Shown here piece after piece: positions 1 to 64,000 of a stretch of DNA of 64,000 nt. Source of the stretch: Candidatus Spongiisociaceae bacterium (lineage in GTDB: Bacteria; Actinomycetota; Acidimicrobiia; Spongiisociales; Spongiisociaceae); the NCBI GenBank assembly GCA_965262915.1, contig OZ253564.1, positions 3,776,001 through 3,840,000 on the forward strand, in the 5' to 3' direction. Position 1 is the stretch's first letter. The number at the start of each line of letters is the position of its first letter. Both the position numbers and the translations under genes were made by a program. The notes under the pieces were generated by a model that saw only the letters and a list, made by a program, of their open reading frames with translations, made no database searches and had not been told where the DNA came from.

Positions 1-801
1 GCGCCGGCGCCCGACCCCACCGTGTCACCGGAGTCAGACGAGGCGCAGCGCGTCACCGAATGCGGGCGGCACCTCGATCGCCTGGTGTCGCAGGTACTCA
101 CCGACCTGCCCGCCGCGGTCTTCATCGAACCCATGCAGGGCGCCGGCGGCATGCTCCCCATCCCGGCCGGATTCCTCGAGTTGCTGCGCCGTTTCTGCGA
201 CCGGACCGGCGCTCTGCTCGTGTTCGACGAGATCCTCACCGGGGGCGGCCGGACCGGGCGGCTGTGGGCCTATCAACACTCCGGCACGACTCCCGACATC
301 CTCCTGCTCGGGAAAGGCATCGGCGGCGGCTTCCCCCTGGGGATCGTGGCCGGGCCCCGCAGCGTCATGGACGCGGGACCCGGCGCCCAACCCACCCACA
401 ACAGCAGCACCTTCGGAGGCAACCCCCTCGCCTGCGCGGCCGGGCTGGCTGCTCTGGCCGCGCTCCTCGACGAGGGCCTGGTCGAGAACGCCGCCCGCGT
501 GGGCGGGCACCTGATCGAGGCACTGCGGGAGCGGTTGGCGCCCCGCCGCCATGTGGCCGATGTCCGGGGCCTGGGCCTGGCGATCGGAGTGGAGATGGTC
601 ACCGACAAGACCACTCGCACGCCGGTGCCGGGCGACTTCATACGCGCGGCCCTGAGGGGGCTGCTGCGACGGGGCGTGGTCACTTCCAGCACCAGCCACG
701 TGATGAGGATCACTCCTCCCCTGTGCCTGACGGTCCCCCAAGCCGACTATATAGCCGACGCAGTCGACGATACTCTGCTGGAGTTGGAACGGAACGCCTG
801 A
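1..801 (+). CDS. Class III PLP-dependent aminotransferase (5' end outside window)
   Basis: Motifs IEPMQGAGG, FDEILTGGGRTG, PDILLLGKGIGGG (PLP Lys), STFGGNPLACAA; frame open from base 1. Confidence 0.9.
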   Translation, partial: APAPDPTVSPESDEAQRVTECGRHLDRLVSQVLTDLPAAVFIEPMQGAGGMLPIPAGFLELLRRFCDRTGALLVFDEILTGGGRTGRLWAYQHSGTTPDILLLGKGIGGGFPLGIVAGPRSVMDAGPGAQPTHNSSTFGGNPLACAAGLAALAALLDEGLVENAARVGGHLIEALRERLAPRRHVADVRGLGLAIGVEMVTDKTTRTPVPGDFIRAALRGLLRRGVVTSSTSHVMRITPPLCLTVPQADYIADAVDDTLLELERNA

Positions 802-979
802 CCGGGACTGTCCGCCGATCGTAACTGCGCGGCGGAACCTGCCTCCTCGACGACCCGTACGCCTCTGGCAGGCGACCGGGCCGAGTCGACGTCCATGCAC
901 CTACCCGGCGTGAGAGTCCACCACCCGCCGGCGAACACACCGCCCGGTTCCGTGGGGGGCCGTACTCGTGTGCCCTTTG

Positions 980-1071
980 TGAAACCGGTTACAGAACCGA
1001 TTGCATGGTGAATAACATCCTCAACCAGTTAGTTTGTTATATGTAGATAACAGTCAATGTAATCGGTTGCA
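980..1071. promoter_or_regulatory. Three LacI-type operator-like sites upstream of the ABC operon
   Basis: tgaaaccggttaca (980-993), cagaaccgattgca (992-1005), tgtaatcggttgca (1058-1071); CG-centred imperfect palindromes in an AT-rich spacer; LacI gene at 6701-7684. Confidence 0.65.
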
Positions 1072-1111
1072 AGAGGCAACTGGAATAGGGTGCAGCCGGC
1101 GAGGGAGGTAA

Positions 1112-2176
1112 GTGATGAGATCAGGACGATTGCTGCTCGGGTTGGCGATCGGGTTTGCTCTCGCAGCACCCGCATGCGGCGGCAGCCGCGACACCGCTCC
1201 CTCCGTGACCCCGGCAGCACCGCCACCGGAGGCAACTCCGGTCACCGAGGAACCGATCAAGGTCGTCCTGGTCTCGAACCAGGCGGCGGGCGACCTGGGC
1301 CCCGTGGACGGGATGATCGATGGCCTGGAAGCCTCGGGTGCGGCCAGCGGACACGCCACCCAGTTCGTCGAAGCCTCCGAACCCGCTGCCTTCGAGATGC
1401 AACTCCGCAACCTCGCCGGCAGCGGCGCAGACATCATCATCGTGACGTTCTTCGATCTCGGTTCCACCGTCGCTCTGATCGCTCCCGACTATCCCGACAC
1501 TGCGTTCGTGGCCGTGGTGGCCGCGCCTATCGACGAGCCCAATGTCAACGTGGTGGACTACGAGTTCTACAAGGGCGCCTACATCGGCGGCATGTACGCG
1601 GCCATGATGACCGATACCGACCGGCTCGGCTACATCGGCGGCGCGCCTCTCCCCTTTGCCTGGGCGGACTTCAACGCCTTCACCGACGGCGCCCGTTCGG
1701 TCAACCCCGACATCGAGACGACGGCCACCTTCGCCAACGGATTCGAGGATCCCGCCGGAGCACGGGAGATGGCGTCGGGTCTGTACGCGCAGGATGTCGA
1801 CTTCATATTCACGGGCGCGGCGGCCGGCGACATAGGAGTGGTCCAAGCGGCTGTCGAGAACGACGCCATGGTGATGGTGGCCTCCGATCTCTCCGACCTC
1901 GGACCCGCCAACGTGGCATTGGTCGTCGAGATCGAATGGGCCATCACCATCCAGAACGAGATCGACTACGTACTCGGCGGCGGGGACGGAGGCCGGTACC
2001 GCAAGGCCGGACCGGAGTCGGGTGAGATCTCGTTCACGATTCCGGAGGCGTTCGTGGAAGGGGCCAGCGGCGACCGGCCTGAGCGCGCCGAAGCCTCACG
2101 ACCCGGCTTGGAAGCCTCCGTGGCGTCCCTCATCGCCGGTGGCCTGGTGATCGCCGAGGTAGGCGAAGAACGCTGA
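1112..2176 (+). CDS. BMP/PnrA family ABC substrate-binding lipoprotein
   Basis: Signal peptide with lipobox APAC; GAYIGGMYAA, LGYIGG, FEDPAGARE; precedes ATPase and two permeases. Confidence 0.85.
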   Translation: MMRSGRLLLGLAIGFALAAPACGGSRDTAPSVTPAAPPPEATPVTEEPIKVVLVSNQAAGDLGPVDGMIDGLEASGAASGHATQFVEASEPAAFEMQLRNLAGSGADIIIVTFFDLGSTVALIAPDYPDTAFVAVVAAPIDEPNVNVVDYEFYKGAYIGGMYAAMMTDTDRLGYIGGAPLPFAWADFNAFTDGARSVNPDIETTATFANGFEDPAGAREMASGLYAQDVDFIFTGAAAGDIGVVQAAVENDAMVMVASDLSDLGPANVALVVEIEWAITIQNEIDYVLGGGDGGRYRKAGPESGEISFTIPEAFVEGASGDRPERAEASRPGLEASVASLIAGGLVIAEVGEER

Positions 2177-2187
2177 GCGAACACACC

Positions 2188-3729
2188 TTGCCTACCCCTC
2201 CGGACCGCTCCCATCACGAATCGGGTAGGTGGGCGGTCCGGTGCAACGACCTCACCGTCCGGTTCGGTGCGCTCACGGCGGTATCCGGCGTGTCGATGCA
2301 ACTCCCCCGAGGCGGTATCCATGCCCTGGTCGGCCAGAACGGAGCCGGGAAGACGACGCTGGCCAGAGTGCTGGCGGGATTGCAGGCCCAAGACCACGGC
2401 ACCGTCGAGATCAACGGAACGGAAATCCCGGCCGGTGACCACCGAACCGCCCGGCGGGCGGGCGTCGATATGGTCTACCAGTACGCGTCGCTGGTTCCCG
2501 GCATGACGGTGGCCGAGGCGCTGGAACTCTGGGCTCCCAAGGGGCAGGTGGGCGGCTACCGGCGGCACAATATCGAGCGGCGCTGGACGGCGTACCTGGC
2601 CGAGCACGACATTGAGATCGATGTCCGGCAGCGGGTTCGCGACCTGCCGGCGGAAACGGTCCAGTCCATCGAGATCGCCCGCGCCGACCCGGGGCCGGGG
2701 GGCCTGCTGATACTGGACGAACCGACCTCGCTCCTCGCGCCGGGTCGGGTGGCGCGCCTCTTCGAGCAACTCCGCGCCGCGGCCGCCGCAGGAGTCACGG
2801 TCATAATCGTGCTTCACAAACTGGCCGAGGTGCGGGAGGTCGCCGACACCGTGTCGGTGATGCGCCGAGGTCGTCTGGCGCTGGAACCGACACCTATCGA
2901 ATCGGTGGACGACGCCCGGCTCGGCGAACTGATCATGGGGCGCGAGCACCCGTCGGGCGGCCACCCCCGAACCCACGTAACCGCCGAGAAGACCCTGGTG
3001 GCAACCGGACTCGAGGCGCCGGGCGGCCCCAACGATGCGCCGCTCCGGGATGTGACGCTGGAGGTGCGCGCCGGAGAGATCGTCGGCGTGCCCGGAGTCG
3101 CCGGCAACGGGCAACACACTCTGGTGGAGGTACTGGCCGGTCTCCGCACTCCCACGTCGGGTACGGTGACCATGTTCGGCACCGATATCGGCCGAGCCTC
3201 GACTGCCAAGCGGCGCTCGGCCGGACTGCGTTTCGTTCCCTTCGATCGCACCGCCGACGGCATAGGCACCGAACTGCCGCTGTGGCAGAACGTGACGAGT
3301 TGGGAGGCGGAACGCTTCCGGCGATGGAGAAGGCTTCCGTTCCTGTCCGTGGCCAGGATGCGTCGCGAGGCATGTGATCGCCTCGACCTTTTCGGCGTGG
3401 TCTACTCGGACATCGAGCAGCCCGCCGGATCTCTCTCCGGTGGCAACATGCAGCGTCTGATACTCGCTCGCGAGCTTCCCGACGCGGCTGCGCTCATCGC
3501 GGCTCGACCAACCCGAGGACTTGACATCGGCGGCACCCGGGTCGTCTGGCGGTGTATCCGGGACCTGGCGGCCGCCGGAGTCCCGATCCTGGTGATCGCG
3601 TCGGACCTCGCGGAGACCCTGGACCACAGCGACCGCGTCGTGGTGCTGCGCGGCGGGGTCATCGGTGCGGAATTCCTTCCTCCTTTCGACCGCGCCCGCA
3701 TAGGCCGCGCCATGACCGGGGGCGTGTAG
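2188..3729 (+). CDS. ABC transporter ATP-binding protein (double NBD, nucleoside/sugar type)
   Basis: Walker A GQNGAGKTT, LILDEPT, LSGGNMQR, PTRGLDIG. Confidence 0.92.
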   Translation: MPTPPDRSHHESGRWAVRCNDLTVRFGALTAVSGVSMQLPRGGIHALVGQNGAGKTTLARVLAGLQAQDHGTVEINGTEIPAGDHRTARRAGVDMVYQYASLVPGMTVAEALELWAPKGQVGGYRRHNIERRWTAYLAEHDIEIDVRQRVRDLPAETVQSIEIARADPGPGGLLILDEPTSLLAPGRVARLFEQLRAAAAAGVTVIIVLHKLAEVREVADTVSVMRRGRLALEPTPIESVDDARLGELIMGREHPSGGHPRTHVTAEKTLVATGLEAPGGPNDAPLRDVTLEVRAGEIVGVPGVAGNGQHTLVEVLAGLRTPTSGTVTMFGTDIGRASTAKRRSAGLRFVPFDRTADGIGTELPLWQNVTSWEAERFRRWRRLPFLSVARMRREACDRLDLFGVVYSDIEQPAGSLSGGNMQRLILARELPDAAALIAARPTRGLDIGGTRVVWRCIRDLAAAGVPILVIASDLAETLDHSDRVVVLRGGVIGAEFLPPFDRARIGRAMTGGV

Positions 3730-3745
3730 TGAGGGGACGATCAGC

Positions 3746-4882
3746 ATGAGATCACTCCTTCTGTCAGCGTCCACCAAGGGGATCCCGGTGGCCGTGGCGT
3801 TGGGTTTGACCTTCTCGTTGTTCGAAGTCACCGGCTTCGACTCTCTGGGCGTGGCGTCGGGAATCGTCGAGGGCGCCCTCACCGGTCCCGGTGCGCTCTC
3901 CAACACGTTCCGCTGGGCCGTACCCCTCATTCTCATGGCCCTCGGTATCGCGGTGAGCCTGCGCGCCGGCGAGTTCAACATCGGCACCCAAGGGCAGTTG
4001 CTGGTAGGCAGCCTGGCCACCGTCTGGGTCGCCCTCGAATGGGAAGCCCCGGCACCGGCTGTGATCCTGGTGGCGACGTTGGTGGGGGTGATCGCCGGAG
4101 CGATGTGGTCTTCCATCGCCGGCGTGCTCAAGGTCCGCCTAGGCGCGGACGAGGTGATCACCACGCTGATGCTGAATCTCGTCTCGCTGCAGGTAATCCA
4201 GTGGGCCGCAACCGGGCCCCTGAAGGACCTGACCAACAGCGGTGACTCGGCTTCCACGCCGCGGATCGATCCCGCTCTGCGCCTGCAGGAGTCCGGTCGC
4301 GCGTCTCCCGAGATCCTGATCCTGACCTCGGCCATCATCATCGCGGTCTGGGTACTGATGGACAGGAGCAGGCTGGGGTTCCACATCCGCTACGTCGGCA
4401 CCAACCCGTCGGCCGCCCGCTGGCAGGGTATGTCGATAGCCCGCATCCAAATGTCTACGTACCTGATCGCGGGGGGCCTGGCCGGGCTGGCGGGCGCGAT
4501 GGAGGTACTGGGGCCGGCCGGTCGGGTAGTCACCGGTTCGACACCCACCCTCGGGTTCAGCGCTCTGGTCGTCGCGACCGTGGCCGGTCTAGGTGTGCCC
4601 GGCACCGCCGCGGTGGCAATCCTCGCCGGAGCGGTCCAGGCCGCCGTCCTATACCTCCCGATCGTCTCGGATGTGCCGGTCTCCGGTCTCCGGATCGGAG
4701 AAGGGCTCCTCGCCACGCTGATCACGGCGCAGGTCGCCACCGTTCTCCGGAGAAGGCGAAACCCCACCACCCGGGGCCGGGTCCGAGCGGACCGGCGACA
4801 CACCCTGTGCCGGAGCCGACGGTCCCCCGAGCACACCGGCCTCGATCCGGCCACCGGAAGGCGCTCATGGAAGAGTTCGTAG
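3746..4882 (+). CDS. ABC transporter permease
   Basis: Hydrophobic; FNIGTQGQ, EVITTLMLN, VGTNPSAA motifs. Confidence 0.88.
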   Translation: MRSLLLSASTKGIPVAVALGLTFSLFEVTGFDSLGVASGIVEGALTGPGALSNTFRWAVPLILMALGIAVSLRAGEFNIGTQGQLLVGSLATVWVALEWEAPAPAVILVATLVGVIAGAMWSSIAGVLKVRLGADEVITTLMLNLVSLQVIQWAATGPLKDLTNSGDSASTPRIDPALRLQESGRASPEILILTSAIIIAVWVLMDRSRLGFHIRYVGTNPSAARWQGMSIARIQMSTYLIAGGLAGLAGAMEVLGPAGRVVTGSTPTLGFSALVVATVAGLGVPGTAAVAILAGAVQAAVLYLPIVSDVPVSGLRIGEGLLATLITAQVATVLRRRRNPTTRGRVRADRRHTLCRSRRSPEHTGLDPATGRRSWKSS

Positions 4883-5778
4883 CATCGACCATTCGTGTGA
4901 GCGTCCCGATCGCACTGGCAGCAACAGCCTCTCTGTTCGCGGTGCGGGCCGGCATCTTCCATCTGGGAATCGAAGGCCTCATGCTCTCCGGCGCATTCAC
5001 CGCCGTCGGCATCGCTCACCGAACCGGTTCCCTGATCCTCGCCGTGAGCGGCGCCGTGGTGATCTCGGCGGTCGTCTCGTGGATCTACTGGTTGCTCATG
5101 GAGAAACTCGGGTCGAATGCCGTCATCACCGGCCTAGGCATCACCGGGTTCTCCCTCGGCGCCACCTCCTACTTCCTGGTTGTCATCTTCGGCCAGAGAG
5201 GCCGGCTGCACTCCCCGGTCCGGCTACCCAGGCCGGTGACCGGCACGCAGGAGGGCCTGGCGGCGTACGTCAACGAACTCTCGATCCTCGGATGGATGAC
5301 GCCCCTGCTCCTGTTGCTGTCCTGGTTCCTGATGCGGCGCAGCCAGTTCGGGTTGCGGCTCACAGCCGTGGGCACCTACTCGTACGGAGCTCGGGCAGCG
5401 GGGATCGACGAAGGGCGGATCCGGCTCCAGGCCATGATGCTGACCTCTGTCGGCGTCGCCCTGGCCGGCACCGAACTGGCTCTGGGCGGTCTCTCCGCGT
5501 TCACCCACGGAATGACCAACGGGCGCGGTTTCATCGCCCTGGCCGCCGCGCTGTTCGGTTTGCTGCATCCGATCGGGACCGCTGCCGCGTCCACGTTCTT
5601 CGGGGCAGCCGAGGCGATCGGTGTCGTCACCCAGGTCCGGGGCATCACGGTCCTGCCAAGACCCCTCATCCTGACGATCCCGTTCGTGCTCACGATCCTT
5701 GCCGTAACGCTCGGCGCAGCGGTCAGGAAACGGTCGCACACCCTCCGCGACAAGGAGGCGGATGTTGGCCAGCCCTGA
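4867..5778 (+). CDS. ABC transporter permease
   Basis: LGIEGLML, FGLRLTAVG, GRGFIALAA; start placed at ATG 4867. Confidence 0.88.
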   Translation: MEEFVASTIRVSVPIALAATASLFAVRAGIFHLGIEGLMLSGAFTAVGIAHRTGSLILAVSGAVVISAVVSWIYWLLMEKLGSNAVITGLGITGFSLGATSYFLVVIFGQRGRLHSPVRLPRPVTGTQEGLAAYVNELSILGWMTPLLLLLSWFLMRRSQFGLRLTAVGTYSYGARAAGIDEGRIRLQAMMLTSVGVALAGTELALGGLSAFTHGMTNGRGFIALAAALFGLLHPIGTAAASTFFGAAEAIGVVTQVRGITVLPRPLILTIPFVLTILAVTLGAAVRKRSHTLRDKEADVGQP

Positions 5779-6673
5779 AGCCTCGGATCTCTGGGAGTCT
5801 TTCCGCGAGGCTCGCGCCGCAGCCCCTCCTTTCGACCTGATCCGCGATAGGGAAACAGCCTCCCGAGCGGGCGAGATCATCCCGCCACCGTACGGGATCA
5901 CCTACTCGACATCGACCATGGCGGGAACCCCGACGCTGCGCGTCGTCCCGACCGAGCTCGTCTCGGATGTGCCGGTCCTGTGGATCCACGGCGGCGCCTT
6001 CACCATGCTGTCGGCCCACGCGTTCCGCCATTGGGCCGGATACCTGGCCGCCGAACTCCGACGCCCCGTGCTCATACCGGACTACAGCCTCGCCCCGGAG
6101 CATCCGTTCCCGACCGCCCTCGACGAGATCGTGAGGGTCTACCTGGAACTCGCCCGCATCCATCCCGACCGGCCCATGGTGGTAATCGCCGACTCGTCGG
6201 GCGGAGCGTTGGGGGTGGGACTCCAGCTACGTTTACGCCAGGACGGTTCGCCGCAACCGGCCCTCACGGTGCTGCTCTGCCCCTGGCTCGACCTGACCCT
6301 GACCAATCCGTCCATCAGCGCCAACGCCCGCCTCGATGCGGTACTGGACGCCTCGATGATCCACTCCTACACCGAGTCCTACCTGAACGGGACCGGCCCG
6401 ACGCACCCCTTCGCCTCCCCCGCTCACGCCGACCTTGATGGCATAGGCCCGCTCTTCATCATGTCCGCCGAGTACGACATCCTGGCCGACGACGCCCTTG
6501 GCTTCGCCCATCGTTGTGCGGAGGCCGGTGTCGAGGCCCATCTCGAGATCGCCCCCGAGCTTCCCCATTGCTACCAGTTCTTCGTGGGAGTGATCCCCGA
6601 GGCTGACGCGGCTCTCAGCCGGATCGTGGAGAGGATCCTGTGCCACGGTGAGCCATGGGACAGCGTCCTGTGA
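5762..6673 (+). CDS. Alpha/beta hydrolase (HSL-family esterase)
   Basis: HGGAF oxyanion motif, DYSLAPEHPFP, ADSSGG nucleophile elbow, EYDIL, PHCY. Confidence 0.88.
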   Translation: MLASPEASDLWESFREARAAAPPFDLIRDRETASRAGEIIPPPYGITYSTSTMAGTPTLRVVPTELVSDVPVLWIHGGAFTMLSAHAFRHWAGYLAAELRRPVLIPDYSLAPEHPFPTALDEIVRVYLELARIHPDRPMVVIADSSGGALGVGLQLRLRQDGSPQPALTVLLCPWLDLTLTNPSISANARLDAVLDASMIHSYTESYLNGTGPTHPFASPAHADLDGIGPLFIMSAEYDILADDALGFAHRCAEAGVEAHLEIAPELPHCYQFFVGVIPEADAALSRIVERILCHGEPWDSVL

Positions 6674-6700
6674 CACGCGCCGGCGGAGCGAGCGGCTTGC

Positions 6701-7684
6701 TCAAGCTGACTCCCGCACCACCAGACCGGGTGGCAGGACGATGTCGATCGGGTCGCCGCCCAGACCTCCCAACCGGCGAGCCACCAACCGGACCACCTCC
6801 TCGGCTATCTCGCGAGCCGGTATCCGGATGGTGGTGATGGCCGGGGTCACCCATTCGGTCCAGTCCGCCCCGCCATAGCCCACCACGAGCGGCCGGTCGT
6901 CCGGCCCGAACCGCGCATCCAGCTCCGAGGACACCGCGACGGCCACCAGATCACTGCCGCAGACGTACGCATCCGGCGGCTTCGACCCTTCCTGGAGTTC
7001 GGTGGCCATCGCCCGACCGAACTCACGCGATACCGGCCCCAACCGGAGCATCGTGTCGAGCCCGTCGATCGACCCCGCCGCGGCCACGAAACCCTCCAGT
7101 TGCTCCGCGCCGATGATGCTGGACGTCCCCTCCCCCAGGAAGGCAACCCGCCGGGCACCCTCGCGAACGACGAAACGCACCGCTTGACGTACCCCGGCGG
7201 CATGGTCGGTTCGCACAGCGTCGGCGGTGCTGTCCGCCGGGCCCGAGTCCACGAGGATGACCGGCACATCGTCCCCAGTGGCGTACGGTCGAACAGCCGT
7301 CGGCGCTCCGGTCCGCACCAGCAACAGGGCATCGACACGCTGGGCGACCAGGCGCTTGATGCTGTCGGACTCGGATTCGGGACTCGCTGCGCCTTCCGCC
7401 AGCACCAGCGAGACATCCGACATCGCCAGGGCACGTTCCAGGCCCCGAACGAGATGCAACACGGCGGGATAGCGACCCAGCGGCACGACCAGCCCCACCA
7501 TCGCCGATCTCTGCCGTCGCAGGGCCTGGGCGACGCGATCGGGCCGGTAGCCGAGACGCTCGACGACTTCCCGAACCCGTCTGGCCGTCTCGGGCGCCAC
7601 CGCAGCTCCTCCCCCCAGGACCCTGGAGACGGTCGCCGGCGAGACCCGAGCCGCCGTCGCCACGTCGTAGATGGTTATTCCCAC
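6701..7684 (-). CDS. LacI family transcriptional regulator
   Basis: TIYDVATAARVSPATVSRVL HTH, LGYRPD, PAITTI; GTG start after AGGAGG RBS. Confidence 0.92.
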   Translation of the reverse strand: MGITIYDVATAARVSPATVSRVLGGGAAVAPETARRVREVVERLGYRPDRVAQALRRQRSAMVGLVVPLGRYPAVLHLVRGLERALAMSDVSLVLAEGAASPESESDSIKRLVAQRVDALLLVRTGAPTAVRPYATGDDVPVILVDSGPADSTADAVRTDHAAGVRQAVRFVVREGARRVAFLGEGTSSIIGAEQLEGFVAAAGSIDGLDTMLRLGPVSREFGRAMATELQEGSKPPDAYVCGSDLVAVAVSSELDARFGPDDRPLVVGYGGADWTEWVTPAITTIRIPAREIAEEVVRLVARRLGGLGGDPIDIVLPPGLVVRESA

Positions 7685-7892
7685 TCGCCCTCCTAGCCGG
7701 CATCGCAACGCCGAAGGAGCTGATGCGGACCCGATGATGGACGGACCGAAATGCCTGGGCGATCCCAGAGCGATATGCGGCCCTTGATCGACTGTAGCAA
7801 CGCTCGGATCTCGACGATCACGGTAGGATCCAGAAGCGGTAACCATCAAGCTACCAGCTACTATTGATGTGATCCGTATGACACGACCGTTG

Positions 7893-8663
7893 TCAGACGG
7901 CGGAGTAGCCCCCGTCTACGATCAGATCGGCGCCGGTGACGTAGGAACTGTCATCGGATGCCAGGAAGAGGACCGCTCGGGCGATCTCCTCGGGCTCGGC
8001 CCAGCGTCGCATCGGAATGTGGGGAAGGAACAGGGAGCGACGCTCGGGATCCTCCCATGAGGACCGTCCCATCTCGGTCATCGTGAATCCGGGGACCAAC
8101 GAGTTGACCCGGATACCGAACCTGGCGTACTGGGCCGCGGCGGTCCTGGTGAGCAACCGCACAGCCGCCTTGGAAGCGGCGTACGCAGGGGCCTGGGCTT
8201 CTGTGATGTCCGGGTAGACGGCCGCCACCAGGCCCATCACCGACGACACGTTGATGATCGACCCCGAAGCCTGCGCCTTCATCACGGGCAGAGCGGCCCG
8301 GATACCCAGAAACGTGCCTGTCAGGTTGACCTCGTTGACACGATTCCACTCCTCGAGTGGCGTGTCCTCGAAGGCGGACCGGTATCCGGTACCGGCATTG
8401 TTGACCACAACGTCCAACCGGCCGAAGCGATCCACGGTCCTCTCCACCGCGAGCCGCCAGCTCTCCTCCCGGGTCACATCGAGATCGATGAAGGTGGCCT
8501 CTCCTCCGCGTCGCGAGATGCCGGCGGCAACCCGTGTCCCCCGCCCGGTCTGGATGTCGGCAACCACGACGGATGCGCCCTCCTCGGCGAAGAGCCTGCA
8601 CTCCACGGCACCCATGCCCTGGGCTGCGCCGGAGACCAGCGCGACCTTGCCCTCGAGTCTCAC
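7893..8663 (-). CDS. Short-chain dehydrogenase/reductase (SDR)
   Basis: SGAAQGMG, NNAG, YAASK, IRVNSLVPG, VDGG; GTG start after GGAGG. Confidence 0.93.
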   Translation of the reverse strand: MRLEGKVALVSGAAQGMGAVECRLFAEEGASVVVADIQTGRGTRVAAGISRRGGEATFIDLDVTREESWRLAVERTVDRFGRLDVVVNNAGTGYRSAFEDTPLEEWNRVNEVNLTGTFLGIRAALPVMKAQASGSIINVSSVMGLVAAVYPDITEAQAPAYAASKAAVRLLTRTAAAQYARFGIRVNSLVPGFTMTEMGRSSWEDPERRSLFLPHIPMRRWAEPEEIARAVLFLASDDSSYVTGADLIVDGGYSAV

Positions 8664-8932
8664 ATCGTCCTCCGTTCCGGTGAATCGCAATGTCCGGATG
8701 TGCGGTGCCCGAGTCCCCGGTCCGACCTTACTGCGGCAAGGCAAACCCCCGAGCGTCGACTACCGGTCGCGGCCATGCCCCGGCTCCGTGGAACCGGACC
8801 ACCCCGTGCGTTGGCCGTTCCGCATCTCAGCGGCCGGATGTCCGCCATCCTCGCGGGTAGGCCGTTCCGGCCGAGTGTCCCAAACGCAGCAGGACTACGA
8901 TCCCCGCCAGCCGGAATCTGGCGGGGTGACAC

Positions 8933-9541
8933 GTGAATAGCAAGTTCCGATCCGTTCTCGCCCTCATGCTGGCGTGTGTGGGTAGCGCATGCCAGGGCAC
9001 GGCGCCGCCGACCACCACCTCGGCTCCGCCCGCAGTCCAGTCGGTGGTCTCGACCACCACCGTGCCGGCCCCTCCGGCATCCTCTACGTCCACGACCACG
9101 ACCAGCCTGGCGGCAACGGGCCTCTCGACCACCGCCGACGGTGCTCTGAACGAAGCCGCCCAGGAGTGCAACCGGTTCACGGTCGGGCTCGACCGGTTCG
9201 TGTTCAACCGGCTGCAACCGATCCTCACCGAAGCCACGGACCTTCTGCACTCGCCGCCCGACACGCCGGACCCCGGCGAGGTGGCCGCCGGGTTGATCGG
9301 TGCCGCCGAGCAACTCGGACGGCTCGTCGAAGAGTTCGACCTGATGGGAGTTCCGCCCCGGGAGATCGTGGACCTCGTGCTCTCCATCCGGGAGGCCGTC
9401 CAGCTCTTCGCCGCGAGCTTCAACAAGGGGGCCCTCGGTTGGGAGTCGGGCGACGCGGACCTGGTACGAGAGGCCAGGGACAACACGCAGGAGGCGGCGG
9501 CCGTCCTCAACTCCTTCTTCGGCTGGCAACTCTGCGGCTGA
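8933..9541 (+). CDS. Hypothetical lipoprotein with Thr/Pro-rich linker and helical domain
   Basis: Signal peptide with GSAC lipobox, low-complexity Thr-rich stretch. Confidence 0.65.
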   Translation: MNSKFRSVLALMLACVGSACQGTAPPTTTSAPPAVQSVVSTTTVPAPPASSTSTTTTSLAATGLSTTADGALNEAAQECNRFTVGLDRFVFNRLQPILTEATDLLHSPPDTPDPGEVAAGLIGAAEQLGRLVEEFDLMGVPPREIVDLVLSIREAVQLFAASFNKGALGWESGDADLVREARDNTQEAAAVLNSFFGWQLCG

Positions 9542-10147
9542 CAGCCGGTACGGGTGGGCGCCGACCCGCTGTCGAAATCCCGCCCCGGTCGATGAGTTCG
9601 CAGCAAGGACCGGGAATCTCGGCGGCCCGATCAGACCGTTCTCCCGGCTGAAGGCTGGAGCGTCTTCTCCCCGTAGCAAAGACCAGGATCACCTCGGCGC
9701 AATCCGGCTTGCAGTGAAGGAACCGGCTCCGAAGTCCTGCCCGCCCGCTCATGCTCGGGAGTCCCACCACCAGATCGCGAAAAATGCCCCTGCAGGCCCC
9801 TCCGCCGGGCCCTCCCCCACCACCACCCTGCCAGGGCTCGGAGCGCGTTCTGCCCACCCGCAAGCGGGCCATCCGGTTCCAAGAAACTCGTGATCCCTCG
9901 GGCGGTCCGATGACGTCGGTTCGACACCGCCTGGGTGTTTGGTGCCTCCATAGTGCAACAGGACTGTGACAGATTCAACCCCCTCGTGACGCGGAGTCTC
10001 CCCGACTAGGAACCTCGCACCTGCCCATGCACCTTTTCGCGACAACCTGGCATCTAGCCCGGCCGCCGAGGGTCTCCGCGGGACTCGCCCATCTCTCCGC
10101 TGCGGTATCGTCGCGTGGATCACCGCTTCGTCTCGTCGGGAGGAAAG

Positions 10148-11071
10148 ATGGCGCTACAGGTAATGACCGTGCGAGGACCCGTCTCGCCCGATGATCTGGG
10201 CCATACCCAGACACACGATCACATATTCTCCGACATATCGTGGGCACGCCATCGCTGGGTGGCGATGCCGATGACCGACGAAGTCCAGATGACCGAGGAG
10301 GTCGGTTTCTACAAGGATGCGGGCGGGGGCACCCTCGTCGACTGTATCATGGAACACATAGGCCGCAAACCGGAGGCGATGCGCCGCATCTCGGAGACCA
10401 CCGGCGTGCACATCGTGATGGGCACCGGCTTCTACCGGGAGCCCTATTACCCCGAGTTCGTCAACAAGTGGACAACCCGCCGACTGGCCGAGTACATCGT
10501 CGACGAGATCGAGCACGGCTGGGCCGACACCGGAGTCCGTCCTGGGATCATCGGCGAGATCGGTATAGACAAACGCTGGGTGCAAGGCGTCGAGGAGCGG
10601 GTCATCCGCGCCGCCGCCCGAGCCCACCACGCCACGGGCCTGGCGGTCACCACCCACACCCCCCCGCACACGGCTCTGCTGTTCCATGAGATCCTGCAGG
10701 AGGAGGGGGTGCCGCCCGACCGGATCATCTTCGGCCACTTGGACAACACTTTGGAGATGGACGAACTGGAACGCATCGCCCAGACCGGCGCCTACATCCA
10801 GTTCGACCTGATCGGGATCGAGTGGATAAACGCCGACCACCGGCGGGCCCAGTTCCTCGCCGAGCTGATCCGTCGTGGTCACCGGGACCGGCTACTGGTC
10901 GCCCAGGACATGCCGGCCCGGCCCCGCCTGATGACCAACGGCGGGCACGGATATCGCCACCTCATCGACAACTTCCTACCGATGCTCCGCAAGGAGGGAG
11001 TCGACGAGGACACCATCCATCACATCACCCACACCAACCCCGCCCGAGTCCTAGCGGTCGACGCAAGCTGA
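10148..11071 (+). CDS. Phosphotriesterase-homology protein (PTE/PHP family)
   Basis: VMTVRGPV, THDH, GGGTLVD, GTGFY, GIIGEIG, TTH, GHLD, AQD, NPARVL. Confidence 0.9.
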   Translation: MALQVMTVRGPVSPDDLGHTQTHDHIFSDISWARHRWVAMPMTDEVQMTEEVGFYKDAGGGTLVDCIMEHIGRKPEAMRRISETTGVHIVMGTGFYREPYYPEFVNKWTTRRLAEYIVDEIEHGWADTGVRPGIIGEIGIDKRWVQGVEERVIRAAARAHHATGLAVTTHTPPHTALLFHEILQEEGVPPDRIIFGHLDNTLEMDELERIAQTGAYIQFDLIGIEWINADHRRAQFLAELIRRGHRDRLLVAQDMPARPRLMTNGGHGYRHLIDNFLPMLRKEGVDEDTIHHITHTNPARVLAVDAS

Positions 11072-11176
11072 GAGCCGCTCCTGGGGGGATCAGCAGCCTG
11101 CTAACGCGCCCCGGGCAGATCTGTGAACCGCATGGTCGCAACCATCCAGACCAAGGCGGTTGAGTAGTTGGATCGA

Positions 11177-11707
11177 CTAATGACGGTCGGGAAGGGCACA
11201 GACATCGAATGTGGCCATGGCGTAGCCCAGCATCGTGTAGTAGCCGACGAGAACACTGAGTTCGACCACCCCCTCGGTGCCGAGTTCGGCTTCAACGCGG
11301 GCAAACGTGGATGCGGAGAGGGGAGACGAGGAACACATCTCCCGAACCACGTCCAAGATGGACGCTTCTCTTGGCGACAGGTCTCCCGGCGTTCCGTCCA
11401 GGTGATCGATTGCCTCCGGACGCACCCCTTCCCGGCGGGCTATGTCCAGATGCGTGTCCCAGACGTACTGGCAGCCGTGTGCACGGCCGGTCGCCAGGAT
11501 GGCCAGCTCCCTCGAGGTGCCGTCCAGGCCGGATTCGAAACGGACCACGTGGCCGAGCCGGGCGATGTGTTCCGCTTGCCGGGGGGCGTGCAGAAGCACT
11601 TGGAAGGGTCGGACGAGGGTACCCCGGCTCTCCACTATCCAGTCGAACAGTCGAGCCTGCTCAGGAGTGAGCCCCTCCTTGTCGGCGATCAGGTCGATCC
11701 TCGCCAT
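11177..11707 (-). CDS. Carboxymuconolactone decarboxylase family protein
   Basis: SRGTLVRPFQVLLHAP, RELAILATGR, YVWDTH, VELSVLVGYY; ATG after GGAGA. Confidence 0.8.
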   Translation of the reverse strand: MARIDLIADKEGLTPEQARLFDWIVESRGTLVRPFQVLLHAPRQAEHIARLGHVVRFESGLDGTSRELAILATGRAHGCQYVWDTHLDIARREGVRPEAIDHLDGTPGDLSPREASILDVVREMCSSSPLSASTFARVEAELGTEGVVELSVLVGYYTMLGYAMATFDVCALPDRH

Positions 11708-11832
11708 GTCTCCTCGGCCTCCTGCTCTCCGGAACGCAATTACGAGGCCCGACCGTAGCGCGCCCCGCAGGCCGCACGGGCGAAGACCGACGGGGGTAGA
11801 CTCGCCGCCGATGGACGAACTCCGGCAGACAG

Positions 11833-12654
11833 ATGGTTGCTGAACCCGATCGGATCCGCATCCTCCGCGACGACGAGAACTGTCCCGAACTTCCGATCGT
11901 CGAGCGGGGGGGCCGGGCGTGGGCGGTCGTCTGGCCGGGGGTGGGCGCCTACCTGCGTTCCATGCACCGTATCTCGCTGGATCCCGGAGGGCGGACGGTG
12001 CAACTCGAGCATCCGACCGAGGCTGTCTACTACGTGATGGCAGGGAAGGCCACCGTCGACGGCGGGGATACCCACCGCCAGGAACTCTCCAGCGGTGCCA
12101 TGACGCACATAAGCCCGGCAACGGGCTACGTACTAGCAGCCGGTGACGGCGGAGCCGAGATCGTGGGGGGTCCGTGTCCTGCCGATCCGAGCTCGTACAG
12201 GCACCTGGGGACCTTCGAAACCGTGGAGATCGAAGACCGGCCCGACAGGCAACCGCCCGGAGGGATCCGGGTATTCCATCGTGACCGTCCCACTGCGATT
12301 GTCCCCATGATCGCCAAGGACGCCCGGCTGGTGGTGTGGCCGGGTGTGGAGGCCTACACCGCCAACATGAACTACGTGGACATGCAGCCGGGCGAACGGA
12401 ATATCGAGCACGTGCATGTCGAGTCGGAGGACACGATCTACATCCTGGACGGCAAGGGGAGCATCGACGATCTGACCAACGGGTTGCGTCTGGAGTTCGA
12501 AGCAGGAGAGGCGATCCACGTGCCCGTCGGTGTGTGGCACGCCGTCTCGGGCGACCGGAACGACCACATCGAGAGCGTCGGCGGACCTTGCCCGGCAGAC
12601 TGGAACATGCTGCGGGTGGCGGGACTGATCCCCGACGCACCGAACAAGGAGTAG
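11833..12654 (+). CDS. Bicupin domain protein
   Basis: Two internal repeats (VVWPGV...VGGPCPAD); C-terminal cupin with HVH-x-SE and GVWH metal motif. Confidence 0.8.
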   Translation: MVAEPDRIRILRDDENCPELPIVERGGRAWAVVWPGVGAYLRSMHRISLDPGGRTVQLEHPTEAVYYVMAGKATVDGGDTHRQELSSGAMTHISPATGYVLAAGDGGAEIVGGPCPADPSSYRHLGTFETVEIEDRPDRQPPGGIRVFHRDRPTAIVPMIAKDARLVVWPGVEAYTANMNYVDMQPGERNIEHVHVESEDTIYILDGKGSIDDLTNGLRLEFEAGEAIHVPVGVWHAVSGDRNDHIESVGGPCPADWNMLRVAGLIPDAPNKE

Positions 12655-12659
12655 TAACC

Positions 12660-13514
12660 ATGGCCAACACCGTTTCGATAGGTCTGGTGCAGATCGGCGG
12701 CGAGCCCTTCCTGGTCGAGGAGAACCGCGAGCTCTGCTACCGCTCGGCCAGCACCGCTTTCGACCAGGGTGCCGACATCGTGATCCTGCCCGAGATGATC
12801 ATCCATGGATACACCGCCGACTGGCGAGCCCTGTCGGAGGTGGCCGAACCGGTGGACGGGCCCACCGTCAAGCAGTGGACCGCCCTGGCAGCCGACGCCA
12901 ACGGCTACGTGGTGGGCGGGTTCTGCGAGCGGGACGGCGAGGCCCTCTACAACTCGGCGGTGGCCGTGGGGCCCGACGGGATGATCCTCCACTACCGCAA
13001 GACCCATCTCTTCGCCGAGGAGAAAGTGGTGTTCCGCAACGGTGACCTCGGCTTCCCGGTAGCCCATACCAGGTTCGGAACCATCGGGCTGTGCGTCTGC
13101 TACGACCTGCGGTTCATCGAGGTGGTCAGGCTGCTGGCTCTGAAGGGCGCCGACCTCATCTGCGTGCCCACCGCATGGCTGCCCGGGTTCGACCAGGAAC
13201 GCTGGGACAAGGACGGGATGTGTCCCCAGGGACGGGGAGCGGTCCTGCAGGCCAACCTCAACCAGGTGTACATCGCCTGCGCGTCCCAGGCCGGCCGGCG
13301 TGGGGATCTCGACTTCCTGGGATCATCCATCCTGGTGGATCCGTACGGCAAACTGCTGTCCGGACCGCTGCCCGGTTCCACCGACAAGATCACGGTGACC
13401 GAAGTCGACATCGGCGCCGCCAAGCGGGCCCAGGTGCGGGGAGAGTTGATCGCGCCACGGGCCGACCGCCGAACCGACCTCTACGGCATCTGGTCGGACG
13501 GCCAGCGGTACTGA
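12660..13514 (+). CDS. Nitrilase / carbon-nitrogen hydrolase family amidase
   Basis: Catalytic triad motifs LPEM, YRKTHL, VCYDLRF. Confidence 0.92.
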   Translation: MANTVSIGLVQIGGEPFLVEENRELCYRSASTAFDQGADIVILPEMIIHGYTADWRALSEVAEPVDGPTVKQWTALAADANGYVVGGFCERDGEALYNSAVAVGPDGMILHYRKTHLFAEEKVVFRNGDLGFPVAHTRFGTIGLCVCYDLRFIEVVRLLALKGADLICVPTAWLPGFDQERWDKDGMCPQGRGAVLQANLNQVYIACASQAGRRGDLDFLGSSILVDPYGKLLSGPLPGSTDKITVTEVDIGAAKRAQVRGELIAPRADRRTDLYGIWSDGQRY

Positions 13515-13581
13515 GCGGGTCTGACAGGCCGGACTCAGCCCTCTACCATCCCCTCGTCCAACAGCATCGGAGGCACCCCGG

Positions 13582-14412
13582 ATGAGACTCGTCGACCTTT
13601 CCCACCCGATCAACCTGCACACACCCGGCTGGGTCGGATACCCAGGATCCAAGATGTATTACACCCAGACACTGCAGACCAACCGGGTGGTCTCACAGCG
13701 AGTCGAGACATCCTTGCATGTGGGGACCCATCTCGACGGCCCGATGCACATGGCCGACGGCGCCGGCGACATGGCCTCCCTCCGGCTGGACAAGCTGGTA
13801 CACGAAGGCGTCATCGTGGACGTGTCGGACGTGGTCAGCGACTGGAGCATCATCACTCCGGAGCACATCACCTCCAAGGTCGAGGTGAAGAAGGGCGACA
13901 TCCTCATCATCCACACCGGCTACCACCGCTACTACGAGGGCATGCCGGAGCAGGACCTGACCCGCTACTTCTGCATGCATCCGGGCGGTACGCAGGAACT
14001 CGCCTACTGGATGCTCGATATGGAGATCCGTTGGTGGGGTGTCGACGCCGGCTCCGGAGACCATCCGATGAACACCAGCATCCGCCACATGCGACCCGAC
14101 CTCACCAAGCGCTTCGAGGAGCATGTCGGCATGTCCGCCCTCGAGTACTTCGGCGAGTACACCTACACGCACCACAAGAGCGGGCGGATCGTCAAAGAGG
14201 ACCTGTTCCCGTTGCACTACCTGGCCTTCCCCGACGGATGCATCCACGCGGAGAACGTCGGCGGCGACATCGACAAGGTGCTCAACCAGCGCTGCATCAT
14301 CGGGGCGTTCCCGTGGAAGTTCGAAGGTGGCGAGGCCTGTCCCTGCCGCATCATCGCCTTCTTCGATGTGGGCGACGACCTGTCCGTGGAGGAGATCGCC
14401 GAGGCCCTCTGA
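13582..14412 (+). CDS. Cyclase family metallo-amidohydrolase (kynurenine formamidase-like)
   Basis: MRLVDLSHP, HVGTHLDGPMH, KGDILIIHTG, HAENVGG, PCRIIA. Confidence 0.9.
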   Translation: MRLVDLSHPINLHTPGWVGYPGSKMYYTQTLQTNRVVSQRVETSLHVGTHLDGPMHMADGAGDMASLRLDKLVHEGVIVDVSDVVSDWSIITPEHITSKVEVKKGDILIIHTGYHRYYEGMPEQDLTRYFCMHPGGTQELAYWMLDMEIRWWGVDAGSGDHPMNTSIRHMRPDLTKRFEEHVGMSALEYFGEYTYTHHKSGRIVKEDLFPLHYLAFPDGCIHAENVGGDIDKVLNQRCIIGAFPWKFEGGEACPCRIIAFFDVGDDLSVEEIAEAL

Positions 14413-14571
14413 GAGTTCGGTAGCGGAGCCGAACCCTGGAGCGGGCTCGGCCACGACCCAACGTGTGTTGTCATATCGATGGTTCTGTTTGTGGCGATAT
14501 GTGACACTTGCCTTTCGAAACGGGGCATGACCTCTCGGACCACAAGTCCCACATAACCTGGACATACCAGA

Positions 14572-14605
14572 GCCCTCCTAGATCGCCGAGGCGATCTAGG
14601 AGGGC
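14572..14605. terminator. Perfect 16-bp inverted repeat between convergent operons (probable bidirectional terminator)
   Basis: gccctcctagatcgcc-ga-ggcgatctaggagggc; overlaps stop codon of 14596-16881. Confidence 0.7.
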
Positions 14606-16881
14606 AGGGCGCCCGATCCCCTCCTCACCAGATCCCGGACCCGGTCCGGGCTGAGCGGGAGTCGGGTCACGTCAAGCGGGCACTCCAAGGCGTCGGCCAC
14701 GGCGTTGCCGATGGCCGCTCCCACCGCGGTGATCCCGCCTTCACCGGCCCCCTTGACTCCTAGCGGGTTGATGGGGCTGGGGGCGTCTTCGCTGACCAGC
14801 ACCTCCACCGTGGGCATCTCGTGGAGGGTCGGCATCAGGTAGTCCATGAAGCTGGCCGCCAGAGGCTGGCCGGATTCGTCGTAGACGAACTCCTCGAGCA
14901 GGGCGCCACCGATTCCCTGGGCGGCGCCTCCGTGGATCTGCCCGTCGACCAGTTCCGGGTTGATGGCCCGCCCGACGTCGTACGCCACCACGAAGCGCTC
15001 GACCTTCACCTCCCCCGTGTCCCGATCAACTCGGACCACCGCGGCATGGACACCGTACGGATAGGTCATGTGGTCTGCCTCGAACCAGCCCTCGGCGACC
15101 AGGCCGGGATCGTCATCGACGAGCCCCGGGCGTAGCCTCCGGGCAACTTCACCCAGCGTCACCGACGGGCCTTCGGGGGAACCACGTACGAACACCCGCC
15201 CGTCCTCCACAGTGAGGTCCTCGTGACGGGCCTCCAACACCGACGCGGCCACATCCAGGGCCTTCTCGCGAACCCTTCGGGATGCGATGAGGGTGGCGGA
15301 ACCGGTCATGACGGTGACCCGGCTGGCGAACGCGCCCATTCCGTAAGCCATATCGTCGGTCTGACCGTGGCGGACCCGCACCGAGTCCATGCCCACCCCT
15401 AGAGCGTCGGCGCATATCTGGGCGATGGAAGTCTCGACACCCTGGCCGATCGACGCGGCCCCGGTCACCACCACCACCTGTCCGGCCTCGTCCACCTCCA
15501 CCCTCACACCGTCGAACGGACCGAGGCCGCTCTTCTCTACAAAAAAACCCATACCGATCCCCGCAGCCTCTCCATCGGCCCTCCGCCTGGCCAGATCCTT
15601 CAACAAGTGCTCGTAGTCGAGATGATCGAGCACGCGATCGAGGATCGCTCGGTAGTCCCCCGAGTCGTATGTGACGCTGGTGCCGAGCACATCGATGCCG
15701 CGGGAGAAGGGCATGGCGTCGGCCGGTATCAGGTTGCGCCGGCGGACGGCTGCCGGATCGAGGTCCAGCCGGTGGGCGATCACGTCCATGAGTCGTTCCC
15801 GTACGAAGCTTGTCTCGTAGCGACCGGGCGCCCGGTAGGTGCCGCACGGGGTCTTGTTGGTCAGCCTGACATGACCCCTGGCGCGGTAGGCAGGCCACGA
15901 GTACGGCCCGGGCAGCAGCGAGGCGCTGAGGTCGGCAACGACCACCTCATGGGTTCGCAGGTATGCGCCCTGATCCACCCAGAACTCGTCCACCACCCCA
16001 CGCACCCACCCGTCGGGGTCCACCGCGGCCCGGATCCGATGGACCTGATCGCGGGAGTGGTTGGCGGCGATCATGTGCTCCCGCCGGTCCTCCACCCACT
16101 TGACGGGTCGGCCTATCCGCATCGCCGCCAGGCACACGAGGACATCCTCGGGGTACAGCTCACCCCGTATACCGAAACCGCCCCCCACGTGGAGTTCCCT
16201 GAGCACCAGTGCTGCCGTCGGGAGGCCCAGCATGGCGGCGATTGCAGTGCGGTTGTGATGGGGCACCTTGGCGGCCCCGAACATCTCGATCGTCGAGCTC
16301 ATCGGGTCGTAGCGGGCCAACGCGCCCCGGGTCTCCATCGGTACGCCGGAGTGTCGACCCACCCTGAAGTCCATCTCCACCACGGTCGAGGCGATGTCGA
16401 AGGCCCTCTCCACGTCCCCGTAACCCTTCTTTACGACCGCCACCTCCGTGGCGCGACCCCCGTCAAGGATCGGATCAACCGCCGGTTCGAGCTCCTCGAT
16501 GTCGATGTGAACGGCTTCGGCTGCGTCCTCGGCGAGGTACGGGTCCTCAGCCAGGACTACCGCAACCGGTTCTCCAACATACCGGACATGTCTCTGGGCG
16601 AGCACAGGCTGGCGGTAGGCGTCGACCCCCACAACCATGGGCATCCGGTAGTCGATGGGGGGAACACCGGCGATGTCGGCAGCCGTCCATACGGCTTCCA
16701 CCCCCGGTATCCCCTCCGCAGCCGAAACGTCAACGTCGACTATTCGGCCGTGAGCCACGGGTGAACGGACAACCCGAAGGTGCAGTTGGTGGGGGACGGA
16801 GAGGTCGGCTATGAACCTGGCGGCACCGGTCAGGAGGGGACGGTCCTCGATCCTTTTGACCGAACTGCCGACGTAGGTCAT
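14596..16881 (-). CDS. Xanthine dehydrogenase family molybdopterin large subunit (L1)
   Basis: VGGGFG, TYRAPGR loop, GQGVET, GAFASR, GQIHGG, GVKGAGEGG; ATGA overlap with the 2Fe-2S gene. Confidence 0.93.
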   Translation of the reverse strand: MTYVGSSVKRIEDRPLLTGAARFIADLSVPHQLHLRVVRSPVAHGRIVDVDVSAAEGIPGVEAVWTAADIAGVPPIDYRMPMVVGVDAYRQPVLAQRHVRYVGEPVAVVLAEDPYLAEDAAEAVHIDIEELEPAVDPILDGGRATEVAVVKKGYGDVERAFDIASTVVEMDFRVGRHSGVPMETRGALARYDPMSSTIEMFGAAKVPHHNRTAIAAMLGLPTAALVLRELHVGGGFGIRGELYPEDVLVCLAAMRIGRPVKWVEDRREHMIAANHSRDQVHRIRAAVDPDGWVRGVVDEFWVDQGAYLRTHEVVVADLSASLLPGPYSWPAYRARGHVRLTNKTPCGTYRAPGRYETSFVRERLMDVIAHRLDLDPAAVRRRNLIPADAMPFSRGIDVLGTSVTYDSGDYRAILDRVLDHLDYEHLLKDLARRRADGEAAGIGMGFFVEKSGLGPFDGVRVEVDEAGQVVVVTGAASIGQGVETSIAQICADALGVGMDSVRVRHGQTDDMAYGMGAFASRVTVMTGSATLIASRRVREKALDVAASVLEARHEDLTVEDGRVFVRGSPEGPSVTLGEVARRLRPGLVDDDPGLVAEGWFEADHMTYPYGVHAAVVRVDRDTGEVKVERFVVAYDVGRAINPELVDGQIHGGAAQGIGGALLEEFVYDESGQPLAASFMDYLMPTLHEMPTVEVLVSEDAPSPINPLGVKGAGEGGITAVGAAIGNAVADALECPLDVTRLPLSPDRVRDLVRRGSGALPS

Positions 16882-17360
16882 CTCCTCATTACCACCGCTG
16901 CCTGTCTGACCGCCTTCAGGATGTTCTGGTACCCGGTACACCGGCAGAGGTTGGATGACAGCATCGCCCGCAGTTCATCTTCATCGGGGTCGGGGTTCTG
17001 TTCGAGGTATCCGACTGCCAGCATGAGGAAGCCCGGGGTACAGAAACCGCACTGGAGTCCGTGGTTCTCCCAGAAGGCCTGCTGTATGGGGTGCAGACGG
17101 TCACCGTCGGCCAAGCCCTCGACGGTGCGCAGTTCCATGCCGTCGCACTGGACCGCGAACATCAGGCAGGACCGTACCGGTTCGCCGTCGGCCAGGATCG
17201 TGCATGCCCCGCACACGCCGTGCTCGCAGCCCAAGTGGGTTCCCGTGAGGCCACAGTTGTCCCTGAGGGTGTCGGCCAAGGTGCGCCTCGGCTCCACCCG
17301 AACCTCGTAGGAACGGCCGTTGACGTTGAGGGTCACATCGACCATGGTTCGCTCGGTCAT
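16878..17360 (-). CDS. 2Fe-2S small subunit of Mo hydroxylase (CoxS-like)
   Basis: GCEHGVCGACT, QCGFCTPG, NLCRCTGY. Confidence 0.95.
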   Translation of the reverse strand: MTERTMVDVTLNVNGRSYEVRVEPRRTLADTLRDNCGLTGTHLGCEHGVCGACTILADGEPVRSCLMFAVQCDGMELRTVEGLADGDRLHPIQQAFWENHGLQCGFCTPGFLMLAVGYLEQNPDPDEDELRAMLSSNLCRCTGYQNILKAVRQAAVVMRR

Positions 17361-19675
17361 GCAGGGATCCTCTCCTTCTGCCTGATCAGCCGGCGCAACC
17401 GGGAAGGAGTCGCCGGGGTCTCGTTGACCTCCACGCCCATTGGCCGGAGCGCGTCGGAGATCGCGTTGATGATTGCAGCCGGAGCACCGATCGTGCCACC
17501 TTCGCCGACACCCTTGGCGCCGGTGATCGTGGCGTCGGAGACGGTGACCAGATGGTGGATCTCCATGTCGGGCACCTCGGCGAGGGTGGGGGGAAGGTAG
17601 TCCATGAGCGAGGTCGTGAGGATATTGCCCTCCTCGTCGTAGGCGATCTCCTCGTACAGGGCGCCTGCGATCCCCTGGGTGATGCCGCCGTGGATTTGGC
17701 CCTCCACGATCATCGGGTTGATCAGGACACCGGCATCCTCCACCACCACGAACCTCTCCACCCGGACCCCTCCCGTCTCGGGATCCACCTCGACCACCGC
17801 CGCGTGGCAGGCGTTCGAGAACGTACCGCCCGGATCGTAGGTGGCCACCGCGGCAAGCCCCGGGGTCATACCGGGACCCAAACGGTGGCTGGAGTGGTAT
17901 GCCAGACGGGCCACGTCGGCGACGCTGATTCCCGTGTCCGTCCCCGAAACACGCGCCACTCCCCCGGCTATGACGATGTCCTCGGGGGCGGCCTCCAGCT
18001 GGTCGGCTGCTATCGAGGCGATCTTCGAGCGGAGCAGAGCGGCCGCCTGCTTGGCCGCGCCACCGGCGATCACCAGCGAGCGACTGGCGAAGGTCCCCCA
18101 GCCGTAGGGCGTACGGTCCGTGTCGCCATGGACGAGCCTGATCGTCACGGGCTCGATCCCGAGTTCGTCGCCTATCAACTGAGCCAGGCTGGTTCCCAAC
18201 CCCTGGCCATGCGGTGAGGCTCCCAACCGAGCCTCCAAGTTTCCCGACGGATCCATCACCAGGTTCACGGTCTCGTATCCCAGTGTGACGTCCATGCTGC
18301 GGGCGGCAAAAGCCGATGTACCGTATCCGGTGCGCTCGGAGAAGACCGAGAACCCGACCCCCAGGTAGCGATTCTGCTCCAAGGCGGCGGACTGCCGTTG
18401 CCGGAACCCATCGAGGTCGATCACCTCGGCAGCCTTGTCAAGGGACTCGACGTAGGAACCCTCGTCGTAGACCAACCCTGTGACCGACGGGTATGGGAAC
18501 GTCCGGATCAGGTTCCTTCTTCGGATCTCGGCAGGCTCGATGCCAAACCGTGACGCTCCCTGGTCCATGAGTCGTTCCATTGCCAGGGTTATGACCGGGC
18601 GGGACACCCCCCGGTACGGTGCCATGGGACATGTGTTGGTGACGACGCCCCGTGAGCGGACCCGGTAGGTACGGAAGTCGTAGGGTCCGGGGAGTTCGGC
18701 CATGGCCATGAGCGGTTCGACACCGCAGGTCACCGGGTAGCAGGAATACGCGCCCACGTTGCACAGCAGGTCGGCGTCGAGAGCCAGCAGCCGTGCCCGG
18801 CTGTCGAAGGCACCCCTGATCCGGTATCGGTGGTCCCGGCTGTGGAACGAGGCCATCAGATTCTCGCGCCGGTCCTCCACCCACGAAACCCTCGCGCGGA
18901 GCCGCCTTGCCACCCACACCGCCACCACATCCTCGATGGCCAGGCAGAACTTCTGCCCGAAGGCGCCACCCACATCCGGAGCCACCACCCGGATCCGCGA
19001 CTCGGGGATCCCGATGAGGTCGGCGATGATCGTCCGCACGACATGGGGCGCCTGGACGGACGAAACAAGGGTGATCCGGCGGGATCGCCTGTCGTAGGAC
19101 GCGACCGATCCGCGTGTTTCCAAGGGCAGGGCGCTCTCGCGTCGGGATGTCAGGTCGAACCCGACGACCTCTGCGGCAGCTGCGAAGACCTCGTCCACCC
19201 CGTCGGTCTGGATTCTCGCATCCACGACCACGTTGTCCGGAACGTGGTCGTGGACAGCCGGAGCCCCCTGGCGCGTCGCCCCTGCTGCGGTAGTCACATG
19301 GTCACGAGGCTCGATGTCGACGTACACCTGCTCGGCGGCATCCTCAGCTTCCTCCGGCGAGCCCGCCACCACCACCGCCACCGGCTCGCCAACGAAACGA
19401 ACCGTGTCCCGCGCCAGGACCGGCTGGTCGACCGGTCGGTAGTCGTCCCGGTGCAGCAGCGGGCGAACCGGCCGAACATCGGCCAGATCATGTGAGGTGA
19501 ACATAGTGACGTGGTCGGGCGCTTCGATCGAGACGATCCGTCCGTGCGGCACCGGGCTGCGGACGAACCTCAGGTGGGAAGCGTCACCGATAAGATCGGC
19601 GACGAACCTTCCCTCGCCGGTGAGAAGTGGGGGATCCTCGAAGCGCAGCAGGGATTGCCCGATCCACGGGGTCAC
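17357..19675 (-). CDS. Xanthine dehydrogenase family molybdopterin large subunit (L2)
   Basis: DVGGAFGQK, PYRGVSR loop, HGQG, GTFASR, GAKGVGEGG. Confidence 0.93.
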   Translation of the reverse strand: MTPWIGQSLLRFEDPPLLTGEGRFVADLIGDASHLRFVRSPVPHGRIVSIEAPDHVTMFTSHDLADVRPVRPLLHRDDYRPVDQPVLARDTVRFVGEPVAVVVAGSPEEAEDAAEQVYVDIEPRDHVTTAAGATRQGAPAVHDHVPDNVVVDARIQTDGVDEVFAAAAEVVGFDLTSRRESALPLETRGSVASYDRRSRRITLVSSVQAPHVVRTIIADLIGIPESRIRVVAPDVGGAFGQKFCLAIEDVVAVWVARRLRARVSWVEDRRENLMASFHSRDHRYRIRGAFDSRARLLALDADLLCNVGAYSCYPVTCGVEPLMAMAELPGPYDFRTYRVRSRGVVTNTCPMAPYRGVSRPVITLAMERLMDQGASRFGIEPAEIRRRNLIRTFPYPSVTGLVYDEGSYVESLDKAAEVIDLDGFRQRQSAALEQNRYLGVGFSVFSERTGYGTSAFAARSMDVTLGYETVNLVMDPSGNLEARLGASPHGQGLGTSLAQLIGDELGIEPVTIRLVHGDTDRTPYGWGTFASRSLVIAGGAAKQAAALLRSKIASIAADQLEAAPEDIVIAGGVARVSGTDTGISVADVARLAYHSSHRLGPGMTPGLAAVATYDPGGTFSNACHAAVVEVDPETGGVRVERFVVVEDAGVLINPMIVEGQIHGGITQGIAGALYEEIAYDEEGNILTTSLMDYLPPTLAEVPDMEIHHLVTVSDATITGAKGVGEGGTIGAPAAIINAISDALRPMGVEVNETPATPSRLRRLIRQKERIPA

Positions 19676-20529
19676 TGCTCGATCGCCTGCGCGAGTGCGC
19701 GCCGGGTCAAGGCCCGGACCAGGTCTCTCCGGTACTCTGCAGAACCGTGGATGTCCTCCATGGGGTCCACCTCCTGCGCGGCAACCTCGGCGGCTTCCGC
19801 GAATGCCCTACCGGAGGCTGGGCCACCCCTGAGGTGATCTTCGGCGCCGGTAGCCCGGACCGGCCGGTCGCTCACCGCCCCCAGCGCGATCCGTACATCG
19901 GCCAGTTCCCCATCTCGCATCTCGAGTGTCACGGCGGCCATGGCCAGCGCGAAGTCACCGGCGCGGCGGCTGAACTGCTGGAAACCGACCCTGTTGGCAG
20001 CACTCAGCTTGACTAGACGGGTCTCGACCAACAGCTCGTCGGGACCCAGGTCGGTAGTGAACACGGTCTGGAAGAACCGTGAGGCGGGGATGGTGCGGGT
20101 TCCGGCCATGTTGGCCGCCACCATCTCGGCGTCGAGCAACATGGCGATCACACACCACTCGGCGGCGGGGTCGGCGTGCGCCAGACTGCCACCGAACGTT
20201 CCGCGAACCCGGATGGGTAGATGGCCCACGTGGTGGGCGGCGAGGCTGAGAAGCCGACCGAGCGGCCCGTCCACCACCGGCCGCTCGAAGGCAACATGGC
20301 GTACCAGAGATCCGACGCGCAGGGTGTCGCCGTCGTCGGTGATGTGGTCGAGTTCTCCCACCTGGTTGATGTCCACCAGCACGGCCGGCCTGGCGAGACG
20401 GAAGTTCATGGCCGGTACCAGGCTCTGGCCGCCTGCCAGGACCTTGGCGTCGTATCCGTATCGATCCAAGACTGCCAGCGCCCCTTCGACGGAACGTGCT
20501 TGGTGGTAGTCGAATCGGGCTGGCTTCAT
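19672..20529 (-). CDS. FAD-binding medium subunit of Mo hydroxylase (CoxM-like)
   Basis: MKPARFDY, LAGGQSL, RGTFGGSLAHADPAAE, RRAGDFA. Confidence 0.95.
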   Translation of the reverse strand: MKPARFDYHQARSVEGALAVLDRYGYDAKVLAGGQSLVPAMNFRLARPAVLVDINQVGELDHITDDGDTLRVGSLVRHVAFERPVVDGPLGRLLSLAAHHVGHLPIRVRGTFGGSLAHADPAAEWCVIAMLLDAEMVAANMAGTRTIPASRFFQTVFTTDLGPDELLVETRLVKLSAANRVGFQQFSRRAGDFALAMAAVTLEMRDGELADVRIALGAVSDRPVRATGAEDHLRGGPASGRAFAEAAEVAAQEVDPMEDIHGSAEYRRDLVRALTRRALAQAIEQ

Positions 20530-20570
20530 GCGGGCCGGAGTGTACTATCCGGGCGCCAACCCGAGGTTCC

Positions 20571-22904
20571 ATGACTGCACGACGGCAGGTGTCGACTCGA
20601 GGTGGGATCGGAGCTTCCGTGTTGCGGCACGAGGATCCGCCGCTGCTCACCGGGAAAGCCCGTTACATCGCGGACATCCACCTCGACCGCCAGCTCACCA
20701 TGTCGGTCGTGAGGTCACCGGTCGCCCACGGGACTCTCCACGGCATGGAAACCTCGGAAGCAAGGTCCCTTCCCGGCGTAGAGGCCGTGTTCACCGCCGA
20801 AGATATGATGGACGACCTCGGCCATGTTCCCCGTATCCCGCCGCGGGTGTCGTTCGACGAGACCGTGCTCCCCTACCTGCAGCCCATCCTGGCCCGAGAC
20901 CGCGTTCGGTACACCGGCGAACCTCTCGCGGTGGTTGTAGCCGAGGACCGCTACGTGGCCGAGGACGCGGCCGAGCTGGTATTCGCCGATATAGATCAGC
21001 GTCCGGCGATGCTCGACCGCGGGGACCGGCCGGGAGCCGGCGAGCAGCTCTTCGAAGCCGGAAACCTGATAACCACCCTCACCGGGGAATTCGGCGAGGT
21101 CGACCGTATCTTCCGAGATGCCGAGGTGGTGGTCGAGACCGAGTTGACCATCGGCAGGCACAGCGGCGTACCCATGGAAACCCGCGGCCTGGTGGTCGAA
21201 TTCGACCCGCGCACCGAACGTCTCATCGTGCACGGAGCGACCAAGGTTCCGCATTGGAACCTGCGTACCACCGCCGAGTTGCTCGGTATATCCCCCAGCC
21301 GTCTGCGGATGCGGGAAACCGCCATAGGAGGGGGATTCGGCGTACGCGGCGAACTGTACCCCGAAGACGTCCTGGCGGTATGGGTTGCCGGACGCGTGCG
21401 ACGTTCCGTGTCGTGGATAGAGGACCGCCGCGAGCACCTCCTGGCGGCCAACCACTCACGCGAACAGCGTCACAAAGTCAGGATCGCAGGCGATCGCAGC
21501 GGCAGGATCACGGGTATCGTCTCGGAGTTCCGGGCGGATCTCGGCGCCTACGTCCGCACACACAGCATCCGGGTGGCCGACCTGACGCTGTCGATGATCC
21601 CCGGTCCGTACGACCTGGCCGCCTACCGGGGAACCGCCCATTGCGTGGTCACCAACAAGACACCGACCGGCACCTACCGGGCGCCGGGACGGTTCGAGTC
21701 GAGCTTCGTCAGGGAGCGCATGGTGGACCTGTTCGCAGCCGAGATCGGCATGGACCCGGTGGAGGTACGCAGGCGGAACCTGATCCAGCCGTCGCAGATA
21801 CCCTACGAACGGCCCTTGTCGTCGACCGGCGAGCCCATGCTCTTCAGCGACGGCGACTTCCCGGCGATCCTCAACAGATTGGTCGACTCCTTCGATTGGC
21901 AAACCCTGGAGAGGCGTCGGGCGGAAGGCGAACGGGTGGGCGTCGGGTTGGCGATGTTCCTGGAGAAGTCCGGTCTGGGGCCCTGGGAAACGGGCGCGGT
22001 CGAAGTGGATCCGGACGGTCTGGTGCGGGTCCGAACCGGATGTTCCTCGGTGGGCCAGGGCATCCGGACGGTCATGGCACAGATAGTGGCGGACCGGCTA
22101 GAAGTGGACCACTCGCAGGTACGGGTCGAGTTGCTCGACACCGACCGGACGCGGTACGGGATCGGGAGCTACGCCAGCCGCTCGACGGTCACCGCGGGGA
22201 GTGCGCTCTTTCAGGCGGCCGACGAGGTCATCGGGTTGACCAAGCAGGTAGCTGCGGTGGAGTTCGAGGTAGCGATCGAGGACCTCGAGTACGGGGATGG
22301 AGCGGTGAGCGTGTCGGGCTCTCCTGATTTCAGCATGTCCATCTTCGATGCCGCGCAGCGGCTCCACCCGGTCACCGCCCGGCGTTACGGCCGGGACCGC
22401 CCGGGACTGGTAGCCGAGTCGGTATTCAATGTGGAACAGGTCGTCTACCCGTGCGGAGCCAACCTTGCGGTGGTGCGCGTGACTCCCGATACGGGTGAGG
22501 TGACCGTCGAGCAACTCGTACTCCTCTACGACGTCGGCCAAGCCATCAACCCGATGCTGGTGGCGGGCCAGATGGAGGGAGGGGCGGTGCAGGCGATCGG
22601 CGGAACGCTGTACGAGCAGTTCGCCTACGACGCGGAGGGAAACCCGATGTCGACGTCGTTCATGGACTACCTCCTGCCGACCTTGACCGAGACACCCGAG
22701 ATGCGGACCATCGTCGGGGAGACCGCTCCCACCGCCACCAATCCACTCGGCGTGAAGGGAGCGGGAGAGGGCGGCGTCCCCGGTGTGGCCGCTGCAATCG
22801 CAACAGCCATCGAACAAGCGGTGGGGCAACCCGGCCTGGTAACCGCGGTACCGATCCTTCCCGCAAACCTGATCGCCAAGGACCCCGAGAATCAGGAGAA
22901 TTAG
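20571..22904 (+). CDS. Xanthine dehydrogenase family molybdopterin large subunit (L3)
   Basis: IGGGFG, TYRAPGR loop, GQGIRT, GSYASR, GVKGAGEGG; divergent from the medium subunit gene. Confidence 0.92.
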   Translation: MTARRQVSTRGGIGASVLRHEDPPLLTGKARYIADIHLDRQLTMSVVRSPVAHGTLHGMETSEARSLPGVEAVFTAEDMMDDLGHVPRIPPRVSFDETVLPYLQPILARDRVRYTGEPLAVVVAEDRYVAEDAAELVFADIDQRPAMLDRGDRPGAGEQLFEAGNLITTLTGEFGEVDRIFRDAEVVVETELTIGRHSGVPMETRGLVVEFDPRTERLIVHGATKVPHWNLRTTAELLGISPSRLRMRETAIGGGFGVRGELYPEDVLAVWVAGRVRRSVSWIEDRREHLLAANHSREQRHKVRIAGDRSGRITGIVSEFRADLGAYVRTHSIRVADLTLSMIPGPYDLAAYRGTAHCVVTNKTPTGTYRAPGRFESSFVRERMVDLFAAEIGMDPVEVRRRNLIQPSQIPYERPLSSTGEPMLFSDGDFPAILNRLVDSFDWQTLERRRAEGERVGVGLAMFLEKSGLGPWETGAVEVDPDGLVRVRTGCSSVGQGIRTVMAQIVADRLEVDHSQVRVELLDTDRTRYGIGSYASRSTVTAGSALFQAADEVIGLTKQVAAVEFEVAIEDLEYGDGAVSVSGSPDFSMSIFDAAQRLHPVTARRYGRDRPGLVAESVFNVEQVVYPCGANLAVVRVTPDTGEVTVEQLVLLYDVGQAINPMLVAGQMEGGAVQAIGGTLYEQFAYDAEGNPMSTSFMDYLLPTLTETPEMRTIVGETAPTATNPLGVKGAGEGGVPGVAAAIATAIEQAVGQPGLVTAVPILPANLIAKDPENQEN

Positions 22905-22935
22905 CATCTACTGCCGCCCAAGTAGCATCTCGGAT

Positions 22936-23088
22936 ATGAAGATCAGCGTCAGCCTTCGCGATGAAGATGTCGGATTCTTGGATGACTACGCACAGACTCA
23001 CGGAATGCCTTCCAGATGTCTTCTTCGAGCACGACAAACTACTTGTGGAGAAGGCGAAGAGCGCCGTCCACTCCCTCGCCGGACGTAA
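22936..23088 (+). pseudogene. Truncated ribbon-helix-helix antitoxin (MazE9-like N-terminus)
   Basis: Manual translation MKISVSLRDEDVGFLDDYAQTHGMPSR resembles actinobacterial MazE9-type antitoxins; similarity is lost after about 23016; no toxin follows. Confidence 0.65.
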
Positions 23089-23455
23089 ACATGCCCGCAA
23101 TGACCGTCAACTGGCCAAGCCTGACCTGAACGCCAATCTCAGAAGCTTGTATCTCGGCTGGAACCGAAGAATCGAGACCGAAACCGAGACGAAGCTGGCG
23201 GAAATCGAGACGAGAAGCGCAGCCCGGTCTTCCCTTGAGATCATCGGGATGGCCGTCCTGTCACCTCAGAGCACCTCCAGGGTCGAGTCCGGATGATCCA
23301 CCCCCGTTCCGAAACCGGGCGCGTGGCGGGAGGCACAATCCGCCAGCCCGCCAGGTAGGCAGCGTCTCGCCGCCATGGGCCGGAAGGATCTTCAACAAGC
23401 TCTTCGCCCGGTAGAGCCACTAAAGATCCGTCTTCTCGGTGAGAGAGGTCAAGTT

Positions 23456-23514
23456 TGTCAACTATATGAGGTTGTATATGGCAAGTTTCGCTGGAGGGAT
23501 CTGTCAATTTGACA
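23456..23514 (+). repeat. Three TGKCAANT motifs at 23-bp period upstream of AAA ATPase
   Basis: tgtcaact (23456), tggcaagt (23479), tgtcaatt (23502); last copy is part of palindrome tgtcaatttgaca. Confidence 0.55.
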
Positions 23515-23527
23515 CTAGGATCAGGAT

Positions 23528-24784
23528 ATGGGCCTCTTCGCGCGCCATATCCGAACCCAGGTAGAAGAAGCGCTGGATTGGGCCCGGGTAATCATGATCC
23601 ATGGGGCGCGCCAGAGCGGCAAGACCACCCTCGCCCGGATGATCGCCGAGGCCCGCGGGGGTACGTACGCGTCGATGGACGACGAGGGGCTACGAGAGAG
23701 TGTCCTGGACGACCCGGTGACATTCCTCGCTCATCAACGTTATCCGCTGGTGATCGACGAAGTTCAGCGGGGCGGCGACAGGCTCGTGTTCGCCGTGAAA
23801 CGGCTCGTAGACGAAGAGAGGACGCCGGGCAGGTTCATCCTCACCGGTTCAACCAATTTCCTGACCGTGCCGAATATCAGCGAGTCCCTCGCCGGACGGG
23901 TCCAGATCTTTCGCCTGTGGCCGTTGTCGGAGGCGGAACTCATCGGAACTCATCCGACAGAGATCGACTGCTGGTTCGAAGGCGGCCCCGATCCGACCCC
24001 GACATCCGAGCTAGACCGCGCCGACTATCTGGCACGGGTGTGTCGGGGGGGCTACCCGGAAGCCGTCAGCCTCGACCCCGGCCGGCGGCGCCGCTGGTTC
24101 CAGGGATATGTCGAGACCGTCGTCCAACGCGACATCGCCGCTCTTGCCGACATCCGTAAAGCCTATGCCCTGGCGCCGCTGCTCAGATGGACCGCCGCAC
24201 TCACCGGCAGGCAGGTCAACCTTTCCGACGCTTCTCGACGATTGGGAATAAGCCGGCCGACAATCGCCGGGTACTTCGAATGGCTCCAGACCGTCTTCCT
24301 CGTTCACGAGCTTCCCCCGTGGTCCCGAGGCCTGGCACCGGGTGCCGGACGGCGACCCAAGTTCTATCTCACCGACTCCGGCCTGGCGGCCGCCCTGCTG
24401 GGTACGGACGCCGACTCCTTGATCTCGCCCACTGCTCCCGCGACGGGGCCGCTTCTGGAGACCTTCACCGTAAGCGAGATCGCCCGACAACTCTCCGTGT
24501 CGCCGCGGGCTGCCACGCTCTCCCACTACCGCGACCACAAGGGCCGCGAGATCGACCTCATCCTCAGCGCAAGCAACGCCGATGTGGTAGCTGTGGAGAT
24601 CAAGGCCACCAGCTCCCCCCGATCGAAGCACATGGATCATCTTCGCTGGCTTCGCAACAGGCTCGACGCCGTTTCCCCAGGCGCCTTCCGCGCCGGCATC
24701 CTCTTGCACACCGGCCCATACGCCCTCTCCATGGGCGACCGGCTCTACATGCGCCCTATCAACTGCTTGTGGTCCCAGTCCTGA
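23528..24784 (+). CDS. AAA_14 ATPase with DUF4143 C-terminal domain
   Basis: GARQSGKTT, IDEVQR, FILTGS, ESLAGR, GGYP, PKFYLTDSGL, YRD..GREIDLI..AVEIK. Confidence 0.9.
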   Translation: MGLFARHIRTQVEEALDWARVIMIHGARQSGKTTLARMIAEARGGTYASMDDEGLRESVLDDPVTFLAHQRYPLVIDEVQRGGDRLVFAVKRLVDEERTPGRFILTGSTNFLTVPNISESLAGRVQIFRLWPLSEAELIGTHPTEIDCWFEGGPDPTPTSELDRADYLARVCRGGYPEAVSLDPGRRRRWFQGYVETVVQRDIAALADIRKAYALAPLLRWTAALTGRQVNLSDASRRLGISRPTIAGYFEWLQTVFLVHELPPWSRGLAPGAGRRPKFYLTDSGLAAALLGTDADSLISPTAPATGPLLETFTVSEIARQLSVSPRAATLSHYRDHKGREIDLILSASNADVVAVEIKATSSPRSKHMDHLRWLRNRLDAVSPGAFRAGILLHTGPYALSMGDRLYMRPINCLWSQS

Positions 24785-24805
24785 AGGGCCGCCGACTACC
24801 GCTGG

Positions 24806-24970
24806 GGAATCCACCGCGACCATGAAGGGAGACCAATGGTCGGCCGGATGACGTATCCCCGCCGGCTCCGGCCGGGACTCCGAGATAGAGACCGCCGTGG
24901 ACAAAGCAGCGTCGATCCTGACCAACCGCCGGGAATAAAAGGCGCCGGAGAAGGCGGCCTGAGCGGCGCT
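24806..24970 (+). pseudogene. Degenerate C-terminal relic of a fourth Mo-hydroxylase large subunit
   Basis: HRDHEGRPM..Y, then EIETAV..TN in a shifted frame, then GIKGAGEGGLSGA; collinear with the C-termini of L1 and L3. Confidence 0.65.
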
Positions 24971-24971
24971 T

Positions 24972-25946
24972 TCAACCGGGAAGGAGTTCTCCGGCCGTCC
25001 CGCGCAGGATCCTCTGGCACGCGTCCGGACCCAGACCGGCCCGCCGGCAGGCCTGCTCTATGTAGCCCACCGGCGTGTCGAGGCTCATCGGGAACGGAGC
25101 GTCGGTTCCAGCCGCGATCCGGTCCGGACCGATCGATGCCATCATGAAAGCCAACGCCCGGGGATCGTGAATCAGGGTGTCGTAGTAGAAACACTGCAGG
25201 ACCGAGTCCGGATGATCGACCGCTCGCTCGAAGCCGGGTGCGTGACGGGACGCGTGCACGGCCCGGCCCGCCAGGTAGGGCAGCGTGCCGCCGCCGTGCG
25301 CCAGCAGGATCCTCAACTCGGGCCAGTTCGTGAAGACCCCGGCGAAGTAGAGCCTCATGGCCGCCAGGGTGGTCTCGAACGGGTTGCCGCAGACGTTGCC
25401 GAGGAAGTGCACCTTCATACGATCGCCACCCATCACCCGATTGGGATGGATGAAGAGCAGTACCCCCAAGGATTCCGCTGCCTCCCATAGTGGTTCCAAG
25501 CCTGCGACGTCGAGATCCTTACCCCCGACCTGGGTGGGGATGGCCCCTCCGACGAACCCGAGACGGTCCACGCAGCGACGCAGTTCGTCGGCGGCCAGCC
25601 CACCGTCGGTCACCGGAAGCGCCGCCAGCGCTCTGAGCCCGGGTTGTCCGTCGATATCCCCCGCTACCGCGTCGTTCATGGCTCGGCACCAGGTGCGGGC
25701 AGCAGGACCGGCGAGGTCGTCCCCGGCTACGTCCATCCAAGGAGACACAACCTGGATGTCGATGTCGCGTTCGGTCATCCACCGGATCCGTTCCGGTAGG
25801 TCCGTGAGGGCGGGAGGGACGGGACGGGACGGACCGGATGGGAAACCGAGGATGCGCCGACCGGGCTCGAAGCTCACCGGGAGCAGACCCCGAGCCGCCG
25901 GAGCGAGTATCGACGGCGGCAGGTAATGGGCATGAAGGTCGATCAC
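24972..25946 (-). CDS. Amidohydrolase_2 family protein (ACMSD/LigW-like decarboxylase or hydrolase)
   Basis: IDLHAH, LFIHP, LAHGGGTLPY, YYDT, GTDAPF. Confidence 0.88.
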   Translation of the reverse strand: MIDLHAHYLPPSILAPAARGLLPVSFEPGRRILGFPSGPSRPVPPALTDLPERIRWMTERDIDIQVVSPWMDVAGDDLAGPAARTWCRAMNDAVAGDIDGQPGLRALAALPVTDGGLAADELRRCVDRLGFVGGAIPTQVGGKDLDVAGLEPLWEAAESLGVLLFIHPNRVMGGDRMKVHFLGNVCGNPFETTLAAMRLYFAGVFTNWPELRILLAHGGGTLPYLAGRAVHASRHAPGFERAVDHPDSVLQCFYYDTLIHDPRALAFMMASIGPDRIAAGTDAPFPMSLDTPVGYIEQACRRAGLGPDACQRILRGTAGELLPG

Positions 25947-25964
25947 GGCGACATCCCCACTCCG

Positions 25965-27566
25965 TCAGCCGAACGACTCGTCTCGCCAGGCAACCTCGCC
26001 CCCGACGATGGTCATCGACGGCAACATCTCCGCCAGTTCGTCCGGCGGCAGCGGTCGCGGGTCGCGGGGCAACACCGTGAAGTCGGCCAGGTAACCGGGC
26101 GAGATACGTCCCCTCTCGTGAGCGAGTCCGTCTGCCTCGGCCGGCCATGCGGTCATCATGGCGATGGCCTCGTCGAAGCCGATCGCCTCCCGCGGCCCCC
26201 ACACGGTGCCTTCGGCGTCGACGCGGGCCGTGGCCGTCGCTACGGCAGCGAGCGGCGCGGCGTCGGGCACGACGGGGGTATCCGAGCTGTGGATCGGCTT
26301 GAGGCCGGCGTCCAGCCAGCTGCGGAGCGGGTACATCGCAGCCAATCGCTCCTCCCCCAGCCCGGCCTGGAAATCGGGAGCGCGCAACCGCAGGAAGGCG
26401 AGTTGCGGAACCGGGATGGTTCCCGCGTCGCGCATCGCCTCGACAGCGGCTGCGGATGTCAGGCAGCAGTGCTCGATCCGATGGAAACGGTGGCGACCGG
26501 CAGGTGGATGTTTGCTGAGTACCTTGGCGACGCTCTCCACCGCGGCATCACCGATCGCATGCACGCACATCTGCCAGCCGAGCGCCGCCCCCTTGCGGAC
26601 CGTCGCTTCCAGTTCCCCCACGTCCGTATGCATCGATCCGTGCGAGTCTGCATCCGCATACGGTTCGGACATGGCGGCGCTGCGTGGCCCGAACGCACCG
26701 TCCGCGAACACCTTCGCCCCACCTATCCGGAAGTAGGAATCGCCGACCCCTGGGCGAAGTCCAAGGTCGCCGGCCGCGTCCAGCAGTTCGGCCCGGATCA
26801 TCGACGTGAACCTGAGCCGCAGGGCGCGGCGTTCGTCCATGCGCAGGAAGGCGGCCACCTCCTCCCCCGGCCGTGACATGGTGAGGGGAGCCGCGTTGGT
26901 CACGTAGGCGAATCCCAGCGAGAGGAAGTAGTCGGTGGCGAGTTCGATGGCCTGCTCGTCCTCCGAATCGGACCAGGGAGGGATGACGGGGTCGAGCAGG
27001 CTCCGGGCACCGTCGAGTAGCTCTCCCGTCGGAACACCGTGCTCGTCGCGGACGATCTCTCCATCGTGAGGATCGGGCGTGTCCGGACCGATCCCTGCCG
27101 CCGCCAGCGCGGCGTGGTTGGCTACCCGCCTGTGGAAGTCGAAGCTGTCCAGCATCACGCACCGTCCGTCGGGCAGGTCGAGTTCGGTAACGGTTGGAGC
27201 CCTTCCCTCGACCAGGCAGGCGGGGTCGTAACCCCGCCCCTTGATCCAGCGACCCGGCGGCAGCCGGTAGTGGGCCTCTCTGACCAACGCCACGATCTCC
27301 CCGACGGACGAGACATCCGAAGGCCAGCATGGAACACCCATGCGCGACCGGCCGTAGTTGACGGCATGCACGTGGCTGTCGGCGAAACCGGGGTAGACCG
27401 TCCCCCCGCCCAGATCGACTATCTCGGCGTTGGGGGACACCGACTCTCGAACTTGTTGGTAGTCACCCGACGCACGTATCCGTTGACCACTGACGGCGAC
27501 CGCGTCGGTCGGACGGTCGCCGTCAGTTACGAAAGATGCGTTTGTCAGGACTCGATCACTGGTCAA
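25965..27566 (-). CDS. Amidohydrolase_3 family protein (YtcJ-like)
   Basis: PGFADSHVH, KVFADG, VHAIGD, RIEHC, SSDTPV, LADFTVL. Confidence 0.9.
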   Translation of the reverse strand: MTSDRVLTNASFVTDGDRPTDAVAVSGQRIRASGDYQQVRESVSPNAEIVDLGGGTVYPGFADSHVHAVNYGRSRMGVPCWPSDVSSVGEIVALVREAHYRLPPGRWIKGRGYDPACLVEGRAPTVTELDLPDGRCVMLDSFDFHRRVANHAALAAAGIGPDTPDPHDGEIVRDEHGVPTGELLDGARSLLDPVIPPWSDSEDEQAIELATDYFLSLGFAYVTNAAPLTMSRPGEEVAAFLRMDERRALRLRFTSMIRAELLDAAGDLGLRPGVGDSYFRIGGAKVFADGAFGPRSAAMSEPYADADSHGSMHTDVGELEATVRKGAALGWQMCVHAIGDAAVESVAKVLSKHPPAGRHRFHRIEHCCLTSAAAVEAMRDAGTIPVPQLAFLRLRAPDFQAGLGEERLAAMYPLRSWLDAGLKPIHSSDTPVVPDAAPLAAVATATARVDAEGTVWGPREAIGFDEAIAMMTAWPAEADGLAHERGRISPGYLADFTVLPRDPRPLPPDELAEMLPSMTIVGGEVAWRDESFG

Positions 27567-28643
27567 TCAGCAGTCGGTGTCCAGATCGTTGGCCTCGTCG
27601 ATGATCTCCTGCTGGTCGAAATCGTTGATCTCGTCGAGCAGGTCGTCGATCACATAGTCGCCCATGTTGATCTGCTGGGAGAGAACACCACCCTGGATGA
27701 AGATGTTCACATACGTGTTCCACCCGGCCGCGTCCAGGAAACCGAACACGTAATCGCCGTCCACCTTGGGAGCGGTCGTGATCCCGATGACGGCTGCCAA
27801 ACCGGCCCGTCCTTCCGCATCGTCGGTGAACTCTTCGGGAATGAGTTCCTTCAGAACGCACACCGCGCCTTCCAGATTCGCATAGGCCACCAACTGACCC
27901 TTAGCCGTGGCACGGCCGAGACCGATCAACAGATCGTCGTCGTCCTTGTAGTCCTCGGCAGCCAGAAGCCCCTCGGCAGGAAGGGTATCGAGCGACGCAG
28001 GCGCGATCGACACAGTGTCGAGGCCCGCCGCGTTCATCGAGGCAATGTCGGACTTGGCGGACGAATAGGCATCGATCCGGGCATCGTCCAGAGACGCCTT
28101 GATGCTCGGAGCGTTGGTCCCCACCGCGATGATCTCCACGTCGGAGTCCGGGTCCAGCCCGGCTTCAACCAGCAGCGCCCGTACGAGCGGAACCTCTCCA
28201 CCGGCCAGTTCCGAGATACCGATCTTCATCCCTGCCAGGCCCGCGATATTGCTGATCGACGATCCGGCAGGTACGACAACATCGAACACCTCACCGTAAG
28301 CATAAGTGAAGAACGGGTAGAGGCCTGCACCAGCCTCGATGGCCGGCAGCATCGCCCCCGGAACACCCATTCCCGCCTCGGCGTTGTTGGCGGCCAGGAT
28401 CTGCGCGACATCGGATGATCCGCCCGTGCCTTGGAGGCTCACGTTGAGACCCTCGTCTTCGTAGTATCCGAGACCTACCGCGAGCCAGTAGCCGTAACCG
28501 AACGAACTGGTCGTGGAAAGGGCGAGGTTCACGTCCCGAAGGTCCTCTTCTTCCTCCGCGCACGCAGCCCCGATCATCGCCAGTACTACGGCGAGCGCCA
28601 GCATGACCGACCAGGGTCGTGCCCAGCGGGTAGTTGGTTTCAT
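27567..28643 (-). CDS. ABC substrate-binding lipoprotein, NMT1/THI5-SsuA type
   Basis: Lipobox GAAC; LGYYEDEGLNV, LAGMKIGI; adjacent to TauB/TauC-type genes. Confidence 0.82.
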   Translation of the reverse strand: MKPTTRWARPWSVMLALAVVLAMIGAACAEEEEDLRDVNLALSTTSSFGYGYWLAVGLGYYEDEGLNVSLQGTGGSSDVAQILAANNAEAGMGVPGAMLPAIEAGAGLYPFFTYAYGEVFDVVVPAGSSISNIAGLAGMKIGISELAGGEVPLVRALLVEAGLDPDSDVEIIAVGTNAPSIKASLDDARIDAYSSAKSDIASMNAAGLDTVSIAPASLDTLPAEGLLAAEDYKDDDDLLIGLGRATAKGQLVAYANLEGAVCVLKELIPEEFTDDAEGRAGLAAVIGITTAPKVDGDYVFGFLDAAGWNTYVNIFIQGGVLSQQINMGDYVIDDLLDEINDFDQQEIIDEANDLDTDC

Positions 28644-28689
28644 AAGTTCCTCCTTGTCTGGGTGAGCGGTGTGCTCACGACGATTTTAT

Positions 28690-29544
28690 CTAGGTGGTCT
28701 GGTCGACATCCACGTGCCAGAAGAGCAGTTTCCGCTCCAACCGGGCTGCCAGCAGAAACAGCGCCAGACCTATCAGGGACAGCATCAGCAGGTAGGCGAA
28801 TACATCATCGCTGCGGAACTGGAAAGCGGCCTTCTCGATCAGGTGGCCGGCGCCTTCGTTGGTACCGGACAACTCGCCCACTATGGCACCGATCAGGGCA
28901 AAAGTGAGGGCCGCCTTGAGCCCGGCAAAGACGGTCGGAACGGAACTCGGGAGCCGTAGATGGCGGAAGGTCTGCCAGCGCGTGGCCCTGAGAGATCTCA
29001 TAAGCAGTCCGGCGTTCTCATCGATGACCGTCAGCCCGGTGATGGTGTTGATAAGGACCGGGAAGAAGCAGATCGTCGCAGCCAGCGCGATCTTGGCGGT
29101 GATTCCGAATGCGAACATAGCAACGAACACCGGGGCCAGGGCCACGCGTGGAGTCGCCTGGAACAAAACGATTACAGGGAAGAAAGCCTTCCTGAAGGTC
29201 GGCACCAGGGCAACGTAAGTACCCAGCAGGAAGCCTCCTCCCGCGCCCACCACGAAGCCGATGGCCGTCTCCTGAAGGGTCACCCAGAAGTGCCAGAGCA
29301 CGAACGGAGTCTGGATGGCTTCGAAGAACGCCGGGATTATCTCCGAGGGTTTGGAAAGCACGATTTCCGGCCAGAAGGACGGATCGAGCCAGCTGAGAAA
29401 CTCCCAGATAACGAAGAAGGTGAGCACCACCGTGCCGGTCATCAGGATCTGGGACCAGAACCCACGGGAACGGGAATCCGGACCCGAAACCGGCAAAGAG
29501 TCCATTCCGAGCGTGCCGGTGTCGGACATGCTGTCGGTATCCAT
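28690..29544 (-). CDS. ABC transporter permease (SsuC/TauC type)
   Basis: TPRVALAP, FFPVLINT, LRLPSSVP, GAIVGE; ATG after AGGAG. Confidence 0.9.
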   Translation of the reverse strand: MDTDSMSDTGTLGMDSLPVSGPDSRSRGFWSQILMTGTVVLTFFVIWEFLSWLDPSFWPEIVLSKPSEIIPAFFEAIQTPFVLWHFWVTLQETAIGFVVGAGGGFLLGTYVALVPTFRKAFFPVIVLFQATPRVALAPVFVAMFAFGITAKIALAATICFFPVLINTITGLTVIDENAGLLMRSLRATRWQTFRHLRLPSSVPTVFAGLKAALTFALIGAIVGELSGTNEGAGHLIEKAAFQFRSDDVFAYLLMLSLIGLALFLLAARLERKLLFWHVDVDQTT

Positions 29545-29563
29545 TCGGAGCTCCTTTCTCACC

Positions 29564-30355
29564 CTAGAAGAGACCGAGCACTTCGCGGATGTAGTTGACG
29601 ATCTCGGTGAACTCCGCCAGCCGGCGAGACCCCGGGACTCTCGGTCTGGGAAGACCGACTTCGACCATATCCAGTATCCGGCCCGGTTTGGTTCCCATCA
29701 CCGCCACCCGGTCGGACAGGAACACCGCTTCTCTGATGTTGTGGGTCACGAACACGGTGGTCTTGTTCTCGTGCTCGGTGATGCGCGCCAACTCGCTGTT
29801 GAGGTGCTCCCTGGTGAACTCGTCCAAGGCACCGAACGGCTCGTCGAGCAGCATCAGATCCGGTTCCGAGACAAGCAGCCTGCACAGGGCCACGCGCTGC
29901 TGCATCCCACCCGACAGCTCACGCGGGTAGTGCTGTTCGAACCCTTCCAGCCGGACCAACTCGATCACGTCCGCGATCCGCTGTTCCCCCTCCGGATCCA
30001 TGCTGCCGGTGATCTCGAGCGGCAGGGAGATGTTGCGGATCACGTTGCGCCACGGGAAGAGGGTCGAGGTCTGGAACATCAGACCGATCTCCTCGCGCGG
30101 TTCGACAACCGGACTGTGCCCGAGATAGACGCTACCCGATGTAGGCCTCAAGAGGCCGCCGATGATTTTGAGGAGCGTGGACTTTCCACATCCCGACGGT
30201 CCCACCAGGGTGAGGAACTCCCCCTGCCGCACCTTCAGCGACACATCCTTTACCGCAACCAGCGGTTCACCGTCCTTCTCGAACACCTGGGTGATGTGAT
30301 CCAGGGTCAACGACGAACCGCCCCGTCGCCGGTGGGCGCCGACAGCTTGAGTCAC
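29564..30355 (-). CDS. ABC transporter ATP-binding protein (SsuB/TauB type)
   Basis: GPSGCGKST, LSGGMQQR, LLDEPFGALD, FVTH; GTG after GGAGGA. Confidence 0.93.
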   Translation of the reverse strand: MTQAVGAHRRRGGSSLTLDHITQVFEKDGEPLVAVKDVSLKVRQGEFLTLVGPSGCGKSTLLKIIGGLLRPTSGSVYLGHSPVVEPREEIGLMFQTSTLFPWRNVIRNISLPLEITGSMDPEGEQRIADVIELVRLEGFEQHYPRELSGGMQQRVALCRLLVSEPDLMLLDEPFGALDEFTREHLNSELARITEHENKTTVFVTHNIREAVFLSDRVAVMGTKPGRILDMVEVGLPRPRVPGSRRLAEFTEIVNYIREVLGLF

Positions 30356-30530
30356 TACGATCCGATCCTCCGCATAGCTTCTGAGCGTTGCGGGCTGATC
30401 GTAGACGCAACCGTCGGTCCCCAAAAAACGATTCCCGACCGGACCCCTGCCTGCGGACGATCCGTCGTCGGGTCGAGCACCGAAAGACCATCGTAGGTCG
30501 CCACAGGTGATGGGCACTACGCTCTCGCGG

Positions 30531-31580
30531 ATGGCAGACACGGCACACCAGCAGCTTCCCCGCACGATGCGGGTGGCGGAACTAACCGGCAATCGGACCC
30601 TCCGGCTGGGGGAACGGCCGGTACCCGGGGTGCCGGGTGGCTGGACCGTCGTCCGGGTTGCGGCGGCCGGGGTGTGCGGCACCGAACTCCACTTTCTCGA
30701 AGGTCTTCTCGACCCTCGAGGCGAGACGCGGGTGCTGGGACATGAAGTAGCCGGCACCGTGTGCGGTCCGGGAGTCCGCGGTCAACGCGCGGCTATATAT
30801 AACGTGTTGAACTGCCGGACCTGCCGCTACTGCCGTTCCGACCGGGATCGCCTGTGCGAGCGGTCGCAGGGCATGATCGGCTTCACCGTCGACGGCGGGT
30901 TCGCCGAGTACGTGGTGGTGCCGGAGGCGAACCTCGTTCCCCTGCCCGAGAGCGTGACCTTCGAAGCGGGCGCGGTGCTCGCATGCAGTGGGATGACGGC
31001 CGTACACGCGGTACGGGTGGCCGGCATCGGTATCGCGGAGCCGGTGGTCGTGAATGGAATCGGAGGGGTCGGATTGATGCTTACCCAGGTAGCGGCATTG
31101 GCCGGCGCGACAGTTCTCGCCGTGGCGGACGATCCTGCCAAGCTGGACCTGGCGGAGTCACTCGGCGCCCGGGCCGGCCTGCTCATCGAGAAGCCGGAAG
31201 GGTACGAGACCCTTCCCCAAGACGCGCGCCGGGTTCTGGGACAAGCTCCGGACGTGTTCTTCGAGACCGTCGGAACCCGTGAGACGATGCGGGCCGGGTT
31301 CGGATGCCTGGCCCCCGGGGGCGCTTTCGTCCAGATCGGATACACCAGCCAACCCCTGGACATACATCCGGGCGCACTGATCAGGAACGAGCTCCGCATC
31401 CTCACTTCAGCCGCCGGCTCCAAGAACGACCTGGAAACAGCCATCGCGCTGGCAGCACAAGGTCGCCTGAAGGTCGTCATCGCGAACCGCACGAACCTGG
31501 ACGGACTTGGAGACGCGATCCGCAGTCTGCAAGATCGCCGCGTTCTAGGCAGGAACGTGGTCGTATACGAAGCCGGATGA
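30531..31580 (+). CDS. Zinc-binding alcohol dehydrogenase (MDR family)
   Basis: GVCGTE, LGHEVAG, CxxCxxC..C structural Zn, GIGGVG; start uncertain (30507/30531/30567). Confidence 0.9.
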   Translation: MADTAHQQLPRTMRVAELTGNRTLRLGERPVPGVPGGWTVVRVAAAGVCGTELHFLEGLLDPRGETRVLGHEVAGTVCGPGVRGQRAAIYNVLNCRTCRYCRSDRDRLCERSQGMIGFTVDGGFAEYVVVPEANLVPLPESVTFEAGAVLACSGMTAVHAVRVAGIGIAEPVVVNGIGGVGLMLTQVAALAGATVLAVADDPAKLDLAESLGARAGLLIEKPEGYETLPQDARRVLGQAPDVFFETVGTRETMRAGFGCLAPGGAFVQIGYTSQPLDIHPGALIRNELRILTSAAGSKNDLETAIALAAQGRLKVVIANRTNLDGLGDAIRSLQDRRVLGRNVVVYEAG

Positions 31581-31604
31581 CGGTGGTGCACATAGCCGGC
31601 CTTC

Positions 31605-32834
31605 TCAAGCGGCGTGGTGACCCAGCGAGCGGAAACGCGTCGAGCGAATGCGTTCCGCGACCTTGCCGACCTTGGCGAGTATCCGTTCGGGGGAACCGGA
31701 GAGATCCACAGCCATGATCTCCAGTTGCTTGCCGGCATGATTGATCGCGTGGACGGTCGGGTCCTCCTCCCCCTGGGCGTAGATCAGTAGCCCGCCAGGT
31801 AGGTCGGCGTCGATCGTGTAGGCGAGCAACTGGTAGAGATCGGCGTTCGGTATGCCGTGATCCGTCTTCTTGTACTTCAGGTCACCGACGAAGACGCAGC
31901 GCCTTCCCTCCCACCACGAGATGTCCGGCTCAAGGCGTATCTTGTCGCCTCGGGCGAGCCACATCATCCGACCCGATGCACCTTGTGGGAAGTCTGGCTT
32001 CGTTACTCGGAGCGCGTCGCGCAGGGCGGCGACCATGAAGTTCTCGAACACCTTGTTCATGTCGACCAGGAAGGACGAGGCCCGCACGTCGCCGCGTCGG
32101 AGTTTGATGGACGTCGACTGCAGAATCAGCTGCGCCAGCCGTATGGCCGGCTCGTAGTGGCGGTTCAAGCGGTCGAAGGAGACATCGGGGATGGCGGCTC
32201 GCTGATACTCCACCTCCGTGACCTGCCCGAGCACCCGGTCAAAAGCCCGCAGGCTCTTTCGGGCATGGTCCGACCTGATTCGCATCCGTCCGAGACGGAC
32301 GATGGCGGCTTTGATGAGGCGGTTCAGTTCGATGTCCCCAGTGAACTCGTCGTAGCTGACCTCAACGGGAGGAAAGATGCCGTAGCGATCCCGGATCTGG
32401 TCGTCGAAACGAATCCGGCCCCGCACACCGTGCAATGCCTCCTCCTCGACCCGGTAGTCGTGGAGCAGGCCTCTCTGGAAAGCGCGGCGAACCTGGGCGA
32501 CGAGGCCCGGAATCATCGCTTCGAACAGATCGGGCGCCTTCCCGAACTCGAAGTCCTCCGTCCTGAACCGGGCGACTCCGAGAGAATACGAGATGAGGAA
32601 TAGCACCCGGTCGATGGGCAGCTTGGGGCGTATCTCCACCGACAGCGTGTCGGTCTGGACGACACCGACCGTGGGGCCCGCGGTGAGGTCGTAGACGCCT
32701 TCGCTGCCTGGTGTGGAAGCGATGGTTATGGACGGCGCAACTTCTGTGAGCGCATCGCGATCCGCCGTGGACAACTCGATCCCGGAGCACTTCTCGTATT
32801 CGGTGAGTCTCATCTCCAGCATCCGCCTGATCAC
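31605..32834 (-). CDS. mcrC: McrC family modification-dependent restriction nuclease subunit
   Basis: GRIRF, FDRLNRHYE, VDMNKVFE, EPDI...DLKYK, DLYQLLAY. Confidence 0.9.
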   Translation of the reverse strand: MIRRMLEMRLTEYEKCSGIELSTADRDALTEVAPSITIASTPGSEGVYDLTAGPTVGVVQTDTLSVEIRPKLPIDRVLFLISYSLGVARFRTEDFEFGKAPDLFEAMIPGLVAQVRRAFQRGLLHDYRVEEEALHGVRGRIRFDDQIRDRYGIFPPVEVSYDEFTGDIELNRLIKAAIVRLGRMRIRSDHARKSLRAFDRVLGQVTEVEYQRAAIPDVSFDRLNRHYEPAIRLAQLILQSTSIKLRRGDVRASSFLVDMNKVFENFMVAALRDALRVTKPDFPQGASGRMMWLARGDKIRLEPDISWWEGRRCVFVGDLKYKKTDHGIPNADLYQLLAYTIDADLPGGLLIYAQGEEDPTVHAINHAGKQLEIMAVDLSGSPERILAKVGKVAERIRSTRFRSLGHHAA

Positions 32835-33563
32835 GCTCCCTCGGCCTGCCGTCGGCTTGCTCTCCTGCCGGCGGGAACCCAACTGCTGGTTCCTGTCGGC
32901 CTGCGGTACGGGCCGGGCCCTCTTGCCAACAACGCCGTCACAACCGGACCGAAGGGACCACGGGACAAGTCCGAACCCCGAGTGGTTTCCGACTGTTCAG
33001 GCAGGTGGGCAGGCACCCGTCGCCTTGGCACTCATGACCGTACCGGGCGCGCTCCGCAGGTACAACTAACCTCTAGTCATGTTAAGACTTGAAGTATATA
33101 GTGGGTGCTAGATTGAGAAAGGGAGCGAAGCGGATGACCACGACCGCTGGTCCCCTAACCGAAAGCCTGGTGGATGCGAGGGACGAGGCTCGTCAGGCGG
33201 AGGTACGTACCGACATCGCGTCGGCGCTACTCAAGATCGAGAAGCGGTTCAACGACCAAACCAAGTGGATCGTCGGGGTTGACATTGCGGTCGCGGCGCT
33301 GCTCATCGCGGTGCTCCGATGACGGAGCCTCGGCGTTCCTCGACGGTGAGGCCCCATTCGTAAGCCGACCCATGGTCGCAAGGCCAACTGTCGCGGTACT
33401 GCACCGGAGCAGGTGGCAGAGGCCGTGCTCCGGTCCCGGCCGGGACGGGATAAGTTCACGGTTCGTCAATCCCGGACGCAGCAGGCCCGCATCAAACCAA
33501 GTCTGTAATCCCCCTCGTATTCGGCGAGCGTGATCTCAAGCATCCGCCTGATCACGCTCCCTC
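32793..33563. repeat. Direct repeat of the mcrB-stop/mcrC-start junction (32793-32842 and 33514-33563)
   Basis: 50-nt copies 721 bp apart, 45/50 identical by manual alignment, including 25 consecutive identical bases. Confidence 0.88.
33134..33322 (+). CDS. Small coiled-coil protein with C-terminal TM anchor (DUF1640/Bdr-like architecture)
   Basis: 62 aa; helical segment then TKWIVGVDIAVAALLIAVLR; RBS-like AGGGAG and AT-rich upstream region. Confidence 0.6.
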   Translation: MTTTAGPLTESLVDARDEARQAEVRTDIASALLKIEKRFNDQTKWIVGVDIAVAALLIAVLR

Positions 33564-35315
33564 TGGATGGCCGTCGCCCTGTTCTCCCTCATCCCCGGTG
33601 GGTGTCGCCGCGTCTCGCAGCCGATGCAGGGCGAACTCTTTGAGCCGGTCGTCCTCACCGAAGAACTGCTCGGCGATGTACGGAAGCACCGAGTGATCCC
33701 AGATCAATTCAACCCACTCCTCGTCGAGATTCTGGTCCATGAAATAGCTCGGACCGATGGCGGCGTGCCGCCGACCCAACTTCTTGTTGGCCCGATCCAC
33801 CACCTCGGCCACCCAGAACAATTCGGGTTTGTTCTTGTTGAGCCATCGGGCCAGCAGACCCTCGATCGGCGGTTGGTCGGGAAAGAACGGAGAGAAGTGG
33901 AAACGTCGCCGGAGCGCCGAATCGACCAGGGCGATCGAGCGGTCGGCAGTGTTCATGGTGCCGATGATCCACAGGTTCTCCGGTAGCGAGAAGGCATCGT
34001 CCGAGTACTGGAGCTTGATTTTCTCCTTCCGGTACTCCAAGAGAAAGTAGAGCTCACCGAACACCTTGCCCAGATTCCCGCGGTTGATCTCGTCGATGAT
34101 CAGCACGAACGTTTCTTCGTCGGACGCTTCCTCTGCCCGGCGGGCGATCCGCTTGAGTGGACCCTCACGGAGCTCGAACCCTGCCATATTTCCCTTGAGC
34201 GAGGCGGGCCGGTACCCCTCGACGAAGTCCTCGTACGCGTAAGACGGATGGAACTGCACCAGATCGACTCGCTCCTCGTCACGCGCGATATGGGCCGCCA
34301 GCTTGCGGGCCACATAAGTCTTGCCCGTCCCCGGTGGTCCGTAGAAGATCACCTGTCGACGGTGACGCAGCAAACGGTGGATGAGATCCAGATGGCTCTT
34401 GGGGATCAGAAGATCGTCGGCCAGCCCGTGGAGTGTCGTAGGCACGCCCTCATGCTCGTCCGGCCCCTCGGTCGGTAATGGTGACGGGGTGGGAACCTGC
34501 ACCTTGGCGGGCGTGGCTGGCTCAGGTGAGCTTCTCTTCGGATGATCCCACCGTTGGCGGAGAGGATCGCGGTAAAAGCTGAACCCCCGCCCGTGATCGC
34601 CGGTTAGCGCTTCCCTTATCTGCAGTAGTCGCCGGTCTACATCATCGGATGGGTCCGATACCAGATGGACGAAGGCGCTGGCGATCCGGTCCTTGTGACT
34701 CAGGGCCATGGCCGTTTCGTAGTTGTCGGGATGGAGGAGATGCAGAAGCGCGTTGCGCTGCAGGCCGTCAGCGCCACCGGGAACGCTCTCCACGAAACGC
34801 TTGAACTCCCAAGGATCCTCCAAGAGCAGGCGTCCCTCATCGCTGTCAGGAGACTTCCAGAGGCGGCTGAACTCGATCAGGAAACGAAGCTGTTGCCAAC
34901 GATACGTGTTGAATCCGAAGCCCGCATGCCCGACGCCCTGATCGAGAGCAGCATCAAGCGTCGCGGGAATACTCACATGTTCGGGAGACCAACCGAGCAC
35001 GCTCTCGATAACGGCCACCTTTCCCTTCCTCCCGATCGGCTTGTTCTTGGCCGCCAGAAAGTGCACGAACAGCAGCTCGCCCATCAGCTGGAATACCGCC
35101 GGATCGGCGCCGGCGAACTGCCGCTCGAGCTTGGTCAGGAAGTCATCTCTACCCTCGTCCGCCCCCATCACGAAGCGGCGATGCAGTTCGTCGAGCCATC
35201 GCCGCGACCAGATCTCCTTGCCGGATGTGAAGAGCGAATCGTCGTCCAGAAGAGCGGCGTCGGCCCATATTCGGGCCACCTCGTACAACTCGGGACACTC
35301 CTGTCGGCGGGCCAT
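33552..35315 (-). CDS. mcrB: McrB family AAA+ GTPase
   Basis: GPPGTGKT, VQFHPSYAYEDFVEG, IIDEINRGN, MNTADRS, LRRRF, IGPSYF. Confidence 0.93.
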   Translation of the reverse strand: MARRQECPELYEVARIWADAALLDDDSLFTSGKEIWSRRWLDELHRRFVMGADEGRDDFLTKLERQFAGADPAVFQLMGELLFVHFLAAKNKPIGRKGKVAVIESVLGWSPEHVSIPATLDAALDQGVGHAGFGFNTYRWQQLRFLIEFSRLWKSPDSDEGRLLLEDPWEFKRFVESVPGGADGLQRNALLHLLHPDNYETAMALSHKDRIASAFVHLVSDPSDDVDRRLLQIREALTGDHGRGFSFYRDPLRQRWDHPKRSSPEPATPAKVQVPTPSPLPTEGPDEHEGVPTTLHGLADDLLIPKSHLDLIHRLLRHRRQVIFYGPPGTGKTYVARKLAAHIARDEERVDLVQFHPSYAYEDFVEGYRPASLKGNMAGFELREGPLKRIARRAEEASDEETFVLIIDEINRGNLGKVFGELYFLLEYRKEKIKLQYSDDAFSLPENLWIIGTMNTADRSIALVDSALRRRFHFSPFFPDQPPIEGLLARWLNKNKPELFWVAEVVDRANKKLGRRHAAIGPSYFMDQNLDEEWVELIWDHSVLPYIAEQFFGEDDRLKEFALHRLRDAATPTGDEGEQGDGHPEGA

Positions 35316-35398
35316 TGGTGGTGCTCCTCGTATCTCATAGCCAATCGGGACGATCCCCGAGCATCATCAAGATCGAGTCTACGAGGGGCCTGTGACAG

Positions 35399-36682
35399 TC
35401 ATGGTCCTAGGCAAGCCAGTGGAACGACCGCCACCCCGTCAGATCGTTCATAGGAGTATCTTCCGCCGGTGATCACCACCAGCCGGGCGAGGCCAGCGGC
35501 CCGTTCTCTGGCAACGCGGCCTCTGAGTTCCAGCAAGCCTCGTGCCGCCTTGTCGATAGCAGAGGCGCCGCCGAGCTTCACTTCTGCTGCGATCCATCGA
35601 CCGTCGCCGGTCTCGATCACTGCGTCGGCCTCGAGTCCGTAGGTGTCCCGGTAGTGGTATACGGAGGCGTCGCTCGCCTGGGAGTAGATACGCAGATCAC
35701 GGATGGCCATAGATTCGAACAGGAAGCCGAATGCGTTCAGGTCATCAAGATACCGCTGCGGACCTGCACCGAGCACGGCGGCAGCCAGGGATGGATCGAC
35801 GAAGTGACGCTTCGGGGACCGGATAAGGCTGGCCCTTGATCTGATGTGCGTGTTCCACGCAGGCAGATCCTCCACCACGAACAGGCGGCTCAGCACATCC
35901 AAGTACGTCTTTACGGTGGTGCGGTTCAAGGGGACTTCACCGCCTGTCTCGGCTGCCAGCTTCTGGAAACCAGCGGTCGTGGAGACGTTGCGAGCCAGCG
36001 ACCGTATCAGTCGCATCACGCCTCTGGGACTGCGGCGGATCCCATCGACCGCCGAGACATCCACCCGGCAGATGTCGTCCAGGTAGTCGCGGGTGAAGCG
36101 ACGAGCCTCCATCATCGGGGTGTCGATGAGCTGGGGCCAGCCACCGCGACAGGCGGCCCCGACAAGTCCGGGAACGTCCAGGCCCGCTTCGGCGGCCGGG
36201 AGTTCCCGTCCTTCGAGCACCGCCCCGAGCGAGGCCGCTCCGGTGGAGAGTCCGGTTTCCCGGAGCGACATGGGACGCATACGCACGCGACTGATCCGGC
36301 CTGCACCCGAATGGCGGGTCAACTCGTCGGCGGGAACGGCGGACCCGGTGAGTATGAACTGGCCCGGACGACCGCGCCGGTCGCAGGCGGCCCTCACGAG
36401 GTGCCACAACTCGGGGACACGCTGCCATTCGTCCAACAGACGGGGAGTGGGACCGTCGAGCAGGAGCCCCGGAGCATGCGGAGCAATCTCCCAGAGGTCC
36501 GGACGCTCTTCCAGAAATATCTCGCTGCGGGCGAAGTGTTGCCCGGTCCACGTCTTGCCACAACCTTTGGGGCCTTCTATCAGTACGGCTCGCGCCGAGC
36601 GCAACGCCACCGGAACTTCCGTGTCCACGACCCGATCCAGGTAGATGCGCTCGGGATCCGCATGGCCTGGAGTTGTGAGCAT
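35399..36682 (-). CDS. AAA_14 ATPase with DUF4143 C-terminal domain
   Basis: GPKGCGKT, LDEWQ, FILTGS, HSGAGR, GGWP, KRHFVDPSL, YRD..GLEADAV..AEVK. Confidence 0.9.
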   Translation of the reverse strand: MLTTPGHADPERIYLDRVVDTEVPVALRSARAVLIEGPKGCGKTWTGQHFARSEIFLEERPDLWEIAPHAPGLLLDGPTPRLLDEWQRVPELWHLVRAACDRRGRPGQFILTGSAVPADELTRHSGAGRISRVRMRPMSLRETGLSTGAASLGAVLEGRELPAAEAGLDVPGLVGAACRGGWPQLIDTPMMEARRFTRDYLDDICRVDVSAVDGIRRSPRGVMRLIRSLARNVSTTAGFQKLAAETGGEVPLNRTTVKTYLDVLSRLFVVEDLPAWNTHIRSRASLIRSPKRHFVDPSLAAAVLGAGPQRYLDDLNAFGFLFESMAIRDLRIYSQASDASVYHYRDTYGLEADAVIETGDGRWIAAEVKLGGASAIDKAARGLLELRGRVARERAAGLARLVVITGGRYSYERSDGVAVVPLACLGP

Positions 36683-36712
36683 TGCCGCCTTATCTGTCGG
36701 AGAACCTAATCT

Positions 36713-36789
36713 ATCCTACATTATTCGGGACTTTAATCCTACAGTTATTAGGTTACGTATCCTACAATCATCAGAGGTATCAGCCTACG
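36713..36789 (-). repeat. Four ATCCTACA-like motifs at 23-bp period upstream of AAA ATPase
   Basis: atcctaca at 36713, 36736 and 36759; agcctacg at 36782; AT-rich. Confidence 0.75.
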
Positions 36790-36909
36790 GATTTCTGCTC
36801 ACCAGCCGTTTCTCAAGCCCCGGTCAACCCTTGGATCGATGTTTCCTTGAGCATTTCCGAAGGCTCGATTCGGATTGAACCAACGGATTTCGGTGCAATC
36901 GAAGGGAAA

Positions 36910-37287
36910 TCAGGAAGGTATAACTGCTACCAGGTCGATCTCGACCATTATTCCCAGCAGGTCGCTGCCTACCGTCGTACGAACCGGCTTGGGGTCTCTG
37001 AATCGACGCTCGTACACCCGGTTGAACGCCGCGAAGTCACCGAGGTCCTGGAGGTGCACCGTTGCCTTTACGGCATGGTCGAGGCTGGCACCGGCTGCTT
37101 CCAGAACCGCGCTCAGGTTGTCGATGGTCAGCTCCGTCTGCTCCTCGATGGTGTCGCCGACGACCTTGCCGGTCTCCGGATCCAGCGGACCCATTCCAGC
37201 CGTGAAAACCAGGTTGCCGACCCGCATACCCTGCGAGTATGGACCCGCCGGCGCCGCGGCGGCATCGGTGCGGATTTCTTGTTTCAT
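36910..37287 (-). CDS. RidA/YjgF family enamine-imine deaminase
   Basis: GPYSQ, VKATVHL, FNRVY, PVRTTV, VEID. Confidence 0.9.
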   Translation of the reverse strand: MKQEIRTDAAAAPAGPYSQGMRVGNLVFTAGMGPLDPETGKVVGDTIEEQTELTIDNLSAVLEAAGASLDHAVKATVHLQDLGDFAAFNRVYERRFRDPKPVRTTVGSDLLGIMVEIDLVAVIPS

Positions 37288-37403
37288 GTTCTACCGTCAC
37301 TCCCGGGTGATGTTGTCTTATCTGCGATCTGCCGATCTGCTCGCTCGACAACGGCCCCACGCCGCCACTATCCCGCAAGCCTCCTGCCCGACGAGGCTAG
37401 TCC

Positions 37404-37793
37404 CTACATGGGAGCGATAGCCGGGATCCCCAGGGCTCGGGCAGCGTCTCCCAAACGCCGGTCGTAGGTCACCACCCCTTTGAGTTCATCACCTAACTCC
37501 AATGCCGCGGCGAGGTGCAGGGCATCCAGGCTGCGGAGCGCAACCGGTTCGAGCATGGCCGCCCGCTCGCACACGGAGGTTGAGAGTTTCAGCAGGATCA
37601 GGGAGTCTAGGAGCCCCCTCGCCTCAGTCATCCGCTCCGGATCAACTCTTGTCGTGACCCTCAACAGCTCCGTCCTCAGGAGATCACTCGACAACACCTG
37701 AGCGTCCACCGCCTCCAACCAACTGCGCATCCCGGTCGAACCTCGCTCCACGAAGATCAACTTCACCGCTGCGGACGTGTCCAGATAGAACAA
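37404..37793 (-). CDS. vapC: VapC family PIN-domain toxin
   Basis: YLDTSA, RTE, LRSLDALHLA, TYDRRL. Confidence 0.9.
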   Translation of the reverse strand: MFYLDTSAAVKLIFVERGSTGMRSWLEAVDAQVLSSDLLRTELLRVTTRVDPERMTEARGLLDSLILLKLSTSVCERAAMLEPVALRSLDALHLAAALELGDELKGVVTYDRRLGDAARALGIPAIAPM

Positions 37794-37795
37794 GG

Positions 37796-38071
37796 TCAGT
37801 ACCGCTCGGCCTCGCGCATCTCCTCCAGCACCTCCGACGGTGCCGGCCTGCCCTGCCCGGGTCGAGCCGGCGGAGGCAGTTCGGTCAGGGATCGGAGCGC
37901 CGGTCGCGCCTGCCCCGACGAAATCAGACCCTCGATCCGGCTCGTAGCGAGCGGCACCATGCGAGCGACTGGCCGACCACGATGCGTGATCGTCACCGAC
38001 TCACCAGCCGTCACCATTGTGACCACAGCCGATGCGTTCTGCTTCAACGCCCGTATCCCTACCTCAGCCAT
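37796..38071 (-). CDS. Phd/YefM family antitoxin
   Basis: VGIRALKQNAS, GESVTITHRGRPVARMVP; directly upstream of the PIN toxin. Confidence 0.9.
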   Translation of the reverse strand: MAEVGIRALKQNASAVVTMVTAGESVTITHRGRPVARMVPLATSRIEGLISSGQARPALRSLTELPPPARPGQGRPAPSEVLEEMREAERY

Positions 38072-38089
38072 GTTCTACAATGTAGCACA
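38071..38089. promoter_or_regulatory. Palindromic TA autorepression operator at the antitoxin start
   Basis: tgttctaca-a-tgtagcaca abuts the ATG. Confidence 0.6.
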
Positions 38090-38218
38090 ACGTGCTCGTT
38101 GACCCGGCCCGCAAGCCATGTTGCACTACCGGTCCGCAGTTGGCGACGCGACTGTTCACAGCCACGGTGGACGAGATCTTCACGCAGCCGTGACACGTTC
38201 TTCGGCACGCGGGCCGGG

Positions 38219-39745
38219 TCAGGCGAGTGGGCCCGTCACAACCTCGACCGCAGCCACCAGGTCCTCGTCTGTGAGAAGTTCCTCGGCTGCTCCGAGTTCG
38301 GGCGACAGGACACGATCCGGACCAGGGCCGGACACCCGGCTTCGCAGCAGCCGGACAGCCGCTGCGGTGCCGGCGGCCGGTTGCAGTGGTCCGCGCAGGT
38401 CGATGGCGCGCGCGGCTGTGACCCATTCGATGGCGAGGATCCGGCGCACGTTATCGATCACTTGACGGAGTTTGCGGGCTGCGCTCCAACCCATCGAGAC
38501 GTGATCTTCTTGCATCGCCGAGGTTGGATAGGAGTCGACCGAGGCGGGGGCGGCCAGCCGCCGGTTCTCGGCACACATGGCGGCCGCGGTGTACTGGCCG
38601 ATCATCAGACCGCTGTCGACACCGGGGTCGTCTGCCAGGAAGGGCGGGAGACCGTGGGAGCGGTTGTGATCCAGTAGGCGGTCGAGCCGTCTCTCCGCTA
38701 TGGCCCCCACCTCGGCCAGGGCGATCGCCAGGTAGTCGGCAGCCAGGGCAACCGGCGCTCCGTGGAAATTGCCACAGGACTCGACCCGGCCATCGGGTAG
38801 GACCATCGGATTGTCGATCGCCGACGCCAGTTCCCGGTCGGTCACCTCCGCTACGAAAGCAAGGGTATCGCGCGCCGCGCCGTGGACCTGAGGCGTGCAT
38901 CGAACCGAATAGGCGTCCTGCACGCGCAGATCTCCGCTGCGATGGCTGGCGACTATCGGGGATCCCGCGAGAACGGCCCGCAGGTTCGCGGCGCTGGCGG
39001 CCTGGCCTGGATGGGGCCGCAACGCCTGGAGATCGGCGGCATACGCACGGTCGGTGGCCAACAGTCCCTCGACGGTGAGGGCCGCGACGATGTCCGCGAC
39101 AGTGAGCAGGTAGGCAGCATCATGAACCGCCAGGCAGAGCATTCCAAGGATGCCGTCGGTGCCATTCGTGAGCGCCAAGCCTTCCTTCTCGGCCAGCACC
39201 ACCGGTTCGATCCCCTCGGAGGCTAGGACCGAGGCGGCGTCCCGCAATCCGCTGTCGGTCATCACCTCACCTTCACCAATGAGCGCGAGCCCGACGTGGG
39301 CCAGCGGCGCCAGGTCCCCGCTCGCGCCCAGCGACCCGTGCTCGGGGACTCTGGGAACGACACCGGCGTTCAGCAGGCGCAGCAGTCCCTCCGCAACCAC
39401 CGGTCGGGCGCCCGACGCTCCTAGCGCCAGGGTCCTCGCCCGCAGGAACATCATGGCCCGGACCACTTCGGCCTCCACGGCCCGCCCCATCCCCGCCGCG
39501 TGGGAGCGTATGAGCGAACGCTGGAGGGCGATCCTTCTTTGTGTGGGGATCGTCGTGGTCGCCAGAGCACCGAAGCCCGTGCTGACACCGTAGGTGGGTT
39601 CGCCCTCCGCGAGGTGTTCGACGATGGCCCGAGCAGTTCCCATGCGGACGCGGGCCGCTTCGGTCAGGCGAACGTGCTCGCCCAGACGAGCCACCGCGAC
39701 AACATCTGCGACGGTTACTCCCGGACCATCGAGGTACACGGTCAC
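38219..39745 (-). CDS. hutH: Histidine ammonia-lyase
   Basis: YGVSTGFG, LIRSHAAG, MIO-forming GASGDLAPL, KEGLALTNG, QDAYSVRC, GNFHG, QEDHVSMG. Confidence 0.95.
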   Translation of the reverse strand: MTVYLDGPGVTVADVVAVARLGEHVRLTEAARVRMGTARAIVEHLAEGEPTYGVSTGFGALATTTIPTQRRIALQRSLIRSHAAGMGRAVEAEVVRAMMFLRARTLALGASGARPVVAEGLLRLLNAGVVPRVPEHGSLGASGDLAPLAHVGLALIGEGEVMTDSGLRDAASVLASEGIEPVVLAEKEGLALTNGTDGILGMLCLAVHDAAYLLTVADIVAALTVEGLLATDRAYAADLQALRPHPGQAASAANLRAVLAGSPIVASHRSGDLRVQDAYSVRCTPQVHGAARDTLAFVAEVTDRELASAIDNPMVLPDGRVESCGNFHGAPVALAADYLAIALAEVGAIAERRLDRLLDHNRSHGLPPFLADDPGVDSGLMIGQYTAAAMCAENRRLAAPASVDSYPTSAMQEDHVSMGWSAARKLRQVIDNVRRILAIEWVTAARAIDLRGPLQPAAGTAAAVRLLRSRVSGPGPDRVLSPELGAAEELLTDEDLVAAVEVVTGPLA

Positions 39746-39756
39746 TCCTGCACCGC

Positions 39757-40464
39757 CTACGGCCGGAAGAGCGCCAGCGATGCGTCAACGGCCGCGTCGA
39801 CCACAGCCCTGGCGGTGCGTTCCAAGCGGTCCCCCACCATCCGGTCGGCCGGCCCCAAGACCGAGAAGGCTCCCACAACCCCCGAGGCCCCTTGGATCGG
39901 CGCCACCACCGCGGTTACGTCCGGTTCGATTGCGCCCGTGTTGAAGAACGGCGAAGGGGGGGAGCCGGATCTGACGGGGTCGCTCGTCAGAGCTTCGCCC
40001 ACGGCGGTGCCCTTGACGGGCACCGACTTGCCGACCCAACCGACGTGGCGGATGGCCCTCCGGCTCTCCACCGAGGCGATATAGACGGCCTGGCTCCCGT
40101 CCTTGACCGCCAGGTAGGCAGATTCCTCGGTGACATCGGCCAAGCGCTTCAACACCGGTCGAGCAGCTGCGTTGAGGCGGGCGTACGGACCCGACTGGAA
40201 GGCGGCCAGCGCGATCCGCACGAAGGTAGGCCCGACTGAATACCTTCCCACATCGTCCTTGACCAGGTAGCCGTGGCTCGTGAGGACCCGCAGGTGCCGC
40301 AGAGCGGTGCTGACCGGTATCCGGGTCTCGGCAGCCACACCTGTCAGGCCGACCGCCCCACCGGTCACGACCGCGTCGAGCAGGCTCAAGACCCGCTCCG
40401 CCGAGCGTGACACATGAAGCGTCGGACGGGCGTCGTTCTTTGAGGGTGCACCGGCCGCGGTCAT
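39757..40464 (-). CDS. IclR family regulator (probable hut regulator)
   Basis: HTH IPVSTALRHLRVL; TEESAYL, TAVGEAL, VVAPI; divergent from hutU. Confidence 0.85.
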   Translation of the reverse strand: MTAAGAPSKNDARPTLHVSRSAERVLSLLDAVVTGGAVGLTGVAAETRIPVSTALRHLRVLTSHGYLVKDDVGRYSVGPTFVRIALAAFQSGPYARLNAAARPVLKRLADVTEESAYLAVKDGSQAVYIASVESRRAIRHVGWVGKSVPVKGTAVGEALTSDPVRSGSPPSPFFNTGAIEPDVTAVVAPIQGASGVVGAFSVLGPADRMVGDRLERTARAVVDAAVDASLALFRP

Positions 40465-40547
40465 CGAGTTCGGTGGGCCACTAGTGATAGACGGCAGCCG
40501 GGGAACACGAACAGCGACCCGGATAGGGTCCTAGAACAACCGTTTAG

Positions 40548-40562
40548 TTTCATAATCTGAAA
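40548..40562. promoter_or_regulatory. IclR-type operator palindrome
   Basis: TTTCA-taatc-TGAAA between divergent iclR and hutU. Confidence 0.65.
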
Positions 40563-40576
40563 TCTCTTTTTGGTTA

Positions 40577-40606
40577 TTGACAGAATAGTCCCAACATCGG
40601 TATAAT
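40577..40606 (+). promoter_or_regulatory. Consensus sigma70/SigA promoter of the hutU operon
   Basis: TTGACA (40577-40582), 18-nt spacer, TATAAT (40601-40606). Confidence 0.8.
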
Positions 40607-40662
40607 TCAAGGGCTATATCGACCGGCTATGGCCGACCCATCCAGATCCGTGGAGGTCTGCG

Positions 40663-42353
<1,691 letters not shown>

Positions 42354-42354
<1 letters not shown>

Positions 42355-43895
42355 TGGCTGCACGACGGCGGCGGGGCGGGCGCAGAGCCCGTATCGCAGA
42401 CCGCGGCCCCGCCAACCCCCAGCGCCCGTTCCGCCAGCCCCGGCTCCCTTGGCAGCCGGTTCGGGCGATCTCCGATGACCGCCTCGAGGCCATCCACGAC
42501 GCTTCTCTGAAGGTCCTGCGGGATATCGGGATGGACATGCTGCACCCGGAAGCTCGGAGACTCCTAGCCCGCGAGGGCGCCGATGTAGAACCGGACTCGG
42601 CACGGGTGCGGTTCGATCCCGAGATGGTCACCGAACTGGTCGGTTACGCACCCAGCCAGTTCACATTGCACGCCCGCAACCCCGTCCACCACATCCGGAT
42701 GGGTGGGAACTCGGTGGCGTTCGCGGCGGTAGCCAGCCCTCCCAACGTCTCGGGCCTCGGCCGTGATCGACGGACCGGCAATCGCGAGGACTTCAGGAGG
42801 CTCGTGTGCCTCAGCCAGCACCTCAATGTCGTGCATCTGCATGGCGGGTACCCGGTGGAACCCACGGACATCCATCCGTCCGTTCGCCACCTGCAGGCCA
42901 CCCTGGACCTGTTGACGCTTAGCGACAAGGCCATCCACACCTACAGCCTCGGACGGCAGCGTACGCTCGACACCATCGAGATGGCCCGCATCGCTCGCGG
43001 GATCAGCGAGGACGAACTCGACGCCCAGCCGTCCTTGTACACGATCGTCAACACCTCGTCACCTCTGCGTCTCGATGCGCCGATGATCGAGGGAATCCTC
43101 GAGATGTCGGCCCGCAACCAGCCGGTTGTCATAACCCCGTTCACGTTGGCGGGCGCGATGGCGCCGGTGACGATCGCGGGCGCTCTGGTGCAGCAGAACG
43201 CTGAGGCTCTGGCCGGTATCGCCCTCACCCAGGCGGTGCGACGCGGGGCACCCGTAGCGTACGGGGCGTTCACTTCCAACGTCGACATGCAGTCGGGGGC
43301 GCCCGCCTTCGGAACCCCCGAGTACCTGCAGGCAGCGCTTGCGGGCGGTCAACTGGCCCGGCGATACGCCCTCCCCTACCGGTCCTCCAACGCCAACGCC
43401 TCCAACGCCGTGGACCTCCAGGCCACCTACGAGAGCATGTTCTCGCTCTGGGGCGCCGTAATGGGCGGCGCCAACCTGATAATGCACGCGGCCGGGTGGC
43501 TCGAAGGCGGGCTGCGGGCATCCTTCGAGAAGATGGTGCTGGACGCCGACCTGCTGCAGATGATCTGCGCAGCCCTCGAGCCACCCGCCGTGGACGATGG
43601 TGCGCTGGCGCTCGACGCCATCGCCGACGTGGGTCCGGGCGGTCATTTCTTCGGTACCGCCCACACCCAGGCCCGCTACCGCAACGCCTTCCATACACCG
43701 CTCCTGTCCGACTGGCGGAACTTCGAGACGTGGGATGAGGCCGGACGGCCCGATCCGGCCCTGCGAACCGAGTCCCTGGCCAGGGAGTTCCTCGAAGCCT
43801 ACGAGGAGCCCCCGATGGAACCCGCCATCCGGGAGGAGCTCAACGAGTTCGTGGCCCGCCGTGTCGGCGAAGGCGGCGTAGCTACCGATTTCTGA
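42354..43895 (+). CDS. Trimethylamine methyltransferase (MttB) superfamily protein, non-pyrrolysine
   Basis: IHDASLKVLRDIG, NTSSPLRLD, TPFTLAGAMAPVT, SNVDMQSGAPAFGTPE, HAAGWLEGG, VGPGGHF; no in-frame TAG; GTG overlaps hutU stop. Confidence 0.92.
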
Positions 43896-43905
43896 GAGGA
43901 GTTGT

Positions 43906-44583
43906 GTGAAACCCGTCCGCTATAGCCCGGCCCGTCTTCGTATCGACGAGAACCCCACCGGCCATCCGTGCGCCGACATCCGGCACTACGAGGCCGATCT
44001 AGCACTTCTCAATCACCTGCTCCAGGAGCTGCGGGTGCTCCTACGCCAGGCTAGGGCAGGTGAAACGGTTCTCCGTCCGTACCAGACCATAAGCTGGCAC
44101 GAGGACGGACTACGACGTAGGACCGTCATGTGCGATCCGGCGGCCCTACTGAGAGGTCCGGATGTGTTGATCGTCGGATTCCTCGGGAACCGGCGGTCCA
44201 GCGACGAAGCCAACGCGATCGACGAGTTCGAGATAGACGTGATCGGCGAGTTCCGGCAGTACCCGGGAATACTCAGCTACTCCTCCACGGAACTGATCCC
44301 GAACCAATGGGCGAACCTGGTGGTCCACCAGGAGGTCGGAGACCGTGAAGACTGGCGCCACAGCGCGGTTCACATAGAAGCGGCTGAAGAACTGTCCCCC
44401 CGTGTCTATCACAGCGTCCGCATCCATAACGGCCGACTGAGCGGAGGGCCGATCAGCGACGGCAGCTTGATAGTAGAGACCACCAAGTACTGGGACTACG
44501 ACTCGGACCCGATGTGGCACGCGATCCGGACGCTCCCGGGAGGCATCACGACCGCAGACCGCCCGTGGCCGGGCCAACGATGA
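43906..44583 (+). CDS. Hypothetical protein, possible dimeric alpha/beta-barrel (ABM-like) domain
   Basis: Coupled within the operon; PGILSYSS...WANLVV...WRHSAVHIEAA pattern. Confidence 0.7.
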   Translation: MKPVRYSPARLRIDENPTGHPCADIRHYEADLALLNHLLQELRVLLRQARAGETVLRPYQTISWHEDGLRRRTVMCDPAALLRGPDVLIVGFLGNRRSSDEANAIDEFEIDVIGEFRQYPGILSYSSTELIPNQWANLVVHQEVGDREDWRHSAVHIEAAEELSPRVYHSVRIHNGRLSGGPISDGSLIVETTKYWDYDSDPMWHAIRTLPGGITTADRPWPGQR

Positions 44584-45149
44584 CGGTTCGCCGGATCCTT
44601 TCGATAGGCCACCCGGCTCTACGGGTTAGAGCTGCGGAAGTGCCCAACGATGACATTGCCACGGCTGCCATCCAGGATCTGATCGACGATCTCATCGACA
44701 CCATGCGGCACGCCAATGGCTCGGGGATCGCCGCCAACCAGATAGGCGCATCCGTCCGCATAATGATCATGGAGGTCGACAGGAACCCGCGCTACCCGTA
44801 CAAGCCACCCATCCCCCTGACGGTGGCCATCAATCCCGAGTTCGAGCCGCTCGACAACCGGACGGTGGTCATCAACGAGGGGTGCCTGTCAGTCCCGCTG
44901 CGCGGTGAACTGATGCGCTCCGTCAACCTCGGGATTCGCTATACAGACCGCTACGGGAATGGCCACGAACAGGTGTTGCGCGGTCTCACCGCCGGAACCT
45001 GGCAGCACGAGTGCGACCATCTCGACGGGGTCTTGGTGGTCGACCGGATCGACCCCCGGACGCTCACCACCTGGGAGGAGTTCGACCGGCACCATCGTGA
45101 CCCCTTCGTCGAACGCATCACCCGGTTCGTCGCCGAGGTCGGGTCGTGA
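44580..45149 (+). CDS. def: Peptide deformylase family protein
   Basis: All three PDF motifs: GSGIAANQ, EGCLS, QHECDHLDG. Confidence 0.92.
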   Translation: MTVRRILSIGHPALRVRAAEVPNDDIATAAIQDLIDDLIDTMRHANGSGIAANQIGASVRIMIMEVDRNPRYPYKPPIPLTVAINPEFEPLDNRTVVINEGCLSVPLRGELMRSVNLGIRYTDRYGNGHEQVLRGLTAGTWQHECDHLDGVLVVDRIDPRTLTTWEEFDRHHRDPFVERITRFVAEVGS

Positions 45150-46513
45150 AGACCCGGTACTGGTGCGAACTGGCCTGGCTCGGCGGCCCCAGGGCGACCC
45201 CCGGAGTCGTGATCGAGGTCGACGGCGACAGCATCATAGGGGTGGATCCAGGCCAAGCGGCCCCTCCACCCGACGCCACCCCTTTGATGGGTCTTACCCT
45301 CCCGGCGCTGGCCAACGCCCACAGCCACGCGTTTCACCGGGCTCTGCGGGGCCGCACCCACGGCGGTAGGGGTACGTTCTGGACTTGGCGTGACCTGATG
45401 TACCGGGTTGCTGGGATTCTTGACCCGGATAGTTACTACCGGCTGGCTCGGGCGACCTTCGCCGAGATGGCCTTGGCGGGAGTCGGGGTGGTCGGTGAGT
45501 TCCACTACGTCCATCATCGGCCTGCAGGGGGACCCTATGACGACCCGAACGCCATCGGGGTCAGCCTGGCAGCCGCGGCGCGGGATGCCGGAGTCCGTCT
45601 GACCCTGCTCGATGCGCTGTACCTGCACGGAGGGTTCGCCCCGGGATCGGAATCCGGGTACGCCCCGCCGACTCCCGAACAAGGCCGGTTCAGCGACGGG
45701 TCCGTGCATGCCTGGGCAGAGCGGGTGGCGAATTTGGCGGCCGGTGTTTCCGGGCCCCGCACGAAGGTGGGAGCCGCGGTTCACTCGGTACGCGCGGTCG
45801 ATCCGCCGTCGATCGAGGCCGCGGCCCTCTGGGTTAGCGAGAACAAGGTACCGCTTCACGTGCACGTCTCCGAGCAGCCTGCCGAGAACGAGGCGTGCCT
45901 GCAGGTCCACGGTCGAACCCCCACCGCCGTGTTGGCGGAGGCAGGAGCGCTCAGCCCGGACACCACGCTGGTCCACGCCACTCACCTTTCCGACCTTGAC
46001 ACCGCCACGATCGGCGAGGCGGGAGCGCACTGCTGCATCTGCCCGACCACCGAGCGCGACCTGGCCGACGGTATCGGCCCCAGCGAAGCGCTGGTGCGGG
46101 CCGGGGCGAGCCTTTGCCTGGGATCCGACTCCCACGCGGTCATCGACATCCTGGAGGAAGCTCGAGCTGTGGAGTTGGGCCAGCGGGTCCTGACGCACCG
46201 ACGGGGGATCCACTCCACCGAAACCCTCGGCTCCATCGCCACCGTCAACGGGTACAGGTCACTCGGGTGGGAAGACGGAGGCGCGATAAGGCCGGGCTGG
46301 CTCGCCGACTTCACCAGTGTCAGGCTGGACTCGGTCCGGCTGGCCGGGATCGACGCCGGCAACGCTTTCGACGCGGTGATCTTCGCCGCATCGAGCGCCG
46401 ATGCACACAACGTCGTCGTCGGGGGCCGCCCGGTCGTGGTCGATGGAACCCACGTCTCGATCGATGTTGCGGACGAACTCGACTCCGCTATCGCCAAGGT
46501 AGTGACGGCATGA
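45146..46513 (+). CDS. hutF: Formimidoylglutamate deiminase
   Basis: [59 protein letters not shown]. Confidence 0.95.
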
Positions 46514-47709
46514 CGCTGGTGATCGACAACATCGGCGAGTTGGTGACCAATGCTCCCGAACTCGGGGCCGGACCGCTGGGCATCGTCCGCGACGCGGCGA
46601 TCGTGGTAGACGGGGACACCGTGCTCTCGATCCGTCCCGCAGGCGCGTCAGCGGACGAGCGCCTCGACGCCGGGGGCAGGTGCGTCCTACCCGGGTTCGT
46701 GGACTCCCACACCCATCTGGTCTTCGCCGGTGACCGGGCGGAGGAATTCACGCGGCGCATGGCGGGCGAGAACTACGACGGGGGCGGGATCCGCGTGACG
46801 ACCGAGGCCACCCGCGCCGCAAGCCGGGATGAGTTGCGGAGGGGGCTCGACCGCAGGCTCACCGAAGTTCATCGCGCCGGCACCACCACTGTGGAGATCA
46901 AGTCCGGGTACGGGCTGTCGGTCGAGTCCGAAGCCGAGACCACCTCGCTGGCAGCGGAAGTGACCTCCGAGACCACCTTCATGGGCGCCCATGTTGTACC
47001 TCGGGAGTACTTGGGTCGGACCAACGACTACGTCGACCTGGTCTGCGGGCCGATGCTCGAAGCCGTGCGACCCCATGTGCGCTGGATCGACGTGTTCTGC
47101 GAGGAGGGCGCCTTCGACGTGGACCAATCGCGGGCGGTGCTCGAAGCCGGTCGTGCAGCAGGTCTCGGTCTGCGCCTCCACGCCAACCAACTGGGCCATG
47201 GACCCGGAGTCCGGCTCGGCGTGGAGATGGGCTGCGCATCCGTCGATCACTGTACCTACCTCTCCGATGACGACATCGAGGCGCTGGCCGGGAGCGAGAC
47301 CGTTGCCACCTTCCTCCCGGCGGCGGACTTCTCCACTCGTCAGCCGTATCCCGACGCCCGGAGGGTCATCGACGCGGGGGTTACCGTGGCGATCGCATCC
47401 AACTGCAATCCCGGGTCCAGCTACACCACTTCCATGTCGTTCTGCATCGCGCTGGCGGTACGCGACATGAACATGACCATCGACGAAGCACTGGCCGCGG
47501 CAACGACCGGCGGCGCAGCAGCTCTGAGAAGGAAGGACGTCGGGCGCCTCGTCCCCGGTGACCCGGCCCACCTCACCATCATCGACGCACCCAGCCGCCA
47601 CCACCTCGCTTACCGACCGGGCGTTCCGCTGATATGGCGGACGCTCGGCGCCGACTACCGACGACCGGCCACCGACCACCGAAACCAAGAGAGAGAGGTC
47701 ACAGCATGA
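46510..47709 (+). CDS. hutI: Imidazolonepropionase
   Basis: [46 protein letters not shown]. Confidence 0.95.
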
Positions 47710-49163
47710 ACGTCCCCAACCCGACCGGACACAACCAGTGGTATCCATTCGCCAACCGTCCTCTGCCTCCTGACGTAAACGGCGAGGCGGCCAACCCCGC
47801 GGCGATCCCGGTCTTCGACTCCGTACCCCTGCCGCCGAGCGCAAGGTTCGTCGTGGTCGGTGCCGGCATCCACGGACTGTCGAGCGCCTATCACCTGGCC
47901 ATGTATCTCGAGCGTTCGGGCAAGGGTAAGGGCAGCGACGTCGTCCTGATCGACAAGCAGGGCCCCGGCGCCGGCGCCACCGGCCTGGCCTGCGGCTGCG
48001 TCCGGAACCTCTACATGACCCCTCCGCTGCATGCCATCCTGCGCGCCAGCGTGGAAGTGTGGGAATCCGATCCCGTGAACCTCGGCTTCCAGCAGGTCGG
48101 ATATGTCTCGGTAGGCGAGGCGAACCAGGAGGAGGATTACATCAAGCTCCAAGCATCGCAGGCAGCGAGCGGGTATCCGTCGGACCTCTACACGGGCTCC
48201 GACGCTCACGCGTTCCTCAACAAGCTGTGGCCGGACTTCAAGACCGACAACTGCGATATCGTGCTCCACGAGCACCGCTCCGGCTACGCAGGCACCCACA
48301 TCGCCGTGTGGGGCCTCGACCAGAAGTGCCGGCAGTGGGGTGTGCAGCGCGTTTACGGCACCAGTGTCACCGGCTATGCACGCGATGCCTCCGGATCCGT
48401 CACCGCGGTCGAGACCGACCAAGGATCCATCTCCTGCGAGCAGGTCATCGTGGGTGCAGGGGCTTGGACGCCCGTGCACTGGGAGTGGCTCGGCGGCCCT
48501 TCGCACCTCGATGTTCTCTATCCGGATGGCCACGTCGAGGAGCAGATGGACATGTGGACCTACTGGCGCCTGCTCGAAGGTGAGGTCCTTCTGCCCGAAG
48601 GGGTGGACTTCCGCACGGCCCAACACCGGGATTCACCCGTGCTGCACGTCGAACTCATGGACACACCCGTTTATGGCGAAGACGGCGCGATGATCCTGGA
48701 CAACTTCTACGTCTACACCCGCTACGCCGCCGAACGAGTGGGAGCACCCGGACTCCAAGGCGGGACCATCCCCATCAAGATCGGCCCCCGAGCGGCCCTC
48801 GAACCCTACGGCCACCTCAACGATATGTACCAGGCTGATTCGTGGTTCGCCGACTACTACTGTGCCGCTCTCGGGATGCTGTTCAAGCGGCTCGAGAACC
48901 TGCGGCCCTACTTCAAGGAGCGTCGCAACGGGGGTATCGGCGCGTTCACGCCCGACAACGTACCGGTATTCGATCACCTGACCGACAACGCTTGGGTGAT
49001 CGCCGACTCCAACCACGGCTTCAAGATGATCGGTGTGGGCAAGCTTACCGCTCAGATGCTCGTGCATGGTGACAAGCCTGACGAGTTGAAGCCCTTCACC
49101 CTCGGTCGGTACAGCACGGGCGGCACCTTCGGAGACCGGAACTCGAACAGTCCGTGGGTCTAG
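47706..49163 (+). CDS. FAD-dependent oxidoreductase, sarcosine oxidase beta / N-methylglutamate dehydrogenase subunit A-like
   Basis: [60 protein letters not shown]-terminal SPW; MgdA resemblance is from memory. Confidence 0.8.
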
Positions 49164-49183
49164 AAGTGGTGGACCCCCATTAG

Positions 49184-49371
49184 CCTGAATCCACCGATTC
49201 ATGTTCCGAAAACCAATCCTGACCAGGGCGATCTCCGGGATCCACCACTCACAGGAAGTTGCTCCTCTTCCCAGGACCGAACCATCCTTACCAATAGCTA
49301 TCGCCGCAGATCAGGAGGCATTTCCACCATATCTCCATGTCCGCTGCGCGCTCCCCGTCGGTGGATTCAGG
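49184..49371. mobile_element. 188-bp MITE with 14-bp perfect TIRs and 5-bp target duplication
   Basis: cctgaatccaccga (49184-49197) / tcggtggattcagg (49358-49371); ATTAG at 49179-49183 and 49372-49376; no transposase. Confidence 0.85.
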
Positions 49372-49375
49372 ATTA

Positions 49376-49487
49376 GGAGGGTGGTGTGAAACCCCTGCAA
49401 AGGGGTTCGCACGGTAGCCGACAAGCCTCAGACCAGGTGGTTTGCCAGTCGGCGAACCCCGCAGAGATTCGTTGCTCAGCACCCTCC
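49376..49487. mobile_element. 112-bp MITE-like element with IS5-like imperfect TIRs, flanked by TA
   Basis: Left ggagggtggtgtgaaac vs reverse complement of right end ggagggtgctgagcaac (14/17); TA at 49374-49375 and 49488-49489; internal hairpins. Confidence 0.65.
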
Positions 49488-49574
49488 TAAGATGCTGAGC
49501 AACCTCCGGCTTACAGCAGGTCGATCGATGGCATAGACGGTGGCCCGCCGGACGCGGCAAGAGGACGGTAGACG

Positions 49575-50324
49575 TTGAGCACCCCGGCAGAAGCGCCTCT
49601 GAGAGCTGCAACCTATCTGGGCGACAACACACTGGCCATCATGAGCGACCTGGTGGAGCACCTGTCGGAGGCGACAGGAATCGAGGTGGCTGTCGACTGC
49701 ACGGCGGGGAGGAGCACGGCCGAAGCGGGCCGCCAAGCTCCCGACCTTGATCTTGTGTGGATGTGCGGGCACCTGACCGCGTCGCTCATCTCCACGGGCC
49801 GGATGTCCCACAGGATCGTGGCCGCACCGGTCTTCGCCGGGTCCGGGGGACCGGTCTACCACTCGGTGATCGTCAGCCGAGAAGACGGCCCCTCGTCGCT
49901 GCCTGCCGCGCTGGATACCAGGCTGGCAGTTAACGAAATCGAGTCCTGGTCCGGTTTTCTCGGATTGAAGGCCCATGTCGAGCGGTCCTTCCCCGGTGCC
50001 TGGTTCATCGATCAGGCAGTGACCGGTTCGCATCGGGCCTCGATCGAAGCTCTCGCTAACGGGACCTGCGATGTCGCCTCCATCGACGTAACAGTCTGGG
50101 AGCACGCAGTGGCCGAGCAACCCGTCGAGGTTGCCGACCTTCGCGTGATCGACCGCACGGTCGACTGGCCGGCGCCGCCATTCAGCTTGGGGACGCATCT
50201 CGACTTGGGACGACGGAAAAGCCTCAGGGCGGCCCTGCTCGCAATCGGACCATCGGACATAGCCTCCCTGGACGGCGTCGTTCCCGTCGATTCCGGTGTC
50301 TACCAGGAGGTGATGCGTGTCTGA
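49575..50324 (+). CDS. PhnD/SsuA-like periplasmic-binding-fold protein (orphan)
   Basis: DLVWMCG, PVYHSVIV, ESWSGF, TGSHRASI, DVASID, WPAPPF; no signal peptide. Confidence 0.75.
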   Translation: MSTPAEAPLRAATYLGDNTLAIMSDLVEHLSEATGIEVAVDCTAGRSTAEAGRQAPDLDLVWMCGHLTASLISTGRMSHRIVAAPVFAGSGGPVYHSVIVSREDGPSSLPAALDTRLAVNEIESWSGFLGLKAHVERSFPGAWFIDQAVTGSHRASIEALANGTCDVASIDVTVWEHAVAEQPVEVADLRVIDRTVDWPAPPFSLGTHLDLGRRKSLRAALLAIGPSDIASLDGVVPVDSGVYQEVMRV

Positions 50325-50372
50325 CAACCTGGCATGCTTGCTGAATGATGTCTGTTATGTCATTATGCATGC

Positions 50373-50609
50373 ATGCCGGTCCAGATCACCATACGAGGCG
50401 TCCCAGAGGAAGTCCGCGACGAGTTGGCCGCCAGAGCCGCTCTCAACCGTCAGTCGATGCAGGAGTTCCTGCGCACCGAACTCGAGCGCATTGCGTCGCG
50501 ACCGTCCCTCGCCACGCTGCTCTCCGAGGTCAGACGCCGCAAGGAGGCCGCCGGGACCATCGTTCCGAGTTCGCTGATCGTCCATGAGCGAGACGCGGAC
50601 CGGAGGTGA
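50373..50609 (+). CDS. FitA-like ribbon-helix-helix antitoxin
   Basis: ITIRGVPEEVRDELAARAA..QSMQEFLR; GTGA overlap with the PIN toxin. Confidence 0.88.
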   Translation: MPVQITIRGVPEEVRDELAARAALNRQSMQEFLRTELERIASRPSLATLLSEVRRRKEAAGTIVPSSLIVHERDADRR

Positions 50610-51013
50610 AGGCGGTTGTCGACGCTTCGGTGCTGGTCGCGGCGCTGGTCGATACCGGCAACGACGGCCCCTGGGCGGAGAACGTGATTTCGGAGGGTCC
50701 GCTGGCCACACCGGAACTGGCTCTGGTCGAAGCGACCAACATCCTGCGGCGATTGGAGCAGACCGGTCTGATCTCGCAGCTGGAAGCCACGGCCTCCCAC
50801 CGGGACCTGCTGCGGCTGGACGTGGAGTTCTACCCGTTCGCGCCGGTGGCCGACAGGGTATGGGAGTTGCGCCACAACCTCACCAGCTATGACGCCTGGT
50901 ACGTGGCTCTGGCCGAAGCGCTCGATTTCCCACTCGTGACCCTAGACCGGAAACTCGGCCGAGCCCCAGGACCGAGATGCGATGTGATCGTGCCGCCGCG
51001 CAGGAAGGCATGA
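50606..51013 (+). CDS. vapC: VapC family PIN-domain toxin
   Basis: VVDASV, LVEATN, SYDAWYVALAE, VTLDRKL. Confidence 0.92.
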   Translation: MKAVVDASVLVAALVDTGNDGPWAENVISEGPLATPELALVEATNILRRLEQTGLISQLEATASHRDLLRLDVEFYPFAPVADRVWELRHNLTSYDAWYVALAEALDFPLVTLDRKLGRAPGPRCDVIVPPRRKA

Positions 51014-51083
51014 GAACGACCGTTTCGCGACCCGTTCGGCCCAGAAACCACTGCAGCCGACTGCGTGACCTCGGTTACGTTCG

Positions 51084-52664
51084 CTACAGCGCCGTAGTCG
51101 GCTCGATTCGAGCGGAGGGACGGAGTTTCTTGCCGTTCAACATCGCTCCGATCGGGGAGTAGCGGACCAACAACTGGTAGCTAGCCAGCAGGAGACCGGT
51201 TACCACCGAACAGATCATCAGGAACTTGACTTCCGCCGGGAGGCTCCAATACCGAACGAGCGCTTGGGCGACCACCACCAATGGAAGATGGGCCAGGTAC
51301 AGCCAGTAAGAGGAATCGGAGAGGTATCGAACACCCCGGCGTTCCTTCGGAAGCAGCACACGGAACAACCCGATCAGACCGAGGCACATCCCCCACGCGT
51401 AGGCCACCTGCAGGACAGAGGCCAGCGGCCAGGAGAGCATCTCCGGCTCGAAGGTGAAGACCAAGCCGGCCGGGAACACGACCAGGAACGAAACCGGTAG
51501 GAAGAGCCACCATGGTCTCCCGACCGTGTCGACCAGCGGCATACCCATGCGGCCCTGGCGCCTGTACATCAGGGCCCCGAATGCGAAGAAGGTGGCGTAG
51601 TAGGCCAGTACGTGGGGAAGGGGAACGAGACCATCCGAGGTGTCAGGTCCGAAGACAGGATAGGCGCCACCCCCGCCCATGAAGAGTTGCGGCACGATCG
51701 TAAGGGGGATCATCGACCACATGACCCACCTCGGCCAGATAGCTTGCCCGGGGCGGGGATCCCGGCGGTCCGCCACCCATGCCACTATTGCAAAGCCTGC
51801 CATCAACCAAAGGAGAAACCAGAGGAACCAGAGGTGATAGAAACGTTGGATAGAGGACAGGTCGAGCCGGGCAGCCGAACCGTTGTCTTCCTCCTTTTCG
51901 ACAGCCCCTGCTCCCCAACCCGGGATCTCCAACCACTCCATCCCTTCTGGTAGTGGGTTCCCACCTCCGTAGGTCACCAGCAGGTCGGCCGCCTCCTCAT
52001 GGCCGAAGTGGAAGGCCACGCCGAGGGGCGTCTCGCCCTCCGAAGCGGTGGCGACCGGCTCCGGCTCGGCTCCGCGTGAGAGCAGCAAGTCCAGCATCTC
52101 GGTGTCACCGGTGAGGGCAGCCGCGTGGAGAAGCGTCCAACCGCCCGGCTCGCTGCGGAGGTCGGCATCGAAGCCCCTGTCCAGAAGTTGCTCCACCCCG
52201 AACAAATCACCGACGAACACCTTGCCGAAGATGTCATCGTCCGCCACCTGCGGCGCCGGTGCGGACTCGGCCGCCCAGTCACCGACAAAGCTGGTCAGCG
52301 GAACGATCGCGAACATGGCGATCAACAGCGGGAGCGCCACCCGCCGCAGCCGATGCTTCAGCAGGGCGCCGAGGCCGCGCCGACGCCACAACAGCGCGGT
52401 GAAGAACCCGCTCATCAGGAAGAACACCGGCATCCGGAAGCCGTGTACCGCCCACAGGAACTCGTCGAACAGACCGTCGAGGCCGGAGGTACGGTCCTGA
52501 ACCCACCAAGGCGCCGGGAAGAAGGCCAGGGAGGCATGCAGACCAATGCCCAGCAGCATGGCAAAACCCCGCAGAGCATCCAGGTCGTAACGGCGAGGCT
52601 CTGCGGGCGCGGTGGCTGTCGGCTCCGATACCGGTGAAGTCGAAATGTCGCCCGCCACGATCAC
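51084..52664 (-). CDS. Acyltransferase family 3 (OpgC/MdoC-like) with internal ankyrin repeats
   Basis: DALRGFAMLLGIGLH, HGFRMPVFF, YHLWFL, SYWLYLAHLP; insert GWTLLHAAALTGD..LLLSRGA and GETPLGVA..LLV; start uncertain. Confidence 0.85.
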   Translation of the reverse strand: MIVAGDISTSPVSEPTATAPAEPRRYDLDALRGFAMLLGIGLHASLAFFPAPWWVQDRTSGLDGLFDEFLWAVHGFRMPVFFLMSGFFTALLWRRRGLGALLKHRLRRVALPLLIAMFAIVPLTSFVGDWAAESAPAPQVADDDIFGKVFVGDLFGVEQLLDRGFDADLRSEPGGWTLLHAAALTGDTEMLDLLLSRGAEPEPVATASEGETPLGVAFHFGHEEAADLLVTYGGGNPLPEGMEWLEIPGWGAGAVEKEEDNGSAARLDLSSIQRFYHLWFLWFLLWLMAGFAIVAWVADRRDPRPGQAIWPRWVMWSMIPLTIVPQLFMGGGGAYPVFGPDTSDGLVPLPHVLAYYATFFAFGALMYRRQGRMGMPLVDTVGRPWWLFLPVSFLVVFPAGLVFTFEPEMLSWPLASVLQVAYAWGMCLGLIGLFRVLLPKERRGVRYLSDSSYWLYLAHLPLVVVAQALVRYWSLPAEVKFLMICSVVTGLLLASYQLLVRYSPIGAMLNGKKLRPSARIEPTTAL

Positions 52665-52675
52665 GCCATCCGGGG

Positions 52676-52840
52676 TTACCCGCCGGCAGGTGGTCCGCCG
52701 CCCAGGTCTTCAGCCGAGCCCCACCCGCCGGCGGTTCCAAAGCTCCCATTGCTCGACGTGACGCAGACCGGCCTCCGATAGCCGGGCACGGAGCCACCCG
52801 GTTCACTCGGTTCAACCAAGACTTCGCCGCGGCCGATCAC
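52676..52840 (-). pseudogene. Degenerate MazF/PemK toxin
   Basis: Manual translation VIGRGEV...EPGGSVPGYRRPVCV resembles the MazF N-terminus; GTGA overlap with antitoxin stop; stops after 54 aa. Confidence 0.7.
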
Positions 52841-53054
52841 CAGCGGTCGGACAGAGCTCGCGCTTGGGCGGCGCGCAGGGGAGCGGAAACCTGTGACGGC
52901 TCCTCGGAGTAGATGGCGTCGAGGCGAGCCGTGACCGCTTCACTGTCCGTATCCGCCGGCAGGCGCTCTCGTGCATTGGCGAACAGACGCGACCGCGACC
53001 GCCGGAGCCGTTCCGCCAACCGTCCGGTGAACTCGGGACCAACGCGGTCTCCAC
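52837..53054 (-). pseudogene. Frameshifted ChpI/MazE-type RHH antitoxin
   Basis: METAL start in one frame; RLAERLRRSRSRLFANA..VTARLDAIY..AAQARAL in another. Confidence 0.65.
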
Positions 53055-53063
53055 CGGACGGTT

Positions 53064-53354
53064 TCAAACAGCCATCTCCACGAGGGGTTCGATACCGCTG
53101 GCGTCGGTCGTGGCGCGAGCCGCGTCCAGGTCATACATGCGCTGCAGATTCAGCCAGAATTCAGCAGTCATACCCAGGGCTTTTCCGACTCTCAACGCGG
53201 TGTCCGCCGTGACAGACCTGCGGCAATGCACGATGTCGTTGATGCGGATCGGCGTCACTCCAATCGTCTTGGCCAGTCGATACTGAGAAATGCCAAGTTC
53301 GCTCAGGATCTCGCCCAAGTGTTCCCCGGGATGGATTGGTTCGGCTGTGGTCAT
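53064..53354 (-). CDS. higA: HigA family antitoxin
   Basis: PIHPGEHL, ISQYRLAK, TADTALR, FWLNLQ..YDL; ATG after GGAGGA. Confidence 0.92.
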   Translation of the reverse strand: MTTAEPIHPGEHLGEILSELGISQYRLAKTIGVTPIRINDIVHCRRSVTADTALRVGKALGMTAEFWLNLQRMYDLDAARATTDASGIEPLVEMAV

Positions 53355-53363
53355 GGTTCCTCC

Positions 53364-53465
53364 CCAGTGATAATCGGTGACTTCTATCTCCATCGCACCT
53401 CGGTCAGTCCAGACGAAGCACACTCGCCACTGGTCGTTGATGCGGATGCTGAGTTGGCGTACCAC
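53364..53465 (-). pseudogene. higB: C-terminal fragment of HigB (RelE-family) toxin
   Basis: SIRINDQWRVCFVW...EVTDYH; N-terminal part missing; TGG where a stop is expected after DYH. Confidence 0.85.
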
Positions 53466-53485
53466 GGTATCACCGACCTACTCCC

Positions 53486-55333
53486 TTATTTCCACAGTCT
53501 TGATCTCAGTCCGGAGGCTCTCTGGACCGAGCGTTCCACCGCAAGGCGGATAACCGGCTCGTCCCCGACCAGGGTCACCTTGCCGGATGCCCTGGTCACC
53601 GCGGTGTAGAGGAGTTCCCTGGTGAGAAGGCGGGACCTGTCGGAGGGCAGGGAGACGACTGCCTCGCCGAACTGGGAACCTTGACTCTTGTGGATGGTCA
53701 AGCCATGGACCGTGCTGTGCTCGCCCAGGTAGCCGGGCGGGAAGGAGCGTATGCCGCCCCGGTCGAACACCACCCGTATACCTTCGCCGGTCCGGACCAC
53801 TACACCGATGTCCCCGTTGTAGAGACCGAGGTTGTAGTCGTTAGTGGTGATCATCAACGGGCGTCCTGGGTACCACTCACCGCGATATCGCAGGCCGGGG
53901 AACCTCTCGTCGAGTATGTCCTCGATGTCGCGCCGCCACTGCTCCACGCTGCCGGGGCCATCGCGATGGGCGCACAGCACCGCCATCTCGCTGAGGCGTG
54001 CCAGCGCCTCCTGTTCATTGCCCGGCACGGACGCCGCCTCCACCAACCGGGCCCGATGCTCTACCACCCGTTCTCTCAGCCTCCGGAAGGGGGCCCCGGT
54101 CCGGTCCTTCACCCAGTGAAGTCCATCCACCTCTCGGCCGAGCAATTCCATCGCCCGGTCGGGGTCGCCGTCCCGAACCGCGTCGGCGAAGTCGGCGATC
54201 GGGCCTTGCTCCTCGAAGCGGTGTACCCGCTCCAGCACCACCACCCGGTCGGCCATCGAGAGAGCGCCAGGGACCGGTCCAGGCTGCTGGGGGTCCGGCA
54301 ACCCGGCCGCGGGACCCACTATGTCGGCGAGAACCGTCCCTGCCTCTATCGACTCCAACTGGTAGGGGTCGCCTACGAGAACCAGTGTGGCGTCGGCCCG
54401 TACCGCGACGATGAGCTTGGCGGCGAGCGGTAGCGAGACCATCGACATCTCGTCCACGACGACGAGGTCATGGGGAAGCCGGTTCCGTTCGTGATGGGCG
54501 AACCGGCCCCGGCCCCACGCCCATCCCAGCAGCCGGTGGATGGTGCCGGTCTGCAGTTTCTCCAACCGCTCCCGGACCATCGGGTGCCCGGCACTAGCTG
54601 CCAGATCGTCGATCACCTCCCTCAGCCGGGCAGCCGCCTTCCCGGTGGGAGCGCACAGCGCGACGCGGGGGAAACCTCCTGGGGTGTGCGCCAGAGCGGC
54701 CAGCATCCTCGCCACCGTGTACGTCTTGCCGGTACCCGGACCGCCGGCAATAACGGTCAACTTCCCGGTCAGGGCATTGACCGCCGCGGCGTGCTGGAGG
54801 TTCGGCCTGGTGCCCGAGACGGGGGGAAGCAACTGGTTCAGAACCGTCTGGAACCCCGGCGTGAGGGCGGTCCGGGGCCCATCGGTGCGCGCCCCGATCA
54901 GGCCCACCACCCGTTCTTCGTACCGGAAGTAACGCTCCAGGTAGAGGCGATCGTTATCCAGCACGAGGGGTTCCTCTCCCCCGCCGTCACCGACCATCGA
55001 ACTGCCCGACACCGCCGACATCCACTCGTCCGGATCCGGCCATGGAAGCGCTTCGACCACCTCCGGAGGTTGGCCCTCGATCACCATCGCTTCCCGCTGG
55101 CTGACGAGGCCGATGCAGACGTGCCCGAAGCGGGTGCCCCGCACTGCCAGGGCGGCTGCCAGCATCACCTTCGAGTCGGACTCGCCCCATAGCCGGGCGA
55201 TCACCGTCGCGGCGTGGACGTCGAGGGGCGACAGGGCACCTCCGTCGTTGAAGGACGCCAGCAAGCCGGATGCACCGACCACCGCTCGCGGCCCGGCGAT
55301 GGCGGCTTCGAGCCGCTCGACGGCCACCATCAT
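53486..55333 (-). CDS. recD: Exodeoxyribonuclease V subunit alpha
   Basis: GGPGTGKT, APTGKAAARL, TIHRLLG, VDEMSM, GDPYQL, TIHKSQGSQF, ELLYTAVTRA. Confidence 0.95.
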   Translation of the reverse strand: MMVAVERLEAAIAGPRAVVGASGLLASFNDGGALSPLDVHAATVIARLWGESDSKVMLAAALAVRGTRFGHVCIGLVSQREAMVIEGQPPEVVEALPWPDPDEWMSAVSGSSMVGDGGGEEPLVLDNDRLYLERYFRYEERVVGLIGARTDGPRTALTPGFQTVLNQLLPPVSGTRPNLQHAAAVNALTGKLTVIAGGPGTGKTYTVARMLAALAHTPGGFPRVALCAPTGKAAARLREVIDDLAASAGHPMVRERLEKLQTGTIHRLLGWAWGRGRFAHHERNRLPHDLVVVDEMSMVSLPLAAKLIVAVRADATLVLVGDPYQLESIEAGTVLADIVGPAAGLPDPQQPGPVPGALSMADRVVVLERVHRFEEQGPIADFADAVRDGDPDRAMELLGREVDGLHWVKDRTGAPFRRLRERVVEHRARLVEAASVPGNEQEALARLSEMAVLCAHRDGPGSVEQWRRDIEDILDERFPGLRYRGEWYPGRPLMITTNDYNLGLYNGDIGVVVRTGEGIRVVFDRGGIRSFPPGYLGEHSTVHGLTIHKSQGSQFGEAVVSLPSDRSRLLTRELLYTAVTRASGKVTLVGDEPVIRLAVERSVQRASGLRSRLWK

Positions 55334-58300
55334 CGACGCCCTGCGAATAGCTCGCTCAGGGCCACAACCATCTGCGGCGGCGGGGACCAGGGCGCCACCC
55401 CGCAGCGCTCCCCGCCGGTGACCGGGGTCCCGGGACCGATCATGCCCCTGACGAACAGGTACATGGACCCGCCGAGATGGACGGACGGGTCGTAGCCCGG
55501 GAGGCGCCACTCGAGGTACCGGTGGAGGGCCACCTGGTACAGCAGGGCCTGGAGCACGTAGTTGCCGTGATGCATGGCGGTGACCAGCGGGACCGGTCCG
55601 TAGTCGGTCGCCGCCGGTAGCTCGCCTCCGGCGGGAAGCGTGTTGGACTTGAAGTCCATGACCGTGTAGCGATCGCCGCGGGCGGCCGGCAGGACGGTGA
55701 TGAGGTCGATACCCCCGGTCAGGAAGCCGCGGAACCGATGAGGTTCCAGGTCGCGAAGCCGCGAGAAGTAGCCCCGGTGGGGATCGTCGTCGTCGAGACG
55801 CTTGAGCACCACCGCAGCGACATCGCGCAGCGAGATCGTCGATGCCGAAGTACGGAGCGGCAGTTCGAAGTCCAACTCCTTGAGGGTCCGCCTCGGGTCG
55901 AGATCGCGCAGGGTGGGAGCGTCGTCTCGAGGCCCGAGCGGTGTCTGCATCGCCGCCGCTATTCCACTTACGAAGGCATCGCTCTCGAAGTCCCAGGATG
56001 CGTGGCGGGTGGCGCGGGCCAGCTCGGATCCGATCGCAGCAGGGAGGTCGGGAGCGTCGAAGGGCACGTACCGGAGGACCTCGTGTACCAGCGACCCGAA
56101 CCGGGCCCCGCGTGGAAGCTCGGCCATCGGCAACCCGCCGCCGACCCCGGCCGGCGGGTCGTCGTACTCGACCTCGTCGACCCGGTCCGGTTCGTCGGTG
56201 GTGTCGGCCTCCCCGCCCAGGGGATGGTCGGGCGACAGTGACGAGAAGGAGACCCGCCGCCAGAAGTAGTCGAGCGGCCGATCGAAGCTGGCCCGTTCGA
56301 GCCGGCTCCGCGCCTTCCCCGCCCCTGGGTACTCGACCGATGTTTGCGTTTCGCTGAGGATGGTCTGGCTGATCGCTCCCCCGGAGGCTTCGATGAGCCC
56401 CGCGATGGTCCGGTCGGGGTCACGCCCGCGGCTCAGGATCTGGTGGAGCTTGGTTCTGGCCGAGTTGGCGGTGTTCTCGATCCACCACACCACCAGGCGA
56501 TGCTTCGCTCTGGTGAGCGCCACGTACAGCAACCGGCCCTCCTCGGCAGTCTCCTCATCCATCGCGGCCTGCTGGTGGGATTCGAAACCGGGCGACGCGG
56601 GACCGCCCACATCGATTAGACGCCGACGGGGTGCCCCCTCCGGAGCGGGCTCCGGATCGTGAAAGATGGGGATCCGGGGCGTGATCCGGGGGATATCCCA
56701 CAAGAACGGCGCCATCACCACCGGGTACTCGAGGCCCTTGGCGGCGTGCACGGTCAGGACCTGCACCGCGGCCGCGTCCGTATCCAGGCGACGCTGGCGG
56801 GACTCGGCATCCTCGACGTTCGCCTCGGCGTTGCGGGCAGCTTCGTCCATGGCAACTTCGATCCACACCACCAGCGACCCGATCCGACCCCTCCGCCAGG
56901 CGGCATGCATCTCTTCGGCGATGTGGTTCAGGTCGGTCAGTTCCCTCTCACCATCGGATCGGGCGAGCACCCGGGCCGTGAGACCGGTGGTCCGGTCGAC
57001 GTCGGCGAACATCGCGGGTACTCCGTGGTCGTGCAACAGCCCCTGCCACCGCAGGAAGCGTTGCTGGAGATCGAGGAGGGGGTCGTCGCTTAGACCGGCC
57101 ACCTCGCGAAGGGGCTTCCCCACGAGTGGAGTGGTGGCCGCCAAGCGCAGGTAGCCGGCTCGGCTCGGTCGTTCCACCGCGAGGAGGAACCGGCGCCAGT
57201 GCTCGGCAGCCGGGGTGGCGAACACGCTCCCGGTCCGGGCCACCACCGACGGTACGCCCGCGGCTGTGAGTGCGTCCCGTATGATCCCGACCTGCCGGCC
57301 GGTGCGGCACAGCACCGCGATGTCCCCCGGTCCGAGTGGGCGATCCTCGCCGTCGCTGCCCGTCAAGGTCACCCCGTCATCGAGAAGCCGGACCACTTCG
57401 GCGGCCACATCCGCGGCGACCGCCCCCCGCGCCTCCCCGACGTAGAAGAACGGTCTGTATTGCTGGCGGGGCAGCGGGAAGTCGCCCGAGAAGCGGCGTA
57501 TCTCCAGGGCGCTCCCCGCGCCGCTTATCCGGGCTGTCCGGTTCCGGTCGGCCGGCAGCACGGGGCGGTATCCGATACGGGGGTCGCCGAAGGTGGCGCC
57601 GGCCAGCAACGCGTCGAGGGCGACGATCAGCGGTCCGTCGCTGCGCCAGTTGGTAGCGAGGGTGCGGTGAGTGGTGGGGTCTTCCACGGCGGAGAGGTAG
57701 GACTCGATATCGGCACCCCGGAAGGCGTAGATCGACTGCTTGGGATCGCCGATCACGACCAGCCGGGACTCGTCGAACACCGACCTGAGAATCTGCCATT
57801 GGATGGGGTCGGTGTCCTGTGCCTCGTCGACCAGCGCGATGGAGTAGCGCCTCCTCAGCAGGTCACGGGCGCCGGCGCCGATCCGCGCCTCGTTCAGCGC
57901 GTCGCGGGCTTCCACGAGGGTGTCATCGAAGGTCACCATGCCTTCCGCCCACAGCCGCTGAGACAGCACCGATTTCACTTCCCGGGCCATCTCCGCCCGA
58001 ACTCTCACCATCCCCTCCACAGAGGCGGGTTCCGGAACGGTCCGAGCATCCGGGATCGTGACGACGACCTTGCCGATCTCGGCCAGGTGGTCTTGGGGAA
58101 CCTGCTGGACCTCGTCCGCCGGCTGCGGAACGGCGAAGCGACCCACCACCAGGTCACTGGCGGCGCGCCGCAGGAGCAGTTCGTCTATCTCGCGGGGCTC
58201 CATGTCGCCGGACAGCCGGGATCGGAATCCGAGCTTCTGCAGCAACCGGAGAGCGAAGCCATGGATGGTGAAGATCTGGGCGCGGTCGAAGTGAGTCAGT

Positions 58301-58635
58301 GCCTCCTCGAGCCGGTCCGAATACATCCCCTGTTGATCCGGGTTAGCATCGAGCAAGACCCGCATGTGGCCGTCTGCCTGCCCACCACCCTGTGAACGGT
58401 GGAGAGCGCTGAGGGTGTTGACCATCCGCCGCCTGACCCGGTCCTTGAGTTCGGCGGTGGCGGCTCGGGTGAAGGTGACCACGAGGATACGCTCGAGTGG
58501 GAGACCTTCCTCAGCCACCAGACGGGTGACGACGGCGGCGATCGTGAAGGTCTTGCCGGTACCGGCGCTGGCCTCGATGACCGTGCGGCCATCGGCGATC
58601 GGTGCGTAGGGGTCGTACGGACCGACCGTGGTCAT
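55330..58635 (-). CDS. recB: Exodeoxyribonuclease V subunit beta
   Basis: IEASAGTGKTFTI, VDEAQDTD, GDPKQSIYAFRGAD, TVHAAKGLE, LYVALTRA; nuclease GGIDL..DFKSN..Q..Y. Confidence 0.95.
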   Translation of the reverse strand: MTTVGPYDPYAPIADGRTVIEASAGTGKTFTIAAVVTRLVAEEGLPLERILVVTFTRAATAELKDRVRRRMVNTLSALHRSQGGGQADGHMRVLLDANPDQQGMYSDRLEEALTHFDRAQIFTIHGFALRLLQKLGFRSRLSGDMEPREIDELLLRRAASDLVVGRFAVPQPADEVQQVPQDHLAEIGKVVVTIPDARTVPEPASVEGMVRVRAEMAREVKSVLSQRLWAEGMVTFDDTLVEARDALNEARIGAGARDLLRRRYSIALVDEAQDTDPIQWQILRSVFDESRLVVIGDPKQSIYAFRGADIESYLSAVEDPTTHRTLATNWRSDGPLIVALDALLAGATFGDPRIGYRPVLPADRNRTARISGAGSALEIRRFSGDFPLPRQQYRPFFYVGEARGAVAADVAAEVVRLLDDGVTLTGSDGEDRPLGPGDIAVLCRTGRQVGIIRDALTAAGVPSVVARTGSVFATPAAEHWRRFLLAVERPSRAGYLRLAATTPLVGKPLREVAGLSDDPLLDLQQRFLRWQGLLHDHGVPAMFADVDRTTGLTARVLARSDGERELTDLNHIAEEMHAAWRRGRIGSLVVWIEVAMDEAARNAEANVEDAESRQRRLDTDAAAVQVLTVHAAKGLEYPVVMAPFLWDIPRITPRIPIFHDPEPAPEGAPRRRLIDVGGPASPGFESHQQAAMDEETAEEGRLLYVALTRAKHRLVVWWIENTANSARTKLHQILSRGRDPDRTIAGLIEASGGAISQTILSETQTSVEYPGAGKARSRLERASFDRPLDYFWRRVSFSSLSPDHPLGGEADTTDEPDRVDEVEYDDPPAGVGGGLPMAELPRGARFGSLVHEVLRYVPFDAPDLPAAIGSELARATRHASWDFESDAFVSGIAAAMQTPLGPRDDAPTLRDLDPRRTLKELDFELPLRTSASTISLRDVAAVVLKRLDDDDPHRGYFSRLRDLEPHRFRGFLTGGIDLITVLPAARGDRYTVMDFKSNTLPAGGELPAATDYGPVPLVTAMHHGNYVLQALLYQVALHRYLEWRLPGYDPSVHLGGSMYLFVRGMIGPGTPVTGGERCGVAPWSPPPQMVVALSELFAGRR

Positions 58636-61600
58636 ACGGCCTTCTCCCGCAGCAGGGGAAGGATCGGACCCCACAGCGCCTTTGCGTGAGCCGGGAAGGA
58701 ACTCCGCTGGAGCGCGGACATGGTGAGTAGGTCCGGGAACAGGAACTGGTTGGCCGGGTCCTTCGCCTCGGGAGAGAACCTGTCTGTCTCCCACATCTTC
58801 CCGGCCTGCTTGCGGGCGCTCTCCGGATCGCCGCCGATCTTCCTCTGCCAGATGAAAGCGGTCTCACAGGGCAGCGGCACGGGGGTGTTGAGACCTTCGA
58901 CGTACAGGTCGACCAAGCCGGAGAGCAACCGGTCCGCTTCCTGCTTGCGACGCTCGTGGTCGCCACGGAGCGGCCCGATCGTGACACTCCACAGCTTGTC
59001 GCCGTAGAGGTGGCGACCGATCAGCAGACCGTGCCAAGGCCGGCGCGGGTCCAGCGCGGATAGGAAGAGCATCTGCACAAAGACCCTCAGGCGCTGCTTG
59101 CCCTTGAGTCGTGACGGGGTGACCATGTCAACCCGGGAGGCGCCGGCATCCGCCGTTACCAAGCCCTCGATCGTGCCGTTCCCCAAACGAACGGCCCCTG
59201 TGAACTGCTCGTGCCGCTCCGGTTCGTATCCCACCCGCCTCGCTGCCGTCCACAGATCGACCGCCCGTTTGCGGGCCTTGTCGAGGCCTCCCCGCCCGAG
59301 GTAACCGGGCGGCACGGAGTCGCCGGCTCGTTCGTGGGCCTCGAGCGACTCGATCGGATGGCCTTGCAGCAGTCCGGCGAGGAATCGGTCGGTGACCTGC
59401 CACTCCCCCAAGGGCCCGAGGTCGGTGGGTACGGTGTCGTCGGGAATCTCTCCCGGAGGGGGGATGCCGAAGCCGAGGCGGGTACGGATGAACTCGCGGG
59501 CGGGATGCTCGAGAAAGCGGCCCAGGTCCGCGAGCCGGATCTCGGAGAAGATGTCATCTGCGGGGGCCGGAAGAGAGATCCGGGATACCTCACCGCCGGT
59601 GCGGTGCTGGACGGCGAGCGACCCTTTGAACTGCATGGGGTCGAACCCCCAGGGTCCTGGCACCCCGAGACCGCCCCCGACGAAGTTGGTCTCGCTGAAC
59701 GCCTGGAGAGGGTGATCGGTCCGGAGGCTTTTCAGGCCGGCCTCGCCCACCATTTCGAACAGGACGTCGGTCAACTCGGCGATGGGAACCGCCGCCGGGT
59801 ACACGGCGTTGGTCAGTTCGTCACGCCCCGAGTAGGTGACGATCAGGTGATCCCCGGCGGCCATCACCGCGTCCAGTAGGAGTTGGCGATCCTCCGCACC
59901 CCGGTCGGAGTCACCGATGATCTCGCTGTCCACCAGCAGGTCGTCGCCGTCTACCCGGCTGCTGCGGGGGAACCGCGCGTCGTCCATACCCAGCAGGCAC
60001 ACCACCCGGTAGGGCACCGACCGCATCGGGACCAGCGTGCAGACCGTTATGTCCCCGGTACGGAAGTGCAGGGGACTCGGCACGTCGCGGGACCAGTCAT
60101 CCACCACCAACCGGGCTTCGGCAGGATCGAGCAGCGGATCGTCCCCGCCTGCTTCCCCGCCGGGGAAGCTCTCTTCGAGAAGGCGCTCCAGTTGGCCCCA
60201 CTGCCACTGGTCGTCCCAGGCCGGAGCCGCCAGGAGCCGCACCGCAGCGGCGATGGCCGGTCCCCACTCGGAGTACGGCCGCGGTCCGCCGAGAAGGTCC
60301 CGGACCGCGGCGATACGGTCGAGGATCTGGGCTAGCAGTCCTATCGGCAAGGCCTCCTGCCCTTCGACTCCGTCGAGGGGAGCGATGGTGTCGACCACGC
60401 GAACGCTGCTGTCCGCGTAGAAGACTCCTGCGAGAGCCCGGTCCAGGCCGCGCTGCCAGGTGTGGTCCCCGACGGTGCCGGCGTTCCACCGGGCGCGGTG
60501 GTCGGCATCGAGACCCCACCGCACGTTGGTGTCTTCGATCACGGCCGCGATCGCGTCCGCTGCCTCCTCGTCGTATCCGAACAGTTGTCGCACCACCGGC
60601 ATCGCCACGAGCTCTCGGACGGTGCCCCCTTCGAGGCGGGAGCGGGCCAGGTCGAGGACGGTCGCGGCAAACCGGACCAGCGGGTTGGTGGCGGCCGGTG
60701 CCCGGTCGGCGATCCGAAGGCGCAGGTCGGGTAGAGCATCCTCGCCGGTTCGGTCCCCCAAGGCGCCCGCGGCAGGGTCCGCGTCGTCGATACCGGCTTC
60801 GCCGAGGAAGACGGCCTCGAGGAGAGGCGCGAAGGTGTCGAGGTCGGGTGTCATGATCACGACATCGCGCGGTTCCAGCGTGGTGTCGGCCGCCAGGACG
60901 TGGAGGATGGCGTCGCGCAGAACCTCGACCTGCCGTCGGGCGCCGTAGCAGACGTGGATCTGGACCGACCGGTCTCCGTCGCTCGCGGCACCGGGCGCAG
61001 CGGCACTTTCGGCGGGGACGGTGTTGGAACGGATGTCCTGCTGGAGCCTCCGTAGCAGGCTCGTGGGCGCGGTTTGCCGTTCTCCGGCAGATGCGTCGCC
61101 GGTGTGGTTCCGGCCTGCCAGCACCAACTGGAGCTCGCGGCTTTCCTGCGCCCAGGAACGCAGCAGCAGATGGCGGGGAAGATGTGCGGTCGGATCGGAG
61201 TCCCTTCCCAAGCCGGCCGTTACCCGATCCCGTTCCGCGAGGAGTGCCGTGTCCCGCCATAGGGCGGGGGACGGATGCAACAGGTGGAGGTGGACATCGC
61301 GGCCGGCGGCCATCGCTTCGAACACCTCCAGATCCATCGGGTCGGCCGAGGTGAGCCCGTATACGAAGACCCGCTCCGGCAGGCCCGTATCGAGCGAGCC
61401 GGCCCGGATCGGGTCCAAGGCCTCCGGGAGCAGCTCCGCCGGACTGGGAGCCCCAATACGTGCCCGGACCAGCCGCCACAGGCGCGGTTGCCAGATGTCC
61501 GCTCCGGGGAGGGTCTCGCCGCCCGGTCCGAGGTCCTCGCCCTCTGTCCAGGCTCGTACCATTTCGGGTCGCCGCCGCGCATAGCGTGCGAAGAGCCGGG

Positions 61601-62030
61601 CGATCTTGCGCGCCGCCCGGAGGCGCTGGCTGTTGCCGAGCGTGGCGACCGCATTCGGGGCATCGACGAAGCGGGCCAGCAGCCACATCCATGGCTCGGC
61701 GAGGTGATCGTCCACAACCGAGACGACGCAGCGGGTCAGGGCGGTTCCCTCCCAGGCATCCAAGGAAACGGCCAGTTCGGGCACAGCGAGGAGAACCTCC
61801 CGGACGAGCCGGCGCGGTGATGGAAACTCGACGTTGGCGCACACCCCGTCGCCGGACGTGCGGTGTCCCAGCTCCGAGGAGATCCGCTGCGTGAGCCAAC
61901 GTTCGATACCACGCGTCGGCACGGCCACCACTTCCCGAGCGAACGGATCGGCCGGGGGCGACGCCAGCATCTCGCACAACTGCCCCACCAACTCGTCGGG
62001 ATGAGACCCGACGTGGATCACCAGCGCCAC
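58632..62030 (-). CDS. recC: Exodeoxyribonuclease V subunit gamma
   Basis: DPFAREVVAVP, RQVEVLRD, LEPRDVVIM, TLVPMRSVPYRVV, EDRQLLLDA, HPLQAF. Confidence 0.95.
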   Translation of the reverse strand: MALVIHVGSHPDELVGQLCEMLASPPADPFAREVVAVPTRGIERWLTQRISSELGHRTSGDGVCANVEFPSPRRLVREVLLAVPELAVSLDAWEGTALTRCVVSVVDDHLAEPWMWLLARFVDAPNAVATLGNSQRLRAARKIARLFARYARRRPEMVRAWTEGEDLGPGGETLPGADIWQPRLWRLVRARIGAPSPAELLPEALDPIRAGSLDTGLPERVFVYGLTSADPMDLEVFEAMAAGRDVHLHLLHPSPALWRDTALLAERDRVTAGLGRDSDPTAHLPRHLLLRSWAQESRELQLVLAGRNHTGDASAGERQTAPTSLLRRLQQDIRSNTVPAESAAAPGAASDGDRSVQIHVCYGARRQVEVLRDAILHVLAADTTLEPRDVVIMTPDLDTFAPLLEAVFLGEAGIDDADPAAGALGDRTGEDALPDLRLRIADRAPAATNPLVRFAATVLDLARSRLEGGTVRELVAMPVVRQLFGYDEEAADAIAAVIEDTNVRWGLDADHRARWNAGTVGDHTWQRGLDRALAGVFYADSSVRVVDTIAPLDGVEGQEALPIGLLAQILDRIAAVRDLLGGPRPYSEWGPAIAAAVRLLAAPAWDDQWQWGQLERLLEESFPGGEAGGDDPLLDPAEARLVVDDWSRDVPSPLHFRTGDITVCTLVPMRSVPYRVVCLLGMDDARFPRSSRVDGDDLLVDSEIIGDSDRGAEDRQLLLDAVMAAGDHLIVTYSGRDELTNAVYPAAVPIAELTDVLFEMVGEAGLKSLRTDHPLQAFSETNFVGGGLGVPGPWGFDPMQFKGSLAVQHRTGGEVSRISLPAPADDIFSEIRLADLGRFLEHPAREFIRTRLGFGIPPPGEIPDDTVPTDLGPLGEWQVTDRFLAGLLQGHPIESLEAHERAGDSVPPGYLGRGGLDKARKRAVDLWTAARRVGYEPERHEQFTGAVRLGNGTIEGLVTADAGASRVDMVTPSRLKGKQRLRVFVQMLFLSALDPRRPWHGLLIGRHLYGDKLWSVTIGPLRGDHERRKQEADRLLSGLVDLYVEGLNTPVPLPCETAFIWQRKIGGDPESARKQAGKMWETDRFSPEAKDPANQFLFPDLLTMSALQRSSFPAHAKALWGPILPLLREKAV

Positions 62031-62428
62031 GGCGCCCCCGGTAGCCGGCGACGGTCCACGGGAACTGCCGACTCGTCCGATCTATTAGAACGGTGTATCC
62101 GTCTTTCCTCGCTCCCGCATTGCCGGAACGGATCGACACTCCGTATGGTCAGGTCCTCCACAGAAGCGAACATATCACCCGGCACCGACACATCGCGGTC
62201 ATCCGACGGACCTTGGGGGAAGAAGGCGCGGCCCGAGTTGCAGCCGGTTCTACTTCCGGGTGTCTCGGCGGCCGGAGCGACCTCCGGATCAACCCGAGAA
62301 GATCCGGGCGTCGGCCCGACAAGATGGAGTATGGCTAGCCCCTGCCTGGCACTATCCGTACCCGTACGGGCATCCGGTCCAGAGAACGCTCGACGATGGC
62401 ATCGGCGAGGCTAGGCCCAGGTCAATGC

Positions 62429-63130
62429 TCAAACCCGATCCCAAAGCGGATCATCCATCGGGAACACGTTGTTCACCTGTAACCAGTGCCACACACCTTG
62501 GTAGCTCGATACCGGAAGTGCTCTCGTGAGCCCAACCGCTATGTAGCAACCGTCGAGTCGTGAGCGCAGAGCACGGATATCTCTGAACGACGGCGTCACA
62601 TGATCGGCCTTCCACAACCGTATGTCCGTTACTTTCAGCGACATAAACCCCAGATCTGCGTCCCTGAATGAGAACGTGATCTCATGCTTTCCGAATCTGT
62701 TCCGGGTTGTGAGTTCCACCTCACCTGCCATTTCGAGTACACCGAGGGAACCACGCCCCTTGCCCTCCGGTACCGCTGCGGCAGTGGCGCTCAAGCTATC
62801 GAGGTCCAGACCGAAGATCTCCCGCAGATTCGGCTTTGCGACAAAGCTAAGAACCCTGAGAAACCCTTCCCTATCCAGGGTACGGACCGGCCTGACGCCC
62901 TCCCATTCGAACTCCGCGTCTTCGACTTCCGGAGGAGCCGGACGGGCCGTCGTAGAACCGAGATCCAACACTGTGCCAAGCGAGAACGGGCCACCCTCGG
63001 CGCCCAGGAGAAGACGGTGAAGTTGCTCGTACGCCAGAACCGGACGTTTATGCGCACCGCTCCTATCTACTCCGGCGACGCAGACGTATGGGGACTTCAT
63101 CCGGGTCAGATGGTTGATGGCGATTTCCAT
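62429..63130 (-). CDS. Dual OB-fold domain-like protein
   Basis: LTRM..YVCVAGVD...KRPV N-terminus; GSLG, LKVTD, VGLTR; operonic with two DUF488 genes. Confidence 0.7.
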   Translation of the reverse strand: MEIAINHLTRMKSPYVCVAGVDRSGAHKRPVLAYEQLHRLLLGAEGGPFSLGTVLDLGSTTARPAPPEVEDAEFEWEGVRPVRTLDREGFLRVLSFVAKPNLREIFGLDLDSLSATAAAVPEGKGRGSLGVLEMAGEVELTTRNRFGKHEITFSFRDADLGFMSLKVTDIRLWKADHVTPSFRDIRALRSRLDGCYIAVGLTRALPVSSYQGVWHWLQVNNVFPMDDPLWDRV

Positions 63131-63139
63131 ACCCGGCCT

Positions 63140-63577
63140 TTACAGATGAACCGGTTGTACGTTACCCCAGGCTTGGTCCAGGTACTCGACGACTAGGCGG
63201 CGATGGCAGCGTTCGGGGGTCGGCTCGCTGCAAAGCAGGACCGCTCGCCCGGCGAAAAGGTCTCTGGGGATCTCGGTCTCGACTCGACGTCCCGACATGA
63301 GATCGAAGAAGGCCACCTCATAGTCTTCCCAGGTCACGTCACCTGCCCGGTAGCACCTGAGAAGTTCCTTGGTGGGGGCAAGCAACGGCTCGTGAACGTA
63401 GTCGGCTCCGACGATCTGCCGCAGGAAGTAGGCGAGATCGTCACGTTTGGCGAAGCCGGCCAACTGGGACGTGTTGCTGACCCGCACATCCACAAGCCGC
63501 TGCATTCCCCTCGCCTTCAGCGCTTCGAAGAACGAGGCGGCGGGCTTCTTCGTGAAACCGATCGTGTAGATCTCCAT
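63140..63577 (-). CDS. DUF488 family protein
   Basis: IYTIGFTKK, LVDVR, SQLAGFAK, LLAPT, LLCSEPTPERCHR. Confidence 0.9.
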   Translation of the reverse strand: MEIYTIGFTKKPAASFFEALKARGMQRLVDVRVSNTSQLAGFAKRDDLAYFLRQIVGADYVHEPLLAPTKELLRCYRAGDVTWEDYEVAFFDLMSGRRVETEIPRDLFAGRAVLLCSEPTPERCHRRLVVEYLDQAWGNVQPVHL

Positions 63578-64000
63578 GGACTCCTCACCGACGTATCGAA
63601 CAGGGATTGCTCTTCGTGTACAGGATCCGACCAGCCCTCAAATGTAGATACCTCCTCGGTGCGTTCGGTGTTTCCGTCGCCCCGGATGTGTGTCACTTCG
63701 ACATCCTTCCTTTGGAGGACTCGTGTGACGAGGAGGAAGCGATGACACTCGGACGGGTCTTCCTCACTACACATAATGGCTACCCGAAAACGCTTCGCCC
63801 CGTCGATGAGCCTCATCAGACCGGATTCGAACAGGGGTGTCTCGGCCAGGCGTCCATAGAGGACATGGCCGTCGGGGTCGTAGAACTCGTCCCCGTCGGG
63901 CTTGCCGCCGAGTTCCTCCCCTAAGAAGATATACCGGATGCCCACCTCTCTCAACCCGAGCCGGAGGTTGTCGCGGTTGAACTGCGGATTGAACCGCGAG
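63517..64000 (-). CDS. DUF488 family protein (5' end outside window)
   Basis: SRFNPQFNR, YIFLGEELGG, IMCSEEDPSECHR, THIRGDG; frame open to the window edge. Confidence 0.88.
   Translation of the reverse strand, partial: SRFNPQFNRDNLRLGLREVGIRYIFLGEELGGKPDGDEFYDPDGHVLYGRLAETPLFESGLMRLIDGAKRFRVAIMCSEEDPSECHRFLLVTRVLQRKDVEVTHIRGDGNTERTEEVSTFEGWSDPVHEEQSLFDTSVRSPWRSTRSVSRRSPPPRSSKR

What the first reader, a model, noticed from the sequence alone, without database searches (positions are those of the whole stretch)
38219..49163. Expanded hut operon suggesting an undescribed methylhistidine catabolic pathway
Seen: hutU-mttB-hyp-def-hutF-hutI-FAD oxidoreductase with 1-4 nt overlaps (one 10-nt gap) behind a single consensus promoter, divergent from iclR-hutH. 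Known: in Hut chemistry the ring N-pi becomes the glutamate amino group and N-tau is released by HutF; non-Pyl MttB enzymes demethylate methylated amines and betaines; MgdA-type flavoproteins oxidise N-methylglutamate. Inference: the operon degrades methylated histidines. MttB could strip N-alpha methyls (hercynine, ovothiol B/C), and N-pi-methylhistidine (from anserine or ovothiol) would yield N-methylglutamate for the flavoprotein. Caveats: HutH has the canonical SH specificity motif, and no corrinoid protein or MgdBCD genes are in this window.
Basis: partly seen in the sequence, partly recalled or inferred. Interest (0 to 1): 0.82.

Follow-up and report, generated by a model that had tools for sequence, protein, structure and literature searches.

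The report
Histidine operon with betaine-demethylase add-on
A sponge-associated actinobacterium carries a histidine-breakdown operon in which a peptide-deformylase-like enzyme appears to do the last step, and which has picked up methyl-removing enzymes that probably let it feed on methylated histidines such as histidine betaine.

Summary
Gene order, the 1-nt and 4-nt overlaps, the one 10-nt gap and a perfect TTGACA-18-TATAAT promoter are all present.

- **def-like gene:** it is not part of an insert. It lies beside hutF in 79 of 80 Acidimicrobiia hut loci, and the genome has no FGase-type HutG. It is most likely the N-formylglutamate deformylase.
- **Flavoprotein (SoxB-beta-like fold):** it follows hutI in 52 of 80 loci, 40 of them without mttB.
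- **The real insertion:** only mttB plus an ABM-fold protein ("hyp"), found in 12 of 80 loci.
- **A further member:** hyp pairs with, and is sometimes fused to, a cytoplasmic PhnD-like protein encoded just downstream.

MttB, the flavoprotein, hyp and the PhnD-like protein recur together across phyla. They sit next to bona fide hut genes in several different arrangements. In Acidimicrobiia their own promoters often carry the hut operator, a palindrome that occurs once in this 5-Mb genome.

A full corrinoid/THF methyl-transfer system lies at 1.91 Mb.

Best reading: N-alpha demethylation of histidine betaine or methylhistidines to histidine, which then enters Hut. The substrate is inferred, not shown. 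The N-pi-methylhistidine to N-methylglutamate idea is not excluded but has less support.

The parts
36910..37287 (-). RidA-family (Ribonuc_L-PSP) gene. In relatives it lies 0.1-1.4 kb downstream of hutH. Possible imine-hydrolysing helper.
   Evidence: PF01042 109.6 bits. A homologue (87-92% identity) is present in 9 of the 12 expanded (mttB+hyp) loci and in 0 of the 68 other def-centred loci.
38219..39745 (-). hutH, histidine ammonia-lyase, with the MIO motif.
   Evidence: TIGR01225 653.6 bits, over the 539 cut-off. GASGDL at residue 140-145.
39757..40464 (-). IclR-type regulator of the hut regulon.
   Evidence: PF09339 and PF01614. Conserved divergently from hutU in 68 of 80 loci.
40548..40562 (.). 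Palindromic operator TTTCATAATCTGAAA, presumed IclR box.
   Evidence: The only match to T[TG]TCA-N5-TGA[AC]A in the 5.06-Mb genome. Present at the same position in all 17 aligned hut promoters.
40577..40606 (+). Sigma-70-type promoter TTGACA-18-TATAAT.
   Evidence: 12 of 12 match. The -35 box is conserved in relatives.
40663..42354 (+). hutU, urocanate hydratase.
   Evidence: TIGR01228 898.7 bits. Below the cut-offs of the thiourocanate hydratase models.
42354..43895 (+). Non-pyrrolysine MttB-superfamily methyltransferase. Proposed quaternary-amine (histidine betaine) demethylase.
   Evidence: PF06253 637 bits. TIGR02369 307 bits, below the 525 cut-off. Sits in a 99%-supported clade of 17 sequences: 16 hut-adjacent and 1 in an mttB-hyp-flavoprotein cluster. 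Keeps the carboxylate-binding Arg and His of MtgB but not its two aromatic residues.
43906..44583 (+). 'hyp': ABM/ferredoxin-like-fold protein of an uncharacterised family. Partner of the PhnD-like protein.
   Evidence: No Pfam, NCBIfam or PDB sequence hit. Model pLDDT 89, pTM 0.87. ABM fold, Z 8.8 to LsrG over residues 87-182. Fused to a PhnD-like domain in P0308 and P0342.
44580..45149 (+). Peptide-deformylase-like metallohydrolase. Proposed N-formylglutamate deformylase (HutG analogue).
   Evidence: PF01327 137 bits. EGCLS and HECDH motifs retained, plus a lineage-specific NPRYPYKP insert and a C-terminal extension. Next to hutF in 79 of 80 loci. Co-occurs with HutF in 19 of 22 HutF-positive genomes. 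No PF05013 in the genome.
45146..46513 (+). hutF, formimidoylglutamate deiminase.
   Evidence: NF006681 587 bits; TIGR02022 454 bits.
46510..47709 (+). hutI, imidazolonepropionase.
   Evidence: TIGR01224 350.8 bits.
47706..49163 (+). SoxB-beta-like FAD amine oxidase/dehydrogenase of a large, highly conserved orphan family. Proposed N-methyl-amino-acid (N-alpha-methylhistidine) demethylase.
   Evidence: PF01266. Model pLDDT 80. Best fold match is the heterotetrameric sarcosine oxidase beta subunit, TM 0.82, 20% identity. 4680 homologues at 64-88% identity across phyla. Follows hutI in 52 of 80 loci.
49180..49490 (.). Two interspersed repeat elements that widen the gap between the flavoprotein gene and the PhnD-like gene.
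   Evidence: A ~200-nt element with 14 further copies at 96-99% identity, and a ~115-nt element with 20 or more copies at 77-88%, in the genome.
49575..50324 (+). Cytoplasmic PhnD/AioX-like binding-protein-fold gene with no signal peptide. Belongs to the module.
   Evidence: PF12974 92 bits. N-terminus read. PDB sequence hits to AioX, ArrX and PtxB at E 1e-11 to 1e-5. Present in 32 of 42 hyp-centred loci, often starting about 20 nt after hyp. Fused to hyp in two cluster representatives.

Best explanation
This is the Acidimicrobiia form of the five-step (HutF-type) histidine-utilisation operon. It is controlled by an IclR-type regulator, a unique palindromic operator and one strong promoter.

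**Core pathway.**
- Shown by family membership: HutH, HutU, HutI and HutF convert histidine to N-formylglutamate.
- Inferred: the peptide-deformylase-like enzyme between hutU and hutF removes the formyl group, replacing the missing HutG.

**Added module.** In this lineage the operon has absorbed an N-demethylation module:
- a non-pyrrolysine MttB;
- a SoxB-like flavoprotein;
- an ABM-fold protein;
- its PhnD-like partner.

**Proposed mechanism (inferred).**
1. MttB transfers one methyl from the trimethylammonium group of histidine betaine (hercynine). The acceptor is the corrinoid protein encoded at 1.91 Mb, which sits with a RACo activator, a pterin-binding methyltransferase and an MTHFR-like gene.
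2. The flavoprotein oxidatively removes the remaining N-alpha methyls as formaldehyde. In relatives, Rieske and DMGDH-like enzymes encoded directly after mttB may help; in some of those genomes that mttB carries the hut-type operator.
3. The product is L-histidine, which enters the Hut steps.

The ABM/PhnD-like pair is an accessory unit of unknown reaction.
For: **Hut core.** All four enzymes score over their equivalog cut-offs.

**def-like as a hut gene.**
- It lies beside hutF in 79 of 80 loci.
- It keeps that adjacency in a second gene order, hutF-def, in another family.
- Of 22 HutF-positive genomes among 151, 19 have it. Of 129 HutF-negative genomes, 2 have it, one of them next to a split hutF.
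- The own genome has no PF05013. It has a separate housekeeping def at 1.815 Mb, 33% identical.
- 17 of the 22 HutF-positive genomes lack PF05013.
- The metal-ligand motifs are kept.

**Module linked to hut: adjacency.**
- mttB-hyp is inserted between hutU and def in 12 of 80 loci, and the flavoprotein follows hutI in 52 of 80.
- hutU | hyp-PhnD-iclR-hutH occurs in L193, L197 and L206. L204 has the same genes with iclR-hutH before hyp-PhnD.
- Alphaproteobacterial L238 and L239 have mttB | flavoprotein-hutH, plus hutF. L289 has the flavoprotein next to hutI and hutU. These hut genes score as real hut genes and the HutH copies keep the ASG motif.

**Module linked to hut: presence/absence.** All 5 genomes with hut plus the flavoprotein have an MttB at 56-66% identity. 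None of 5 genomes with hut but no flavoprotein do; they have only a 40-41% paralogue.

**Module linked to hut: operator.**
- The operator occurs once in the own genome.
- It is the sole hit in 5 distinct iclR | (mttB-)hyp-flavoprotein loci that lack hut genes.
- It lies upstream of stand-alone mttB-Rieske-DMGDH operons in L027, L047 and L057.
- In complete genome G151 it has exactly 2 sites: the hut promoter and 71 nt upstream of mttB.

**Chemistry fits.**
- MttB keeps the carboxylate-binding Arg and His of MtgB. It has Ala and Gly where MtgB has Tyr97 and Phe356, which leaves a roomier pocket. The paralogue in the corrinoid cluster keeps the Tyr.
- The flavoprotein fold matches sarcosine, dimethylglycine and N-methyltryptophan oxidases.
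- In other phyla its neighbours include formaldehyde-activating GFA, pterin-binding methyltransferase and MTHFR genes.
- A complete corrinoid system exists in the genome.
- A separate MttB plus DMGDH-like set at 1.91 Mb already covers a glycine-betaine-type route.
Against: - No enzyme specificity can be read from sequence. The substrate is inferred from context only.
- 35 of 66 flavoprotein loci outside the Acidimicrobiia hut core show none of the linked genes within 7 kb.
- Some flavoprotein loci sit with homocysteine S-methyltransferase and a second DAO enzyme (L241, L260), which looks like generic betaine or dimethylglycine catabolism.
- The nearest non-hut MttB relatives (60-67% identity) lie in clusters with Rieske, DMGDH-like, creatinase-like and OpuAC genes. 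These could serve other betaines.
- The Ala/Gly pocket signature is shared by the whole MttB subfamily, not only its hut-linked members.
- Exact operator matches were found upstream of mttB in only 1 of 5 complete genomes.
- A similar box sits beside a 28%-identical IclR plus OpuAC in a Chloroflexota locus, so paralogous regulators may share it.
- hyp is absent from 4 of 5, and the PhnD-like gene from 5 of 5, genomes that have hut plus the flavoprotein.
- Three HutF-positive genomes have neither the def-like gene nor PF05013.
- Related genomes are not independent samples.
- No EgtD-type gene is in the genome, so any hercynine must come from outside, and no betaine transporter is in the operon.
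Confidence: 0.5

Rival explanations
1. First reader's ring-methyl branch. The Hut enzymes process N-pi-methylhistidine (from anserine or ovothiol) to N-methylglutamate. The flavoprotein then acts as an N-methylglutamate oxidase at the end of the pathway, and MttB has a separate or no role.
For: - The flavoprotein is the last gene of the operon, after hutI.
- It is kept in 40 hut operons that lack mttB.
- JGI's automatic names for some 65-74% identical homologues are 'methylglutamate dehydrogenase subunit A'.
- The fate of the ring nitrogens follows from established Hut chemistry.
- N-pi-methyl histidine betaine is a known natural substrate of a Shewanella lyase (abstract of 10.64898/2026.04.22.720169).
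Against: - HutH, HutU, HutI and HutF score as standard equivalogs.
- They are as conserved in operons with the flavoprotein as in those without it. There is no sign of adaptation to a methylated ring.
- The flavoprotein scores 62.9 bits against the 529-bit soxB-family cut-off. That MgdA is SoxB-like is recalled.
- This reading does not explain the MttB/flavoprotein co-occurrence.
- It does not explain the flavoprotein-hutH adjacency in L238 and L239.
- It does not explain the hyp-flavoprotein operons under the hut operator that lack hut genes.
Confidence: 0.12
2. The MttB/flavoprotein/hyp/PhnD-like module degrades a betaine unrelated to histidine, such as glycine betaine, proline betaine or another N-methylated amino acid. 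It rides in the hut operon only for shared nitrogen or one-carbon regulation, or by historical accident.
For: - In other phyla the flavoprotein sits with BHMT-like methyltransferases, a second DAO oxidase, GFA and GST.
- Close MttB relatives sit with Rieske, DMGDH-like, creatinase-like and OpuAC genes.
- 35 of 66 non-hut flavoprotein loci show no linked gene.
- The high sequence conservation of the flavoprotein suggests one common substrate in all contexts.
Against: - There are at least five different arrangements joining module genes to hut genes in Acidimicrobiia and in Alpha- and Gammaproteobacteria.
- The hut operator stands in front of module operons that lack hut genes.
- The genome already has a separate MttB/corrinoid/DMGDH-like set, whose MttB keeps the MtgB-type Tyr.
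Confidence: 0.25
3. The def-like gene is simply a second peptide deformylase. It might serve proteins made during histidine growth or be a resistance-type paralogue. N-formylglutamate would then be hydrolysed by an unrelated enzyme elsewhere.
For: - It passes the NCBIfam 'peptide deformylase' subfamily cut-off (131.7 against 125 bits).
- It keeps all the catalytic motifs.
- Five of the HutF-positive genomes that also carry the def-like gene have a PF05013 protein as well.
Against: - It is adjacent to hutF in 79 of 80 loci and in two different gene orders.
- It co-occurs with HutF across 151 genomes.
- It is below the equivalog cut-off of TIGR00079 (99.4 against 103.95).
- It has a lineage-specific Arg/Lys-containing insert and a C-terminal extension that the housekeeping copy lacks.
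- The own genome has no PF05013.
- The PF05013 hits in relatives are not at the hut locus.
Confidence: 0.1

Closest known systems
Five-step Hut pathway (HutH, HutU, HutI, HutF, HutG) as in Pseudomonas
   Same: HutH, HutU, HutI and HutF are all present above their equivalog cut-offs. The formimidoylglutamate deiminase route implies an N-formylglutamate intermediate.
   Different: - No FGase-type HutG; a peptide-deformylase-family enzyme occupies the operon instead.
- The regulator is IclR-type, not the GntR-type HutC (HutC recalled).
- Four extra genes are present.
Corrinoid-dependent quaternary-amine methyltransferases of the MttB superfamily (MtgB glycine betaine, MtpB proline betaine, MtcB carnitine, MtyB gamma-butyrobetaine)
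   Same: - PF06253 over its full length.
- No pyrrolysine codon.
- 300 bits to D. hafniense MtgB (2qne, 9yce).
- The carboxylate-binding Arg and His are conserved.
- A corrinoid protein, a RACo activator and a pterin-binding methyltransferase are encoded in the genome.
   Different: - Host is probably aerobic; the organism's oxygen requirement was not tested here.
- The gene is embedded in a hut operon with no cognate corrinoid gene beside it.
- Both cation-pi residues of MtgB are replaced (A127, G386), with a conserved Trp nearby.
- The substrate is unknown.
- The closest solved relative is an uncharacterised 'putative trimethylamine methyltransferase', 4yyc.
Histidine betaine trimethylammonia-lyase and ergothionase (lyase route of histidine-betaine catabolism)
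   Same: Both would deliver histidine-betaine carbon to urocanate. They are the only histidine-betaine catabolic enzymes found in the literature searches.
   Different: - Those enzymes lack the Ala-Ser-Gly MIO motif and release trimethylamine (section 3.2 of 10.1101/2025.08.13.670108).
- The HutH here, and those beside MttB and the flavoprotein in L238, L239 and L266, keep ASG.
- The route proposed here removes methyl groups first and then uses ordinary histidase.
Sarcosine, dimethylglycine and N-methyltryptophan oxidases (SoxB beta subunit, DMGO, MSOX, MTOX) and MgdA
   Same: Two-domain FAD amine-oxidase fold over the whole length: TM 0.82 to SoxB beta, 0.86 to P. horikoshii proline dehydrogenase beta.
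   Different: - Only about 20% identity.
- 62.9 bits against the 529-bit soxB-family cut-off.
- No GcvT-like folate domain.
- No SoxA/D/G or MgdBCD-type genes seen among the genes annotated in the window.
- It forms its own family, 64-88% identical across phyla.
ABM / dimeric alpha-beta-barrel proteins (LsrG, SnoaB, Rv0793, IsdG, aldoxime dehydratase)
   Same: Residues ~83-186 of hyp superpose on these: Z 8.0-8.8, rmsd 1.8-2.9 over 92-101 residues. Foldseek E 1e-4.
   Different: - No sequence-level membership.
- About 120 extra residues wrap the core.
- Always paired or fused with a PhnD-like domain.
- The reaction is unknown.

Membership tests
Hut pathway enzymes HutH/HutU/HutI/HutF | Score above the NCBIfam equivalog cut-off for each enzyme | tested here: met
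   Scores against cut-offs: hutH 653.6/539, hutU 898.7/375, hutF 454.1/413 (and NF006681 587/362), hutI 350.8/298.
HutG (FGase, PF05013) N-formylglutamate amidohydrolase | A PF05013 protein encoded in the operon or in the genome | tested here: not met
   0 matches in the own 96%-complete single-contig genome; the control genomes did match.
Peptide deformylase (PF01327) | Pfam domain plus the metal-ligand motifs EGCLS and HExxH (motif definitions recalled) | tested here: met
   137.4 bits. EGCLSVP and QHECDH are present and invariant in 8 aligned sequences.
Peptide deformylase (housekeeping equivalog TIGR00079) | Score above the equivalog cut-off | tested here: not met
   99.4 bits against 103.95. 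The subfamily model NF001159 is passed at 131.7 against 125.
Pyrrolysine-type trimethylamine methyltransferase MttB (TIGR02369) | Equivalog score and an in-frame UAG | tested here: not met
   307.1 bits against 525. The frame is open with no stop from 42354 to 43895.
MttB superfamily (PF06253) | Full-length Pfam match | tested here: met
   637 bits, profile positions 1-499 of 500.
MtgB-type glycine betaine methyltransferase | Substrate-binding residues Y97, F356, H348 and R312 (abstract of PMC13080624) | tested here: not met
   The residues map to A127, G386, H378 and R343. Only the two carboxylate ligands are kept.
SoxB/MgdA-type sarcosine oxidase beta family (TIGR01373) | Score above the subfamily cut-off | tested here: not met
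   62.9 bits against 529.45. The fold does match: TM 0.82 to 3ada_B.
Heteromeric N-methylglutamate dehydrogenase MgdABCD | Partner subunit genes (MgdB, MgdC, MgdD) nearby | tested here: not met
   No such families among the window genes scanned at 27567-58794. The rest of the genome was not searched.
Trimethylammonia-lyases (ergothionase, HBTL) | HAL fold without the Ala-Ser-Gly MIO motif | tested here: not met
   The window HutH has GASGDL. The criterion comes from section 3.2 of 10.1101/2025.08.13.670108.
ABM / dimeric alpha-beta barrel superfamily (for hyp) | Ferredoxin-like beta-alpha-beta-beta-alpha-beta domain matching solved ABM proteins | tested here: met
   Z 8.8 to 2gff (rmsd 1.8 over 94 residues) and Z 8.7 to 1y0h. 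Foldseek probability 1.00 to 2bbe and 3kg0. There is no Pfam sequence match, so this is membership at fold level only.
Periplasmic phosphonate/phosphite/arsenic-oxyanion binding proteins (PF12974) | Domain match plus an export signal and adjacent ABC transporter genes | tested here: not met
   The domain matches at 92 bits. The N-terminus (LSTPAEAPLRAATYLGDN...) shows no hydrophobic signal by eye. No permease or ATPase gene is adjacent. It is below the PhnD equivalog cut-off, 44 against 261 bits. No signal-peptide predictor was run.

The most novel reading that the evidence does not exclude
Acidimicrobiia, and some Proteobacteria and Chloroflexota, possess an undescribed demethylative route for histidine betaines. 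A non-pyrrolysine MttB takes the first N-alpha methyl of hercynine and passes it to a corrinoid and then to THF. An orphan SoxB-like flavoprotein family removes the rest, helped in some genomes by Rieske and DMGDH-like enzymes. The resulting histidine enters a Hut pathway whose last step is done by a recruited peptide deformylase.

The whole set forms one IclR regulon.

The ABM-fold/PhnD-like pair might prepare modified forms. One possibility is removal of an oxidised sulphur group from ergothioneine-type thiohistidines. Two weak leads point that way: the PhnD-like protein's nearest solved relatives bind oxyanions, and a TauE sulfite-exporter gene follows hyp in two loci.
Probability: 0.35. 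Interest if true: 0.8.

Novelty: new variant of a known kind. Interest (0 to 1): 0.62.

Why it matters
- **Orphan families.** It would give a substrate and a physiological role to two large orphan families: a subfamily of non-pyrrolysine MttB enzymes common in aerobic Actinomycetota, Chloroflexota and Proteobacteria, and a flavoprotein family with thousands of members.
- **A second catabolic route.** It would add a trimethylamine-free route for histidine betaine beside the lyase route described in 2025-2026.
- **A new job for a deformylase.** It would show a peptide deformylase recruited to small-molecule catabolism as a non-orthologous replacement for HutG. That also matters for annotation, because these genes are currently named 'peptide deformylase'.
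- **Ecology.** For sponge symbionts it points to host- or community-derived methylated histidines as a nitrogen, carbon and one-carbon source.

Tried and rejected
- **Structure prediction:** It was accepted later.
- **Complex prediction:** Complex prediction for the PhnD-like protein plus hyp was never accepted because the queue was full. No complex result exists.
- **Expression:** no RNA holder was listed for 40500-49400.
- **Inverted repeats:** The repeat finder with a seed of 6 found none in the promoter region. The 5-nt-arm palindrome was found by alignment instead.
- **Sequence searches for hyp:** Pfam, NCBIfam and a PDB profile search all gave nothing. The Atlas gave only sub-0.9 leads to DUF3291 and ABM.
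- **Literature:**
  - No paper holds both 'hercynine' and 'MttB'.
  - Of the papers found for hercynine demethylation or dimethylhistidine catabolism, neither of the two listed is relevant.
  - No paper links a deformylase homologue to N-formylglutamate.
  - The one paper naming these sponge Acidimicrobiia genera has zero mentions of histidine, betaine, trimethylamine or deformylase in its main text.
  - Supplements were not examined.
- **HutH as a trimethylammonia-lyase:** rejected, because the MIO motif is present.
- **hyp as an obligate partner of the flavoprotein:** rejected, because hyp was not found in 4 of 5 genomes with hut plus the flavoprotein.
- **PF05013 and the def-like gene as alternatives:** a complementary distribution was looked for and not found. 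Five genomes have both and three HutF-positive genomes have neither.
- **Chance operator hits:** the L040 hit is intragenic, inside a sulfatase ORF, and was dismissed.
- **MttB tree:** the first maximum-likelihood run did not finish. FastTree was used instead.

Full report
**What is there.** The window comes from a 5.06-Mb single-contig genome, 96% complete. Its nearest relatives are sponge-associated and other Acidimicrobiia MAGs (record titles).

- hutH, hutU, hutF and hutI pass their NCBIfam equivalog cut-offs.
- mttB is a full-length PF06253 protein without an internal stop.
- 'def' is a PF01327 protein.
- The last gene is a PF01266 flavoprotein.
- The 225-aa gene after mttB matches nothing in Pfam or NCBIfam.

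The junctions are as described: a 1-nt overlap, a 10-nt gap, then four 4-nt overlaps. The only strong promoter-like site in 12.5 kb is a 12-of-12 TTGACA-18-TATAAT at 40577-40606.

**def is a core hut gene, probably the missing HutG.** I fetched the 80 closest relatives of the def-like protein from species-representative genomes.
- It lies next to hutF in 79 of 80 loci and with hutU in 79 of 80.
- In a sample of 151 Acidimicrobiia genomes, HutF is over its cut-off in 22 and the def-like protein (E <= 1e-35) is in 21. Both occur in 19.
- One of the two 'def only' genomes has a split hutF right beside def.
- In one family the order is hutF-def instead of def-hutF, so the pairing survived rearrangement.
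- The own genome has no FGase-type HutG (PF05013).
- It has a separate, 33%-identical def at 1.815 Mb.
- 17 of the 22 HutF-positive genomes have no PF05013. Where PF05013 does occur it is not at the hut locus.
- The hut copy keeps EGCLS and HExDH (motif meaning recalled). It also carries a conserved NPRYPYKP insert and a C-terminal extension that the housekeeping copy lacks.

I infer that it deformylates N-formylglutamate. Three literature searches found no report of this (listings only).

**What was really inserted.**
- Only 12 of the 80 def-centred loci have mttB plus hyp between hutU and def.
- The flavoprotein follows hutI in 52 of 80 loci, and 40 of those lack mttB.
- Among the 80 closest MttB relatives, only 3 are in hut operons. 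Four others have a hyp homologue 5 kb downstream, in a cluster with a Rieske oxygenase, a DMGDH-like enzyme, a creatinase-like protein, OpuAC and formate dehydrogenase.
- In a FastTree of 110 MttB sequences the window's protein sits in a 99%-supported clade of 17. Sixteen are hut-adjacent and one is in an iclR | mttB-hyp-flavoprotein cluster.

**hyp and a PhnD-like gene form a unit.**
- hyp belongs to a family of about 490 cluster representatives, none named.
- Its model is confident: pLDDT 89, pTM 0.87.
- Residues ~83-186 adopt the ABM/ferredoxin-like fold: Z 8.8 to LsrG, 8.7 to Rv0793, 8.0 to SnoaB. Foldseek agrees.
- In 32 of 42 hyp-centred loci a cytoplasmic PF12974 (PhnD/AioX-like) gene is present, often starting about 20 nt after hyp.
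- In two cluster representatives the two are fused, PhnD-like at the N-terminus and hyp at the C-terminus.
- The window has this gene at 49575-50324, outside the reported coordinates. It is separated from the flavoprotein gene by two interspersed repeats.
- In L193, L197 and L206 the pair sits inside a hut cluster as hutU | hyp-PhnD-iclR-hutH. L204 has the same genes with iclR-hutH before hyp-PhnD. None of these has mttB or the flavoprotein.

**The flavoprotein family.**
- It has 4680 homologues at 64-88% identity in Actinomycetota, Alpha- and Gammaproteobacteria and others.
- The model (pLDDT 80) matches the beta subunit of heterotetrameric sarcosine oxidase best: TM 0.82, 20% identity. Proline dehydrogenase beta, DMGO, MSOX and MTOX follow.
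- By sequence it is far below the soxB-family cut-off.
- Of 66 flavoprotein loci without the Acidimicrobiia hut core, 31 carry MttB, hyp, a PhnD-like gene or hut genes within 7 kb. The other 35 carry none.
- Other neighbours include GFA, homocysteine S-methyltransferases, a pterin-binding methyltransferase plus MTHFR, and a membrane di-iron hydroxylase.
- Alphaproteobacterial L238 and L239 have mttB | flavoprotein-hutH with hutF nearby.
- L289 has the flavoprotein next to hutI and hutU.
- The gammaproteobacterial L266 has hutH about 6 kb away.
- These hut genes score as bona fide hut genes, and the lyases keep the MIO motif.

**Genome-level links.**
- All 5 complete genomes with hut plus the flavoprotein but no adjacent mttB have an MttB at 56-66% identity. 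All 5 genomes with hut but no flavoprotein have only a 40-41% paralogue.
- hyp was found in 1 of 5 and 0 of 5 of these genomes. The PhnD-like gene was found in 0 of 5 and 0 of 5.
- MttB plus the flavoprotein therefore looks like the core pair, and hyp/PhnD-like an optional pair.
- These genomes are related, so the counts are not independent.

**Regulon.**
- An alignment of 17 hut promoters shows a palindrome TTTCA-N5-TGAAA (variant TGTCA-N5-TGACA) just upstream of the -35 box in all 17.
- The pattern occurs once in the own 5.06-Mb genome, at 40548.
- It is the only hit in five distinct loci where a divergent iclR faces (mttB-)hyp-flavoprotein with no hut genes.
- It lies 133-139 nt upstream of stand-alone mttB in L027, L047 and L057. 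There mttB heads mttB-Rieske-DMGDH-like operons, and two of these MAGs also hold hut-plus-flavoprotein loci.
- In complete genome G151 the exact pattern has two sites: the hut promoter and 71 nt upstream of mttB. In the four other genomes tested no exact site lies at mttB.
- A similar box beside a distant IclR plus OpuAC in a Chloroflexota locus warns that paralogous regulators may share it.

**Cofactor supply and pocket.**
- At 1.91 Mb the genome encodes a corrinoid protein, DUF1638, a pterin-binding methyltransferase, a RACo activator, an MttB paralogue (38% identity), an MTHFR-like protein, a DMGDH-like enzyme and ETF.
- I mapped the four glycine-betaine ligands of MtgB (abstract of PMC13080624) through the HMMER alignment to 9yce.
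- The two carboxylate ligands are kept (R343, H378).
- The two aromatic ligands are replaced by A127 and G386.
- The whole subfamily shares this signature, whereas the 1.91-Mb paralogue keeps the Tyr.
- This fits an amino-acid betaine bulkier than glycine betaine, but it does not single out histidine betaine.

**Interpretation.** The best-supported reading is a Hut operon extended upstream by N-alpha demethylation. Histidine betaine (or di- and mono-methylhistidine) is converted to histidine by MttB and the flavoprotein, and then follows the standard steps, with the def-like enzyme last.

The known catabolic enzymes for histidine betaines are MIO-less trimethylammonia-lyases (10.1101/2025.08.13.670108, sections 3.2 and 4 read; 10.64898/2026.04.22.720169, abstract read). 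The HutH here keeps the MIO motif, so this would be a different route. Searches found no paper on such a route.

It explains less: it does not account for the MttB link, the flavoprotein-hutH adjacency, or the unchanged core enzymes.

A role on an unrelated betaine is the main rival. It is supported by the generic betaine-type neighbours in some phyla.

No expression data could be obtained, and no complex prediction ran.

Noticed in passing
window 37404-38071 and 50373-51013: Two type II toxin-antitoxin pairs bracket the locus. A Phd/YefM-PIN pair sits between hutH and ridA. A FitA-like RHH-PIN pair sits right after the PhnD-like gene. In relatives the hutH-ridA spacing varies from about 0.1 to 1.4 kb, which suggests repeated small insertions there.
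   Followed up: partly
window 49164-49574: Two MITE-like interspersed repeats. One is ~200 nt, with 14 further copies at 96-99% identity. The other is ~115 nt, with 20 or more copies at 77-88%, scattered over the genome.
   Followed up: partly
window 51084-52664 (-): An Acyl_transf_3 membrane acyltransferase with ankyrin repeats inserted (PF01757 plus Ank families). This is a eukaryote-like repeat in a sponge-associated lineage.
   Followed up: no
window 31605-35315 (-): A McrBC-type restriction pair (PF10117 plus an AAA_5 GTPase-like ATPase). A DUF4143/AAA_14 ATPase lies at 35399-36682.
   Followed up: no
L025:1482-2825 and L029:11-1300: Chloroflexia loci with an MttB (63-66% identity) also carry a HAL-family gene 5-7 kb away. 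It lacks the Ala-Ser-Gly MIO motif (GQAD / G-SAD). These are candidate trimethylammonia-lyases next to an MttB.
   Followed up: no
G000:C1:1903000-1922000 (L296): A complete corrinoid methyl-transfer cluster in an Acidimicrobiia genome: DMGDH-like, ETF-alpha, corrinoid protein, DUF1638, pterin-binding methyltransferase, RACo, MttB and an MTHFR-like gene.
   Followed up: partly
L183:10489-11226, L210:9986-10723, L004:15354-15752: In two loci a TauE/SafE sulfite-exporter gene follows hyp. In the L004 betaine cluster a rhodanese gene abuts hyp. This is a weak hint of sulphur chemistry for the ABM/PhnD-like pair.
   Followed up: no
L039:6495-7880: A 461-aa ORF with a PhnD-like domain only in its C-terminal 160 residues lies directly upstream of mttB and a DMGDH-like gene. 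The N-terminal 280 residues are unassigned, and the start may be miscalled.
   Followed up: no
L216, L218, L266: In Proteobacteria the flavoprotein is often preceded by a membrane FA_desaturase-like di-iron hydroxylase, weakly similar to an arginine hydroxylase. It is accompanied by an HTH_3 regulator, a PhnD-like gene and a GST. This is a different, also undescribed, cluster type.
   Followed up: no

Follow-up and report, generated by a model that had tools for sequence, protein, structure and literature searches.

A peptide deformylase paralogue coupled to hutF as the probable N-formylglutamate deformylase of histidine degradation in Acidimicrobiia

The route of histidine degradation that proceeds through formimidoylglutamate deiminase (HutF) yields N-formylglutamate, and this branch needs an N-formylglutamate deformylase. 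The five-step, Pseudomonas-type Hut pathway employs for this purpose HutG, a protein of the FGase family (PF05013, TIGR02017; EC 3.5.1.68). Many HutF-bearing bacteria are devoid of HutG. Peptide deformylases (PDFs; EC 3.5.1.88), whose usual task is to remove the formyl group from newly made proteins, also hydrolyse N-formyl amides and show little activity towards free N-formyl amino acids. In the lineage considered here the last hut step is without a known enzyme, and one earlier candidate, an M20 protein predicted from genomic context to be an ‘alternative N-formylglutamate deformylase’, is described in the pertinent section of PMC3223725 as lacking deformylase activity in vitro in the case of the Streptomyces avermitilis protein. 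In metagenomic data, a Peptidase_M20 gene directly adjoined hutF in 44 of 75 hutF loci, PDF and FGase genes not being adjacent. The literature searched, on PDFs in connection with N-formylglutamate, hutF or histidine degradation and on formylglutamate in Acidimicrobiia or Streptomyces, contained nothing on a PDF in this role. Here we describe a hut locus in which a def paralogue, designated PDF2, has probably been recruited to histidine catabolism, where it would share a transcript and translational coupling with hutU, hutF and hutI and would hydrolyse N-formyl-L-glutamate.

The window, i.e. the whole stretch of 64,000 nucleotides that was analysed, derives from a Candidatus Spongiisociaceae bacterium of the class Acidimicrobiia. 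On its minus strand, hutH (38219..39745; histidine ammonia-lyase, 508 aa; TIGR01225, 653.6 bits, cut-off 539; PF00221) is divergent from the operon and adjoined by a gene for an IclR-type regulator (39757..40464, minus strand; 235 aa; PF09339 and PF01614). The same neighbourhood of hutH and regulator was seen in 68 of the 80 related loci that were fetched by PDF2 similarity. The plus strand carries hutU (40663..42354; urocanate hydratase, 563 aa; TIGR01228, 898.7 bits against 375), followed by genes for a non-pyrrolysine MttB-family methyltransferase (42354..43895; PF06253, 636 bits) and for X225 (43906..44583), a protein of 225 aa that could not be placed in any known family. Further downstream on this strand are PDF2 (44580..45149; 189 aa; PF01327), hutF (45146..46513; 455 aa; NF006681, 587.4 bits against 362; TIGR02022, 454.1 against 413), hutI (46510..47709; imidazolonepropionase; TIGR01224, 349.5 bits against 298) and a gene for a DAO-family FAD-dependent oxidoreductase (47706..49163; about 485 aa; PF01266, 108 bits). 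The insertion of the methyltransferase and X225 genes between hutU and PDF2 is a new feature of the window.

Neighbouring genes of this run are tightly packed. The TAG of hutU shares one base with the GTG of the methyltransferase gene, the TGA of X225 overlaps the ATG of PDF2 (44580) as ATGA, the TGA of PDF2 (45147-45149) overlaps the GTG of hutF (45146) as GTGA, and ATGA overlaps recur between hutF and hutI and between hutI and the oxidoreductase gene. A consensus scan revealed a promoter-like site, TTGACA-18-TATAAT (40577..40606, plus strand), with 12/12 consensus bases 57 nt 5' of the hutU start, and no terminator-like site on the plus strand from 40663 to 49163. Judged by the stop/start overlaps, the single promoter-like site and the lack of internal terminator-like sites, the run from hutU to the oxidoreductase gene is most likely one operon. 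A gene for a PhnD-like ABC substrate-binding protein (49575..50324, plus strand; PF12974, 92 bits) begins 412 nt 3' of the oxidoreductase gene, and its membership of the operon is uncertain. No unusual RNA fold was found at the X225/PDF2 junction (z 0.30).

PDF2 matched PF01327 over residues 4-160 with 137.4 bits (cut-off 22.8) and passed the looser subfamily model NF001159 (131.7 against 125), remaining below the equivalog model TIGR00079 (99.4 against 103.95); all matches were to PDF models, with no homology to FGases. The three catalytic and metal-binding motifs, G47-S-G-I-A-A-N-Q54, E100-G-C-L-S104 and H143-E-C-D-H147, which follow the patterns GxGxAAxQ, EGCLS and HExxH, are present and are invariant in 41 orthologues. 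A previous sequence-only reading had noted a PDF with its full metal and catalytic motifs overlapping hutF, and both the motifs and the GTGA overlap were found as described. The AlphaFold2 model (pLDDT 95.7) has the PDF fold, and its best structural match by Foldseek was the Leptospira PDF 1sv2_B (E 5e-21, rmsd 1.0 Å, 171 columns). The gene is located between X225 and hutF and is not associated with fmt or translation genes. At a distance of 2 Mb the genome has a second def, with fmt and an rsmB-like gene behind it; PDF2 is hence not the sole def copy of this genome, a point which the same reading had left to be checked. Across the class, a PDF match was detected in 293 of 301 genomes, and nearly every genome has a housekeeping def.

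We propose that PDF2 is a PDF paralogue drawn into small-molecule catabolism. It would be transcribed together with hutU, hutF and hutI, its translation being coupled to theirs, and most likely converts the HutF product N-formyl-L-glutamate into L-glutamate and formate, the last step of histidine breakdown. Its predicted metal centre would be that of PDFs, with Cys102, His143 and His147 accompanied by Gln54 and Glu144, and the protein would fill the role that HutG has in Pseudomonas-type pathways. The chemistry supports this assignment, in that a predicted metal-dependent N-formyl amide hydrolase follows an enzyme making N-formylglutamate. The coupling of PDF2 to HutF within the hut pathway is proposed because linkage is maintained through rearranged gene orders, hutF co-occurs in a class where no HutG equivalog was detected, the two proteins are found fused and residues at the S1' position are changed; the same four lines support the previously suggested non-orthologous replacement of HutG by a PDF. 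Activity on fMet peptides may nevertheless be retained, since the closest solved relatives (41% identity) are genuine PDFs and all catalytic residues are kept. The M20 candidate, likewise predicted from genomic context for this step, also advises caution.

Similarity scores of PDF2 against the 301 Acidimicrobiia genomes were bimodal: in 33 genomes the score was 182 bits or higher, with identities of 49-100%, two genomes lay near 100 bits and none of the remainder exceeded 78 bits. The clade was found in these 33 sampled genomes and in 5 other Actinomycetota genomes. Within the 80 loci, which were themselves fetched by PDF2 similarity, hutF was beside PDF2 in 79 and hutU also in 79, and in 73 of 79 no more than 40 nt separated PDF2 from hutF. 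Among the sampled genomes of the class, hutF was placed within about 3.3 kb of PDF2 in 31 of the 33 with PDF2, and the genes were arranged in five or more different orders; outside the class, four of the five PDF2-type genes reside in the arrangement hutH-hutU-PDF2-hutF-hutI. One signature-bearing PDF2 (genome G508) is sited away from hut genes. Furthermore, in-frame fusions of PDF2 with HutF occur in two other lineages. The 659-aa fusion protein P0178 is represented by four full-length variants on 17 contigs from three sources, and the fusion was also seen on two further contigs, uninterrupted in a single open frame on one of 91 kb and in frame on another with a GC content of 74%. Three other long ‘fusions’ (P0134, P0143 and P0128) were discarded, since Arg/Ala-rich stretches read in the wrong frame mark them as frameshifted assemblies.

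These linkage data bear on the possibility that PDF2 serves the hut pathway on another substrate, either N-formimino-L-glutamate directly or the formyl group of another intermediate, for example one derived from a methylated histidine on which the products of the MttB-family and flavoprotein genes of this operon would act. One genome (G094; 96% complete) carries hutH-hutU-PDF2-hutI with hutF not detected (best score 113 bits, contig ending 4.7 kb downstream), the sub-clade of the window adds the MttB-family, X225 and DAO-family genes to the operon, and an EgtD-like histidine methyltransferase gene adjoins hutF-PDF2 in one locus (L102). Against these observations stand the presence of hutF in 32 of the 33 sampled PDF2 genomes and the fusion in two lineages, which fits consecutive reaction steps; moreover, the MttB-family and X225 genes are missing from 68 of the 80 loci and therefore cannot define the general role of PDF2. 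We consider such a substrate distinctly unlikely.

Three marks delimit this working clade: the loop RYPYKP, the pattern G-[AS]-G within motif 1, and the residues A-G-T ahead of xQHExDH. Its signature combines the loop with Ala/Ser in place of Ile/Val in motif 1 and with Gly-Thr on the HExxH helix. All marks are borne by PDF2 of the window (NPRYPYKP, GSGIAANQ and TAGTWQHECDH). Among the 54 representatives with both regions visible, RYPYKP and ‘AGT’ before QHExDH occurred together in 34, singly in 4 (RYPYKP alone in 3, AGT alone in 1) and not at all in 16, and the signature was absent from PDFs of about 40% identity from genomes without hutF. The second residue of motif 1 is Ser48 in the window and Ala in 93% of 57 PDF2 sequences, as compared to Val, Ile or Leu in housekeeping copies (17 rows labelled as such, including two that proved to be PDF2 under a wrong label). 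According to the relevant part of PMC3101196, this residue (Ile44 in EcPDF, Ile42 in AtPDF1B) shapes the hydrophobic S1' pocket, which accommodates methionine; PDF2 of the window has no large hydrophobic residue at that position. We infer that the clade residues Ala/Ser48, Gly139, Thr140, Tyr74 and Lys75 would reshape the methionine pocket for glutamate. Arg71, Tyr72 and Arg108 of PDF2 also occur in ordinary Leptospira-type PDFs. A quick IQ-TREE analysis recovered the PDF2 group with SH-aLRT values of 86-88, under the mark of 95, and the housekeeping Defs as a separate clade of 14 rows (SH-aLRT 99).

It is very unlikely that PDF2 is a plain second functional peptide deformylase, its place among hut genes being inherited or serving protein maturation on histidine. 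The intact catalytic motifs, the passed NCBIfam subfamily cut-off and the database name ‘peptide deformylase’ are what such an enzyme would show, and the nearest solved relatives are real PDFs, among them the second PDFs of Pseudomonas and Acinetobacter, termed ‘class I type b’. However, the TIGR00079 cut-off is not reached, the clade as a whole has exchanged the residue that shapes the methionine pocket, the linkage to hutF persists through the rearrangements and across classes, and nothing in the work of a ribosome-associated enzyme would explain a fusion to HutF; the clade also appears together with hutF although a housekeeping def is at hand in nearly every genome. That PDF2 is catalytically idle and partners HutF in a structural or regulatory capacity is extremely improbable: translational coupling and fusion are compatible with a physical partnership, but the invariance of metal ligands and catalytic residues in 41 diverse orthologues argues for selection on catalysis.

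The assignment of PDF2 to N-formylglutamate also rests on the failure to find HutG. No PF05013 match was found at the locus, as had been read from the sequence before, nor in the genome as a whole (5.06 Mb, 96% complete), where a distant hutG had remained to be looked for. In the class, the HutG equivalog TIGR02017 was above its cut-off in none of the 301 genomes (best score 46 bits against 278.75). The 22 PF05013 hits of the class include 13 in genomes without hutF; unlinked genes of this family occur in 7 of the 33 PDF2 genomes and were set aside as hidden HutG candidates, being unlinked and, in the five tested, scoring 46 bits or less on TIGR02017. The hutF gene itself was detected in 42 of 301 genomes, 32 of them with PDF2; the other 10 have neither PDF2 nor HutG, and therefore another solution exists. 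Since HutG was found nowhere in the class and these 10 genomes have neither enzyme, strict mutual exclusion of def and hutG is not demonstrable there. The sole arginase-family gene of the genome was rejected as a formimidoylglutamase, failing that cut-off and passing the one for agmatinase. The window's hut operon contains no M20 gene. What weighs against the assignment is that the genome has unlinked M20 paralogues, whose identity to M20 proteins linked to hutF reaches 36% at most, and a PF04199 formamidase-like gene at 13582-14412 of the window.

The MttB-family insertion is peculiar to the sub-clade to which the window belongs. The gene occurs in 12 of the 80 related loci, X225 in 12 and always with it, and the PhnD-like gene in the same 12. 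The methyltransferase is below the TIGR02369 cut-off (306 against 525) and its nearest solved relatives are 4yyc (353 bits) and the glycine-betaine enzyme MtgB (2qne/9yce, 300 bits). X225 had no Pfam or NCBIfam match, and the Atlas search returned unnamed clusters only. The DAO-family gene follows hutI in 52 of the 80 loci, and its product is distantly related to dimethylglycine dehydrogenase and sarcosine oxidase. A more far-reaching scheme is conceivable. In it, PDF2 would stand at the head of a group of N-formyl-amino-acid deformylases that descend from peptide deformylase, act on small molecules and supply what the HutF route lacks at its end in Acidimicrobiia and elsewhere. The operon of the sponge-associated sub-clade, extended by a methyltransferase of betaine type, X225 and a flavoprotein similar to N-methyl-amino-acid oxidases, would form a full route from a methylated histidine, e.g. 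the betaine hercynine, to glutamate; as a whole, we regard this scheme as rather unlikely.

If PDF2 does deformylate N-formylglutamate, the peptide deformylase fold would for the first time have a metabolic role outside translation, and there would be a natural example of a methionine-specific pocket rebuilt for an acidic free amino acid. The label ‘peptide deformylase’, now given wholesale to hundreds of genes, would need correcting, and a gap would be filled in the genome-scale pathway models of Acidimicrobiia, abundant sponge symbionts among them.

Compared with described systems, PDF2 is closest to the PDF of Leptospira interrogans (LiPDF; PDB 1SV2, 1Y6H, 1SZZ), with which it shares the fold (TM 0.87 by query, 41% identity), the three motifs, the N-x-R-Y-P loop insertion and Arg-Gly after motif 2. 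It differs in having Tyr-Lys-Pro after RYP where LiPDF has Gly-Thr-Pro, Ala/Ser instead of Val in motif 1, Gly-Thr instead of Ile-Val before QHE, a one-residue deletion after the motif-2 proline, a conserved Thr-Trp and two extra C-terminal helices; moreover, PDF2 is linked to hutF and not to translation genes. Type-1 PDFs with an enlarged CD loop, namely Burkholderia 5KOB and the ‘class I type b’ enzymes of Pseudomonas and Acinetobacter (6JF*), are also near. The housekeeping Def of the same genome is alike in family (PF01327) and motifs; unlike PDF2, it has 164 aa, GVGLAAPQ and LGRVLQHE, and neither the RYPYKP loop nor the C-terminal extension. The M20 candidate, of unrelated fold, takes the same kind of slot beside hutF. 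HutG shares no sequence or fold relationship with PDF2, a PF01327 protein only, and the two are nevertheless alike in the proposed reaction, in the place after HutF and in their association with hutF.

PDF2 (44580-45149, + strand, 189 aa) was matched by the Pfam model Pep_deformylase with 137.4 bits, passed the NCBIfam subfamily model NF001159 (131.7 bits, cut-off 125) and remained below the equivalog model TIGR00079 (99.4 bits, cut-off 103.95). Its three PDF motifs, G47SGIAANQ54, E100GCLS104 and H143ECDH147, are intact, and its TGA overlaps the GTG of hutF as GTGA at 45146, which bears out the claim of the sequence-only reading that a deformylase with all metal and catalytic motifs overlaps hutF. 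PDF2 belongs to a chain of overlapping genes running from hutU to a flavoprotein gene, with identities in the locus assigned by Pfam and NCBIfam model matches. The hutU TAG and the GTG that starts an MttB-family gene (42354) have one base in common, a 225-aa ORF of no known family (X225) follows after a 10-nt gap, its TGA overlaps the PDF2 ATG as ATGA at 44580, and ATGA overlaps recur at the hutF/hutI and hutI/flavoprotein junctions. A consensus scan located a sigma-70-like site (40577-40606, 12 of 12 consensus bases) upstream of hutU and, as far as 49163 on the + strand, nothing resembling a terminator; hutH and the gene for an IclR-type regulator point away from the operon. Judged by sequence and context, PDF2 is likely to deformylate N-formylglutamate in this HutF-type pathway, acting like HutG with a PDF fold. 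A literature search found no published proposal of such an enzyme.

A one-genome-per-species scan returned 457 PDF2 relatives, and the 80 loci of the closest ones were kept. Beside PDF2 they hold hutF (79), hutU (79), hutI (78) and hutH (71), and the hutF match starts at most 40 nt from the PDF2 end in 73 of 79. Since these loci are closest relatives with mostly one gene order, they are not independent, and an even sample of 301 Acidimicrobiia genomes is more telling on linkage. There, hutF was present in 32 of the 33 PDF2 genomes, and in 31 the two genes shared a contig at a distance of no more than about 3.3 kb. The gene orders were hutU-PDF2-hutF-hutI, hutH-hutF-hutI-hutU-PDF2, hutU-hutF-PDF2-hutI, hutU-hutF-(hutI-like)-PDF2-hutH and an isolated hutF-PDF2 pair, the last with hutU elsewhere in the genome in 5/5. 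Outside the class, four of five PDF2-type genes sit in hutH-hutU-(x)-PDF2-hutF-hutI. As a negative control, PDFs of about 40% identity from G180, G240 and G651, which are without the clade signature, adjoin thiolase and SDR genes in genomes without hutF. It should be added that one isolated hutF-PDF2 pair (L102 of G194, 6044-9004) is directly preceded by the gene for an EgtD-like histidine-specific SAM methyltransferase (PF10017, 343 bits), and that a PhyH-family Fe/2-oxoglutarate dioxygenase of about 270 aa stands between hutU and PDF2 in some loci (L062, uncultured Acidimicrobiales MAG, 7195-8004; L083, Ilumatobacteraceae, 7183-8004).

The absence of hutG, noted earlier for the locus, extends to the genome (5.06 Mb, one contig, 96% complete), where PF05013 (FGase/HutG) has no match. 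The sole arginase-family gene, adjoining gpsA and an aldo-keto reductase gene, passes as agmatinase equivalog (182.6 vs 174.3) and fails as formimidoylglutamase (182.1 vs cut-off 229.15). M20 paralogues unlinked to the hut operon are present, the M20 hydantoinase/allantoate-amidohydrolase model reaching only about 34 bits. So is a PF04199 gene ('putative cyclase', kynurenine-formamidase-like): with a carbon-nitrogen hydrolase gene, next to PTE-family and cupin genes, it makes up an amide-hydrolysis cluster (12588-14412) that is unrelated to the hut operon and 30 kb away from it. The stretch 14596-22904 holds genes for three molybdopterin large subunits of the xanthine-dehydrogenase family, along with those for 2Fe-2S and FAD subunits. 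The flanks of the hut region (31605-36682, 37404-37793, 50606-51013 and 53486-62030) carry a McrC-like gene (31605-32882) and a McrB-like AAA-ATPase gene (33552-35315), parts of a McrBC-type restriction pair, together with a DUF4143-like ATPase gene (35399-36682). Two genes for PIN-domain (VapC-like) proteins and a helicase-nuclease set of RecBCD type complete the flanks.

Across the class sample hutF, called with TIGR02022 at E ≤1e-60, occurs in 42 of 301 genomes, 32 of which also carry PDF2. The HutG equivalog TIGR02017 exceeded its cut-off in none of the 301 (best 46.4 bits vs 278.75). PF05013-family genes were found in 22 genomes, 13 in genomes without hutF and 7 in PDF2 genomes; none of the latter seven has one on or near the PDF2 contig, and the five genes scored were far under the HutG cut-off. 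The five PDF2 genomes outside the class gave no PF05013 match. With no equivalog over cut-off and the PF05013 genes unlinked, the class sample (301 genomes) yielded no canonical HutG, and the gene that tracks hutF there is PDF2. Three unpublished genomes (G275, G212 and G254), all PDF2-negative and hutF-negative, bear only on the denominator and on one of the 22 PF05013 hits (G254).

Ten hutF genomes of the class have neither PDF2 nor a HutG equivalog (G033, G082, G142, G186, G214, G222, G262, G288, G047 and G295; loci L115-L124); only two have any PF05013 gene, and no candidate deformylase was obvious among the hutF neighbours. These genomes may have a further unknown deformylase. A SURF1-YbaK-like-[PDF2]-hutF-methyltransferase synteny is common to L098 and L115, with and without PDF2, and in L118 hutF is directly followed by two ORFs of 210 and 199 aa that match no family. 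In G508 a signature-bearing PDF2 is away from hut genes. That PDF2 acts on another hut-related formyl or formimino substrate is improbable in our estimate; beside the pattern above stands an operon hutH-hutU-PDF2-hutI (L095 of G094, 5680-9311) in a genome where no hutF was detected (best 113 bits; 96%-complete assembly of 160 contigs). These exceptions, like the M20 and PF04199 genes, do not contradict N-formylglutamate deformylase as the main reading; they make HutG absence alone a weak argument, as other solutions exist.

PDF2 also forms a distinct clade. At least 120 database clusters are ≥67% identical to it, nearly all of 189-190 aa, and the named ones are called 'peptide deformylase' of Acidimicrobiia. 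That PDF2 would be an ordinary second peptide deformylase we hold to be quite improbable. It is not the only def copy of the genome, a state of affairs that the sequence-only reading had named as a refuter; the other of the two homologues (164 aa) is followed by fmt and an rsmB-like gene in the classical housekeeping arrangement. PDF2 scores in the 301 genomes are bimodal, with full-length matches of ≥182 bits (49-100% identity) in 33, a match of about 100 bits in two, and remaining matches of ≤78 bits that represent the housekeeping copy; the phylum sample (401 genomes) added five PDF2-type genes outside the class (170-227 bits). A quick maximum-likelihood tree was calculated from every second dereplicated PDF2 (29/57), the first 200 residues of a fusion protein and 54 of 150 representatives (160-215 aa with both motifs). 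PDF2 loci, signature-bearing representatives and the fusion protein formed one group of 45-46 rows (SH-aLRT 86-88, below 95), distinct from a clade in which the class's housekeeping copies gather (14 rows, SH-aLRT 99); two rows labelled housekeeping are mislabelled PDF2 copies.

The fusion protein, P0178 (659 aa), was found among representatives of 1.84 billion proteins. Its PDF2 domain (residues 1-179, with NPRYPYKP, GAGIAAPQ and AAGTLQHE) is followed by a complete HutF (NF006681, 377.4 bits vs 362). As its cluster holds four full-length variants on 1+13+2+1 contigs from three sources (ENA, JGI/IMG and Logan), it is not an assembly accident. In a metagenome scan, a fusion in L156 (2320-5998) reads through as a single intron-free ORF on a contig of 91 kb with 49% GC and adjoins a gene of the Oscp1 family, which we take to be eukaryotic; the fused gene may therefore have passed into a protist. 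In L157, on a 74% GC contig, the PDF-HutF junction is in frame, with a later apparent frameshift in the HutF part and then a stop. Three further long 'fusions' were artefacts of reading in a wrong frame.

The remaining 78 loci of the metagenome scan have an unfused hutF and no PDF2 nearby. Among the 75 with >55% GC (106 ORFs ≤400 nt from hutF), a Peptidase_M20 gene is directly beside hutF in 44, and PF05013 or PF01327 in none. Thus, hutF habitually has a single partner of amidohydrolase type, which is FGase in the classical case, M20 in these loci and PDF2 in the present operon, and this supports the idea of a partner 'slot'. The M20 gene (within L159-L233) is co-oriented with hutF and immediately precedes it. 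The M20 partner is the SEED 'alternative form' candidate, a context-predicted alternative N-formylglutamate deformylase, and Table 3 of PMC3223725 (2011) reports no deformylase activity for the Streptomyces avermitilis protein. This precedent is a warning for context-based assignment; the tight M20-hutF pairing suggests that the question of M20 activity merits re-testing.

New in the window are the MttB-X225 insertion (42354-44583) and the flavoprotein in the hut operon. The MttB-family and X225 genes stand between hutU and PDF2 in 12 of the 80 related loci, which make up this sub-clade (compare L006-L016, L066 and L125), and there a PhnD-like binding protein gene follows the operon (window stretch 47706-50324 with the flavoprotein). 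In 52 of the 80 loci hutI is followed by the DAO-family flavoprotein, which bears a distant likeness to dimethylglycine and sarcosine oxidases. The nearest relatives of the methyltransferase are betaine-type enzymes (MtgB, for example), and the window showed no gene for a corrinoid protein. These genes look like an N-demethylation module that would feed histidine catabolism, possibly from hercynine or N-methylhistidines, and one may speculate that with MttB-X225 and the flavoprotein the sub-clade feeds methylated histidine into the pathway. L122 (G288, without PDF2; 1764-8129) has four genes in a row: an X225 homologue, one for a dimethylglycine-oxidase-like protein of 820 aa (DAO-FAO_M-GCV_T), one of the MttB family, and hutF. 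MttB and X225 thus accompany hutF in a second arrangement, different from that of the window.

A set of 41 diverse PDF2 sequences shows no variation at any catalytic or metal residue, next to which a non-catalytic partner, the weakest of the readings, is very hard to credit. Q32, D36, D37, R71-Y72-P73-Y74-K75-P76, R108-G109, R124, G135 and T164-W165 are invariant as well. When 57 PDF2 were compared with 17 housekeeping-labelled rows, two of them mislabelled PDF2 copies, PDF2 differed by an 11-residue loop and a 25-residue C-terminal extension (two helices in the predicted model). The helix before His143 has Gly139 in 84% and Thr140 in 100% of PDF2, positions that may correspond to Ile128 and Cys129 of the E. 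coli enzyme. At its second residue, motif 1 has Ala in 93% of PDF2 (Ser in the window) and Val, Ile or Leu in housekeeping rows. This residue (Ile42 of AtPDF1B, Ile44 of EcPDF) is described in PMC3101196 as one side chain shaping the hydrophobic S1' pocket. In PDF2 this pocket may be wider and polar or cationic, so that it would fit the side chain of glutamate. RYPYKP and 'AGT' occur together in 34 of 54 representatives with both regions visible, neither in 16 and one in 4. Leptospira, Burkholderia and Xanthomonas PDFs also have Arg108-Gly109 and the N-x-R-Y-P portion of the loop, only Tyr74-Lys75 being clade-specific, and the predicted PDF2 model (pLDDT 95.7) superposes on the Leptospira interrogans peptide deformylase at 1.0 Å.
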